The notes under the pieces: model-generated
The model's database searches: none
What the model saw: the letters and a program-made list of their open reading frames with translations, nothing else
What the model was told of the DNA's origin: nothing
Origin: Lingula anatina
Lineage: Eukaryota > Animalia > Brachiopoda
Reading direction: 5' to 3'
Length of the DNA: 64,000 bases
Assembly (NCBI GenBank): GCA_051362555.1
Contig: CM120645.1
Coordinates: 14,632,001-14,696,000, forward strand
Shown here: one piece after another, positions 1-64,000 of the stretch
Layout: each line of letters starts with the position of its first letter
How positions within the stretch are numbered: position 1 is the stretch's first letter
Program-made: the position numbers and the translations under genes

Positions 1-38
1 TTGCAGTATTGGAATCCTTAAGACCTAGGAGCTCTTCC

Positions 39-3000
39 CTAACTCATTTCCAGATATTTCATCTGATATACTGCCACTTGTTCGTACTCGCCCATGGCTC
101 GCAGTACACTACATATATTGTTGCAAAAGGTGACAATATTAGGGTGTTTGGGACCTAGCGACTTTTCCGTCAATTCCAGACATTTTTTATAATAGGCAAG
201 GGCCTCTTTGTATTCACCCAACTTTTCCAGAGCACAACCAATATTGTTGTAAGTATAGGCAGTATGAGGGTGTGTGGGACCAAGCAATTCTTCATTTACT
301 TCAAGGCATTTTTTGTAATAAGCAAGTGCCTCTTTGTACTCACTCATGTTTTTCAGTACACTACCAACATTGTTGTATATGACAGCAGTATCAGGGTGTA
401 TAGGACTGAACAGGCCTTCTGCCACTTCCAGGGCTTTTTTAAAATAGTTGAATGCCTCTTTGAACTCCCCCATGGTTTTTAATATGCTACCAATATTGTT
501 GTATGAAGCAACGGTACTAGGGTGTTTGGGACCTAGCACTTCTTCCTTAACCTTCTGACAAATTTTGCAATAGGAAAGTGCTTCTTTGTACTCACCCATA
601 GCTTGTAGTACACAACCGATATTATTGTATGAGGTAGCAGTATCAGGGTGTTTGGGACCTAGAATCTGTTCTCTTATCTCCATGCATTTTTTGTAATAGT
701 CAAGTGCCTCTTTGTACTTACCCATAGCTTTCAATGTACTACCAAAAGTGTTGTATGAGGAAGCAGTATCTAGGTGTTTTGTACTTAGAAGCTTTTCTCT
801 TACATCTAGGCCTTTTCTACAATATGTAAGTGCCTCATGGTACTCACCCATGGCTTGTAGTACACAACCGATATTATTGTATGAGGTAGCTGTATCGAGG
901 TTATTAGGACCTAGAAGGTCTTCCCTTACATCCAGGCATTTTTTGTGATAGACAAGTGACTGTTTGAAATCACCCATTGCTTGCAGCACAACACCTATAT
1001 AATTATATGAGGCAGCGGTATCAGTGTGTTTAGTACCAAGAGACTCTTCTCTCACACCCAAGCATTTTTTGTAAAAGAAAAGAGCCTCTTTATACTCTCC
1101 CATGGCCTTAAGTACAAGGCCAATATTGTTGTATGAGGAAAGAGTATCAGGGTGTTTGGGACCTACAAATTCTCGTACACTCAGGCATTTTTTGTGATAG
1201 ACAAGTGCCTCTTTGCACTCACCCAAGGTTTGAAGTACACAGGCAATAATATCATATGACGTAGCAATATCAGGATGTTTTGGCCCTAGCACCACTTCCC
1301 TTACTTCCAGGCATTTTTTGTGATAGACAAGTGCCTGTTTGAAATCACCCATTGCTTGCAGTACAACACCTACATAATTATATGAGGCAGCAGTATCAGT
1401 GTGTTTGGTGCCCAAAACCTCTTCTCTCACACCTAAGCATTTGTTGTAAAAGGAAAGAGCCTCTTCATACTCACCCGTGTCCTGTAGTACCCTGCCCATA
1501 TTGTTGTATGAGGAAGCAGTGTCAGAGTGTTTGGGACCTAAAAGTTCTTCCCGCACACTCAGGCATTTTCTGTGATAGGCAAGTGACTCTTTGTACTCAC
1601 CTATGGCTTGTAGTACAACACCAATATTGTTGTATAAAATAGCAGTATCAAGATGTTTGGGACCTGACAGCTCTTCCCTCACATCCAGTAATTTTTTGAG
1701 ATAGGCAAGTGCCTCTCTGTACTCACCCATTTCTTGTAGTATGAGACCAATATTTTTGTAGGAAGAGACAGTATCAGGGTGTTTGGGACCTAGAAGCTCT
1801 TCTCTTACCGCAACAGATTTTTTGTGGTAAGCAAGTGCCTCTTTGGACTCTCCCATGCGTTGAAGCACGAATCCCGTATTACTGTATGAAGAAGCAGTAT
1901 CAGGGTGTTTGGGGCTTAGAAGCTGTTCTCTTACAGCAACAGATTTTTTGTGGTAAGCAAGTGCCTCTTTGTACTCACCCATGACTTGCAGTACAACACC
2001 AATAGCGTTGTATGAAGAAGCAGTATCAGGGTGTTTGGGGCCTAGAATCTCTTCTCTTACAGCAACAGATTTTTTGTGGTAAGCAAGTGCCTCTTCGTAC
2101 TCACCCATGTATTGCAGCACGAATCCAACATTACTGTATGAAGAAGCAGTATCAGGGTGTTTGGGGCCTAGAAGCTCTTCTCTTACAGTAACAGATTTTT
2201 TGTGGTAAGCAAGTGCCTCTTTGTACTCACCCATGGCTTGCAGGACAACACCAATAGCGTTGTATGAAGAAGCAGTGTCAGGGTGTTTGGGGCCTAGAAG
2301 CTCTTCTCTTACAGCAACAGATTTTTTGTGGTAAGCAAGTGCCTCTTTATATTCACCCATGGCTTGCAAAACAACACCAATAACATCGTATGAAGAAGCA
2401 GTATCAGGGTGTTTGGGACCTAGAAGCTGTTCTCTTACAGCAGCAGATTTTTTGTGGTAAGCAAGTGCCTCTTTATACTCACCCATTGCTTTCAAAACAA
2501 CACCAATAACGTCGTATGAAGAAGCAATATCAGGGTGTTTGGGACCTGGAAGCTGTTCTCTTACAGCAACAGATTTTTTGTGATAAGCAAGTGCCTCTTT
2601 GTACTCACCCATGACATGCAGCACGGATCCAATATTGCTGTATGATAAAGCAGTTTCAAGGTGTTTGGGACCTAGCAGTTCTTCCCTGACACTAAGGCAT
2701 AATTTTAGATATTTTAGTGCCTCTTTGTACTTACCTGTGTATTGCAGTGCAGAACCTACATTGTTGTATGAGGTGGCAGTATCGAGGTGTTTGGCACCCA
2801 GCTGTTCTTCTCTGATGTTAACACATGTCTTGAGATATTTTACTGCCTCTTTGTACTCACCCATGTCTTGAAGTACGGATCCTATATAGTGGTACGAGGA
2901 AGCAGAAACAGGGTGTTTAGGACCAAGAAGTTCTTCTTTTACTGCCAGGCATTTTTTGTGATAAACTAGTGCTTCTTTGTATTCACCCATAGCTTGTAAC

Positions 3001-6000
3001 ACAACACCAATACTGATGTATAATAAGGCAGTTTCACGGTGTTTGGGGCCTAGAAGTTCTTCCCGCACACTCAGGCATTTTTTGTGATAGACAAGTGCCT
3101 CTTTGTACTCACCCATGGCTTGTAGTACAACACCAATATTGCTATATGAGGAAGCAGTTCTCGGGTGCTTGGGACCTAAGAGCGCTTCTCTGACATCTAG
3201 GCTTTTCTTAAAATAGACGAGTGCATTTTCGTACTCACCCATGTGTTGCAGTACACTTCCAATATTGTTGTATGAGGCATCAGTGTCAAGGTGTTTGGGA
3301 CCTAGAAGCTCTTCCCTCACATCCAGTGATTTTTTGTAAAAGGCAAATCCCTCTTTGTACTTTCCCATATCTTGCAATGTACTACCAATATCATTGTATG
3401 AGGCAGCAGTATCAGGGTGTTTGGGACCTAAAAGCTCTTCTCTCACATTCAGTGATTTCTTGTGAAAGGAATATGCCTCTATGTACTTACCCATGCGTTG
3501 CAATAAACTACCAATATTGTTGTATAATGTGGCAGTATCAAGATGTATGGGACCTAGCAGCTCTTCCCTCACATCCTGGCAAATTTTGAAATAGGCAAAA
3601 GCAGCTTTGTACTCACCCATCTTCTGCAGTATACTACCAATATTGTTGTATGAGGCAGCAGTATCAAGATTTTTGGGGCCAAAAAGCGCTTCTCTCACAT
3701 CCAGTGATTTTTTGTGAAAGGCAAATGCCTCTTTGTACTTACCCATGTGTTCCAATACACTACCAATATTGTTGTATGAAGCAGCAGTATCAGGATGTTT
3801 GGGACCTAACCGATCTTCCATCACATCCTGACACATTTTGTAATAAGCTAATGCCTCTTCATACTCACCCATGGCTTGAAGTACAAAACCTATATTGTTG
3901 TACGAGGAAGCAGTATCAATGTGTTTGGGACCTAGAAGCTCCTTCCTTACATCTAGAGTTTTTTTGAAATAAATAAGCGCCTCATTGTACTCACCCATAA
4001 TTTCGAGTATGGAACCAACGTTACTGTATGAAGTAGCAGAGTCTGGATGTTTGGGACCCAGCAGCTCTTCCCTAACACTTAGGCATATTTTCAGATATGT
4101 GAGTGCTTCATTGTAATCCCCAATTGATTTTAGTATAAAGCCAACATTATTGTATGAGGTTGCAGTATCAGGATGTTTGGTTCCCAGCAGATCTTTCCTC
4201 AATTCCAGTGATTTTTTGTAATAACCAAGTGCCTCTTTGTACTCACCCATGTATTGCAGTACAGCACCAATATTGTTGAAAGAGGTGGCGGTATCAGGAT
4301 GTTTAAAACCTAGCATTTCTTTTCTGATATTGAGGCAAACTTTGTGGTATGCTAGTGCTTCTTTGTACTCACCTATGTCTTGAAGTACAAAACCTACATT
4401 GTTGTATGCGGTAGCAGTAGTGGGGTGTTTGGGACCTAGCTGTTCTTCCCATGTTTCCTGGCATATTTTGAGATATTCAAGTGCTTTTTTGTACTCACCC
4501 ATGCCTTGCAGTAACAAACCAATGTTGTTGTGCAAAGAAGTAGTATCAGGGTGTTTGGGACCTAATAGCTCCTTCCTCACATCTAGGGATTTTTTGTAAT
4601 ATGCAAGTGCCTCTTTGTACTCACCCATAGTTTTTAGTACAAAGCCAACATTATTGTACGAGGTACCAGTATCAGGATGTTTTGAACCCAGTTGCTCTTC
4701 CCTCACATCCAGGGCTTTTTTGTGATAGGCAAGTGCCTCTTTATACTCACCCATACATTGCAGTACAGCACCAATATTGTTGTATGAGGCAGCAGTATCA
4801 GGATGTTTGGGACCTAACAGCTCTTCCCAGATTTTCAGGGATTTTTTTAAATATGTTAGTGCTTCTTTGTACTCACCCATGTCCTGAAGTACAAAACCTA
4901 TATTGTTGTATGAGGAAGCAGTTTCAGGGTGTTTGGGACCTAAAAGTTCTTCAAGCACATTCAGGCATTTTTTATGACAGATAAGTGCCTCATTGTACTC
5001 ACCCAAGGCTCGTAGCACATCACCTATGTTGTTGTATGAGGAAGCAGTTACAGAGTGTCTCGGCCCTAGAAGTTCTTCCCTCACATTCAGTGCTTTTTTG
5101 TGATAGGCAAGTGCCTCTTTGTACTCACCCATGCACTTCAGTACACAACCAATATTGTTGTATAAGGTAGCGGTATCAAGATGTTTGGGATCTAACGGCT
5201 CTTCTGTCACATCCTGACAGATTTTGTAACAGGCGAGTGCTTCTTTGTACTCACCCATGTCTTGCAGTACTAAACCTAAACTGTTGTATGAGGAAACGGT
5301 GTCAGGGTGTTTGGAACCTAGAAGCTTTTCTCTCACATTGCAGCTTTTTCTGTGATAAGAAAGTGCCTTTTTGTACTCACCCATTTTTTGCAGCACATAA
5401 CCTAATTTGTTGTTTACCTTTTCTACGTCAAGCTGATTGTACTCAGAATAATTTTGCATTCCATCTACTACTGTCTGATAAATTGATAAAGCTTTCTGAT
5501 TAAGAAAAAGATTATGGAACACCTCTGCGATGAGTTGCAAATTAATGAATGCCTCTTTTCTCTGTTGTATCTCAAATGAGCACATATTTGATTTGAGCAA
5601 ACTGGCGGTCTTATCTAGATGGGGTGACATGTTCGCCAAACATTCTAATTCAGCAGGACTGCTTTGGTAAACATTGTATAACTGTTTGAGACGACCCATG
5701 AAATAATCACAGTATCTCTCTTGTGTATGAGAGATTTCATTGCTTGTATTTGCATGAGATTCTGCATAGTCTCTTAGCAAAGGATGTAGATCATAGGTAT
5801 TTTCACTGGAGTTCAAGAGGGATTTAATGGTAAGACTGTCAAGGACAGATTCACATTCATCTTCATCTATTTCCAAAATTTCAGAAACCTCAATTGAAGT
5901 AAATGCAACGGGGAAAATATGCAATCCTCTTAACACCTTTTGCTGTGAGGGTTCCAGTGTTTCATAAGACATATCTAGGCAGGTAACCATATCTTGGGAC

Positions 6001-7930
6001 GCTGGAATGTTAGGTAACTGAAGAGTGCTGAGGACCTTTTTATGTTTCATTTTCCCTGAAACTTTTTCTATAGTTTGGACTTTAATCTGGGCAGCAAGCA
6101 GTCTCAATGCAAGGGGGTTATGGCCACAACTGTCTGCTATTTCAGCTAAAACATCTGACTCACTATCTGAAGGGTTGGTTTTTCCCCAAAGAACTTTTAG
6201 TGAAGATATTTTATCGAGCGGAGGAATGTCTATAGTAACTGTCCTGTGTGTTAGAATACTAAAGGATTCACGACTGGTGCATAACAGTGTGATATACTTT
6301 GATGAATCCATTAGATCTTGCAGCAACTGCAGAAAGTCTTGCTTTTGTGAGTGCAAAATACTGTCATTATTGTCAAAGATAAAGAGAGTGTCTGTATTCA
6401 AACTAGACATAGTTTGTATGAATTTGTTTTGATAATCTTTGTACATATCATTTAAAGTAATCGCTGGCTGGTAGTGATGTACAAGTGACAATTTGACAGA
6501 TTCAAGATTTACAACTTTTCTCATGTCAAAGTACAAGACATCTTTTCTGTGGTGTCCAACCTCAATAGCTGTACTTGTTTTACCTATACCACCCATCCCT
6601 GTCAGCAAAATGAGTTGGGTGTCATCTGAAACATGCCCCAGTATTTTCTGCACCAAATCTTCGCGTCCCTTCAACTGTAGATTTCTACTTGGAAGATTCG
6701 GACAAATGAGGTCACAAGGTGCTTCTGAAATAAAATTGGAATGTAATAGTATTGTAATGTGAAAAAAAAACATAAACTCACTTTTATGACGTAAAATGTT
6801 ACTCACTTTTATGACGTAAAATGTTACTTGAAGGATGGATTTCACACTAATGCATACACACACAAGTTCGTGATTATTATTATTTACCTAATCAACAATG
6901 AATTTTTTCAACAAGATAGCAAAACAAGAACATACTTTTTACACTGACTAGATATGACATTGCCTGTTGTGTAAAAATGGTGGCAAAATGACTAGAAAAA
7001 TATTAAAAGAACTCCAGCTCTCTCTCACAGGCTTTATAATAATAAATTATGGAAGTTTTAGCTCATATATTGCACAACAGTCAAAATCGATGGTCTTTTT
7101 TTCGCAATTGTAATAAATCCTTCAGAAAATTGATGGGTCCAAAGGATGGTAAATGTAATCATCACTGCCATTATTTAAAGACTTTGAGGAAAGCCTTTTT
7201 CCGACGAATCATAAAATTTGCATTATAAACTACCAATAGTATTTTTAGTGACAAACAAATAGACATGAACATATAACATGTTCACTTATTTGTCTCATTA
7301 ATATTATATTTAATGCCACTAGCATTGTGAGCACAGCTTTTTATGTGCATAATAGTACGCCCTACCTGCTGCACGTAATTGATCAGTCAGCAACTTGTCG
7401 TAGTCGTCACTGGTGTAGAGTGGAGACAGAGACAACAAAAGAGATTTTAATTCAGCAAACTTGGTCTGGAATGTTGTATCTGAGAGACCGGCACCCCCAT
7501 GTGCGAATTCGTTGCGGAATTTCTTCACTCTGCCTATCTGGGCTTCCACGGACGTGTCAGTTACTGGTGGATTCTCCCAGTTGGCTTTCGGGTTCAGTGT
7601 TGTGATGTTTCTCAACAAGACAACAGTAAGAGTTAAATCTAAGTCCTTTAATGTCACAGTTGTGGAGGGATTCCCAGAGGGGTACAGAAGCTTCATTTGA
7701 CTGGAATTCAAAACATTTCGTTTTTTCAATTGCAGCAAAGTATGGTTTGCTCTTTGGTCGCCAAGTACATCAAACAGCTTGCCGCCATTTGTAGGATCAA
7801 ATATGCCAGTATAAGTTGTTTGTAACTGTGTACTGAGAATATCTTGAAGCACATCGTTAGACCGATGTATCAGTAGCCTCATTCGAATTTCATTTTCTCT
7901 CTCGTTTCGTGGTGTTGCAGCAGCTGCCAT
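39..7930 (-). CDS. HEPN(DZIP3-like)-NB-ARC-TPR STAND/NLR-like protein, ~2416 aa; coding exons 7930-7366 and 6724-39
   Basis: Exon 1 encodes DLDLTLTVVLLRNI...W..PP..D.S..A.I.R.K.FRNEFAH (HEPN R-X4-H). Donor G|GTAGGG at 7365 and acceptor TTTCAG| at 6725 are both phase 1, giving an in-frame join (...QLRAA-E-APCDL...). Exon 2 has Walker A GMGGIGKT (~6576-6599), Walker B LFIFDN, TSR sensor, GHNPLAL and LHPLLR motifs, then TPRs. The ORF-track start at 6863 is intronic. Confidence 0.9.
45..5420 (-). repeat. Coding tandem array of ~43 x 126-bp (42-aa) TPR repeats
   Basis: Counted 43 recurrences of the [M/L/I]G[E/K/D]Y-K-EAL-like motif with consensus LGPKHPDTASSYNNIG; 126-bp periodicity is visible in the DNA. 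Confidence 0.95.
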
Positions 7931-7978
7931 TTTGTCCTAGATCTGGAATGTAAGAGATCAATGGATATAGGAAACACA

Positions 7979-8177
7979 CCACACGAAAATGTAGAAGTAT
8001 CGAAGTAGCATAAGAGCATTAATGCAGCAGTGGTGTGGAGCATGTATGTAGTAGAGATGCAGTATTACTGCACTTCTATGGCCAATAATCGCATAAGTTT
8101 TTGCAGAGGAGAGCTTTAATGCAGTAGATAGCAGCATGATAGGTGCATGTTTCAAATATGGTAATTAGCTTCCAAAT
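7979..8177 (+). mobile_element. Truncated, diverged copy of the CCCGCACGAAAA MITE family (see 45569-45852)
   Basis: Aligns by eye to the left two-thirds of the 45569 element. Confidence 0.75.
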
Positions 8178-8584
8178 ATACTACGATGAGGTAGTGAAAA
8201 AGTTCGTTTTATTCATACGGTCTATACATCAAGAAAAAGACGGATAGAAGTTTGTTTTATCGTTTATTAATTGGAACATTTTCATACAAAATTTCAGTGT
8301 TTTCTCAAAAATGTATTTCCTCATGACAAATACTGAATCCACTCGTCCTCAAATGAAATCTAATCTGGGGTCCTAAAAACAAATAAGACAACATAAGTTC
8401 CAGTGCATTTGTTTTTCTAGAAACAGCAACCATGATATTTCAACAGCAATCATGATATTTCAAAGCGCCTTTTACAACAATGACTTGTCTTAAGTGTTAA
8501 AAAATACTTTGATGGGTGAAGGCTGAATACCTAAAAACACACCTGTCGTTCTCCCATGACGAATACAGCGTCCATACGTCCTCA

Positions 8585-8727
8585 CAGGCCCGTAGCCAGG
8601 GGGATTGGAAAGAACCGCCCCTTTTGCTGGGAAAAGGTCCACTCTGGGCAAAGTTTGATCTTATGGAAAAAGGTCCACTTTTTCAGAAAAAAGAACCCCC
8701 CTTTTGAAATTGCTGGCTACAGGCCTG
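8585..8727. mobile_element. Short hAT-like MITE
   Basis: Terminal inverted repeats CAGGCCCGTAGCCAG ... CTGGCTACAGGCCTG. Any 8-bp TSD is degenerate. It sits in one copy of a local duplication whose other copy (~8320-8390) lacks it. Confidence 0.7.
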
Positions 8728-10559
8728 CCTCGTCTGAGGTTTCAAGTGGACTCCTAAAATTCAAATAAAAACAATTAATATCACAGTTTCAGTACACTTG
8801 ATCGCTTATTGGAAAGTCTAAAACTCTAATACCCCCCCCCCCCCCAAAAAAAAGGTATTATTTAAATTCAATATATTCTATCGAGACACAAAATATAAAC
8901 ACATTTGATAAAACAGACATTTATATTTACAGTTACTTTGTGTTCTTTTTCATGAATTGAAAATTTTACCATTGTATTTACAAATGTATATCAACATACT
9001 TCCATAACCTTCAAGGATCTCTGCTCGAGACAGTTTTCTTGTTTAGACATAAAAAATTTAATTTAAAGTTTGCCTGGGAGTAGGTTTTAGTAAAGAATGA
9101 CCGGTGAGCCAAAAATACGTAGGCCTACAATCAATAAAAATTCATGCCATGGATTCTTATCATGTATTAAGCTTAAGTTATATGTTTATACTTATTTAAA
9201 TTCCATTCTCGCTTCAGTGATTGCCTGCAAGACCCCTACATCTCCATCGTTCGATAAAAACTGAAAAAAAGACAACTACAAGTAATATTATGATTGTCTG
9301 TTACGTTCATTCAAGAGCGGGTTAGCTATAGGAATAGCAGTTTGAATGAACGCAATACTGCCAATAAAAAGGTTACGTTTTTCAACCGCATATACGTCTA
9401 ATGTGTTACTCAAAAAGTCTTACGATGCAGTCGCCATGTTGTTCACGGCGGTTTGGGTTCCGAATCAAGTGACAAAACCATTTGAACCGTAGCCCGATAT
9501 CAATTTTATCTCCAATCGTAAATGATAATAAAGACAATTTAATTGTTATGTGCATTCGAGGGTGGACGTTGTTTTAAATAAATGAAGTATTTACCACTTA
9601 AACCCCCTAAGTGCCATTTTTTAAGGGTGGGGCCTTCAGAGGATCTTCACATTGCACAATCTAGCCTTCCATCTTTCATGCCACTCGGTCTTTTTTCTGT
9701 TGTACAGCTAAAACAGAAAGTCCCTTGACACTAGACCACGGTTACGGCCTCACTGTAATACCTAGAACCCCATCTGTTCACAAGTATAGGGCGAGCATGG
9801 CCGGTGAGCGTAGCCATTTGGACCCCTGCAGCCCAAAGATGTGTTGGCAAACTTCGCGTAGGCAGGTCGATCAGCAAATCTCTGCATTCGTGCAGTTCCC
9901 TGTAGTATTGCTTCCATAATAATCCACACGGATCTGCCTTTTGTTTTGGGGCGGCACGTGTCCTTTCGTAGGAAAGTCGCATTTTAGAGACCTTTTATGA
10001 ACGATTTTGCTTGCTTACTATTCAATTACTGATTTTACTTTTTATGTACAGACACATATCCGATTCAATCATTCACTATGTTCAGAATCTCAGAATGGGG
10101 CAAATTGGACATTTAAAATTGTTCTATTGATATTTTTTCTACCTTGTATGTCTACAATTTTCTTAGTTGATAATATAAAAGTGACAGTAAACTGGTTCTT
10201 TTGTTTTATTTAAAATGTGTTGAAAATGGAAAACTTATTTCAGTACAGTTATATACAGTTATTACTCTTGTTTACATTTTGTCAATAGCAAGGTGTGACT
10301 CTGAACTTCCATTGGCTTGAATACTTTTATTAGTCACATGTTCTGAATATCCATGATACTTTTATTTTCTTATTAAAATTGATGATCATTATGCTGCTAT
10401 AAATGATGTAATAGGAACATATGGATAAAGCACTAATTTTCTCTTACTGAACTACATACATTGGTCCATTTAGTGGTTTCTGCCCTTCCGTAACGCATGC
10501 TACTTCGAAACTGCTGCGCTCAGAATAGAAATGAGGTAATGTACTACTGCGGTGAAGCA

Positions 10560-10724
10560 CTATGCCTAATTTCTGCTAAGATTTTGTGAAACATTGTTGC
10601 AGTAGAATGCTACATATGGGGAGTGTGTACTTCATACCTTAAATCGGAGCAGATTTGAAGTATGGTTTCAGTGTGGGTGCAGTAGTTCTACTGCGGTGGA
10701 GTATCTACTATGTTTTCGTGCGGG
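10560..10724 (+). mobile_element. Diverged right part of the same MITE family
   Basis: Ends in GAGTATCTACTATGTTTTCGTGCGGG, matching the 45852 terminus. Confidence 0.65.
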
Positions 10725-10874
10725 CAAAGAGAAGAGGTGAAACAAGATCGATAGATCAGTATGTGTATTTTAGTCTATGTGGGTACATTTTGCAGCTACA
10801 GTTTAAGCAAATTTTTGTCTACACTGTATATCAGCTTATATCATATTATAAAACTTAAGAAGTAACCATGTTAA

Positions 10875-10980
10875 ACTCACCGTGGGTGGTTAAAAAGATT
10901 TGATGATATCGGCTGCGGTACGGCCCTTTGTCAACTATGGTGGAGCTGGTCATGTGACATACGGGTACTAAAAGTGAAAT
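10875..10980 (-). promoter_or_regulatory. Putative 5'UTR exon donor and promoter of the HEPN-NLR gene, with IRF-element-like and E/M-box motifs
   Basis: The ATG exon starts at an acceptor (CATTCCAG| at 7943), so an upstream exon is implied. Strong minus-strand donor ACG|GTGAGT at 10880; AAAAGTGAAAT at 10970-10980; GTCATGTGAC at 10949-10958. Confidence 0.4.
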
Positions 10981-13900
10981 AAACTTTTTTATATAAATGA
11001 AATATTTAGCATCCAAACAAAGAAAGGAATGACTTTGAAGTATAAACAGAAAGATGTCTAATTTATTTTCCTTACTTGCTGAATTTTATTACTGGATTTT
11101 TTTTAGTTCTAAAACATCATAAACTAATAATAGATACTTACCTAAGAAATGTGTACAACTTGTTGTTATCAGATAGCAGTGATCCACTTCTGAAGATAAA
11201 GGTCAGCCAATACGTCAATCAATCGCACGTAGGTCTTGGTGCTACCACCTCTGTAGACATACATTAAGCCTCGGTCACAACCGGACGCACGAATGTCAGG
11301 ATCGTACGTCCCCTGCAATTTTTGGGTGTTGCAGGGGGCGTGGAGGTCGTAGAGATAGAGGAAAGTCTGCCTTGCGAGTTGCAAAGGCCACATGAGATGT
11401 CCTTTCAAGCAGGGACGCTAATTCCAAGGAGCGATGGCCGTGGAAATTTTATTCATATTTTGAGTTTGTCTTGCTTCCTGTGATCGTGGCACACACTCAC
11501 CACTTAAGAAGGGAATGCAACGCTCGGCGAAAGTAGTGCCCTTTGCGTCAGTTTTGCTTCAAAATTGCCTCACACGTTTGTGGTGACGTACTGACGGCAT
11601 GCGTCAGTTTTGCTTTCTGTTCTCCTCTTCTCGTGCTTACAAGCTGTCTGCGAACTCGAAATTGCGTAAGAAGGACTTGCGTGGACGTGAGATTCTGCGT
11701 AAAATTTGGACGCAAACAGCCCGTAAGACTGAGAGCCCGTACGGTCGGTTAAGGCCGAGGCTTTAACTTAGTCATTGTTTGTAAATTGAAACATTGTGTC
11801 ACGGTATCCTTATCCTTAATAAGACGTTATCTTTATCCACTATGGTAATTTGCAAAACAGTTCGACCGGTGCAATCAATCTGACCATATTTTATTTCTAA
11901 AATAATTTTCTCTGGGCTCAAACATTTAGAAAAAAATGTCGAAATCGTCCAAGAGATTTCTAGCTGTTCCGATTGTTTAACCATATCGGCGGCAGGACTC
12001 GGTAAATTTTCAATCCAGTATATAGATGGGGCATGCCTCAGCCCTTTGTCAGTTGTTGCGTTTTAATGGATCTCGTAAATGAGAATAACAATTAAACCCA
12101 CGATCTTATCTGAAAGCGAGACGTACCGTATTGGACATGTTTATATTTATTCCGTGTACCAGTTGAAGCTTTACACGCTAAATTAGTGTTTAAACTTCAA
12201 TAGACGAGTGTGATAATTACAGGGTAGCTAAACGATTGTAAGAGGAATATGGAGACTGGCCTAATCCCCAAACGGTGTTGAACACGAATGTTGATTAAAC
12301 GGAAATGCCTAAATACATGATAATGAATAGATACATCATAATAATCTTTAGTTCATTTTTCACGAAGAATATCTAAATAAGTGAAGGAAAGCGACGATTC
12401 AGCAAGTACCAGTACTTTGCAGACTACGCCATAATTCGCTGTTTAAAACACCGACTTTTTAAATCTAAATTTAGGGATCCTTTCTTGTTAACAACCACAC
12501 TAAACTACAGTATTTTTTCTTATTATTATATAAAAAATCTCAACTCTTTAGTGGTTGATTTGAGGACTGCACTGTCATATTATACGCCTTTACAATCTAG
12601 ATTACTAATTTTTATCTAATTAATTACTGTAAACCATCAACTATGGTGCATGTTCGTTTTATGTTTCAGTCCTAAAAATAAACTATAAAAGATACACATG
12701 GAGCAGCCTTATTAGTCCCATAAGAATGTCGCGCATTGAATGCTAATTTGGAACATAAACCATTTTCTCCTTAACGGTGACTCACTGGGACTTGAATTAC
12801 TGCCAATTGTATTGTCAAGGCCTTAGAAAGGCAGCCAGGTAAATAAAGGCTTAAAATAACCCTTAAATACAAGTCTCATGAAAAAGGAGTGGACTGAATG
12901 TTTTTCGCTTGGCTGGGCGTGTTATCGGCAGGTTTTGTCTAAAAAAGCCCCCTCAGACAATGAGGCGATTCTCCGCATTTGCTTTTTATAAACTAAACTG
13001 CTGTAGCTTATAATACATACAAAAGGGTTTAGAATACGATGCAATTAACTAGAGCAAACGTATGGAGAGTTTTATATGCTTACATGTAGCCTATAAAGAA
13101 TTGGTTTTAACAAAACATTTGGGTCAAACTCATAATCGCTTTACAGTATATTCTAGATTCGGAGTCGTGTGTATATAAACGAAGAGGATGTCTGTTTGAC
13201 TTGTCAGTTGAATATTTAAAAGTTATCCAATGTTTCTTGTCTGAGAGTAGTTTCTTTGATAAAGAACCAAGAAAGAAAGAGAAAAGAAGGGAAGTAGCCG
13301 TGGGAATTAGACTGGGTTCCCTTCCCTAGATCGAGCTAACAGGGTTGATCCATAGCCACGGGGTCAATTGCTTTCAGCCTAAGCATCTTAGACGTTGGGA
13401 CGCCCACTTAAGCTGCTAAACGATAGTTATTTACTCCCTATCAGCCTCAGCAGGCGTGACAGACATCTAAGCCGCCCAAGTTAATTGCAATTAAGCGCGA
13501 ATCCTCTAGTTCGATCCAAAGTTAGTAGGATATTGTCTGGGAATGGTCTCTTATAGTCATTAATGATTAGCATCATCAGTCATTTAGTGGAGACCACCGC
13601 CGTGTATACCACACGTTCGATCATAGTGTAAATGTAACATAACATATTCCTTGTGCTAAGAACTAATTAATATACTTTTTTACTTTTAAATTGCTTTTTT
13701 GAACGTCATGAGTGAATTTCACCCCTTAAAATGATTCCTTACTAGAATATAAGAAATCAAACAAGTGATTCTGAAGCACAACTCTTGTAATAGTTTTGAG
13801 ATGGTTCGTTGCAGCTTTTCTTTTAATTTGTTCCTTATGTTAATGATGTAGATCGTTCTTAACTTCAAACCTTAAACATCATGAAATTACCTTTTACAAT

Positions 13901-14524
13901 AGCTGATTCACTTACTGTCACTCAAGGACTATGATTCGGCTTTCAAACGTAAAGATGACGAAGGCGTAAGGCGGCTTTTGTGAAATCGAAAATCGACTGT
14001 GAGGAAGTAATGTGTAACAGCCTCACGTGATAAATGTAAATAGAGAGAAATACATTTGGATATGAAAAGAACGCGGGACAATAGAAAAATGGCATTTCTG
14101 TTATTCTGATCGATGACAGAGGGGATGCGTGAATAAGCAAGATGTATGCGGTATGATGCGAATCTGTTAGAAATTATAATATATATTTGTCATCGAAATA
14201 CAGGGACAACTTGGGCAAACACAGGCTTTATCATATATATATATATCATAGAACCACAATCACCGCTACTTGTTTTTTTCCCATGGCAACATTTGACAAC
14301 TGTATAAGAACTTAAAAAAAATATCCATAAATCAATATATGAGACCCAAAACCAACAGCATTGCTAATTCATATTACACCAGCTGATCAAATTGAACTAA
14401 TCACCCATATTGCAAACACTTGTTTCATAAACGGAAACTTCCAGGGCGTGCTTACATATGAAAAACTACCTAAAATAAAGACCCTGACCTTTTGCTGACC
14501 TTTTACAGACCTACATGTATATAA

Positions 14525-14715
14525 TCTTTCAACGGTAATTGTTCGACTACTTTAGTTATGACAACAATGTCTAGAAAATACAATCTGCTTATAAGGCAAA
14601 CACAGTACACAGCCCTGAGGATATGGAATGACCTATTGATAGGCATTGACAGTAACTCTGCCATGCTACTTGTTTTACTAAATCTTTCAGCCGTCTTTGA
14701 CATTGTTGATTACTA
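14525..14715 (+). mobile_element. Degenerate CR1/L2-type LINE reverse transcriptase fragment
   Basis: Translates with frameshifts as QSAYK..HST.TALRIWNDLLIGIDSNSAMLLVLLNLSAVFDIVDY, resembling the LLDLSAAFDTVDH RT motif. Confidence 0.75.
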
Positions 14716-16732
14716 GAGATTAGAGATTTTATATAATTCAGAGCTGGAGCTCACATGCCGTGCTGGATAAAAATAATCTACATTAGACCCCGCAATATTT
14801 TGGCTTGTTGGCTTGTAACATGATCGCAATCTTAACGTTCAGCAAGTGGTTGATAAGCAGTCACGTGCCATTTTGAAAATAAAATACCGCCCTTACCACT
14901 ATATACCCCCCCATCCTGAACCTCTCTTCCCCCGTCCTCGGCGCTTGCTAATTATCATACCTTAAGGTCGTACATAGCTAAGAGGTGACCTCACCCAAAC
15001 TCAATAATTGTATGATATTTGTTGATAAACCAGTTAGTTTGGGATTGGAACGTTCAGGCTGTTTGGGAAAATCAATAGCGTTTATTGGATTATCATCGAA
15101 GTAGGTTATAACGTCCCTGAAGAATAAGAGCATTTTGAGAAATCAGCTTTGTGTTCTTCTTCAAATGTGGCAGTGATTGTTATTCATAGAATATTTAAGG
15201 ATATTGTTACCCTTTATTTTCATCCACATACCGAAAATGATATATTCCTGCATCTTATTATTCAATAATGCATCTATCTTTGTGTTGATTTAAAACAGTG
15301 AAAAATCCCCTTGAAATATATAAATAGTATATAAGTTTATATTTCTAGTTGAAATGTATAATCATAGAAAACTCAAAGCTTTAATCGTCAATTAAACAGC
15401 TTTCTGTTTTCAGGTGAGGTGGGGCTTATTAGCTTTATTCCTGAACAATATTTCATCACGAAATTTGGCATAGTGGACCGCAAGCTTATTTATGAGCCAC
15501 ATTCCGTTGCCAACGTTTTGGTTTAAATGCTTTTGTTATGGAGTTATGAGCCCCTAATTACATATTTTCATTAAACAAAGACATTATTTTGCTTTATTAA
15601 CAATAAAATCTGAACTACGAAGACGTCAAAGAAAAATCGCTGGAAGGGTTTTGGAGTACTTAATGGTGTCATTAAATCGTCATTAAAATTGTGATTGTGG
15701 GTACCCAGGTAAAGGAGAATTTTGAGAAACAGAAATCTTTTCATTACTTCTGCTATAAATATTTTGTACTAAATAATCTGCCTTTACACACTTTAAATCT
15801 ATACACTTTTGCAATCATAACCATATTAACAAAATATTATGTTTAATATCACTGTTAATAATATATTACTACTAAATTTCATGAATATTTGTAGCACCCT
15901 CAGTTGCAAATGTGCAACAGAAATTTTGGCGGGTGGGGTTAAAATGTGAAATGACACCCCACCCTAAAAAGGTGTCTGTTACCCTCAGTAACCCACAGCC
16001 GAAATACACAACATTAGTGCTGCCATCTGGCGACGATTCCTGCTACTACTCCTTTCCGAGATGTCAGCCCCATGTCGGTAGAGTGTATTTTCCTCGTTTT
16101 TTTTAATATTCAGTGACAAGCAAACTTGAGTGGCTCAAAACCAATTAACTGCTCTATACAGAAGATCATTATAATTTTTTACAACATTATACTTGTAGGA
16201 GATAAATCAAAGAACAAAACCAGTGATGGGTGAATTTTCAAAGTGAGTAAAACGTTTTTCATTTGTGACAGTAATGTAATGTATGTTCCTTTTTGGATTA
16301 GACGATGAATCATTTTTTTATTATTCATAGTTCCAGGAGAGTGAAACTTTGATACGAACTTCTTCATGTGGGACCGACCCTAAAATAATCAAACATAGTT
16401 TGCAATCTGTGCACTAAATATTATAAAGAACATGCCTGTGACTTCAATGGCACCTCTATATTGGGTTTGGGTGTAAAGTAACATTTTCATTTTCGTGATA
16501 ATGATGCTATGTATTTATACGTCTACAGTATACAACAAATATTGACACATTCTTTTGTTAGGATTTCGAAACACCGAGACACGTATAGATTCCGTCTAGA
16601 GAAGAGCGATGGTAACTCCAACAAGGTAAAAACACATGGATGGAAACCCATCAGAAGGAGCAATAACAGCTCAACAACAATACATCCTTGTAGACCTGCC
16701 CGCCAATAGGCTATCCGGTAACTCCAACAAGG

Positions 16733-16738
<6 letters not shown>

Positions 16739-16801
<63 letters not shown>
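16739..16801. repeat. (TA)n microsatellite
   Basis: About 31 perfect TA units. Confidence 0.97.
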
Positions 16802-16803
<2 letters not shown>

Positions 16804-18091
16804 TTACGTGATAGTGACCAATCATAAAGGAGCATAACAGCTCACAGATAATATACATGTAAGCCATGTCGACCAGAAACCACAATGGCAAATATAGGAT
16901 AACTGTTTACTACAATATAATACAAGCAAATGGATAGTGACCAATTGCAAACGAGCAAAAACAGCTATATATATACATAAAATTAACCGATAATAAGTTA
17001 CATAGCGTCCATAAAAGCCAAACAGCATAAAAAAGTAACAACCCGGACAACGGGTCTGGTGAAAAGAATAAAATTATTATAAGTATGTGAACTACACGTA
17101 TAAAAATACAGTTAAACATCATCGATGATTTATCACATAAATCTTACAGGTAGTTGCAAATCACATCTGCAACTGAATGAAGAAAATAACCACTTACATA
17201 ATATGAGCTACAATCAAGGTCAACAAAGTGTATATAAAACAACACCAGAAGGCAAATAACAGTGTTAACAGGTTTATGTACACGTGAAGTAGCAAGTTTA
17301 TGAATTGAAACAAGTGACACAAAGGATATAATTGCAATTATAAATGAATTTAATTGCTACTTAACAGAAGCACACAGGATGAACAATTCTTCATCAGATC
17401 CACGGCTGCATTTAAGAGTTAGTGAATCGACAAAACATATAATTCAACTTGCTAACATAATGAAAAACAAATGGAAATGTGTGATACTGGCCTGATCTAG
17501 ATGCCATCCCAGCCTTGCTATTGAAAAATCTGCACAAACATTGCTTCAAACGCTTGTGCTGATCAGGGCCCCGTATTTTGAAAGCATTGCGTATTGCGAA
17601 TTGCTCAAATAGAGGCTACAATGTATTATATGGGACGAGTATGGACGAGTTATGGAATCGAGACACTTGCGCACGTGCGCAACATAGCGAAGCTTTTGAG
17701 ATACCGGGCCCAGGAGGCATGATGGAGAACAAAAGGTTGCACAGAAAATTCAAACATCAGTAGCGGGCACGGCAAAACAGGCTTCGTTGAGGAATGTGGT
17801 AAATCCTCCAAAGGAATGAAATTTGATGAGTGATGTCCATATGATCTTGCAGCCACCAAGTAGACAGACGATAAAATTTTAAATTATAAATTAAGTGATC
17901 ATCAAGTGAAGCTGATAAAACAGTTTAAGTGGACTCTAACTTAACCGCAGCTAATAACCAACTGGCTTTTACCACTGCTAGTATTTCAATGTCTTAGTCC
18001 ACTATGATAATTACCAGATGTGCGAGCCTATATAATATAATATTAATATTATATTATGAATGAAGAAAATAACCACTTATGCAATGAAAAC

Positions 18092-18365
18092 GAAAACGAA
18101 GTAGATACTCCAGCGCAGTAGACTACTGTAATCATACTGCAAACATGCTTCAAATCTGCTTCGATTGGGGATCTAATTAGCGTATTTGAAACATGCTTCT
18201 ATCATGCTGCTAATATACTGCATTAATGCTCCTCCTCTGTACAACCCTATGTAATTTTTGAAGTAGAATTGCAGTAGGCTATACTGCATTTCTACTGCAA
18301 ATATGCTCCACACCACTACTGCGTTAATGCTTCTTTGCTACTTCGATACTACTGCATTTTCGTGT
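18092..18365 (-). mobile_element. Inverted, near-full-length copy of the CCCGCACGAAAA MITE
   Basis: Reverse complement closely matches 45572-45845; termini are eroded. Confidence 0.85.
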
Positions 18366-19745
18366 CTATAGACACAGCCCCGGTCACCTGTTACACAATG
18401 GCATGTTATGAACAATGTTCCTGAAAGAGTGCTTGAAATTTCTTGTTTGTGAATTTTGTCCCAGCATCTGTTTGAAGTATTGCTGGTTTTCTATCATCAG
18501 CTGTAATCGTTTTAAACGCCTGTAATACACTGTCAGCATTTTTTTTTATGTTGATAGCAACAACCCAGTAAAATTTTGAAAAAAAATCAATAAATGTTTA
18601 AAAAACATGTCCTTGTAGTTTTTTGATATTGGATTTTGATATTGTGCTGAGATCAGCCCCTGCCATTGTTGATATTTCCGTCCGAAGTCGCGTTTCGTTT
18701 CCTTACGAGTGCAAATAATGTAAATGTATATTGGTTTGCCAAAAACTCTCTGATTTATTACGGGTAATTTTTTATGTTATGATATAAATTCTTAAGGTTC
18801 TTGTCTGTCTGACCCTAAGTTTTATTGTTATGTTTTGTTTGTTTGTCTTATCTTCATCCTTACCGTTTCAATCGTTTTCAAACCAAACGCATTTTCTTCC
18901 ATAAAGCTCTTTAAAAGAGTCTGCATGCCGTTTGACCAGTTGTCAGTGGGATTCTGTCTACTTTACCCTCTACAAGGCCCACATATTTATTTTCACTAGA
19001 TATTCACAGATACGTCTTTGACTAATTCATGGCACATTCTCGTTTGTGAAAAGTGCATATAATTAATATGCGGCTTTGGTAGAGGGTAATACCCCTTAGT
19101 GCACATGGGTGGTAACATTTTAGTCACAAATTTCATGATGACAGTAATGATATTGATCTAAATGTTTCAATCAATTACAATTATAGCAGATATCATTTAT
19201 CAAGATTTTGTACCGAGACATTTCTAGATTCCGATTGGAGAATGCCGGTGGTGGAGATACACAATTGTCTGTGTAGAGCAATGCAGGATAAGCGACTTTC
19301 TTAGATATCAGCGTCTAAGTTGAATTCCAGTAACTGTCACTGCGTGATAACCGTTCGGTTTGCGTTCTTACTAATTACGCAGAGCAAGCTTTTACAGTGT
19401 TTTGATTAATAATATGCCAATAAGCGGATTCTCCCCTTGAGCGACGAATATAATCGAAGTCTGTATCTGTATCGCCACCCATCAAGTAAACCCAACTTAA
19501 CGACTTACTTGAACTATTGAACTGATATACAGGAGAACTCCGACAATTTTCTGTTCTGAACTTAGCATTGTCCGGTTAATAACAAGAAAGATTTGGCATA
19601 AGAATGCTTTGCATTTTAATCCGGTTTATTACCCTGTATAACACATCACTTATATTGTATCGGCCAAAATCTGTATATAAAGAGATCGCTGCAAGGCGCG
19701 ATTTAGTACGATATACCTCCGTGGCTTTCACTGACCAAACTCAGA

Positions 19746-20952
19746 ATGTTGAGTGCGTCTGAATTTGAGATCTACGTCGCGCATTTGGAACAGGCGCTTT
19801 TACCGCCGTCTCGAGAGAGCCTTCTTTCGCTCTCTGTTATCGCTGTTATAATGAACAGCGTATCTTTGGCAGTCTTGGGGCGCTTGACTAGGCCCCTTAC
19901 TACTTTTCAAGTCAATTTGGTGAATTTGGCAGTGTCAGACTTAATGTTCGCCACGTGCATGGCGGCAACAACAAGCGTCAATATCTATATTCAGACGAAG
20001 ATTCCGCATTTCCAAAATCATAGAGTCAGTTGACGGCGCTCCTGTCCTTGACGAAACGACCAACGTCACCGAGAACCCTACCAGTAAGGCACTTGGTGAA
20101 GATGCGACCCCCCTTGATTCCGACGAGAATACCCTAGTTGGTTTGATAAACTTAGCTTGCTTTGAGCGGTTTACCACTTCTCTGATGTGTTATTTCACTC
20201 TGTTGCCTGTGATGGCCACTACTTCTCTCGTCTACCACCAGCTCACCGTCGTATGGTATCCTTTGGATTTGACCATAAAGAACAACAAGAAACCAACGGT
20301 GCTTTTCGTGATCTTGTCCTACCTCATCCCGCTGGTATCCTACTCCTTGGGAATCATCTTCGAGGTTGTTAAGGAACCCAAAGATGGTTGTTTACCAACG
20401 CTGATGTCTCAGCCAGTATATTTAGCCGTCAGTGGAACTGTTAGCATAACAACTGTCATAGCGTTCCTTGGGAACACGGTTATGCTAGCCTTACTCCTCT
20501 ACAAAGCTCGGAAACAGATGACACAAGGCCCATCGAAGATCATGGCTGAAAAGGCATTCAAGACCAGTGTAACTATCGCGATGTTGTGGGCAACCGTCTT
20601 CATCCTCTGGAGCACCGGCGTCGTAGCTTTTACCATGGTTTTCTCTTTCGACCTGATCCGTTCGCCCATCCATGAGAATTTCAACATTGTTCATATCGTT
20701 GCTATGAACTTGTTTATGCTGAACCCGGTTCTGGACCCTATCATATATGGCCTGCGTATTCCATCAGTCAGAGAAGCATACACCCGTATGCTGTGCTGTA
20801 ATAACCCACTAAGAGGTAACAACATCGAAGCGCCCATCGCTATAGCTACATTGGATAAGAGGTCAGTAGAATCTCAAGGCACCCGAAAACCGTGTGATTC
20901 TTTTGAAGTCGAGAATAATCAGTTGTTTTTGCTTAGGAGAAACACTGTATGA
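19746..20952 (+). pseudogene. Intronless rhodopsin-like (class A) orphan GPCR with one frameshift after TM2 (pseudogene or sequence error)
   Basis: Frame A has TM1 (IMNS) and TM2 (NLAVSDL). Frame B is open from 19945 and encodes ECL1, the TM3 Cys, TM4-TM6 and TM7 NPVLDPIIYGLR. TATATAAA lies at 19674-19681. The frameshift falls between ~19960 and ~20030. Confidence 0.8.
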
Positions 20953-21061
20953 GAGTTAGGCGTGTGGTAATTATTATGTACATCTTCACGCTTAGGGGTG
21001 TTGTTTTCAGTTATTGTAATTACAGGCGGAAAGGAAGCAAATTTATTGTTGTGTGCATGCA

Positions 21062-21064
<3 letters not shown>

Positions 21065-21104
<40 letters not shown>

Positions 21105-21109
21105 ATGCA

Positions 21110-21154
<45 letters not shown>
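21065..21154. repeat. Interrupted (GT)n microsatellite
   Basis: Two GT runs separated by GCATGCATGC. Confidence 0.95.
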
Positions 21155-21157
<3 letters not shown>

Positions 21158-22267
21158 GGGGGGGGGGGGTAAATATTCAGAAAAAAAACATAGTGCTGTA
21201 GTTTGACTATATACATGTAAAAGGCTTATTTGAGTATACCTATAACATTTATTCAGTATTTAATGATATACTTTATGAATGAAAACTTTAATGCAGTTTT
21301 TATGGTAACCAAATAACTTTTATCCAGTATTTGAGCCTTACGCCCAGATAAATGTAATATTGTAAGGGATGTTACTGTGTGTAATTATTATTATTATTAT
21401 TATTATAAATTCTGTTACCATATATTCGGTTTAAACAAGTAGACAGGATTCTTTAACCCCTCTCCCTCCTGAGTCCTGCAGGCCTGGCGTGATTAAAAAG
21501 CGGAGGACGAAGCAACGCTTTACTTTATGTGGACTTACGCTCGATTTCAAAAACATGTTCTTTTGAAAACATGAAAAATAGGCAGGCATATTTACTGAAC
21601 TCTTTCAACTAAATTCAACAGGGTCAAAATACAAAACACCTACAAAGTTGTTGGTCTGCAAAACAATCAGGGGCGCCTGAAATCTATGTTTGCAACAATT
21701 GTCTATTTTCTAGAGTTATTACTTATAAATGAATATTTGTTTATGTTTATGATTTCAGCTGGAAGCAAGTCAGTAAATACAACATTTAGTGTAGTCAAGT
21801 TGGTGATATATACTCTGCATTCTTTGTGTGGTGATTGATATATGTAGTGTCCTCAACAGTTCTTTATTCTAACCTTTTCATGTATATTATGGGGTATCGT
21901 AAACATCATAGGCACCGCACATAACAACTGGTAAATATTTATTTGTTTCAGTTGGTTGTTTTAATAGTAACAAACTAACCAAGATAATTTTTTGCACAAT
22001 GATGTTTTATAACATATGACAAATTCTGTTATCTCTCCTAGACTTTTTTCATACATTTCCAATGTTCGTCAATATTTATTACTGCTAGTTTACATATGAT
22101 ATTTAAAGTTATAAGCAACTAAAATATAACCTGTCATGTTGTCTAATTACAGTTCAATAAATTGATTTTCAGTCAAATGAACTGTTGGTTTGTAATCCTA
22201 TGTAATGCTGTTCCCAACAAACCGAACACTTCTGGATCTTCACTGGAAATGCTCGACACTGATAAAC

Positions 22268-22321
<54 letters not shown>

Positions 22322-23891
22322 CTGTATTTTATGCCTCAGTAAAATTATGGATTTGTGGTCAAAAGCTTTATTTTTTTCAAGAGTATTTTATTGCAGAGCA
22401 ATTCCCCCTGTTGTTCTAATTTTCCTGATCATATTTTGAAAACCAAACAACGTGTAAACTTAAAGTTTAAAATTTGCATTGAATGTCCTTATTTACATGC
22501 ATGTTTCAAATGGGAACGCATTTGAGAAGGTAGCCTTCACAAATGGTTTCACCTCTCTCTGTCTCCTACGTTTTTTAAATAACGTGAGTAAAAACAGTTC
22601 ATCCCCTGATTCCTCCCACTCTGTTGCTATGTTTTGATACATGTCAAAATAATCTCAAGGTAGGAAACCACTATCTCTCTGTCAATAATAATAATAAATA
22701 ATTAAAAAAAACTGAATATCTCTCTGCCAGCAACTAATAGTAGACATATTTTCCCGTTTGCAATACTCGAACGGAATTTCTTTTAATTCCCGTAGGTTTT
22801 AGTTTTAGTTCCTTTATATCTGTTGGTGATAACAATTTAAGTCACATTTTTCATTTACGTTGTGATAACGCTATGTGTTTATACGTCTACAGTATACAAC
22901 AAATATTAACACGTACGTTTGTTGGGATTTTGAGACACTGCGAGACACATATAGATTCCGTCTAGAGAAAGGCAGCGGTGAAGATATAAGATCAACGTGA
23001 AGGGCAATGCAGGATTAAGTGACTTTCTTGAACATCAGCGTCTGAGTTGGATTTCAAATTATTGTCACTGCTTGATAACATTTCTGTTAGCGTTCTAATC
23101 ATAGGGGACAGACTTATGCGGTGTTTTAATTAAGGGTAAACCATAAGCGGGTCCTCGCCATGAGTGACGAAATTAATCCAAGTCTGTCATTGTCGTCACC
23201 CAACAAATTACCCAAGCATAACAAAATACTTGAACAATTTGATTCATTTGACTCATATTCTGAGGCATCAAAACACACGGACGTACAACTCCAGGCCTCC
23301 ATTGGTTATGAACAAAAAAATGTCCTCCAATGTTACACTAATCTTAAGATAAAGATAAATTTAGTCGATAAATATATAGAACATAAATATCGGGAATAAA
23401 TTACCCTGTAAATGCGTCGTTGTGTTAAAAGACATTAAAAGCAGTAAGAATAAAGTTCAAATAAGTTTAATACTTTGTATGAAAATGGAATAAAGCTGAA
23501 GGGTAAAATCTGCAAAGCTGCATATAAAACGTTTGCTACCCTTAAAAACTAATAGAAAACATAGAGTTGCTTGTTATAACATTAAAATGGTTGTGCGGAG
23601 GCTGGAAACTGTCCCTCATGAAGATCATTCCAACCCCCAAAGTTTCCGGATTCTGGAAAAAAAACCCTGCTCATTTAAACTGAAAAAGACATAAATTCCA
23701 ACAAATTGTACATGTCGGTCTTGACAACGTGTGATAATAATTAAATTTAACACTAACATTTGAGAAGTAAATAGAGATGAGACAAAAGTGAGACCCGGAA
23801 GATTCATTTGATATCTAACAATCGCTCTCTCTTTTGACGTGATTTCCAAATGCGGATAAATAGTGGTTTCCCCGACCAAGAATTGTGTCAG

Positions 23892-23966
23892 GTGTGACAC
23901 AGATCGTATTACGTCCGGTGTGACACAGATCGTATTACGTCCGGTGTGACACAGATTGTATTGCGT
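23892..23966. repeat. 26-bp minisatellite, ~3 copies
   Basis: GGTGTGACACAGATCGTATTACGTCC repeated. Confidence 0.85.
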
Positions 23967-26014
23967 CAAGTGTCCTACAACATATTTAGGGTTCGAAAAT
24001 GGGCCCAATAGGAACAGTTCTAAAATACAGGGTGATTCTTTAAATATGTTGCTATCATTATTGACATTGACCAATGTGTTTTCTAACAGGCATCAGTTTG
24101 ATACCTTGGTATCAAGATGAGTCAAAGTCACATTTTCATAATTTCAACAGGTTTGGTGGCTGATTATTAAAATTCATGGTTATGACTTATCCAAATGCTA
24201 TGTGATGAAGTGCCCAAAATGAGAAAAGCTCAACTGAACGTTTCTTGTTCGTGCAGCTTTGACCACTTAATTGTCTTTTAGCTTGCTTGACGTGGGATGT
24301 GAGCATTACTGGCCGGGATCAAGCCCAGCAGATTGCCATGATTTCTGTGCCTCAGAAAGAGTATAAAATGATTGAGAGCACTTTTTTTCACAAAAGGACC
24401 AACTATATTTATTGTGAATAATAATTAAAAAAACAAGCATTTAACTGGACTGTTTCAAATATAATATCTTTGAAATAATTACACATTTGAATGTGACTTG
24501 ACTTTTATCTGACGCAATTTAAAACGTGATAAAACAGAGTGGTTAAACATAAACGTAAGCATCACGGAGGGCCTGAAGGGGTAGCCCCGCCCCTTTATTT
24601 CAACCCCGTCAGTCAAAAGCGCTGGAGGCAAGGGGGGGGGGGTGACCTGTCCTGCTAATATTTTCTGAAAAGTTTATTACCCACTTCATGATTAAATTCG
24701 CCTGCCTACGACACATGTATATCTTTAAAACTTTAAAAAGAAGAATAAACACAAATGATTTATTTTCACATATGCATACTCAGCTGTCAGTATTATAATT
24801 CTACTCTCTAATAATTAAAGTACAAATGCCAATACAATTCGATTTTCAACTTCTTGAAAAAGAAATACAGAGAAAAAGAGATAGTAGGAGAACATTTATT
24901 CCATATTTTAATGTCGTTGTTGACACAACAAAACAGATTACAGTTATTTTTTTATAACCAATATATTATTTTATTATTATCCAAAGATTCAGAAAGTTCC
25001 CCTACTGCAATACAATGAGCCACCGTTACACAATCACATAGGAAGATTTGTATAAAACAATAAAATAATGCACAAACATTTCACATAATAATGACCACAT
25101 TCTAAAAAATTCATTGTATTTGAAACTTTATTTTTCATAACATGAAACAAATCGGACCTCTCTTTACGTATGCTTTTCAGTGTCAAGGAAAGACCGAAGT
25201 CCAACTTCAAGTAATTTGAAATGACCACTAAAAAAAAAAAAAAAAAAAAAGCTAATAGCAACATATTAAAAGCCAACAAGGGTGTAACTTTTATTTCACA
25301 AAGCAGGCAAAATACCCACCTCTCATCGTTAATATTTAGACACTCTATGGATAAAGCAATATCTTATAACAACTATATTAAATTGACCACTTGGGTTGGG
25401 ATTATTTGATTTTTGAAACCCAGCAACATTATGGCCCTCATGGGATAAATGCTAAGTTTACAAAATTGCGAAATTTTACAAGAACAACAACTGCTTAATA
25501 GTACAAGGCCATCAAGCGCTTTAAAGAGACATTATAAGCTATAACATTAACAAGAAATGCATACTTAAGTAACACAAACAAGTTTAAAGCCTACATCTTC
25601 CAGCACATGGTATATATATTTTCAACAGATACCATTAATTCAGACATAATTGTAAATTACTTTACACACATTAATTTGTATTCAAGAGATTACAGCCAAA
25701 GTAGCATTGACAAGTGCCCGAAATTGCGAAATTTTACAAGAACAACAGCTGCTTTAAGGAGGCATTGTAAGTACCAGTAATATCATTTACAGATTTTGGT
25801 AACATGACTACGTATAAAACCAACCCCTTCTAGCACATGCTATATATTTTTATCCAGATGACATTAATGTAACATCCCGTTAATTGTATTCAGTAATCGT
25901 ATTCCTCAAAGTTCTCGGTTGTAGTAAGCTGTCAATATGTAAATTGGCCGAAACCCGCCCCTCTCACAACAATTAAGGCATGGATGTTAAACAGTATGGA
26001 TTCCATCTGAGACG

Positions 26015-28459
26015 TTAATCATGACAACCTGAAAAAGGCAAATCGATATTTTGAGCCCTTAGGTTTTATGTGAATCTTGCAGCACACCATGGTATAAGAC
26101 TAAATGAATTGCAATACATATACATACTTCAGAAACACAAGCATACAGGAATGGTATATAAATAAAAAAGGAAACGTTATTCATATGTTTTGTTTTAAAT
26201 GCAAAACCCCGGTCGGAGTGTCCACCCTTAAGTTCTGGTAGCGTCTCGAATTTTTAACTGCTAACCTAAAAGCATTTACATATAGATATAAATTGGCATG
26301 GAAGTATGAGAACATTATTAAACTGGAATTTTAGAACTCTTCAAGATGTGCGCACGATGGCTTTATGGGGAAATGGACATACGAATTTAAAGTGAAAATA
26401 TACTTGGGGTTTTGTTACTGCTTACGAAGTTGCTGCAGGAGCCTGAGAAACTCCACGTCTAAATTCCAATGCCTCATTCTAAATGTGTCCAAAACACCAC
26501 TTACCGCTCGGTATCATGTACAGTTGGTTGGCCCATGGCCCACCTTCTCCGTCTGATTGACAATTGGTAGAAGGCCCGTATTTCATATATGTTTCCTCGG
26601 CGGTACAAGAGGAGCCACACCATCCACTTTTCTGCACGACAAAATACTTGTATCCGCGACTCTTTGCAGCTTGGTAGCATTTGTCGATTGGGTACACTCT
26701 TGTCTCGTAAGGACCGTCGAGGATGGGATCCTGACCTTCTAACGTGGGAACTGCCCTGTCTGCCTTGTCAGCCCAGCAACCCAATTTTATATAACCTGTA
26801 AAGATACAAGCTGCGCTCGGAAAATTGCCTCAATTGTCATGGCAGTCGAGCACCCCAATTTCATATAATCTGTAAGAATTCAAGTTTTGCTTAGAATGCG
26901 TTAACATCATTGGAAAACTCGGGTTCACGTGCGTGATTACTTTCCCCGTTAACAATTCTTAGGTTATGCTGTCAACCATGGTGACTGGCTTATACTGCCC
27001 TATGTATTTACAATTATGGAATGTGAAAACTCCATTCATCGTGTGTTTATCTCGGGTCAATTTCGTAACAATGTGATACCTGCACGAACAAGATTTTTTG
27101 AGGAGATTTCTGCCCTTTCTAAGTCACACTAAGGTATGTCCTACCCCAAACTGCAGATAAAATTTCTCACTCAGTAGGCAAATTATGCTGTTTCAACGTT
27201 GAAACAATGTTGAACTTCAACGTTGACAACGTTGTCCAACCCGTTTTCAACGTTGGTCCATTGGCCATTGATCTATGTCACTATGTCTGCTGGGTTAATT
27301 TATTGATATAAATAAAAACGTTTTTGGGTTCACTCTATTGATTTCTAATTATGACCATCACGAATTAAATCCTATCTTTTTGAACAGGTTCTGAACAACA
27401 GGTCATCAGATGACACTTTCGGTAACAGTTTTGGAAATGGAAACTTAATTGCCAGGACTGGTAGATTTTTACGTAAATGAGAAAAAGAGAAACAGAACTG
27501 AAAGTACGTGATATTATACCCCCAGGAATACATCATAATAATTATGATGTATTCCTGGGGGTATACTTTTTAGCATTTCGGGACGTTTGGTTACTGGAAG
27601 GGAAAATCATTAAATTGTCCGAAATATTTAATTGTCTGCTACTTGTCCATTTCCAGAATACGTTAACTTGACCCTTTCTGATGGTTCTGTTTCCCAAATT
27701 TGGAAAGAGATCAAAGTTGATTTTTGCTAAGATACCTGGTTTCTTTTAAACAGTTGAAACTGTTACTGTCAATTCCCAATTTCCTATGATAAATGTGCAG
27801 AGCCACCGCCACTTACTGCTTGTTATCATATACAGTTGGTTGGCCCAAGGTCCACCTTCTCCGTCAGATTGGCAATTAGTTGAAGGTCCGTGTTTCATAT
27901 ATGTTTCCTCGGCGTTACAAGAAGAGCCACACCATCCACCATTCTGTACGACGAAGTATTTGTACCCGCGACTCTTTGCAGCTAGGAAGCATTTCTTGAT
28001 TGGGTTCACTCTTGTCTCGTACTGTCCGTCAAGGAGGGGATCCTGGCCTTCTAAAGTGGGAACTGCCCTGTCTGCCGTGTCAGCCCAGCAACCCAATTTT
28101 ATATGATCTGTAAAAATACAATCTGCGCTCAGAACACGTCTAAAACAATTCGGACCACGGTTACACTCCCTGTTTAAAATATTTGTGTTAAGCTGTCTAG
28201 GGCGTAGGCAGATTTATGAAAATGACGTTTTACAGTGCAGACCCCCACCGTACCTATCTGGGTACTGGTAGCTGGAGAAAAAACGTCATCTTAACAGTGT
28301 CTCGTTTCAAATACATATCAGAAGGGAATACAATGTAAATAGGTACAATTGAACTTTTTTTCCTTTTTAGCATTCAGGTTGTTGCTTACTGCAACATGAA
28401 TCCGCTACGGCGACCATCATGGCTATGGTCAGAATAAAACCAACAGAGTAACTCGGCAT
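26015..28459 (-). CDS. Secreted protein with two WSC-like domains, paralogue A, 221 aa; exons 28459-28390, 28107-27817, 26795-26505, 26028-26015
   Basis: Signal peptide MPSYSVGFILTIAMMVAVADS. Two 291-bp phase-1/1 exons encode LGCWAD...KC...VQNGGWCGSS...YG.S..C...G.GG.WAN.LY. Canonical GT-AG junctions are all in frame, ending GCHD*. Probable 5'UTR exon donor at 30948. Confidence 0.85.
27168..27295. mobile_element. Small palindromic (CAACGTTG-rich) MITE remnant in an intron of WSC gene A
   Basis: Repeated CAACGTTG and a ...TGCTGGG terminus; absent from the matching intron of paralogue B (~33170). Confidence 0.6.
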
Positions 28460-30843
28460 GGTGTACTGCAAACTGGCAAAAGACTTGATGTGGTCCAAAG
28501 TGTTCCTGCAAAATAGAGAAAAAATATGACGATCACAGAGGACTACCTACTAGTATATATACACAAACTGGCACATATACTGTATTACCCATACAAAAAT
28601 TAGACTCTGTGATACTCTAAAGGACAGCCAATCGGACTCAATCAATATGAATGCTATCAGACCTTTATGGGGGTCCTTTGGGGAAAATGTCCTATAGTTA
28701 ATTCTATATGGGGCACCGTAGTGCTGTTAAAAAGCTATAGTCTGGATAGAAAAATATTCCTTTGGACATATCTATGAGAAGGCTACAACGAACATTCTAC
28801 AAGACTCATTTTAGAAATCCTATCTGTATGGCTTTTGGTTTTTTCATTAGGAATAAAGCACACATGTAACTTAATGTAAATTTTATGGATGGTTATAAGA
28901 ACATGGCAGCAGAACTGCCAAATGTACAGACAAAAACAGGTAATGATGCACAAAATAGATTCTTTTGTCAGTTGTGATGCAAGTAATGCCTTACAGCAAA
29001 GTCAACATCAAATTGAAATTTGTATAGTTTTAATGATGTATCATAGATAAAATGGATATCCAGCTAATATAGGGTTCATGGACACGGGTACTGAAAACGC
29101 AATTTCGTGAGAATTTTGATTTAACAAATATGCCTTATTTCTTTGAAAAAAAAATCAAATTAAGTTAGCTCTCCAACAATAGCTGTATTTTAGACTTAAA
29201 ACAATTCTTGTAAGTTTTAGTACCACAGTTTCATATATACTGTTATTACGTCATCGCACATTTTTTCAATATTTATATAATATTGCATAATGCTTGACTG
29301 CACAAACACCAACAGTATTTAACTTTTTTTTTACGTGTAGCAGAAATCATAGGATCTTGCATGTTTGTGCACACTGATATTTCTTTTATGTACCTAATAC
29401 TACAATGTAACTTTTCCATGGGTAACGTAGGTATCGTTGATTTTTTCAGACCTAATCTTATGTGAAAACATGTTTTGGAACCACGCTTGATACACACGGT
29501 ATATACTTTTTATCCGGATGCATAGTTTGATAAAAACTAAATGCTATGTATTTGTATGTAATTTTGATTATTGTTGTGCTTTATTTTTAAGGGCCTAATC
29601 TTTAACTTCGAGTAAGGTATACGTATCTTTTATTTGGTGCCACATGTTGTTAGAAGATGAACTGAGCAAACTGTTGCAGTTGTATGTTTTTAAAATTATG
29701 ACGCAGACCTCTATAAATATAAGCATGCTGCAACCACAACATGAACGTTATGGCAATGGTATAAACTAAATTGGTGTCAGTAATGTATGTATCGTTTTGG
29801 GACATAAGATAATAATTTCTACTGCATATTGCCAGAAGAACTAAATAACGTGCACATGCATAACCATATGGATACTGGATATTTTTATCACTCAATTACA
29901 TACTTTTTTGATGAATCAAGTTAATAAAATTTTAATCAGCACTCAAAAATAACAATGTATGTATTGATTTTGGAAGATTAGATTATAATTGCTGCCCAAA
30001 GAACTAAATAACGGCCATATAACCATATGTGATGTGCACACAATCATTTTACCGGATAAAAATTTTGGCCATGGATACGAATTTTAATTTGTATATAACT
30101 TTTTTTGGAAAAGAATGAATATCATTTTACTTCTAAACACTGCCTTTGGAACAGTCCGTACAAGAAACCCTGTGGAATACCCTTTTGAAAGTTCGCAAAG
30201 GAACTAAATAACTTGTTTCGGCATAAGGCATGGAATGTAATCAAACAAATATTACACCTTTTTAATCTTGTTCAGCGGCTTGATAACTGAGTTCAACCAT
30301 TCTGATTAGAACCAATTTTTTTTTACAAATTATTACAAATTTTTCAAATTACAAATTTTACACATTTTTACAGAGTATTTTCTGATGTTCATATATAGGT
30401 ATGGGACAATAAAAAAAACTTGCAAAAGTGAGAATAATCTTTGGGGACATTTTAATTTGACGAAGAAATGCGACGCTAATGATGAGCCCGTGATTCTAAA
30501 GTAATGGCGCAATGGCAATACCAGGTTTAATGCAGGTTCTTCTGGCAACAATATTGATGATGATAAGATGAGTTCGGGCATCAGTGGGACGGATTAGACC
30601 CGTGGACTTGTCAGGAGGGGCACTTTCAGCCACAGCTTTCCTCTGGAGTAGTTTAAATTAGTTCGACTTGAAACGCCAAACCATCTGGCAAAGTCGGTTT
30701 TCTCGTACGTAAGTATTGCAAAAAAAAAAAACAAAAAAAACAAAAAAAAAAAAAAAAACACATAAACCGTGATGTACTGGAGAGTGCAGAATCAGATAAT
30801 CCTCAGTAATTTTTGCAAAGGTGAAGCAAAAAAAAAAAATACA

Positions 30844-30898
<55 letters not shown>

Positions 30899-30918
30899 AA
30901 CAAACAAACAAACAAAAA
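30844..30918. repeat. (AAAT)n/(AAAC)n microsatellite
   Basis: Directly visible. Confidence 0.95.
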
Positions 30919-32156
30919 ACATAGATTGGCCAACGGCATCAGACTTACCTTAATAAAGGTGAATGATTTTCAGTATGTTTGCACTGCAGTTCTTTTGGGC
31001 TTTACAACATCATATTGAGTTACAGGTGCTTATATTACTCTAGTTTTGGGATTGCTGAAAAACGTGATTGAAGATGTTTCATGATTTGTCATATGGATAA
31101 TTGCTCCTAAATGGAATTAAAATGGTAAAAAATGTTGATCAAGGCATGCGACCACATCGTCAATGTCTGAAAAAACAAGATTTATACATGTATTTGAAAA
31201 ACAAAACTCATTTTTGGCACTTAATTTTTATTGCGTTGTCCCGTGTAATTACCTCAAAAATGCATTAGCAACTCAAATTTAGTCCTTTATTCAATACACT
31301 ACATGTTTATAATTACATCCACGTTCATTACACGCTCTGTCTCTCGCCATTTAAACTTTTTCAGCTTTGAACAATTCTTATGCGTGTTGTATGCATTAAA
31401 ACCAATAGCACATGGAAGTCTGTGTGAGTAAAAGTAGCCTTATAACATGAAACAAATCCGCCCTCTTGTGATGCATGTTTTTCAGCATCAAGGAAATACC
31501 CGAGTATAATTTCAAGTAATTTGAATTGAAATTGAAAGCAACATGAAACAAATAATAGCAACATATTAAAAGCCAACAAGGGTGTAACTTTTATTTCACA
31601 AAGCAGGCAAAATACCTACCTCTCATCTTTAATATTTAGACACTCGATGGATAAAGCCATATCTTATAACAACGATATTAAATTGACCAGCTGGGTTGGT
31701 ATTATGTGTTTTTTGAATTCCAGCGGGATAAAGGCCAGTTTATTGACAAGTTTCTAAAACTGCGAAATTTTACTAGAACAACAGCTGCTAAATTATACAA
31801 GGCCATCAAGCGCTTTAAAGAGACATTATAAGCTATAACATTTACAAGAAATGCATATTTAAGTAACACAAACAAGTTTAATGCCGACATCTTCCAGCAC
31901 ATCGTATATGCATTTTCACCAGCTGCTTATAAGGGGCATTGTCAATAATACCATTTACAAGAAATGCACATTTAAGTAACTTGTTATATATTTATACCCA
32001 GTTGACATAAATGCAACATCCCATTAATTGTATTCAGCAATGGTAGTCCTCAAAGTTCTCGGTTGTAGTAAGTTGTCAGTATGTAAATTTGCCGAAACCC
32101 GCCCCCTCGTCACAGCAAGGCATGGATGTCAAACAGTATGGATTCCAGCTGAGACG

Positions 32157-34725
32157 TTAATCATGACAACCTGAAAAAGGAAAATCGATATTGTGAGTCC
32201 GCAGTTTTTGTGTGCATCTTGCAGCACACCATGGTATAAGACCAAACACATTACAAGACATATACTTCTGAAATTCAAGGATACAGGCACCATCCCATAA
32301 CTGACATACAAATAAAAAAGGAAACGTTATTTATATGTTTTGTTCGAAATGCAAAACCCCGATCGGAGTGTCCACCCTTAAGTTCTAGTAGCGTCTCGAA
32401 TTTTAACTGCTAATCCAAAAGCATTTACATAATGGTATAAATTTGCAATGCGTTATAAGAAAATAATTAAACAGCAATTTTAGGAATTTCTTCAAGATGT
32501 GCGCGCGTTGGAAAAAATGAACATAAGGATTAAAAGTGAAAAGAAACCTTCGAAGAAAGTTATTACTGCTCGCAAAGTTGCTGTAGGAGCCAGAGAAACC
32601 CCACGTCTAATCTAAATGTGTCCAAAACACCACTTACCGCTCGGTATCATGTACAATTGGTTGGCCCACGGTCCACCTTCTCCATCCGATTGGCAATTGG
32701 TAGAAGGCCCGTATTTCATATATGTTTCCTCGGCGGTACAAGAGGAGCCACACCATCCACCGTTCTGCACGACAAAATACTTGTATCCGCGATTCATTGC
32801 AGCTTGGCAGCATTTCTCGATAGGATCCTCTCTTGTCACATAATTTCCGTCGAGGATGGGATCTGTACCCTCTAAAGTGGGAACTGCCCTGTCTGCCTTG
32901 TCAGCCCAGCAACCCAATTTTATATGTCCTGTAAAGATAAAAACTGCGCTCAGAACATGTCTAAATCAATAGAAATCTTGGACCACTTGCGGAATTACAC
33001 TCACTTTCTAGTGACTAAGATTAGAGACGAATTTGAAACTTCATTTATCGTGAGTTTATCTTGGGTCAATTATGTGACAATGTGATGCCTGCATGAAAAA
33101 AGAACATTTTCCGTAGGTTTCAGCCATTTTTAATCACACTAAGGTATTTCCTATCTAAAACTGCAAATGAATTTATTGTGTTGCGAAATCACCTTTCCTA
33201 TTCTCATTCTCATACTCAAGACAGTGTATAAATTGTCTGGAACTTTGAAGAGAAACTGAACAACTGGTCTTCTTTCGGCAACAGATTTGAATATGGGATG
33301 CTTTTGTGATAGAAGTAAATTATATGTTTGCTTTATAAATACCTAAACGTTTCTTTAAATAAATTACCAGAAACTGACAGGTTTATAGTAAATGAGAAAA
33401 GTAGAGAACTGCGTGATATATTGATATATTCCACGGTGTATATCACCTGAACTCATCATTTTTAACATTTCAGGATATTGCATGGTTACTGGAGGGGGAA
33501 AGTATTGGATTGTCCGAAATAGTTGTCTGCTACTTGCCCAATTTTCTGTATCATTTTTGTCATTTCCAGCACACGCTAACTTGACCCTTACCGATGGATC
33601 TGTTATTTAAATTTGGAAATAGATCAAAGTTTGTACCAATCCTGATTTTGTAACACTTTAAGATATAGATAAAATATATGCAGGCTTTATCCAATGTTTT
33701 GTTTTTTTATTGTTTTTAATTTCAAAATACCAAAACAGCTAGGATACCGGGCTTCTTTCAAACAGTTGAAACTGTTGGTTTCAATTGCCAATACCTTCCC
33801 AAGACAACTTCTTTTTAGTTCCTATTCTAAATGGGCCGAAACACCACTTACTGCACGGTATCATGTACAATTGGTTGGCCCACGGTCCACCTTCTCCATC
33901 CGATTGGCAATTGGTAGAAGGCCCGTATTTCATATATGTTTCCTCGGCGGTACAAGAGGAGCCACACCATCCACCGTTCTGCACGACAAAATACTTGTAC
34001 CCGCGATTCATTGCAGCTTGGCAGCATTTCTCGATAGGATCCTCTCTTGTCACATAATTTCCGTCGAGGATGGGATCTTGACCTTCTAAAGTGGGAACTG
34101 CCCTGTCTGCCGTGTCAGCCCAGCAACCCAATTTTATATGATCTGTAAAGATACAAGCTGTGCTTAGAAATCGTCTAATTCAGTGGGAGTTTTGAATCAC
34201 AATTACTCTCCTGTAAACAATGCTCTGGTTAGGCTGTCAAACACCCCATTTCCATAGATTTTTAGATTGATCTATCCCTGTCTAACTAGATTACTGTCAG
34301 CTTGGCCGGGTTAAGCGTCTGTCCCGCCTACTAAAAGCTGTAAGGGGGTAATTAACTATGGTGCCCGCTCGGCTGACTGCAATTTAGCGTGAACCCCCAG
34401 GGAGTTAGGTCGATCTAAAACTTAATCTTTAGATCGATCTTAATCTCTGGGAAAGCGCCCAAAGGCACAGACTATTAATTTATGAAAATGGCATGTCTTA
34501 CAATGGAAACACCCCACCGTGCCTATGTAGCCACTAGTAGCTGAAAAAAAAAAAAAACATCTTAAAAGTGTTTCTTTTCAATTACATGCCAAAAGCGAAT
34601 TTAATGTAAATAAGATTAATTTAAACTCTATTCTTTTTGATCATTTCAGGATCTTGCTTACCGGTACTAGAATCCGCTCCGGCGACCATCATGGTCAGAA
34701 TAAAACCAACATAGTAACTCTGCAT
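32157..34725 (-). CDS. Secreted protein with two WSC-like domains, paralogue B, 219 aa; exons 34725-34662, 34142-33852, 32928-32638, 32170-32157
   Basis: Signal peptide MQSYYVGFILTMMVAGADS. Same exon structure and phases as paralogue A, ending GCHD*. Probable 5'UTR donor at 35856. Confidence 0.85.
34241..34460. mobile_element. Probable MITE in intron 1 of WSC gene B
   Basis: Imperfect inverted ends (TTTCCATAGATTTTTAGATTGATCTA / TAGATCGATCTTAATCTCTGGGAAA); absent from paralogue A (~28200). Confidence 0.55.
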
Positions 34726-36301
34726 GGTGAACAGCAAACTGGCAGAGCTGGAGAAGAGACTTGATAATTAGTACAACAGTTCCTTATACTGTTACTACTT
34801 GGGTACGATTTCGGATATTTTTTCAATATTTATATATTATTACATAATGCCTGAATAATCGCCAACAATATTTAATTTTTTTCTACATGTAGCATGGTTA
34901 TTCAGAAAATGTAACTGGAAAACAGTTCCAGCCAATATGTAAAAAAGGAAAATTCAAAAAGAGTCTCATGTTCTTAGTTTGGCGGGGAAAAGCAACGCAA
35001 ATGATAAGCCTGTGATTGTAAAGTAATGACGCAACGGCAATGGCAAATTTAGCGCAGGTTTTTCTGGCAAAAATATTGATGACGATAAGATTAGTTCGGG
35101 CGCCAGTGGCACGGAGTCGACCTGTGGATTTGTCAGGAGGTGCACTTTTGGTCACAGCTCTCCTCTTTAGCAGTTTAAAAGTTCACTTTGAAGCGCCAAC
35201 CCCCCCTAGCAAAGTCGGGTTTCTTGAGGCCTATAACATGAAATGAAGCTATCTAATCCCTAAGACCTATGTCAGTCGGTCCTGGCATGGCTTCAGCTAT
35301 ATAGCTTGGTGGAGGTCAGATCTCATTTGCCCCAGATATTCTAGGGCATGACAACCATTTTAGCAACCCTGTATTTCTTGACAATATTATCGTGAACTGC
35401 TATGAAAACCTTTGCTCAATTAGAACATCAAGTTACATTATCTATATATGATCAAGACCTTATCAAACTTTAATGTTTTACCTCCTCAAAAAGCGATGTA
35501 TGAGAGAGGGAGAGATAGTGGTATGTTGAGGTCATGTGCGTAGCATAAAACCTAATGATAAGAAGTGACATTGCTATTCATATTGTATCGACTATAATTG
35601 AATCAAATCAGCATGTTGGTCATTCTTGTTGTTTAATTGATTAAATAAAAGCATTTAGCCTTTAAAAGCATTTATGAAGTCTTTAAATGAAGTCCTTAAT
35701 GTGCCCTATTACAAGATGTACGTAAGAATTGCCAAGAACCCCACCACATAAACCATGATGTACTGGAGAATGTAGAATCAGAGATTACTCGGTAATTTTT
35801 GCAAAGCTGAAGCAATTTCAGAAATAAAAAAGATTGGTCAACGGTATGCGACTTACCTTACTAAAGGTAAAGGATTTTCAGTATGTGCGCACTGCGGTTC
35901 TATTGAACTTTACAATATCACATTAAGTTGCCTACTGTATGTGACTCGAGTTTTGGGATTGCATGCAAATGCGATTGAATTCATATCATGATTTGTGTAA
36001 TGGATATTTCCTCCTAAATGGATTTAAAATTGTTTGAAAGGCTGCTCAAGGTATGTGACAACATCGTTAATGTCTGAATAAAACAAGATATACTTGCACT
36101 GAATTTTGATTGCATTGTCACCTGTATTACCTCAAATGTACATTAGCAACTCAAATTGAGTCTTTTATTAAAACAATATATGTTTATAATTACGACAACG
36201 TGTTCATTACACGCTCTGCCTCACGCCATTAAAACTTCTTCGGCTAAACAATTCTTACGTTTAAAACATTTCTGCCTATCCTTTTCTTACAATCGTATGT
36301 A

Positions 36302-36536
36302 GGGGAGACCGGGGCTAGTTGGACCCCGGGGTAAGGCCCCCCCATCAAGTCTTTTTAATAAAGTTACTTTAAGATACTGAATTATTTCATTTGGACTCAC
36401 TGCCGACGCTTTCTTAGCACTATTGGATACGGATACTTTACGAAGTGATGTGATCAATTCTTTTACCCCATAGTTACTTTGTCATAAATTGTTGGGGGTC
36501 CAACTTACCCCGGGTCCAACTAGCCCCGGCCTCCCC
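36302..36536. mobile_element. MITE with TA flanks (Tc1/mariner-pogo-like)
   Basis: TIRs GGGGAGACCGGGGCTAGTTGGACCC / GGGTCCAACTAGCCCCGGCCTCCCC, with TA on both sides. Confidence 0.85.
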
Positions 36537-37672
36537 TACCTCTTGTAACATTCAGTATTATGTACGTTTTATTTTCATTAGTTTAGGCTTTTTCCTTGTA
36601 TTTGCATTATGTTTTCATTAAATCTAGATTTTACGTTATATTTGTGTTGTATACATTTTAATTAAAAAAAAAAAACAATAGCACATGGAAATCTGAGTGA
36701 AATGGAACCTTATAACTTGGGAAAAAAATCACAAGTCTATTGCTCTGCTCGTTGTTGAGTTTATAGTCACAATTTTTGGTGAATTTTGTATCAGTTTATT
36801 ATTATCATCATTATTATTATTATTATTATCATTTTTATTGTTATTATTGTTGTTGTTTTTGTTGTAGATGTAATTGTTATTGTTGTTGTTATGTAGATTG
36901 ACAATAGACCCAGTGCCAGCTGATTTGATTTTCATAGGTATTACATTATGGTTGGCGATGTTAGAATTTTGAGATATCATTTCAGAAAGACGTCTACGAA
37001 TTCGAAGATAGAATACGTGAAGACAGAGTACATGAATGAAAGAAAGTGTTAGACACAAAGCCCATTAGTATTCTGTTGGTGTAACAAAGGGCTTTGTTTA
37101 TAATCACTATACTTGTACTTACCTTAAGCTATACTTAGTCGATACTCTCAAGACTGGTTGATTGTGGTTGGTTTTTAATGCTCTTTATTTCCAAAAACAA
37201 ACTTAAATACTGGAACAATTAAAACGAAATAAGTAACAGAAACAAAAATATAACGAATAATCTAGTTTTAATGAAAACACAATGCAAGTAAGTCGTAAAT
37301 AATACTGAAAGGCACACGAAGTACATACAATAGTGAGTAATGCAAAGTTTAACATGGTTGAGAGCAATAAATACCTTGTTCTCCGACCAAGCGAGCTATC
37401 GTAAGAGATCCCGTTATCGTTACTGGTACGTTGCCGAGTGTAAAAGTAGAGAGATAGAGAAAAGTGAGGAAGAGCACTGGTGTATTGTTAGTTGTGGCAG
37501 AGGCATGGGACGGTGCGGTTAGTTCTGTGCTTAATACGTTCTTATTCAAATACAGCGAGAGAGAGGAGAGAGAGAGAGAGGAGGAGGAAGAGAGGAGGAA
37601 GTTTACTACATGTAAAAATCAACAACAAAAAAAAAAAATAATAATAACAATAATGCAAAATTGAAAGAAGAG

Positions 37673-37674
<2 letters not shown>

Positions 37675-37723
<49 letters not shown>
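37675..37723. repeat. (TA)n microsatellite
   Basis: Directly visible. Confidence 0.95.
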
Positions 37724-37726
<3 letters not shown>

Positions 37727-37899
37727 GACGGTTAAAATATCCCTTTTGTAATAATCTAATGCTAACATGAATGCTAACATTAATTGTTTACAGCACATCG
37801 ACTTTGATATTAGACTGCTTCAACAACCTTATTTTCTAGAAGCAAAAATATCATTGACGTCTGATGCACCTGATCCCAGTATCGCTCACATGTCATGTC

Positions 37900-38520
37900 C
37901 ATGTTTCGAATGCTGTTTGAATGCCGTGAGAATATTTAGAATGCAGTCATAGTGCAGTTAGAATACTGTTCAAATGCCATTCGATAATTTTCCACTTGAA
38001 ATGAGCAAAACATTCGAGCCGGCCACAAGAATGGGTAAAAATATTTGGAATACACTCAGAATTTTTAGAATGTTCTTCGAATATCCTGGAATGCACAAAG
38101 AATTGTATTTCAGACGCCATTCTTAATTATTCCGCCTCTAGTGTGACGGGGGTATAAAATCCCGCCAGAATGTTTCGAATGAGCCTCGGATGTGCTGAAA
38201 TTTTAATTTTGCCAGCAATCGAACTACACTAGTACGCCATTCAAAGTATATTCTAAATATTCTTACTGCCTTCTGACAGTATTATAAATATTCCTAGTTT
38301 TCCCACTACATTCGAACTGCTTTTGAGAGCTAATATAGCCGAAAGTGCACCAATCATTCCAGGCGAATTCAAGCGCATTCTGAGTATTCCAACGGTACTC
38401 TTACAATAATTAAGGTCAATTTGAACTTTTTCCTCGAATGTGGTGCGAATTTTAAAAATTCTTCGTTCAGGCTAATTCTTCTTGATTCTTGCTGATTCCG
38501 AATAAGTGTGACGGGGGTAT
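37900..38520. mobile_element. GAAT/ATTC-rich non-autonomous transposon remnants
   Basis: Terminus-like GTGTGACGGGGGTAT occurs twice (~38141 and ~38506). A GAAT-rich half is followed by an ATTC-rich half. Confidence 0.5.
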
Positions 38521-40054
38521 TAATGTAATACAGTATTAATGTAAACTAGCACACATCCATCAATCTTCATGTCTGTATCAGGCACATCAAGCACAATCGC
38601 TGCACAGGCCGGTGAGACACCTGACGCAATACGGTCCTTTTGGTCGGAGAAACCACTAATTATCCGTATTTGGAAAATATGTCAGAAGTTAGAACAATTG
38701 TTAGATATCAAATTAAGCTTTTAGGCCTTACTCTAATCTTTATTTACTTTACAAATGTTGGTTTTAAAAGTACTACAGTTTTGTTTGTGCGTAAGGAATA
38801 AATATAAAATTTCCAGTCAATTGACCTTTAAAAAGCGTTTCTGGTTTCTGAATATCTAAAGTTTTATTATAATCACTCCTTTACAAAACCGTCATTTACA
38901 GAATAATAGAGTATGTATGGAATTTATGGATATTTTTGTTTAAATGAAGAGGAAAGCAGGGAATCCAATGTTCTAAAAATCATAATAACTGTGATTTTCT
39001 ACTTTTAACCTTTAGGGATTTGAGTTGGTATTGTTTCGCTGGAGGTCTCGCGAACAGTGGAAGACATGGACGTGAAATTATCCAGAAATGGGGCCCACTG
39101 TCTGATACACACGGTGTCGCCTTCCTGTTCAATTCTGATTGTTTTCTCCATTATAGATTGCCTGCGTCATTGTAACTGGTGCATGTAAGTGAATGAGAAC
39201 AAACATCAGTAGGTGGCGCTGGCTTCAATTAAATTGGAGGCAGCTGAAAATGATACTCCCCACGCATGCGTCGTGGTCGAGGAAGAGGATATCCTGGTGC
39301 CGATTGTCACCGAATACTTGAGCTCACCCTTGTGCACGTTCAAGGTCAACAAACAGGTGGTTTTGTTTCAAACTCCGGAAACGTTGAGAATTGCAACGAT
39401 CTTCATGAAGGACAGTTTGCAGCCTCCTCACAATCATTTTACTGTTATACCAAGCAACTCTATGTTTTTAGATTTTATGGGTAGCAGACGATTTTTATGT
39501 ACTTGCAGCTTTTATCCTTCAGCTGTTTCCCTTTTTCATACAAATAACCTGTACCTTATTCTTACTACTTTAGAAAGTTTAGTTAACACAACAAAGTCTT
39601 TACAGGGCAATTTGTTCCCGAAATTGTATATTTTATGTAGGCCTATCTGTCGATACATAAATATATCTTTATCTTAAGATTAGTGAAAAATTCCTTGGTT
39701 ACATATGGAGGCTTGTACTTCTACATCCGTGTGACCTGACACCTTTTAGGTTTTGTTACTCATACTCAAATCGGATTTTCCCATTTGCAAGTGATATTTT
39801 TACTCTTTAAAGCAAAAGAGGTCCTCATACATGTAACACTGCCATGCAGTATCGAGCAGTGTCAATTACCTGGAATCCAACTCAGACGCCGATATCCAGT
39901 AAAGTCACTTATTCCTGCATTGCCCTTCACATAGATTACATACAGTATCCCTTCTCTAGAGAATCTGTACGAGTCTTGGTACGGAAAAGCAACTAAATTT
40001 GTTAAACTTTATTGAGGTTGAAGTTATACATATGTTTATATGATTCATAATTCA

Positions 40055-40250
40055 AAGGAAGCCTGGTCATTTTGGCCCTGTTGCACACCATAAGCTGTCG
40101 CTCTCACCTCCTAGGGGAGGATTCAGCCCGGCTGCCGTATTAGGCGCTCAGAGCTAGCAAACGTACCATTTCTACACTGCCAGACCAGACACCTGCTTCA
40201 GCCCCTTCGTGCTGGCGGATGCCAAGCTAGGAGACAGCAGGTACCGTTTA
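40055..40250 (-). mobile_element. Probable SINE fragment (also 55300-55495 and partially 41718-41780)
   Basis: GC-richer block resembling the reverse strand of invertebrate tRNA-SINE bodies; recognised by resemblance only. Confidence 0.4.
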
Positions 40251-40702
40251 AATACATAGCATCAATATCATGAAAATGAAAATACGAAGACTACAATGTT
40301 ATTCACATTCATTTCATTTATTTCCATAGGCGGAGCTTTTATGCTTCTCACACGACATGCCCCCCCTCTCTCATCGCAATTAGAAGGGGTAAAACATTAA
40401 GTTTGAATAAGTCTTGGTCGTGTTTAGTTAATTGAACCTGATGTACTAAGCAAAGTTTTTTCATAGCAGCATAAAAATAACTAAAAGATAAATGTTGCCA
40501 ATGAATGTAAAAATATGAGAACTTGTCTGCATAAGGGAGATATGATCTCAACGCCGTGATTAAAAACGGCCTCACATTTCGCATAGCCTGACATCGTGTC
40601 TACGTGAAACCAGTTTCCATCGACCTCACTTGTTTGTATTCGACTGGTGACATTGATGTGTTTTTAGTTTTTTATGTAAACAATGGTGGACCGTTTCATG
40701 GC

Positions 40703-40749
<47 letters not shown>

Positions 40750-43700
40750 AACAGTTTTAGATATGGTACATACATGTAAACATCTATACTGTGTTGATGA
40801 AGGAAAAAAAGAGAAGAATTCCCAGGAATATTAAGTTTTAGCTACCTAAAAGTCCATAAACTTCATAAGTGATTATAAGGATTTTGTGAGTACACGCATA
40901 GCAATGTACACGCATAGCAGGGAATTAATTCTCATTAGAAACACCAAATGGGCGAATAGATGTATTTGGTGAACATTGCAAAAGTCGTTAGAGCTACATT
41001 AAAGATTCAAAATGATAATCATAAATTATAGCAATCCCAATAAAATTTATCTTGCTAAAAATTTATTTACATACCTATTATTGCACGTTTTTTATTACAC
41101 AGCACTGTGAGTGAAGCATGCTTTTTTCTCTCGTGATCGTCAACCCTCCCCAGTACGAGCCCCCAAAACAACTTATAACTTTTTAAGGCTTGCCATTTTA
41201 CGAGGATTCACTGGGAAGAGGGGGGATGGGTGGGTGGGGGTTGGGGGGGGGGCAGAAACGGAAAAAAACGAAATAATAAATATAGTAGGCAGTGAATACA
41301 CTATAAAGGTCATAAAACCATGCATTTCAAAATTAAAAATACGCAGTGAACTTAAACGTTTCATTCTCCAAATAAAGGTAAGATTAGATTAAGCATAGAG
41401 CCAAAATAGATTTACAACATATCAAAACGACAACTTGAAACGAAACCCGAACACTTCAAGATTCAAATCCAGCAAACTATTCCTGTACCAAAATGATGAA
41501 AAGCCATCAACTTTTGAAAAGAACCTCTGATACCTATGGCACAATCTATATCTTTAACAGCACTTATATTCCAACTTTCCTAGAATTACCGAGGACAATC
41601 TTAACCTACAAACTACAGCACTTCAGTCATTTTGTTTGGGAGGGGGGGGGTCTGGGTAATTCATCTCAGAAATTGGACATATGTTGCTATTAAAAAAGAG
41701 ACGTGTGTTATTACTCTACCAGACCCCTGCTTCAATCCCTTCGTGCTGGGTGCCAAGCGGGGAGACAGCAGGTATCGTTTAAATACATAGCATCAATATC
41801 ATGAAAATGAAAATACGAACAGAACAATGCTTGTCACATTCATTTACTTCTAAGGCGGAACTTTTACGCTTCTCACACGACATGTAAGTTAATCCCCTCC
41901 CTCTCTCATCGCAATTAGAAGGGGTAAAACATTAAGTTTGAATAAGTCAAGGTCGTGTATAGTTCAATGAACCTGTTGCGTTGAGCAAAGTTTTTTCATA
42001 GCAGCACAAAAATAACTAAAAAAATATGAGAACTTGTCTGCATAAGGGAGATATGATCTCAGCGCCGTGATTAAAAACGGCCTCACATTTCTCATAACCT
42101 GAAATCCAGTTAATCATAATTACTTCAAGGAAAGGAGTTCAAGGAAATCGTGTCTACGTGAAATCAGTGTGCATCGACATCACCTGTTTGTATTCGACTG
42201 GTGACATTGATGTGCTTTTAGTTTTTTATGTAAACAATGGTGGACCGTTTTATGGAAAAAAAAATTTGTCAACAGTTTTAGATATGGGACATTAACATCT
42301 ATACTGTGTTGATGAAGGAAAAAAAGAGAGGAATTCCCAGGAAAATTAAGTTTTAGCTACATTAAAGTCCATACGCTTCATAAGTGACTATAAGGATTTT
42401 GTGAGTACACGCATAGCAATGCGATTTTCAGGGAATTAATTCTCATTAGAAACACCAAATGGGCGAATAGATGTATTTGGTGAACATTGCAAAAGTCCTA
42501 AGAGCTACATTAACGATTCAAAATGATAATCATAAATTATAGCAATCCCAATAAAATTTACCTTGCTAAAAATTTATTAACATACCTATTATTGAACTTT
42601 TTTATTACACAGCACTGTGAGTGAACCATGCTTTTTCTCTTGAGCTTGTCAACCCTCCCCAGTGCGAGCCCCTAATATAAAACAACTTACTTTTTAAGGC
42701 TTGCCATTTTACATGGCCAGAAATGTGCAGCATTTACGCGATACGCGAGGGCGCAACAGCAGGGCTTCACGTGACTCAACTAACCAATCACAGCACAAGA
42801 ATGGCATCGCACACAGACTCTGTGATAAGTGCTCAGCCCATTGTCAAGTAGTGTTAGTTCATGGTAACAAGCGTCTGATATGTGCAGAGAAGTTCATTAT
42901 TATAATATATATTGTTCTTATTGTTACATTATTAAATCTAACTCTGTATCCAAGTAGTAACTATAATGTACCAAGTCAGGTACTGATGATGTACAGAGGT
43001 CATATATTCCAGAATAAGCCATTACCACTGATTTATAACTTTCATTTTTGTTTAATATGTTATTCATGAAAGAGTTCATGAAAGATTATTTTAATTTGTT
43101 AAATCGTGATCTTATTCTTTTTATATTCAAATAATTGAATACTGTGGGTAAAATTGGTCTTCCACTTCTTATTTGCATTTTTCCTTTACTACAAGATTAT
43201 TTTGGAACAGTTGCATCATTAAAAATTTAAATAAATAGCAATCTGAAAGAAGAATTTTGCATAATTATTAAATGATGATAGGAATTTTGGATTAAGAGAT
43301 TAGTTAAATACTGAGTAGTGATATGGTCAGTCAATTTATGTAGAATCTGATAATATGATTGAAAATACTGATTGAATTCTTGGCCTTGCACCGGGCAGTT
43401 TTACATTTGTGTCAAGTGCTCTTTTTGGACTCCATTGTACAGTGGTAAAAAATCTTCAATTGCCATGAATTTTTTAAATCAGACTCTGTATGTTACTGCT
43501 ATCAGCTGGTGCTATCGGCAACGAATTAATTTCCCTTTGTTTCTGAGTGAATCTACCGTCTAAAATCACTATTACTGAAAATATTTGCGTTTTGCTGAGG
43601 GTAGTCTAGGCAATATACGGCAAACTTCTTAGTACGTGTGTACAACAGATTTTTTTTAAAAACCCTAGCGATATTTGGTCAGGAGTTGCTTGAAGCATAG

Positions 43701-44400
43701 CACAGCGTTGCTGTCCATCGGCATCAGGCCGTTAGTTTGTCAATTCTCACGAATTACCCACGAAACGCGAATCCATTCATTTTCCTATGGCAATCTAGCA
43801 ACTCATTCAAAATGCACGCATGCGCAGTGGGCTAGGCGTGACGTCATGCAGTGCATTTCTGGGGATGACGAGGATTCACTGGGAGAAGGGGGGTGAGTGG
43901 GTGAGGGGGGGGGCAGAAACGGAGAGAAACGGAATGATAAATATAGTTGGCACTTTTAAGTATTAAAATACACTATAAAGATTATAAAATCACGCATTTC
44001 ATAATTGAAAATACGCAGTAATCTTAAACGCAATCCATTCTCTCAATTCAGGTAGGCTTAGATTAAGCATGGAGTCGAAATACATTTACAACATATCAAA
44101 ATGACTTAACTTAACTTAACACTTCAAGATTCAAATCCAGCAAACTATTCCTGTACCAAAATGACGAAAAGCCACCAACTTTTGATAAGAACGTCTGATA
44201 CCTATGGCACAATCTATATCTTTAACAGCACTTATATTCCAACTTTCCTAGAATTACCGAGAACAATCTGAACCTACAAACTACAGCACTTCAGTCATTT
44301 TGTTTGGGAGAGGGGGGGGGGGCGGGTCTGGGTAATTCATCTCAGAAATTGGGCATAAGACTTCTTATGTTGCTATTGAAAAAGAGACGTTTGTTATTAC
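40180..44400. repeat. Internal ~1.5-kb tandem duplication in copy 1 (40180-41717 and 41718-44400, the latter interrupted)
   Basis: Colinear blocks, e.g. CTCATTAGAAACACCAAATGGGCGAATAGATG at ~40931 and ~42442; single copy in segment 2 (~56300). Confidence 0.85.
42712..43867. mobile_element. ~1.15-kb non-autonomous DNA transposon
   Basis: Imperfect TIRs CATGGCCAGAAATG / CATTTCTGGGGATG. Empty site CCATTTTACGAGGATTC at ~41193 and a similar empty site at ~56530. TSD is 1-2 bp and ambiguous. Confidence 0.8.
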
Positions 44401-44873
44401 TCTATTTAAAATTAAGTGTTTACCTATCATATTAAAATATGAAATGTTATTTAATCTGTCTGATGTATTTAGGGACTAACATGCTTATTCGAGTCAATTC
44501 TTCTAGATATAATGGGAATGACAGTATATTTATATCACTTCAATTTTTAATCATTTGAATGGGCGGAGATTTTTCTGTACTCACTAAACCTCATCTCTCT
44601 CTCTCTCTCTCACATACTTTGGAGTGGGTAATTTTGATAACTTGAATAGCTTCTAATCATGATTAAAGTCGCGACGAATCGACTGGAAAGTCTGAGACCT
44701 TGTCGTGTAGATAACATTTAAATACATGTATGTAGTAAGCGACTTCATAATTTATAGCCTGGAATCTGTTTAATAAATTTTCCAAGATGTCGAGCCCAGA
44801 CGAAATTGGAGTGTATGCATCAACCTCAACTGTTTGAGGTGAGTTAATGACTTATGCTGCATCCACAACCAAA

Positions 44874-45325
44874 GAGCGCATTCAGAACAGTTCATCCGTG
44901 GACTAACTGACCATCTCAAAAGCGATGCAATAATTCCCTGATGGTTTCCGCGCCTCCACACGCGTCATTAACGGAATAAATTCTCGACCCCAAGCTTTAA
45001 TATCTAGGCCCCTGCAGCGACGGCGAGTGTGGAGACGGGGAGACCATCAGGGAATTATCAGCATCGCTTTTAAGTGGATCGTCCAAATTTAGTCGGCGGA
45101 TCAGTTTGTCCGCGAATCATCTTTTCTGAATGCGCTCAAAGTTGAGTGGCAGACAAACAAATCCCCGGACCAAATATGGCCGACTCACTTGTTAGCTTAC
45201 CACCAAATCCCCGCGGGGAATCTCTTAAGTCATTAGAAGAATATGCGGCAGGCTATTAAGTGGATCGGCCATATTTGATCTGCGGATCTGTTAGTCCGCG
45301 GATCAACCTGTTCTAAATGCGCCCT
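44874..45325. mobile_element. Foldback/Harbinger-like MITE(s) with long inverted arms; paralogue at ~58001-58390
   Basis: GAGCGCATTCAGAA...AATTCCCTGATGGT / ACCATCAGGGAATT...TTCTGAATGCGCTC, with a second right end TTCTAAATGCGCCC at ~45311-45324. Confidence 0.7.
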
Positions 45326-45568
45326 TAGGTTATGAAATCATTTTTATGTCTGGAACTCCTTGCCATGTTTATTGTCTGTTTTCTGGGAAACGTAGAGCTT
45401 AAAATTTCTCAGAATCCAAACAAAGAAACAGTATTGGATTTGCATTAAAAAAATTAGCTACTCTTCTAAAATTCTTGGAAAGTTCTGCCATGAATGATAT
45501 ATAAGAGAGATGAATTAGCTGGATTGTCATCAATATCGCTAGACGATAGAGATACCCAGCTGAAGATA

Positions 45569-45852
45569 CCCGCACGAAAATGCAGTAGTATCGAAGTAGC
45601 AAAGAAGCATTAACGCAGTAGAGGTGTGGAGCATATTTGCAGTAGAAATGCAGTATAGTCTACTGCAATTCTACTTCAAAAATTACATAGGGTTGTACAG
45701 AGGAGGAGCATTAATGCAGTAGATTAGCAGCATGATAGAAGCATGTTTCAAATATGCTAATTAGCTCCCACTTCGAAGCAGATTTGAAGCATGTTTGCAG
45801 TATGATTGCAGTAGTCTACTGCGCTGGAGTATCTACTTCGTTTTTGTGCGGG
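45569..45852 (+). mobile_element. Complete 284-bp MITE with CCC...GGG termini and TA TSD (CMC/EnSpm-like or related)
   Basis: TA-CCCGCACGAAAA...TTTTTGTGCGGG-TA; empty site GAAGATACCAG in the paralogue at ~58803. Confidence 0.92.
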
Positions 45853-46695
45853 TACCAGCACCAGGCGTTCCTTGTTGAAGGTGAGATGTTTTCATCGTGC
45901 TCACGGTGCTACTACTAAAGATTAGGGGCCTACATTGCGGCATCACATTGTAGCTGCCTATGTTGGCAAAGTTTTATAATTGCTTACCATCTAATTTGAT
46001 ATAGTAACATGGCGTATTTCAAGCCACTGATTCGGCCAATACATCTTTAATAGAGTGTATGGATATACTGATTAAGTTGTGTGGCTTCAAATTCACTTTC
46101 AAGGACTGAACGATGCACTCGTGAAGCGATTAATATTCTAAAACATGAGTTGTTATTTTTGGGGTAAATTTTAATTTTGGTTGGGTTTTCGGAAGTTTTC
46201 CGCTTTTCAACCAATATCAACATAATTGTAGTAATATATTCAACTATCATCATGTTCATGCTGCCATCCCACGTATAGTATCTCTCACTATTACGTGTAT
46301 AACCTTCCGGGTGTGATCTTGCATTTAGGCGTGGCAGATAAAAATGATCGAAATCTAGCTTTATTCAAGTTACTTCCACCTACCCCCAGTATTCTTTTAG
46401 ATTCGCTATGTTTAAGTCCGTTACTATAAGATATTGAAAAAAAAAGATATTAAAAAAAGATATTGAAATTTCAAAAAAAAAAAAAAAAATCTTAGTCAAC
46501 AAAATGGCCATCAATATAGCAGTTTTGGGCTTTTTCTTTTTAATTCTACCGTAAATTGACAAGTAAAATTGACAAGTTTCCATCTCCATTCTAAAAGTTA
46601 CTCGAAAATTAGCAGGTATCATTAATTTTTAACGGTTTTGGTTAGGTGTGCCTTGGTGGTGAACGGATTTGATATTTCTAGGATTTTTTTTTGTT

Positions 46696-46702
46696 TATAA
46701 AA
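46696..46702 (+). promoter_or_regulatory. TATA box of peptide gene 1
   Basis: TATAAAAG upstream of a short non-coding exon (donor 46763, acceptor 46826); conserved at 59651. Confidence 0.7.
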
Positions 46703-46832
46703 GGTCAAATATGCACTGAATAGACGATCAAGATCAATCTTTACCTTTTACAAAACGTTGAGGTAATTTTTCGAGATGTCATTTTATGTTTTTTTTCCTC
46801 ACTCCATTTCTCTCTTCTCCTATCAGTCCACC

Positions 46833-47448
46833 ATGAAGCTGTACCTGCTTATAGGCATTTTAGTGGTCGTCGTGGCTACGGTGGTCCAGGAAGGACAGAG
46901 CTTAAGAAGAAGGCAAGCAATCTTATTTGCTAATTTCATAATCAAAAGCAATTTCTGTGGAAAATTTGGTTTAAAAAAGAAGAAAGAATAAATAGAAATA
47001 TTTCAGATAATTTTACAGTCTTCTTGGTTTGATAAGCATGGGTGGCGTGTCAACTGTTATCATGTTTGCAGATATAATGAACAATATCAGTTTCAATCAA
47101 GCAAAGGCTTAACAGAATAATGAGTGGAGATAATTTAATTTTAAGCATAACCAGAAATGAGATGATCGAATTAATAATGCACAAGTGACACTGCATACCC
47201 TAAAGAATGCTACTCTACCCAAGCTAGTGTGGGAACGAAACATTTATTTTTAAAAAGCCCAATCTGTGTGTTACGTTAGGAAAGGGTGGAGAAATTTTCT
47301 GGATATTTTGACCTCGAAAAATAGAACAGAAAATGAAAATTAAACACTACATTCTATTTCCAGATTCGTCAAAAGGGTGGTCAAGCACTATTGCAAGCAC
47401 AACCCATGGGCTTGCTGGGGCGAGGGTGTTGATGACGTAAGTACACCC

Positions 47449-47499
<51 letters not shown>

Positions 47500-47868
47500 T
47501 GAGAGGAAAAGAGACGGAGCGTGATTCGGAAAATATGGGTGAAAGAGAGCAAAGATGATTTCATAATTTTCAATTAAATGATGAAAATATTAAATTATTT
47601 TAGGAGAATAGCCTGAAGGCCATTTTGAGCGATCTTCAAGCCGGCAAGATGTCGAAGCTTGATGTAAATGGTATGTTTTTGAGAAAAAAAATGCGTTTTT
47701 TCTGCTGACAAAGAGTATTGCAGGTTTAAGGGTAGAATTCTTGTCATTGACTGTCTTTAAATGTGGTATGTGACCGTCCATTATCAAAGTGGCGTGAATG
47801 GTCTTGATGGTTTAATTCTTATTAGAGTTGAATTATCTCAAGGAACACTTGATATGATCACAGGCCAG

Positions 47869-47915
<47 letters not shown>

Positions 47916-48167
47916 AACACACACAAAGTGGCTTCATCAGTCACAAGGTATACCCTAGCTTATCATACAAGTACTTTAAAACTGTTGATCTCTCTTTGCA
48001 ATGATTTTTCCGATAGTTTAAAATTCTTTCAAAATTCTTCCATTTCAGCTCCTGTGAATCAGGACCTCTCATCGGACGCCGAGGAAGCGCAGCTGGACAA
48101 GGAGCAGGACGATATGACCGCAGAGGACCTCGCTGAGCTTGAGGATCTGCTCAGCAATAAGGCTTAA
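46833..48167 (+). CDS. Putative antimicrobial peptide precursor 1, 112 aa; exons 46833-46912, 47364-47436, 47604-47670, 48049-48167
   Basis: Spliced product MKLYLLIGILVVVVATVVQEGQS-LRRRFVKRVVKHYCKHNPWACW-GEGVDDENSLKAILSDLQAGKMSKLDVNAPVNQDLSSDAEEAQLDKEQDDMTAEDLAELEDLLSNKA*. Kozak CCACCATG; phases 2/0/1 are compatible; first coding intron is GC-AG; 3'UTR exon with AATAAA at 48631. Confidence 0.82.
47451..47494. repeat. (GA)n microsatellite, with a complementary (CT)n at 47871-47912
   Basis: Directly visible; shorter versions at ~60408 and ~60814. Confidence 0.95.
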
Positions 48168-48882
48168 ATGGTAATTTGCATTGGAATTGTTATATCGGAC
48201 ATTTCGCTATTTTTCATTATCATCTAACTAAATGTACACACATTGTGCATTGTTTTCATATTTACAAAATTAAGTAATTACTGGCCACTTTGGTTACACC
48301 TAGTCTTTTTTCTTACATTGGGAAGAAATTCAGAAAAAAAAACAGGTGTTAAACAAAAAAATAAAATAGGCAACCATGCAAATTCCATGCAGGGCGGTGG
48401 CAGGGAGGTGGGGGGGGGGGGGGAGGGTGTCTAAACCCAACATTTCCCAAATTGTAAAAATCTGACCTTGTGGTCAATATATCATAATGCTAAAATCAGT
48501 TTATATGTAAACTATCATATTCTTCAGATACAATAACAAGACCAGCGTGTGTTATTCATGAAATTTATTGATATAAATTGACTGATTGAACACTGAAATT
48601 ATTGTCAACCAGCGGCATTTCGACATTGGAAATAAAGCAGATGAATTCACTTTTTGTTTTTTGTTTTTAAAAGAAAACCGATTGATAATTGAACAAGCAT
48701 TACACAGGTATAAAGTAAAATGACATGGACGGAGACAACACGCAGGCATCAGATACGAGACCGCAGTGAAACAATATCTTTTCAGCTGTTGTAACAAAAG
48801 AAAGGGCAAAATGCGGTATACGATTAATTGATATTTAAAGATGACTTTTAAAAAGCGAGTCATACCCCCCCAAAAAAGAAAA

Positions 48883-48889
<7 letters not shown>

Positions 48890-48957
<68 letters not shown>
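48890..48957. repeat. (TA)n microsatellite
   Basis: Directly visible; absent from the paralogous site (~61910). Confidence 0.95.
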
Positions 48958-48958
<1 letters not shown>

Positions 48959-50090
48959 CGAGCCCAACGAAACAATATCACCCTTAAAACCTACCGGTAT
49001 ATAAACATGCACTGCGAAATTGTCCTTGCGTACTATTTCATACTAGCCAGGTAATGGAGTCAGAATCTGTTGTCCTTGTGTACCCCCTCCCCACCCCCTT
49101 CGTAAAATCCTGGTTTCACCAGCGCAGGGTCATCCAGCTTCATTAGTTACAGCATCATATATTTTTCCCCTCGATTTCTAACTGAGAGGATAAAAATGGG
49201 CATTGGACCACATATATTGACTGAAGTAGACAAAAAAAAAAAAAAAAAAAAACATTTGATAAAAATATGAGTTTGCACTGAGGAGTCATGCCTACGTCAC
49301 CAGGTTTAACTTAACATCTCGGTTCTTACTGTATTATTATCAGGATCAGCTGCACATTAATTTAGCTGGAACAGGAGAAAAACCAATCAATCAATCAATC
49401 AAAAAATAAAAAAAAAAGAGAGAGAGATAGTTAATTAAAGAAATAGAAAGATTAATGCAAAAAGAATGTTTAATAAGCATAGTTTGAAACTAGACATTCC
49501 ATTTTCCTGTTTTTTTTTTTAACGAAAATTTAGAACATGAAATTGACTAAAGCAAAGCATATACGTTGTGACAGTGCATACCGTTGCTTGTCGCATCCTG
49601 TGCGTGAGAGCTGACAATTATAACCAATCTAAATAATGGTAAATGCTTAGGTTCATCAGACAGATTTACGCAGAAAAAAAAAAAGAAATGGTAATTGTAT
49701 TCGATATTCCCAGAGATATTTTTGTTTCAATATATCCAGAAGTTTTTTAATGGGTTTAAAAGACTTAACCATCAGGTGCAAACAAAAACAATAAAAGATT
49801 GACACATAATGTTAATTTGTTTTGTAGTTTGTAATTTGCGAAAAGCACACTCTATGCAAATTGCTGAAATATACAAAAACAATAGTAGTTTGTATGTACC
49901 TTATTAAAAGGCAAAAAGTTATTCTAAATGGGGAACGAAGGTTAAGTGAGCTTTAATTTCCGCTTTGTGTAAATGGGTGTCACGATCCTGTATTTGTGCA
50001 CGTGCGTGACCGCTAGCAATAAAAATCCGTTTTCGTAGAAGAGACACTTTCTAGTGGCACAGCTAGTCAAAATCCATCAATTAGCAAGAA

Positions 50091-50163
50091 GGGGATCTAG
50101 CTCAAATGGTAGAGCGCTCGCTTAGCATGTGAGAGGTACTGGGATCAATGCCCAGGTTCTCCA
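50091..50163 (+). tRNA. trnA-AGC: tRNA-Ala(AGC)
   Basis: GGGGATCTAGCTCAAATGGTAGAGCGCTCGCTTAGCATGTGAGAGGTACTGGGATCAATGCCCAGGTTCTCCA folds as a cloverleaf with G3:U70 and one U6-U67 mismatch; TTTT terminator downstream. Confidence 0.9.
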
Positions 50164-50494
50164 GAAATTCTTTTCCAAACAATTGTAAAACTATGTCAAA
50201 AGTTATTATTAAATGGATAAAGTATAGGTACTCCAAAATCCCCCATATGACCGACTCTTTCCTTTTTGTAATGAAGAAGATAAGCGCCATTTAAAACTTG
50301 AATCAGTAGGTGAAAAACTTGAAAGAATCAAGTGTTCTCTGTTACAAAAAAAGTTTGTAGAAATTTGATGAAAATTGTGAAAATGTGTATCTCGACGCTG
50401 TGAATGTGAGTGACATTTAACAATCACAATATGACTTGAACATCACGTAAATGTAAAAAAAATGAACAAATGCAGTTGAGAAAGTGGGTATAAA

Positions 50495-50567
50495 GGGGAT
50501 CTAGCACAAATGGCAGAGCGCTCGCTTGGCATGTGAGAGGTACTGGGATCAATGCACAGGTTCTCCA
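50495..50567 (+). pseudogene. Degenerate tRNA-Ala with anticodon mutated to GGC
   Basis: Four substitutions, in the D stem, D loop, anticodon and T stem. Confidence 0.8.
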
Positions 50568-51896
50568 GAATTTCTTTTCCAAAAAAATTGTAGAACTGTG
50601 TCAAAAGCCATTATTGAACGAAAAAGGAAATGCACTCCAAATCCCCATAATAGATGTCCCTGTCCCTTTTGTAATGAAGAAGATAAGCACCGATTTAACT
50701 TAAATCAGTAGGTGAAAAAAAAATTGAAAAAATTAAACATTTTGATTAAAGCGTTTATCGGTTGGAATTTCCAAGGAAAATATTACATATAGTAATGTTC
50801 TCGATTACAAAAAACAAAATAATTTGTAGAAATTTGATGAAAAGTGTTAGTAAGGTTCTCGATTACATAAAAACAAAACAAAAAATAATTGTAGAAATTT
50901 GATGAAAAGTGTGAAAATGTGTATCTCGACGCTGTGCATGTGAGTGACAATTAACAATCACAATATGTCTTGAACATCACGTAAATGTTAATTTATGTGC
51001 GTTGAGGAAGCACCTTAAAGATGAACAAATACAGTTGAGAAGGTGGGTAGAGCGCTCGCGTAGGATGAAGTATATACATGTATACTCCAAAATTCCCCAT
51101 GAAAATGTCGAAATCATCGAAAACTATTAATAGACCTTAGATACACATAGTTTTACAAGAAGCGGTTTATTTACTGTTAAGTTATAAGAAAGTTGTTTGA
51201 AAACAACTCCTGTTTAACATACCCAGTTCCCCTTTCTTTTAACAACGATTGTGTTATTAGTGCACATCTATCGCATTCATTGAGCAACACAACCCGCATA
51301 ATTTAGACTTCTTTCAACCCCCTCACTCTAAGAATAACTTTTGCATATTTTTCAGACCCACATTCTCGTTGTTCGCCCATTCAGTGCCTTTTTATCGGTT
51401 TTGTTATGTTTCTAAGGTTTCTATTACTCTTTGTTCCAGGGTTTGTTTTAAGCATATTGTTACAGTTTAAGTTTTTTGCTCTTTTTATCCACTGCATTAT
51501 TATATCTCCAAATTCATTTGCGCTATTCGAAGACTGTATCATTAGGTACAGTTATTAAGATTAATTTTGTTGTCTTCAAAACGGTAACATGCTGTATATT
51601 TACAAAAGTGACGGATAAAAAATAAATCAGTAGGTGAAAATATTTGAAAGAATCACACATTTTGATCATAACGTTTTGGAATTTCCAAGAACATTTTTTC
51701 ATAAAGTAAGGGTCTCGATTACAGAAAAGCATAAAAAGATTGCAAAAATTAGACGAAAATTGTGAAAATGTGTATCTCGACGCTGTGTATGTGCGTGACA
51801 ATCACAATATGACTTGAACATCATGTAAATGTAAATGTATGTGCGTTGAGGAACCACTTTAGAGATGAACAAATACAGTTTAGAAAACCGTGTGAA

Positions 51897-51969
51897 AGGG
51901 ATCTAGCTCAAATGGTAGATCGCTCGCTTAGCATGTGAGAGGTACTGGGATCAATGCCCAGGTTCTCCA
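51897..51969 (+). pseudogene. tRNA-Ala(AGC) variant, likely pseudogene
   Basis: G1 to A and a D-stem mismatch (GAGC to GATC). Confidence 0.75.
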
Positions 51970-52375
51970 GAATTACTTTTCCAAAAAATATTGTGAAACT
52001 ATTTCAAAAGTTATTAATGAATGGACGAAGTATACGTTCTCTTAAATTCCCCATATGATCGACTTTTTCCCTTTTGTTATGAAGAACATATGCAACATTT
52101 AAAATTTAAATCACTAGGTTAAAATATTTGAAAGAATCAAACATTTTGATCATAACGTATATCTGTTGGAATTTCCAAGAACAATTTTGCATATAGTAAA
52201 GTTCTCGATTACAGAAAAGCATAAAAAATTACAAAAATATGATGAAAATTGTGGAAATGTGTATCTCGGCGCTGTGCATGTGCGTGACAATTAACAATCA
52301 CAAGATGGCTTGAACATCATGTAAATGTAAATTTAGAAATGAACAAATACAGTTGAGAAAACCTTCTGGTATGAA

Positions 52376-52448
52376 GGGGATCTTGCTCAAATGGTAGAGC
52401 GCTCGCTTAGCATCTGAGAGGTACTGGGATCAATGCCCAGGTTCTCCA
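52376..52448 (+). pseudogene. tRNA-Ala(AGC) variant, likely pseudogene
   Basis: A9 to T and an anticodon-stem G to C change. Confidence 0.72.
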
Positions 52449-52595
52449 GAATTACTTTTCAAAAAAAAAAAAAAAAAAAAAATTGAAACTATGTCAAAAG
52501 TTATTAAATGGATGCAGAACAGGTACTCTAAAATTCCTCCAAATGACCGATCTTTTCCGTTTTGTAATGAGGAAGAAGATAAGCGCTGTTTAAAG

Positions 52596-52642
52596 CTAAA
52601 ATGGTAGAGCGCTTGCTTAGCATGTGAGAGGTACTTGGATCA
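52596..52642 (+). pseudogene. Truncated tRNA-Ala fragment (other remnants at ~51046-51068 and ~63975-63997)
   Basis: Only the D arm to partial T arm remains. Confidence 0.75.
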
Positions 52643-52724
52643 TCATGTAAATGTAAATGTATGTGCGTTGAGGAACCACTTTAGAGATGAACAAATACAG
52701 TTAAGAAAACTTTGCAGGTACGAA

Positions 52725-52797
52725 GGGGATCTAGCTCAAATGGTAGAGCGCTCGCTAAGCATGTGAGAGGTACTGGGGTCAATGCCCAGGTTCTCCA
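52725..52797 (+). pseudogene. tRNA-Ala(AGC) variant
   Basis: Invariant U33 changed to A; first T-loop base A changed to G. Confidence 0.7.
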
Positions 52798-53214
52798 GAA
52801 TTTCTTTTCCAAATAATTGTAAAACTATGTCAAAAGTTATTATTGAATGGATGTAGTAAAGGTAAGCCACAATTCCCCCATATGACTCATTCTTTCCCTT
52901 TTGTAATGAGGAAGAAGATAAGCGCAATTTAAAACTTGAATCAGTTCGTGAAAATAATTTGAAAGAATCAAACATTTTGATCATAGTGTTTATCTGTTGG
53001 AATTTGTAAGGAAAACTGCATATAGTAAGATTCTGGAAAAACAAAAACAAAAAAAAAAATGTAGAAATTTGATGAAAATGTGTATCTCGACGCTGTGCAT
53101 GTGCGTGACAATTAATAATCACAATATGTCTGGAACATCACGTAAATGTAAATTTATGTGCGTTGTGGAACCACTTTAAAGATGAACAAATACAATTGAC
53201 AAAGCTGGTATGAA

Positions 53215-53287
53215 GGGGATCTAGCTCAAATGGTAGAGCGCTCGCTTAGCATGTGAGAGGTACTGGGATCAATGCCCAGGTTCTCCA
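53215..53287 (+). tRNA. trnA-AGC: tRNA-Ala(AGC)
   Basis: Identical to the 50091 copy. Confidence 0.9.
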
Positions 53288-53713
53288 GAATTTCTTTTCC
53301 AAATAATTGTAAAACTATGTCAAAAGTTATTATTGAATGGATGTAGTAAAGGTAAGCCACAATTCCCCCATATGACTCATTCTTTCCCTTTTGTAATGAG
53401 GAAGAAGATAAGCGCAATTTAAAACTTGAATCAGTTCGTGAAAATAATTTGAAAGAATCAAACATTTTGATCATAGTGTTTATCTGTTGGAATTTGTAAG
53501 GAAAACTGCATATAGTAAGATTCTGGAAAAACAAAAAAAAAAAAAAAAAAAAAAAAAATGTAGAAATTTGATGAAAATGTGTATCTCGACGCTGTGCATG
53601 TGCGTGACAATTAATAATCACAATATGTCTGGAACATCACGTAAATGTAAAATTTTGTGCGTTGAGGAACCAATTTAAAGATGAACAAAACCAGTTCAGA
53701 AGGTGGGTGTGAA

Positions 53714-53786
53714 GGGGATCTAGCTCAAATGGTAGAGCGCTCGCTTAGCATGTGAGAGGTACTGGGATCAATGCCCAGGTTCTCCA
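53714..53786 (+). tRNA. trnA-AGC: tRNA-Ala(AGC)
   Basis: Identical to the 50091 copy. Confidence 0.9.
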
Positions 53787-56700
53787 GAATTTCTTTTCCA
53801 AAAATTGTGAAACTACCGTGTATGTCAAATGTTATTATTGAATGGATAAGGTATATATACTTCAAAATTCCCCATTCGAAAATGTCGAAATGATCGAAAA
53901 CTATTTATAGACCTATAAGAAGCGGTTTATTTACTGTTAAGTTATAGGAAAGTTGTTTGAAAACATCTCCTGTTTAACATACCCAGTTCCCCTTTCTTTT
54001 TACAACGATTGTGTTATTAGTAAGTGCACATCTATCGCATTCATTGAGCAACACAACCTGCATAATTTATACTTCTATCAATCCCCTCGCTCTATGAATA
54101 ACTTACACTATTTTTCATATATACCCACATTCTCGTTATTCGTCCATTCAGTGTCTTTTTATCGTTTTTGTTATGTTTCTAAGGTTTCTATTACTCTTTG
54201 TTTCAGGGTTTGTTTTAAGCGTATTGTTACACTTAAAGTTTTTTGCTCTTTTTATCCACTGCATTATTAAATCACCGAATTCATTTCGCTATTCAAAGAC
54301 TATATCATTAGGCACAGTTATTAAGATTAATTTTGTTGTCTTCAAATCGGTTACATGCTGCATATTTACAAAACTGACGGATAAAAAATCCGGAAAGATG
54401 AATTCAAATCTGCGTCATTGTAACTGGTGCATGTAAGTGAATGAGAACGAACATCAGTAGGTGGCGCTGGCTTCATGATATTGGAGGTAGCTAAAAATGA
54501 TACTTTCCACGCATGCGTCGTGGTGGAGAAAGAGGACGTGCTCGTGCCGATTGTCACCGAATACTTGAGCTCACCCTTGTGTACGTTCAAGGTCAACAAA
54601 CAGGTGGTTTTGTTTCAAACTCCGGAAACGTTGAGAATTGGAACGATCTTCATGAAGGACAGTTTGCAGCCTCCTCACAATCATTTTACTGTTATACCAA
54701 GCAACTCTATGTTTTTAGATTTTATGGGTAGCAGACGATTTTTATGTACTTGCAGCTTTTATCCTTCAGCTGTTTCCCTTTTTCATACAAATAACCTGTA
54801 CCTTATTCTTACTACTTTAGAAAGTTTAGTTAACACAACAAAGTCTTTACAGGGCAATTTGTTCCCGAAATTGTATATTTTATGTAGGCCTATCTGTCGA
54901 TACATAAATATATCTTTATCTTAAGATTAGTGAAAAATTCCTTGGTTACATATGGAGGCTTGGACTTCTACATCCGTGTGACCTGACACCTTTTAGGTTT
55001 TGTTACTGATACTCAAATCGGATTTTCCCATTTGCAAGTGATACTTTTACTCTTTAAAGCAAAAGAGGTCCTCATACATGTAACACTGCCATGCAGTATC
55101 GAGCAGTGTCAATTACCTGGAATCCAACTCAGACGCCGATATCCAGTAAAGTCACTTATTCCTGCATTGCCCTTCACATAGATTACATACAGTATCCCTT
55201 CTCTAGAGAATCTGTACGAGTCTTGGTACAGAATAGCAACTAAATTTGATAAACTTTATTGAGGTTGAAGTTATACATATATTTATTTGATTCACAATTC
55301 AAAGGAAGCCTGGTCATTTTGGCCCTGTTGCACACCATAAGCTGTCGCTCTCACCTCCCAGGGGAGGATTCAGCCCGGCTGCCGTATTAGGCGCTCAGAG
55401 CTAGCAAACGTACCATTTCTACACTGCCAGACCAGACACCTGCTTCAGCCCCTTCGTGCTGGCGGGTGCCAAGCTGGGAGACAGCAGGTACCGTTTAAAT
55501 ACATAGCATCAATATCATGAAAATGAAAATACGAACAGAAAAAAGTTTGTCCCATTCATTTATTTCCACAGGCGGAGCTTTTTTGCTTCTCACACGACAT
55601 GCCACCCCCTCTCTCATCGCAATTAGAAGGGGTAAAACATTAAGTTTGAATAAGTCTTGGTCGTGTATAGTTTTAAAATTGAACCTGATGCACTGAGCAA
55701 AGTTTTTTCGTAGCAGCATAAAAATAAATAAAAGATAAATGTTGCCACGCATCGAATGTAAAATTTTGAGAATTTGCCTGCATAAGGTACCCTAGGTTCT
55801 AGATTCCGATATTGCCAGCTCGATCTTGATTTCATATATAACCCATATCAACAATAGTAAAAGCGACTCCATCACAAGGTATATTTAAGCTAGTTAGCTT
55901 TTACGTTGCTCTGACACTCAGTGTAGCATAAGGGAGATATGATCTCAACGCCGTGATTAAAAACGGCCTCACATTTCGCATAGCCTGAAATCTGGTTCAT
56001 CATAATTCCGGCAATTCGTGTATACGTGAAATCAAAGTGCATCGACATCACCTGTTTGTATTCGACTGGTGACATTAATGTTTTTTTTTTTTTTTATGTA
56101 AACAATAGTGGACCGTTTTGTGGAAAAAAGTTTTGTCAACAGTTTCAGATATGGTACATAAACATCTATACTGTGTTGATGAAAGAAAAAAAAAAAAGAC
56201 GAATTCCCAGGAAAATTAAATTTTAGCTACATAAGTGACTAGAAGTATTTTGTGAGTACACGTACAGGTATATGTACACGCATAGCAGTGAATTCATTCT
56301 CATTAGAAACACCAAATGGGCGAATAGATGCTACATTTACGATTCAAAATGATAATCATAAATTATAGCAATCCCAATAAAATTTACCTTTCTAAAATTT
56401 TAATTTACATACCTATTATTGCACGCCTTTTTAATAGACAGCACTGTAAGTGAACCATGCTTTTTTTTCTCGAGATCGTCAACCCTCCCCAGTGCGAGCC
56501 CCCAAAACAACTTACTTTTTAAGGCTTGTCATTTTACTGGGATTCACTGGGGAGGCAGAAACGGAAAAAACAAAATAATAAATATAGTAGGCAGTGAATA
56601 TGCACTATAAAGATCATAAAACCATGCATTTCACAATTAAAAATAAGCAGTGAACTTAAACGTATTTCATTCTCCAAATTAAGGTAAGATTAGATTAGGC

Positions 56701-56966
56701 ATAGAGTCAAAATACATTTACAACTTATCAAAACGACAACTTAAAACGAAACCCGAACACTTCAAGATTCAAATCCAGCAAACTATTCTTGCGCCAAAAC
56801 GATAAAAACCCAACTTTTGATAAGAACCTCTGATACCTATTCCAACTTTCCTAGAGTTACCGAGGACTATCTGAACTTACAAACTACAGCACTTCAGCCA
56901 TTTTGTTTGGGAGGGGGGAGGGGTCTGGGTAATTCATCTCAGCAATTGGACATATGTTGCTATTAA

Positions 56967-57451
56967 TATACAACATTGGTCAAAAAGGTTGTCCCACCAT
57001 TGAGCACTAAAATGCATACACATTACATTTTACAGGTTCTCTACACTAGTCATAACAACTTAACAACAATTATACAAATCTATACAAATATTTATGGAAT
57101 GATTACTGGGAAGCAGCACAGAATAAAACGACTATTGCTATTGATGGGTATGTCGTTTTTTCAAACTTTCAGTTATATACAGTATAGATGTAATGTTCTC
57201 AAACACGATTCACTTTTTGGACTGAGCAGCCACTGAATTTTTCCATGATCTGTTTTCTGCTCAGGAGGTATCATTTATCTAATTCTTCTGTCACTATGTT
57301 CTTCACATTTCAGTAGAAAGTGGATTTCCGTTTCAATTTCATTACAGTGGGGGGCACTTGCGATTTTCAGTAGGGGTTTTAGGGGACGTATAGCGGCCAT
57401 GTTCAATTTCTAATTCGTGGTCACTAATGCGCATTTTTTGCAATAGTCTTC
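56967..57451 (-). mobile_element. 5'-truncated non-LTR retrotransposon (RTE-X/L2-like ORF2 C-terminus)
   Basis: Minus strand encodes MRISDHELEIEHGRY...RKCPHCNEIETEIHFLLKC. Flanked by an ATTAA duplication; empty site GCTATTAAAAAAGAG at ~41686. Confidence 0.85.
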
Positions 57452-57690
57452 ATTAAAAAAGATACATTTGTTATTACTCTACTTAAAATTAAGTGTTTAC
57501 CTATCATATTAAAATATTAAATGTTATTTAAACTTACATGATGTATTTAGCGACTGACGTGCTTATTCGATTCAATTCTCCTAGATTTAATGTGAATGAC
57601 ACTATATTTATATCACTTCAATTTTAGTTATTAGAATAGGCGGAGATTTTTCGCTACTCATTAAGCCTCATCATCATCATCATCATCATC

Positions 57691-57731
<41 letters not shown>

Positions 57732-59789
57732 GTAGGCCTACTTTGTAGTGGGTAGTTTTGATAACTTGAATAACTTCTGCTCATGATTAAAGTCGCGACG
57801 AATCGACTGAAAAATCTGAGACCTTGTTGTGTTCGTGTAGATATCATCTAAACATGGTGGTCGTAAGCGACTTCATATTTCAAATCGCTTGAAATCTGTT
57901 TAATCAATTTTCCAAGATGCCGAGCCTAGACGAAATTGGAGTGTACATGCATGAATCGACCTCACCTGTTTGAGGCTAACTAAGGTGCATCCACAACCAA
58001 AGAGCGCATTCAGAACAGTTCATCCGTGAACTTACTGATCCGCGGACTAAACATGGTCGAGCCACTTAAAAGCGATGCCGCTAATCCCTGCTGGTCTCCC
58101 CACTTCAACACGCGTAATTAAATGGATTAAACCTCAACTCCGAGATTTAATAGCTAGGCCCCTGCAGCGACGGCGCGTGTGATGGCGGGGAGACCATTAG
58201 GGAATTAGCGGCATCACTTTTAAGTGGGGTCTACCATAGCCTATTTAGTCTGCGGATCAGTTTATTTGCAAATCATCTGTTCTGACTGCGCTCAAAGTTG
58301 ATTCGCAGACTAACAAATCCGCGTAATCCCCGCTGGGAATCTATTCAGCCATGAGGGGAATATGCGGCAAGCTATTTAGTGGATCCGCCATTTTTCTTAT
58401 ATCTGCATTTATCAGAAAGTTTATTATTTATCTTGGTTTTACGAAGATTGAGTAAAATCAGTTAGCCGGTCTTTTTGGGTTGTTTAGGACTAATTACTTT
58501 ACTGAGTTACTAAAACTACATCATTAATATGATACTTAAATATTTTTATTTGAGTTTCATGGAAAGTAAATATAATAGAAGGTTCCTTTAATCTCAGTAT
58601 GTGGTTATATTTATTGTCTATTTCCTGGGAAACGTAGAGCTTAAAATTTCCCAGAATCCCAACAAGGAAATGGCATTGAATTTGCATTCAAAGAATTAGT
58701 TACTCATTTAAATACTTGGAAAGTTACTACACGAATACTATATAAGAGAGATGAATTAGCTGGTTTGTCAACAATATCGCTAGACGATAGAGATACCCAG
58801 CTGAAGATACCAGTGCCAGGCGCTCCTTGTTGAAGGTGAGATGTTTTCATCGTGCTTACGGTGCTATTTTTTAAATATTACATTGAAGCTGCCTATTTTG
58901 GCAAAGTTTTATAATTGCTTACCATCTAATTTGATATAGTAACATGGCGTATTTCAAGCCACTGATTCGACAAAAACATCTTTAATAGAGTGAATGAAAA
59001 TACTGATTGATTTGCGTGACTTCAAATTTACTTTCAAGGACGTTCTGAGCGATGCACTCATGAAGCGATTAATATTCTGAAGCATGAGTCGTTATTTTTG
59101 GGGCAAAGATTTAATTTTGATTGGGTTTTCGAAAGTTTTCCGTTTAACAACCAATATCAACGTAATTGTAGTAATATATTCAACTATTATTATGTTCATG
59201 CTGCCATCACACGTACATGTATACTCGTAACTATCTCTTCTTATTACATGTACGTGTATAACCTTTCGGGTGTGATCTTGCATTTAGGCGTGGCAGATAA
59301 AAACCATCGAAATCTAGCTTATTTAAGTTACTTCCACCTACGCCCAGTATTCTTTTAGACGCGCTATGTTAGACCGTTACTATATAGTTAAAAAAAGATA
59401 TTGAAATATCAAAAAAAAAAAAAAAATCTTAGTCAACAAAATATATTAGATTTTGTAGAAAATGGCCATCAATATAGCAGTTTTGGGCTTTTTCTTTTTA
59501 ATTTTACTGTAAATTGACAAGTAAAATTGACAAGTTTCTATCTCCATTCTAAAAGTTACTCGAAAATTAGCAGCTATCATTCTTAACGGTTTTGGTTAGA
59601 TGTGCCTTGTTGGTGAACGGATTTGATATTTCTAGGAAATTTTGTTTGTTTATAAAAGGTCAGATAAATATGCACTGAATAGACGTTCAAGATCAATCAT
59701 TACCTTTCACAAAACGTTGACGTAATTTTTTGAAGATGTCATTTTATGTTTTTTCTCACTCCATTTCTCTCTTCTCCTATCAGTCTACC

Positions 59790-61105
59790 ATGAAGCTGTA
59801 CCTGCTAATAGGCATTTTAGTGGTCGTCGTGGCTACGATGGTCCAGGACGGAGAGAGTTTTAGAAGAAGGCGGCAAGCAATCTGTTTTGCTTATTTTAAA
59901 ATCAAAAGCAATTTCTATGGAAAATTTGGTTTAAAAAAGACGAAAGAATAAATAGAAATATTTCAGATAATTTTAGTCTTCTTGGTTTGATAAGCATGGG
60001 TGGCGTGTCAATTTTATTATGTTTGCAGTTATAATGAACAATTTCAGTTTGAATCAGGCAAAGGCTAAACAGAATATTGAGTGGAGATAAATTAATTGTA
60101 AGCATAACCAGAAATGAGATGATCGAATTAATAATGCACTAGTGACACTGCATACCCTAAAGAATGCTACTCTATCCAAGCTAGTGTGGGAACGAAACAT
60201 TTATTTTTAAAAAGCCCAATCTGTGTGTTACGTTAGGAAAGGGTGGATAAATTTTCAGGATATTTTGACCTCGAAAAATAGAACAGTAAATGAAAATTAA
60301 GCACACTCTATTTCCAGATTCTTCAGAAGGGTGTTCAGACACTATTGCAAGCATAACCCGTGGGCTTGCTTGGGCGACGGAGTTGATGACGTAAGTACAC
60401 CCCGGAGTGAGAGAGAGAGAGAGAGAAAGATCAGAGGAAAAGGGAAGGAGCGTGATTTGGAAAATATGGGTGAAAGAGAGCAAAGAAGATTTCATAGTTT
60501 TCAATTAAATGATGAAAATATCAAATGATTTCAGGAGAAAAGACTGAGGGCCATGTTGAGCGATGTTCAAGACGGAAAGATGTCGGAGCTTGATGTAAAT
60601 GGTATGTTTTTGAAAAAAAATTCGTTTTTTTCTGCTTATACAAAGAGTATTGTTGTTTTTAGGAGAGAAATCTTGTCACTGACTGTCTTTAAAAGTGGTA
60701 TGTGACCATCCATTATCGTATCGCTGAGATGATGACATGAATGAACGTGATGTTTTCATTCTAATTAGTGCTGGATTATCTCCACGGTCACTTGATCTGA
60801 TCACAGGCCAGCTTCTCTCTCTCTCTCTCTCTCTCTCTCGCACGCACGCACGCACACAAACATACTCAAAGTGGCTACAACAATCACAAGGTATAGACCC
60901 TAGCTTATCCTACAAGTACTTTGAAACTGTTGATCTCTCTTTGCAATGATTTTGCCAATAGTTTTCTCAAAATTCTTCCATTTCAGCTCCTGTGAACCAG
61001 GACCTCTCATCGGACGCCGAGGATGCGCAGCTGGACAAGGAGCTGGACGATATGACTGAGGAGGACGTAGCTGAGCTTGAGGATCTGCCCAGCAATAAGG
61101 CTTAA
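59790..61105 (+). CDS. Putative antimicrobial peptide precursor 2, 113 aa; exons 59790-59872, 60318-60390, 60535-60601, 60987-61105
   Basis: Spliced product MKLYLLIGILVVVVATMVQDGES-FRRRRFFRRVFRHYCKHNPWACL-GDGVDDEKRLRAMLSDVQDGKMSELDVNAPVNQDLSSDAEDAQLDKELDDMTEEDVAELEDLPSNKA*. Same phases and GC donor as gene 1; TATA at 59651, AATAAA at 61572. Confidence 0.82.
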
Positions 61106-63019
61106 ATGGTAACTTTTTTGTTGGGAAAGTTTTAACAGACCTTTCGCTATTTTTCATCACTAACTAACTAAATGTGTATGTACTGAGTATTGCTTTTATA
61201 TTTACAAAATTAAGTAATTACTGGCCACTTCATCTACACCTAGTCTTTTTTCTTACATTGGAAAATTCAGAAAAAAACAAAAGGTGTTGAACAAAAACAA
61301 TGTAATAGGCAACCAGGCAAATTTCCATGCAGGCGGATGGCAGGGAGGGGTCGGGGGTAGGGGGTGTTTCTAAACCCAGCATTTCCCAAATTGTAAAATC
61401 TGACCTTACGGTCAATACATCATAATGCTAAAATCGGTTTATATGTAAACTCTCATATTCTTTTTCAGATACAATAACAAGACCCGCGTGTATTAATTAT
61501 GAAATTTTTTGATTCAAATTGACTGATTGAACACTGAAATTATTGTCAACCAGCAGCATTTCGACATTGGAAATAAAGCAGATGAATTCACTTTTTGTTT
61601 TTAAAAGAAAACTGATTGATAATTGAACAAGCAGTACATAGTTATAAAGTAAAATGATATGGACGGAGACAACACGCAGGCATCAGATACGAGACCGAGT
61701 ACAATTACGACCGTCGCAGTGATACAAAAACTTTTCAGCTGTTGTAACAAAAGAATGGGCAAAATGCGGTGTACGGTTAATTGTTATTTAAAGGTTACTT
61801 TAAGCAATATCCTTAATATCTATTTATTCAGTTGATCGATACAACGCAACCCTCAGCTACTTATGTAAGTCTGAACCCCCCCCCCCCCAAAAAAAAAAAA
61901 GAAAAAAAAGTATAACGAACCAAACGAGACAATATCATCCTTAAAACCTACCGGTACATAAACATGCATTGTGGAATTGTCCTTGTGTACTATTTTATAC
62001 TAGCCAGGTAATGGAGTCAAAATCCGTTGTCCTTGTGTACCTCCTCCCCTCCCCCTTCGTAAAATCCTGGTTTCACCAGCGCAGGGTCGTCCAACTCATC
62101 AGCTACAGCATCGTATGTTTTCTCCTCGATGTCAAACTGAGAAGATTAAAAAAAGTGCATTAGATCACGCATATTGACTGAAGTAGACAGAAAAATAATT
62201 TGATAAAAAACATGAGTTTGTACTGGGGAGTCATGCCTACGTCACCAGGTTTAACTTAACATCTTGGTTCTTGCTGTATTATTATCAGGATCAGCTGCAC
62301 ATTTATTTAGCTGGAATAGGAGAAAAACCAATCAATCAATCAAAAAAAAAAAAAAAAAAAGATAGTAAATTAAAGAAATAGAAAGATTAATGCAAAAAGA
62401 CGGTTTAATAAGCATAGTTTGAAACTAGACATTCCATTTTCCTGTTTTTTTAACGAAAATTTAGAACATGAAATTGACTAAAGCAAAGCATATACGTTGT
62501 GACAGTGCATACCGTTGCTTGTCGCATCCTGTGCGTGAGAGCTGACAATTATAACCAATCTAAATAATGGTAAATGCTTAGGTTCTTCAGACAGATTTAC
62601 GCAGAAAAAAAAAGAAATGGTAATTGTATTCGATATTCCCAGAGATATTTTTGTTTCAATATATCCAGAAGTTTTTTAATGGGTTTAAAAGACTTAACCA
62701 TCAGGTGCAAACAAAAACAATAAAAGATTGACACATAATGTTCATTTGTTTTGTAGTTTGTAATTTGCGAAAAGCGCACTCTATGCAAATTGCTGAAATA
62801 TACAAAAACAATAGTAGTTTGTATATACCTTATTAAAAGGCAAAAAGTTATTCTAAATGGGGAACGAAGGTTAAATGAGCTATAATTTCCGCTTTGTGTA
62901 AATGGGTGTCACGATCCTGTATTTGTGCACGTGCGTGACCGCTAGCAATAAAAATCCGTTTTCGTAGAAGAGACACTTTCTAGTGGCACAGCTAGTCAAA
63001 ATCCATAAATTAGCAAGAC

Positions 63020-63092
63020 GGGGATCTAGCTCAAATGGTAGAGCGCTCGCTTAGCATGTGAGAGGTACTGGGATCAATGCCCAGGTTCTCCA
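63020..63092 (+). tRNA. trnA-AGC: tRNA-Ala(AGC)
   Basis: Identical to the 50091 copy. Confidence 0.9.
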
Positions 63093-63422
63093 GAAATTCT
63101 TTTCCAAACAATTGTAAAACTATGTCAAAAGTTATTATTAAATGGATAAAGTATAGGTACTCCAAAATCCCCCATATGACCGACTCTTTCCTTTTTGTAA
63201 TGAAGAAGATAAGCGCCATTTAAAACTTGAATCAGTAGGTGAAAAACTTGAAAGAATCAAGTGTTCTCTGTTACAAAAAAGTTTGTAGAAATTTGATGAA
63301 AATTGTGAAAATGTGTATCTCGACGCTGTGAATGTGAGTGACATTTAACAATCACAATATGACTTGAACATCACGTAAATGTAAAAAAGATGAACAAATG
63401 CAGTTGAGAAAGTGGGTATAAA

Positions 63423-63495
63423 GGGGATCTAGCACAAATGGCAGAGCGCTCGCTTGGCATGTGAGAGGTACTGGGATCAATGCACAGGTTCTCCA
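63423..63495 (+). pseudogene. Degenerate tRNA-Ala (GGC anticodon)
   Basis: Carries the same four substitutions as the 50495 copy. Confidence 0.8.
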
Positions 63496-64000
63496 GAATT
63501 TCTTTTCCAAAAAAATTGTAGAACTGTGTCAAAAGCCATTATTGAACGAAAAAGGAAATGCACTCCAAATCCCCATAATAGATGTCCCTGTCCCTTTTGT
63601 AATGAAGAAGATAAGCACCGATTTAACTTAAATCAGTAGGTGAAAAAAAAATTAAAAAAATTAAACATTTTGATTAAAGCGTTTATCTGTTGGAATTTCC
63701 AAGGAAAATATTGCATATAGTAATGTTCTCGAATACAAAAAACAAAATAATTTGTAGAAATTTGATGAAAAGTGTTAGTAAGGTTCTCGATTACATAAAA
63801 ACAAAACAAAAAATAATTGTAGAAATTTGATGAAAAGTGTGAAAATATGTATCTCGACGCTGTGCATGTGAGTGACAATTAACAATCACAATATGTCTTG
63901 AACATCACGTAAATGTTAATTTATGTGCGTTGAGGAAGCACCTTAAAGATGAACAAATACAGTTGAGAAGGTGGGTAGAGCGCTCGCGTAGGATGAAGTA

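What the first reader, a model, noticed from the sequence alone, without database searches (positions are those of the whole stretch)
39..7930. Animal HEPN-NB-ARC-TPR receptor resembling prokaryotic antiviral STAND (Avs) architecture
Seen: two ORFs listed separately splice in frame into effector (HEPN with intact R-N-E-F-A-H), NB-ARC switch and ~43 TPRs. Known: HEPN R-X4-6-H motifs form RNase active sites on dimerisation (RNase L, Cas13, toxin and anticodon nucleases); STAND ATPases oligomerise on ligand binding; bacterial Avs and fungal NLRs use TPR sensors. Inference: a ligand-gated RNase immune receptor with no death-fold domain. NB-ARC-TPR proteins are reported in some invertebrates, but I know of no functional characterisation of this combination.
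Basis: partly seen in the sequence, partly recalled or inferred. Interest (0 to 1): 0.85.

Follow-up and report, generated by a model that had tools for sequence, protein, structure and literature searches.

The report
Lamp-shell RNase-headed immune receptor
A two-exon gene, most likely from a Lingula lamp shell, encodes a likely immune receptor whose 43-repeat tail is predicted to sense an intruder and switch on a predicted RNA-cutting head; the same design is already catalogued in corals, and no functional test of it turned up in the papers searched.

Summary
Exon 1 (7930-7366) and exon 2 (6724-39) join across a 641-nt GT..AG intron into a stop-free 2416-aa protein: DZIP3-type HEPN with intact RNEFAH, an NB-ARC (AP-ATPase) switch and 43 TPR units of 42 aa. 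No read spans the joint, but 8 Lingula anatina gene models align across it in one piece at 48-67% identity. The architecture is not new: 32 of 53 rows of coral orthogroup OG0000193 are listed as exactly HEPN/NB-ARC/TPR (PMC10236652, file 17), and this scan noted it before in the same genome and three others. It is not an Avs member: its ATPase groups, with moderate support, with other animal NB-ARC proteins, and Avs models fail. Additions here: the repeats vary most at the known TPR ligand-groove positions (p 0.008-0.024; relaxed, not provably positive, selection), there are recent repeat duplications, and related HEPN heads also sit on Roc-COR and CARD-NACHT proteins in Lingula. A ligand-gated RNase is the best reading (about 0.6) and remains untested. 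New member of a known kind.

The parts
7366..7930 (-). Exon 1 coding part (ATG to phase-1 GT donor), 188 codons plus one base; carries the whole HEPN domain
   Evidence: RNA depth of the family falls to zero beyond it in X8 and X9
7376..7780 (-). DZIP3/hRUL138-like HEPN domain, residues 51-185
   Evidence: Pfam PF18738 E 2.7e-32; all-helical model, mean pLDDT 87
7499..7516 (-). HEPN motif R139-N-E-F-A-H144 at the end of helix 128-143
   Evidence: R and H both kept in 18 of 20 aligned rows
6725..7365 (-). 641-nt GT..AG intron, phase 1
   Evidence: same joint in L. anatina models; no spanning read listed
39..6724 (-). Exon 2: ATPase module, helical arm and the whole TPR array in one exon, ending in TAG
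6042..6662 (-). NB-ARC / AP-ATPase nucleotide-binding and helical domains, residues 210-416: Walker A GMGGIGKT 231-238 (6599-6576), Walker B LFIFDNND 302-309, sensor TSR340, CGHNPLAL 388-395
   Evidence: Pfam PF00931; motifs shared by the Lingula paralogues
5739..6041 (-). Winged-helix part of the STAND module with YDLHPLL (H502; the place of the MHD motif, label recalled)
   Evidence: aligned to AfsR 8k60 over residues 228-517, E 2e-10
5439..5738 (-). Helical arm between the switch and the repeats, residues 518-617
   Evidence: helices at pLDDT about 65-94 in the model
42..5438 (-). Array of 43 TPR units of 42 aa (126 nt), residues 618-2416; mean 72% nucleotide and 60% amino-acid identity among units
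1785..2666 (-). Recently multiplied block, units 23-29, nearest partners 88-96% identical in DNA
780..1532 (-). Likely three-unit duplication, units 32-34 and 35-37 (33/36 94%, 32/35 85% DNA identity)
7979..8177 (.). Part of a short interspersed repeat 49 nt upstream of the ATG (not part of the protein)
   Evidence: copies at 18090-18365 and 45570-45850

Best explanation
This is a two-exon animal gene for a HEPN / NB-ARC / 43-TPR protein that likely works as a one-protein immune receptor: the TPR tail is predicted to bind a foreign molecule, the ATPase would then oligomerise, and the paired HEPN heads would cut cellular or viral RNA. Shown: the gene, the three domains, the intact catalytic and nucleotide-binding motifs, a family of paralogues in Lingula, recent repeat duplications and excess variation at ligand-groove positions. 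Inferred from related families: an ADP-bound, self-inhibited resting state; ligand binding in the concave TPR groove; nucleotide exchange and oligomerisation; two R139/H144 motifs forming one composite active site; RNA cleavage (tRNA or rRNA most likely) that stops translation or kills the infected cell without a death-fold adaptor. The ligand is unknown; a viral or microbial protein is the best guess.
For: Domains and motifs. R and H kept in 18 of 20 HEPN rows; HEPN RNases act through juxtaposed R-phi-X3-H motifs (10.64898/2025.12.03.690598, passages). The two best of 48,161 chains for the HEPN model are HEPN RNases, AbiF (Z 7.1, rmsd 5.2, 161 aligned) and Csm6 (Z 6.8, rmsd 4.6, 123 aligned), a middling score. 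At least 11 L. anatina models pair this HEPN with this ATPase, an expansion typical of immune genes. The same ATPase group carries a second HEPN family (CXorf38 type, DUF4559) in 4 of 12 relatives with long N-termini and DZIP3-type in 1, so RNase-fold heads recur. The six TPR positions known to contact ligands (PMC1261162) are more variable than random sets (p 0.008; 0.024 without the structural positions) with omega 0.75 against 0.29 for the frame, as in fungal and brown-algal NB-ARC-TPR receptors. Exon-confined, correctly stranded RNA of the family, with 15 reads at 99% or more identity in run X6.
Against: No read across the 7366/6724 joint was listed and most laid reads are under 90% alike, so they come from paralogues (151 of 185, 114 of 136, 95 of 128; 0 in X2). 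Omega at the groove positions is not above 1 (0.75; pN/pS 1.03 in 8 close pairs), and two outer helix-B positions vary as much (omega 1.48 on two columns), so plain surface tolerance can explain part of the pattern. Foldseek gave no match at E 0.001 for the HEPN model. The closest named ATPase profiles are non-immune regulators (HaaT 68 bits, AfsR 48 bits). Some HEPN families are non-catalytic RNA binders (PMC3710099). No paper found shows RNase activity for any DZIP3-type HEPN.
Confidence: 0.6

Rival explanations
1. It is an immune STAND receptor, but the HEPN head only binds RNA or recruits a partner and does not cut; signalling goes through another protein.
For: Non-catalytic or RNA-binding HEPN domains exist (Swt1; sacsin titles in the listing); the coral paper calls the domain RNA-binding; 2 of 20 aligned relatives have lost R or H.
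Against: R139, N140 and H144 are among the conserved columns across Lingula and more distant rows at 33-80% identity; 194 of 202 oyster DZIP3-type HEPNs keep the motif (PMC9646362).
Confidence: 0.17
2. It senses an endogenous or conspecific signal (self/non-self recognition, stress or development) rather than a pathogen, as AfsR/MalT-type regulators and fungal allorecognition NLRs do, and then cuts or binds RNA.
For: Nearest solved and profiled relatives of the ATPase are AfsR and HaaT; some fungal repeat NLRs act in incompatibility (PMC4986451); selection at the groove is not provably positive.
Against: Lineage-specific expansion, unstable repeat number and head swapping fit host-pathogen conflict better than a fixed endogenous ligand.
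Confidence: 0.14
3. This copy is a silent or decaying member of a birth-and-death family, or its 43-unit array is partly an assembly artefact.
For: Very low own-copy RNA and no junction read; a repeat element lies 49 nt upstream of the ATG; the L. anatina models found are only 724-1285 aa.
Against: No stop or frameshift in 7.2 kb; omega 0.29 on frame positions; no two units are identical (best 96%), unlike a duplicated assembly piece; searches could not return proteins above 2000 and 1223 aa.
Confidence: 0.09

Closest known systems
Coral DZIP3-like HEPN / NB-ARC / TPR proteins, orthogroup OG0000193 (PMC10236652, additional file 17)
   Same: Identical domain order; 32 of 53 rows carry exactly this label, in five coral species; the paper suggests antiviral or apoptotic roles.
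   Different: Brachiopod rather than coral; 43 repeats in one exon. The coral proteins themselves were not fetched, so orthology is not shown; Lingula HEPN heads group with each other, not with the coral-like HEPN-NB-ARC row P0105.
Lingula anatina RefSeq paralogues (LOC106176106, LOC106163909, 'nephrocystin-3-like' and others; P0004-P0010, P0013, P0022, P0023, P0049)
   Same: Same layout and same exon joint; 78-80% identity in HEPN and up to 67% over residues 1-660.
   Different: Annotated as uncharacterized; shorter TPR arrays in the models found; none is identical to this copy.
Bivalve and cnidarian HEPN-NACHT receptors (PMC9646362, PMC8260672)
   Same: DZIP3-type HEPN as N-terminal effector of a STAND ATPase, intact Rx4-6H, expanded, proposed to degrade viral RNA.
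   Different: NACHT rather than NB-ARC; mostly LRR or WD40 sensors.
Fungal and brown-algal NB-ARC-TPR receptors (PMC4986451, PMC3341825)
   Same: 42-aa TPR units, blocks of near-identical repeats, variation on the concave face, enzyme-type heads in fungi.
   Different: Different heads; in Ectocarpus each unit is its own exon, here all 43 lie in one exon; positive selection was shown there, only relaxation here.
Prokaryotic Avs (AVAST) STAND receptors (PMC13581612)
   Same: Enzyme head, STAND switch and TPR-like sensor in one chain: the working analogy.
   Different: No AVAST hit in PADLOC; Avs4 scores 17 bits against a cut-off of 1500; the ATPase groups with animal proteins. Analogy, not membership.
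Human TEP1 TeTIR-NACHT proteins (10.64898/2026.09.21.753143) and RNase L
   Same: Animal precedents for an enzyme effector on a STAND ATPase (TeTIR NADase) and for a ligand-gated HEPN RNase in immunity (RNase L).
   Different: TeTIR is an NADase on NACHT; RNase L uses ankyrin and pseudokinase domains and a nucleotide messenger (recalled), not a STAND switch.

Membership tests
Animal DZIP3-HEPN / NB-ARC / TPR receptors (coral OG0000193 type) | N-terminal DZIP3-like HEPN domain | tested here: met
   PF18738 112 bits, cut-off 27
Animal DZIP3-HEPN / NB-ARC / TPR receptors (coral OG0000193 type) | Central NB-ARC ATPase | tested here: met
   PF00931 33 bits, cut-off 23.5; NACHT 15.6 below its cut-off 26.7
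Animal DZIP3-HEPN / NB-ARC / TPR receptors (coral OG0000193 type) | C-terminal TPR array | tested here: met
   43 units
Animal DZIP3-HEPN / NB-ARC / TPR receptors (coral OG0000193 type) | All three in one chain (spliced transcript) | tested here: inconclusive
   Canonical in-frame splice and 8 database models aligned across the joint; no spanning read in 8 runs
Animal DZIP3-HEPN / NB-ARC / TPR receptors (coral OG0000193 type) | Common descent of the ATPase with cnidarian NB-ARC proteins | tested here: inconclusive
   Groups with Mercenaria, Actinia and Dendronephthya rows: FastTree 0.998 on 182 rows, but only 87/78 in IQ-TREE on 34 chosen rows, with long branches and uneven composition; OG0000193 proteins not fetched
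Active HEPN RNases | R-phi-X3-H motif at the end of a core helix | tested here: met
   RNEFAH 139-144 closing helix 128-143
Active HEPN RNases | HEPN helical fold | tested here: inconclusive
   Pfam HEPN family hit; top structural rows AbiF Z 7.1 and Csm6 Z 6.8 are tied with unrelated helical bundles
Active HEPN RNases | Dimeric composite active site and RNA cleavage | not testable with these tools
   needs biochemistry or a solved structure
Avs / AVAST | Match to an Avs family profile | tested here: not met
   no AVAST model among PADLOC hits; Avs4 17 bits of 1500
Avs / AVAST | Enzyme effector + STAND + TPR-like sensor in one protein | tested here: met
Avs / AVAST | Binds a viral protein and oligomerises to activate the head | not testable with these tools
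   ligand unknown
Canonical animal NLR (death fold - NACHT - LRR) | NACHT, LRR and death-fold domains | tested here: not met
   NACHT below cut-off; no LRR or death-fold family among the Pfam hits shown (best 25 of 37 for exon 2); 0 of 74 upstream frames hit a death fold
Fungal / algal fast-evolving NB-ARC-TPR receptors (works-like comparison) | Highly conserved internal repeats (over 85%) | tested here: met
   only locally: units 23-29, 88-96% DNA identity to nearest partners; array mean 72%
Fungal / algal fast-evolving NB-ARC-TPR receptors (works-like comparison) | Positive selection on concave-face positions | tested here: inconclusive
   excess variation p 0.008-0.024, omega 0.75 against 0.29, not above 1

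The most novel reading that the evidence does not exclude
Lingula runs a death-fold-free antiviral system of its own: one portable, phase-1 HEPN RNase exon is grafted onto three unrelated NTPase switches (NB-ARC-TPR, Roc-COR, CARD-NACHT), and long single-exon TPR arrays like this 43-unit one reshuffle by unequal crossing-over to change what is sensed. The gene would be an animal counterpart of bacterial Avs in which pattern recognition directly triggers RNA cleavage, assembled independently of the coral proteins with the same layout.
Probability: 0.3. Interest if true: 0.75.

Novelty: new member of a known kind. Interest (0 to 1): 0.38.

Why it matters
If the head is an active RNase, marine invertebrates have receptors that go from sensing to RNA destruction in one protein, as bacterial STAND defences do, without caspase or death-domain relays. 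The class is catalogued in corals and molluscs but no functional test was found in the searches made; this copy has every motif intact and a clean exon-sized HEPN domain, so it is a convenient test case. The gene itself does not change what is known.

Tried and rejected
No whole genome is held for this window, so copy number and paralogue context could not be counted. The run finder listed no RNA holder; this is not evidence either way, and the same-label raw-read runs were laid instead. HEPN homodimer prediction gave no answer (score 0.02, mark 0.32, alignment not used); it is neither support nor evidence against. The model of the ATPase part was poor (mean pLDDT 63, under 50 over residues 1-60 and 141-251 of that piece) and was not used for a fold search. 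Foldseek found nothing at E 0.001 for the HEPN model, and the sequence search of solved structures found no HEPN relative. Recent bacterial origin was considered because the word-index search gave only Lingula, then bacterial regulators and one fungus; the full profile search also gave animal rows at similar scores, and both trees place Lingula with them, so it was set aside, with moderate support only. A per-branch test of selection on the repeats could not be made; only pairwise counts and class-wise omega were obtained, and the set 7/14/18 was chosen after seeing the data, so it is not a test. The first repeat alignment was out of register and was redone. An upstream coding exon was sought by tblastn with 7 paralogues and Pfam on 74 frames: none found. 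A 2018 paper on the Lingula immune repertoire is recalled but not held and may already mention this family. A search of earlier scan findings by sequence gave nothing.
Full report
Observation. The window's first 8 kb hold two minus-strand frames. Cutting at 7366 and 6724 removes a 641-nt GT..AG intron and gives 2416 aa without a stop; of 12 neighbouring cut pairs, 3 keep the frame and only this one has canonical ends. Pfam gives HEPN_DZIP3 (E 2.7e-32), NB-ARC (E 4.5e-08, above cut-off) and TPR_10/TPR_12. The array has 43 units of 42 aa. The HEPN motif is R139-N-E-F-A-H144; Walker A, Walker B (hhhhDN type), the sensor arginine, the GxxP turn and the winged-helix histidine are present and shared with the paralogues (motif names recalled).

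Organism and family. The best relatives are Lingula anatina RefSeq models: 12 of 17 hits to exon 1 and the top 12 of 36 hits to the ATPase part. The window is therefore most likely from a Lingula lamp shell (inference). Eight of the 17 align to residues 1-660 in one piece at 48-67% identity and cross the joint at the same place (for example LHAA|EAPC); three more models pair HEPN with this ATPase (P0022, P0023, P0049). These are predicted models, and their transcript support was not seen. The searches could not return proteins above 2000 aa or 1223 aa, so nothing is claimed about this array being the longest.

Expression. Eight of nine listed runs were laid, 6-30% of each. At 90% likeness the exons had depth under 3 in three runs and almost none in the fourth. 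At 85%, X8, X9 and X6 gave 185, 136 and 128 reads and X2 none; most are under 90% alike and so come from paralogues; depth is zero across the intron in X8 and X9; X6 has 15 reads at 99% or more, a strand pattern that fits a minus-strand RNA, and depth up to 2 in the intron next to exon 1. No joint was listed for 7366/6724. In X6, 26 reads leave the window at 7364 into other sequence: a relative whose HEPN exon ends at the same boundary and continues into another exon or its own intron.

HEPN head. The model is confident (pLDDT 87) and all-helical, with the motif closing helix 128-143. The best two of 48,161 chains are HEPN RNases (AbiF Z 7.1, Csm6 Z 6.8), but such scores are common for helical bundles, and Foldseek found no significant match. 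R and H are both kept in 18 of 20 rows. In L. anatina models the same head also occurs on a Roc-COR protein (P0011, 95% identical to the head of the NB-ARC protein P0010), on CARD-NACHT proteins (P0014, P0015) and at a C-terminus (P0012), with the similarity ending at about the exon boundary. All 16 Lingula heads group together (100/100) apart from 6 unnamed coral-like rows, one of which is a HEPN-NB-ARC protein (rows were chosen by similarity to a Lingula query and the tree has no outgroup). This points to exon shuffling of an effector cassette; P0011 could be a chimeric model.

ATPase. The closest solved relative is AfsR (E 2e-10). A full search of 1.84 billion representatives gave 6 proteins at E 1e-30 or better, all Lingula, then a flat tail at 24-34% identity. 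A FastTree of 182 domains splits 104 rows, including Lingula and the three named non-Lingula animals (Mercenaria, Actinia, Dendronephthya), from 78 rows that hold the named bacteria and one fungus (0.998). IQ-TREE on 34 hand-picked rows gives the same split with only 87/78. Most rows are unnamed and composition differs, so this is moderate evidence for an old animal NB-ARC group. Of 12 rows on that side with long N-termini, 4 carry the CXorf38-type HEPN family DUF4559 and 1 HEPN_DZIP3. Avs profiles fail.

TPR array. Units are 72% alike in DNA on average; units 23-29 are 88-96% alike to their nearest partners, and 32-34/35-37 look like a three-unit duplication. Pfam fixes the register (unit position 6 = TPR position 1). 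The positions known to contact ligands, TPR 2, 5, 6, 9, 12 and 13 (PMC1261162, passages), have mean pN 0.39 against 0.22 overall; random six-position sets reach this in 0.8% of cases, 2.4% if structural positions are left out. Omega is 0.75 there and 0.29 on the frame; two helix-B positions give 1.48 on two columns. So the groove is diversified on a conserved frame, as in fungal (PMC4986451, passages) and brown-algal (PMC3341825, passages) receptors, but positive selection is not shown, and exchange among repeats breaks the tree assumption.

Mechanism. Most likely (0.6): self-inhibited monomer, ligand binding by the TPR groove, nucleotide exchange and oligomerisation of the STAND switch, pairing of HEPN heads into a composite R/H site, RNA cleavage, arrest or death of the cell. 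Only the parts are shown; every step is inferred from STAND and HEPN families (10.64898/2025.12.03.690598, passages; PMC13581612, passages; Avs oligomer details recalled). Rivals: non-catalytic head (0.17), endogenous or allorecognition signal (0.14), silent copy or artefact (0.09).

What is known. [quoted passage not shown] PMC9646362 (passages) and PMC8260672 (passages) describe HEPN-NACHT expansions. PMC3710099 (passages) defined the family, noted fusions to TPR and NACHT and bacterial HEPN-STAND-TPR proteins, and proposed RNase L-like roles. PMC8195603 (passages) and 10.1101/2022.07.19.500537 (passages) list HEPN among effectors; 10.64898/2026.09.21.753143 (abstract and passages) shows an enzyme head on animal STAND proteins. 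Six searches (listings only) showed no functional test of a DZIP3-type HEPN receptor; most subscription papers and preprint supplements were not visible, and a recalled 2018 paper on Lingula immunity is not held. Earlier scan notes report the same layout in another piece of this genome and in three other genomes; they are unchecked and were seen after the coral table had been read.

Verdict. Real, intact and as described; a new member of a catalogued but untested kind; works like Avs by analogy, not by membership. Interest 0.38.

Noticed in passing
P0011 (L. anatina LOC106162424), residues 1-200: HEPN head 95% identical to that of the NB-ARC-TPR protein P0010 but fused to Roc-COR: recent exon grafting, or a chimeric gene model.
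   Followed up: partly
P0014, P0015, P0012 (L. anatina): Related HEPN heads on CARD-NACHT proteins and at the C-terminus of another protein; P0015 has lost the catalytic arginine and P0022 the histidine.
   Followed up: partly
P0067, P0075, P0103, P0116: NB-ARC(-TPR) relatives, one from Actinia, whose head is the CXorf38-type HEPN family DUF4559.
   Followed up: no
window 7979-8177 and 10642-10724: Two halves of one short repeat (whole copies at 18090-18365 and 45570-45850) lie 2.5 kb apart, as if split by a later insertion, right upstream of the gene.
   Followed up: no
window 19945-20952 (+): 335-codon frame with a rhodopsin-type seven-transmembrane match (E 4.7e-06, below cut-off).
   Followed up: no
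window 25137-36257: Locally duplicated region with at least three minus-strand frames weakly matching WSC domains (26479-26829, 27746-28213, 32612-32965).
   Followed up: no
window 39162-51072 and 54410-64000: Large tandem duplication with a spacing of about 13-15 kb and 75-96% identity, with an internal satellite-like array near 50088-53875.
   Followed up: no
window 18409-18597 (-): Short integrase-core (rve) fragment of a mobile element.
   Followed up: no
window 11291-11728: Repeat with RNA reads that switch strand between its ends (109 reads in X7), probably an inverted-repeat element transcribed elsewhere.
   Followed up: no
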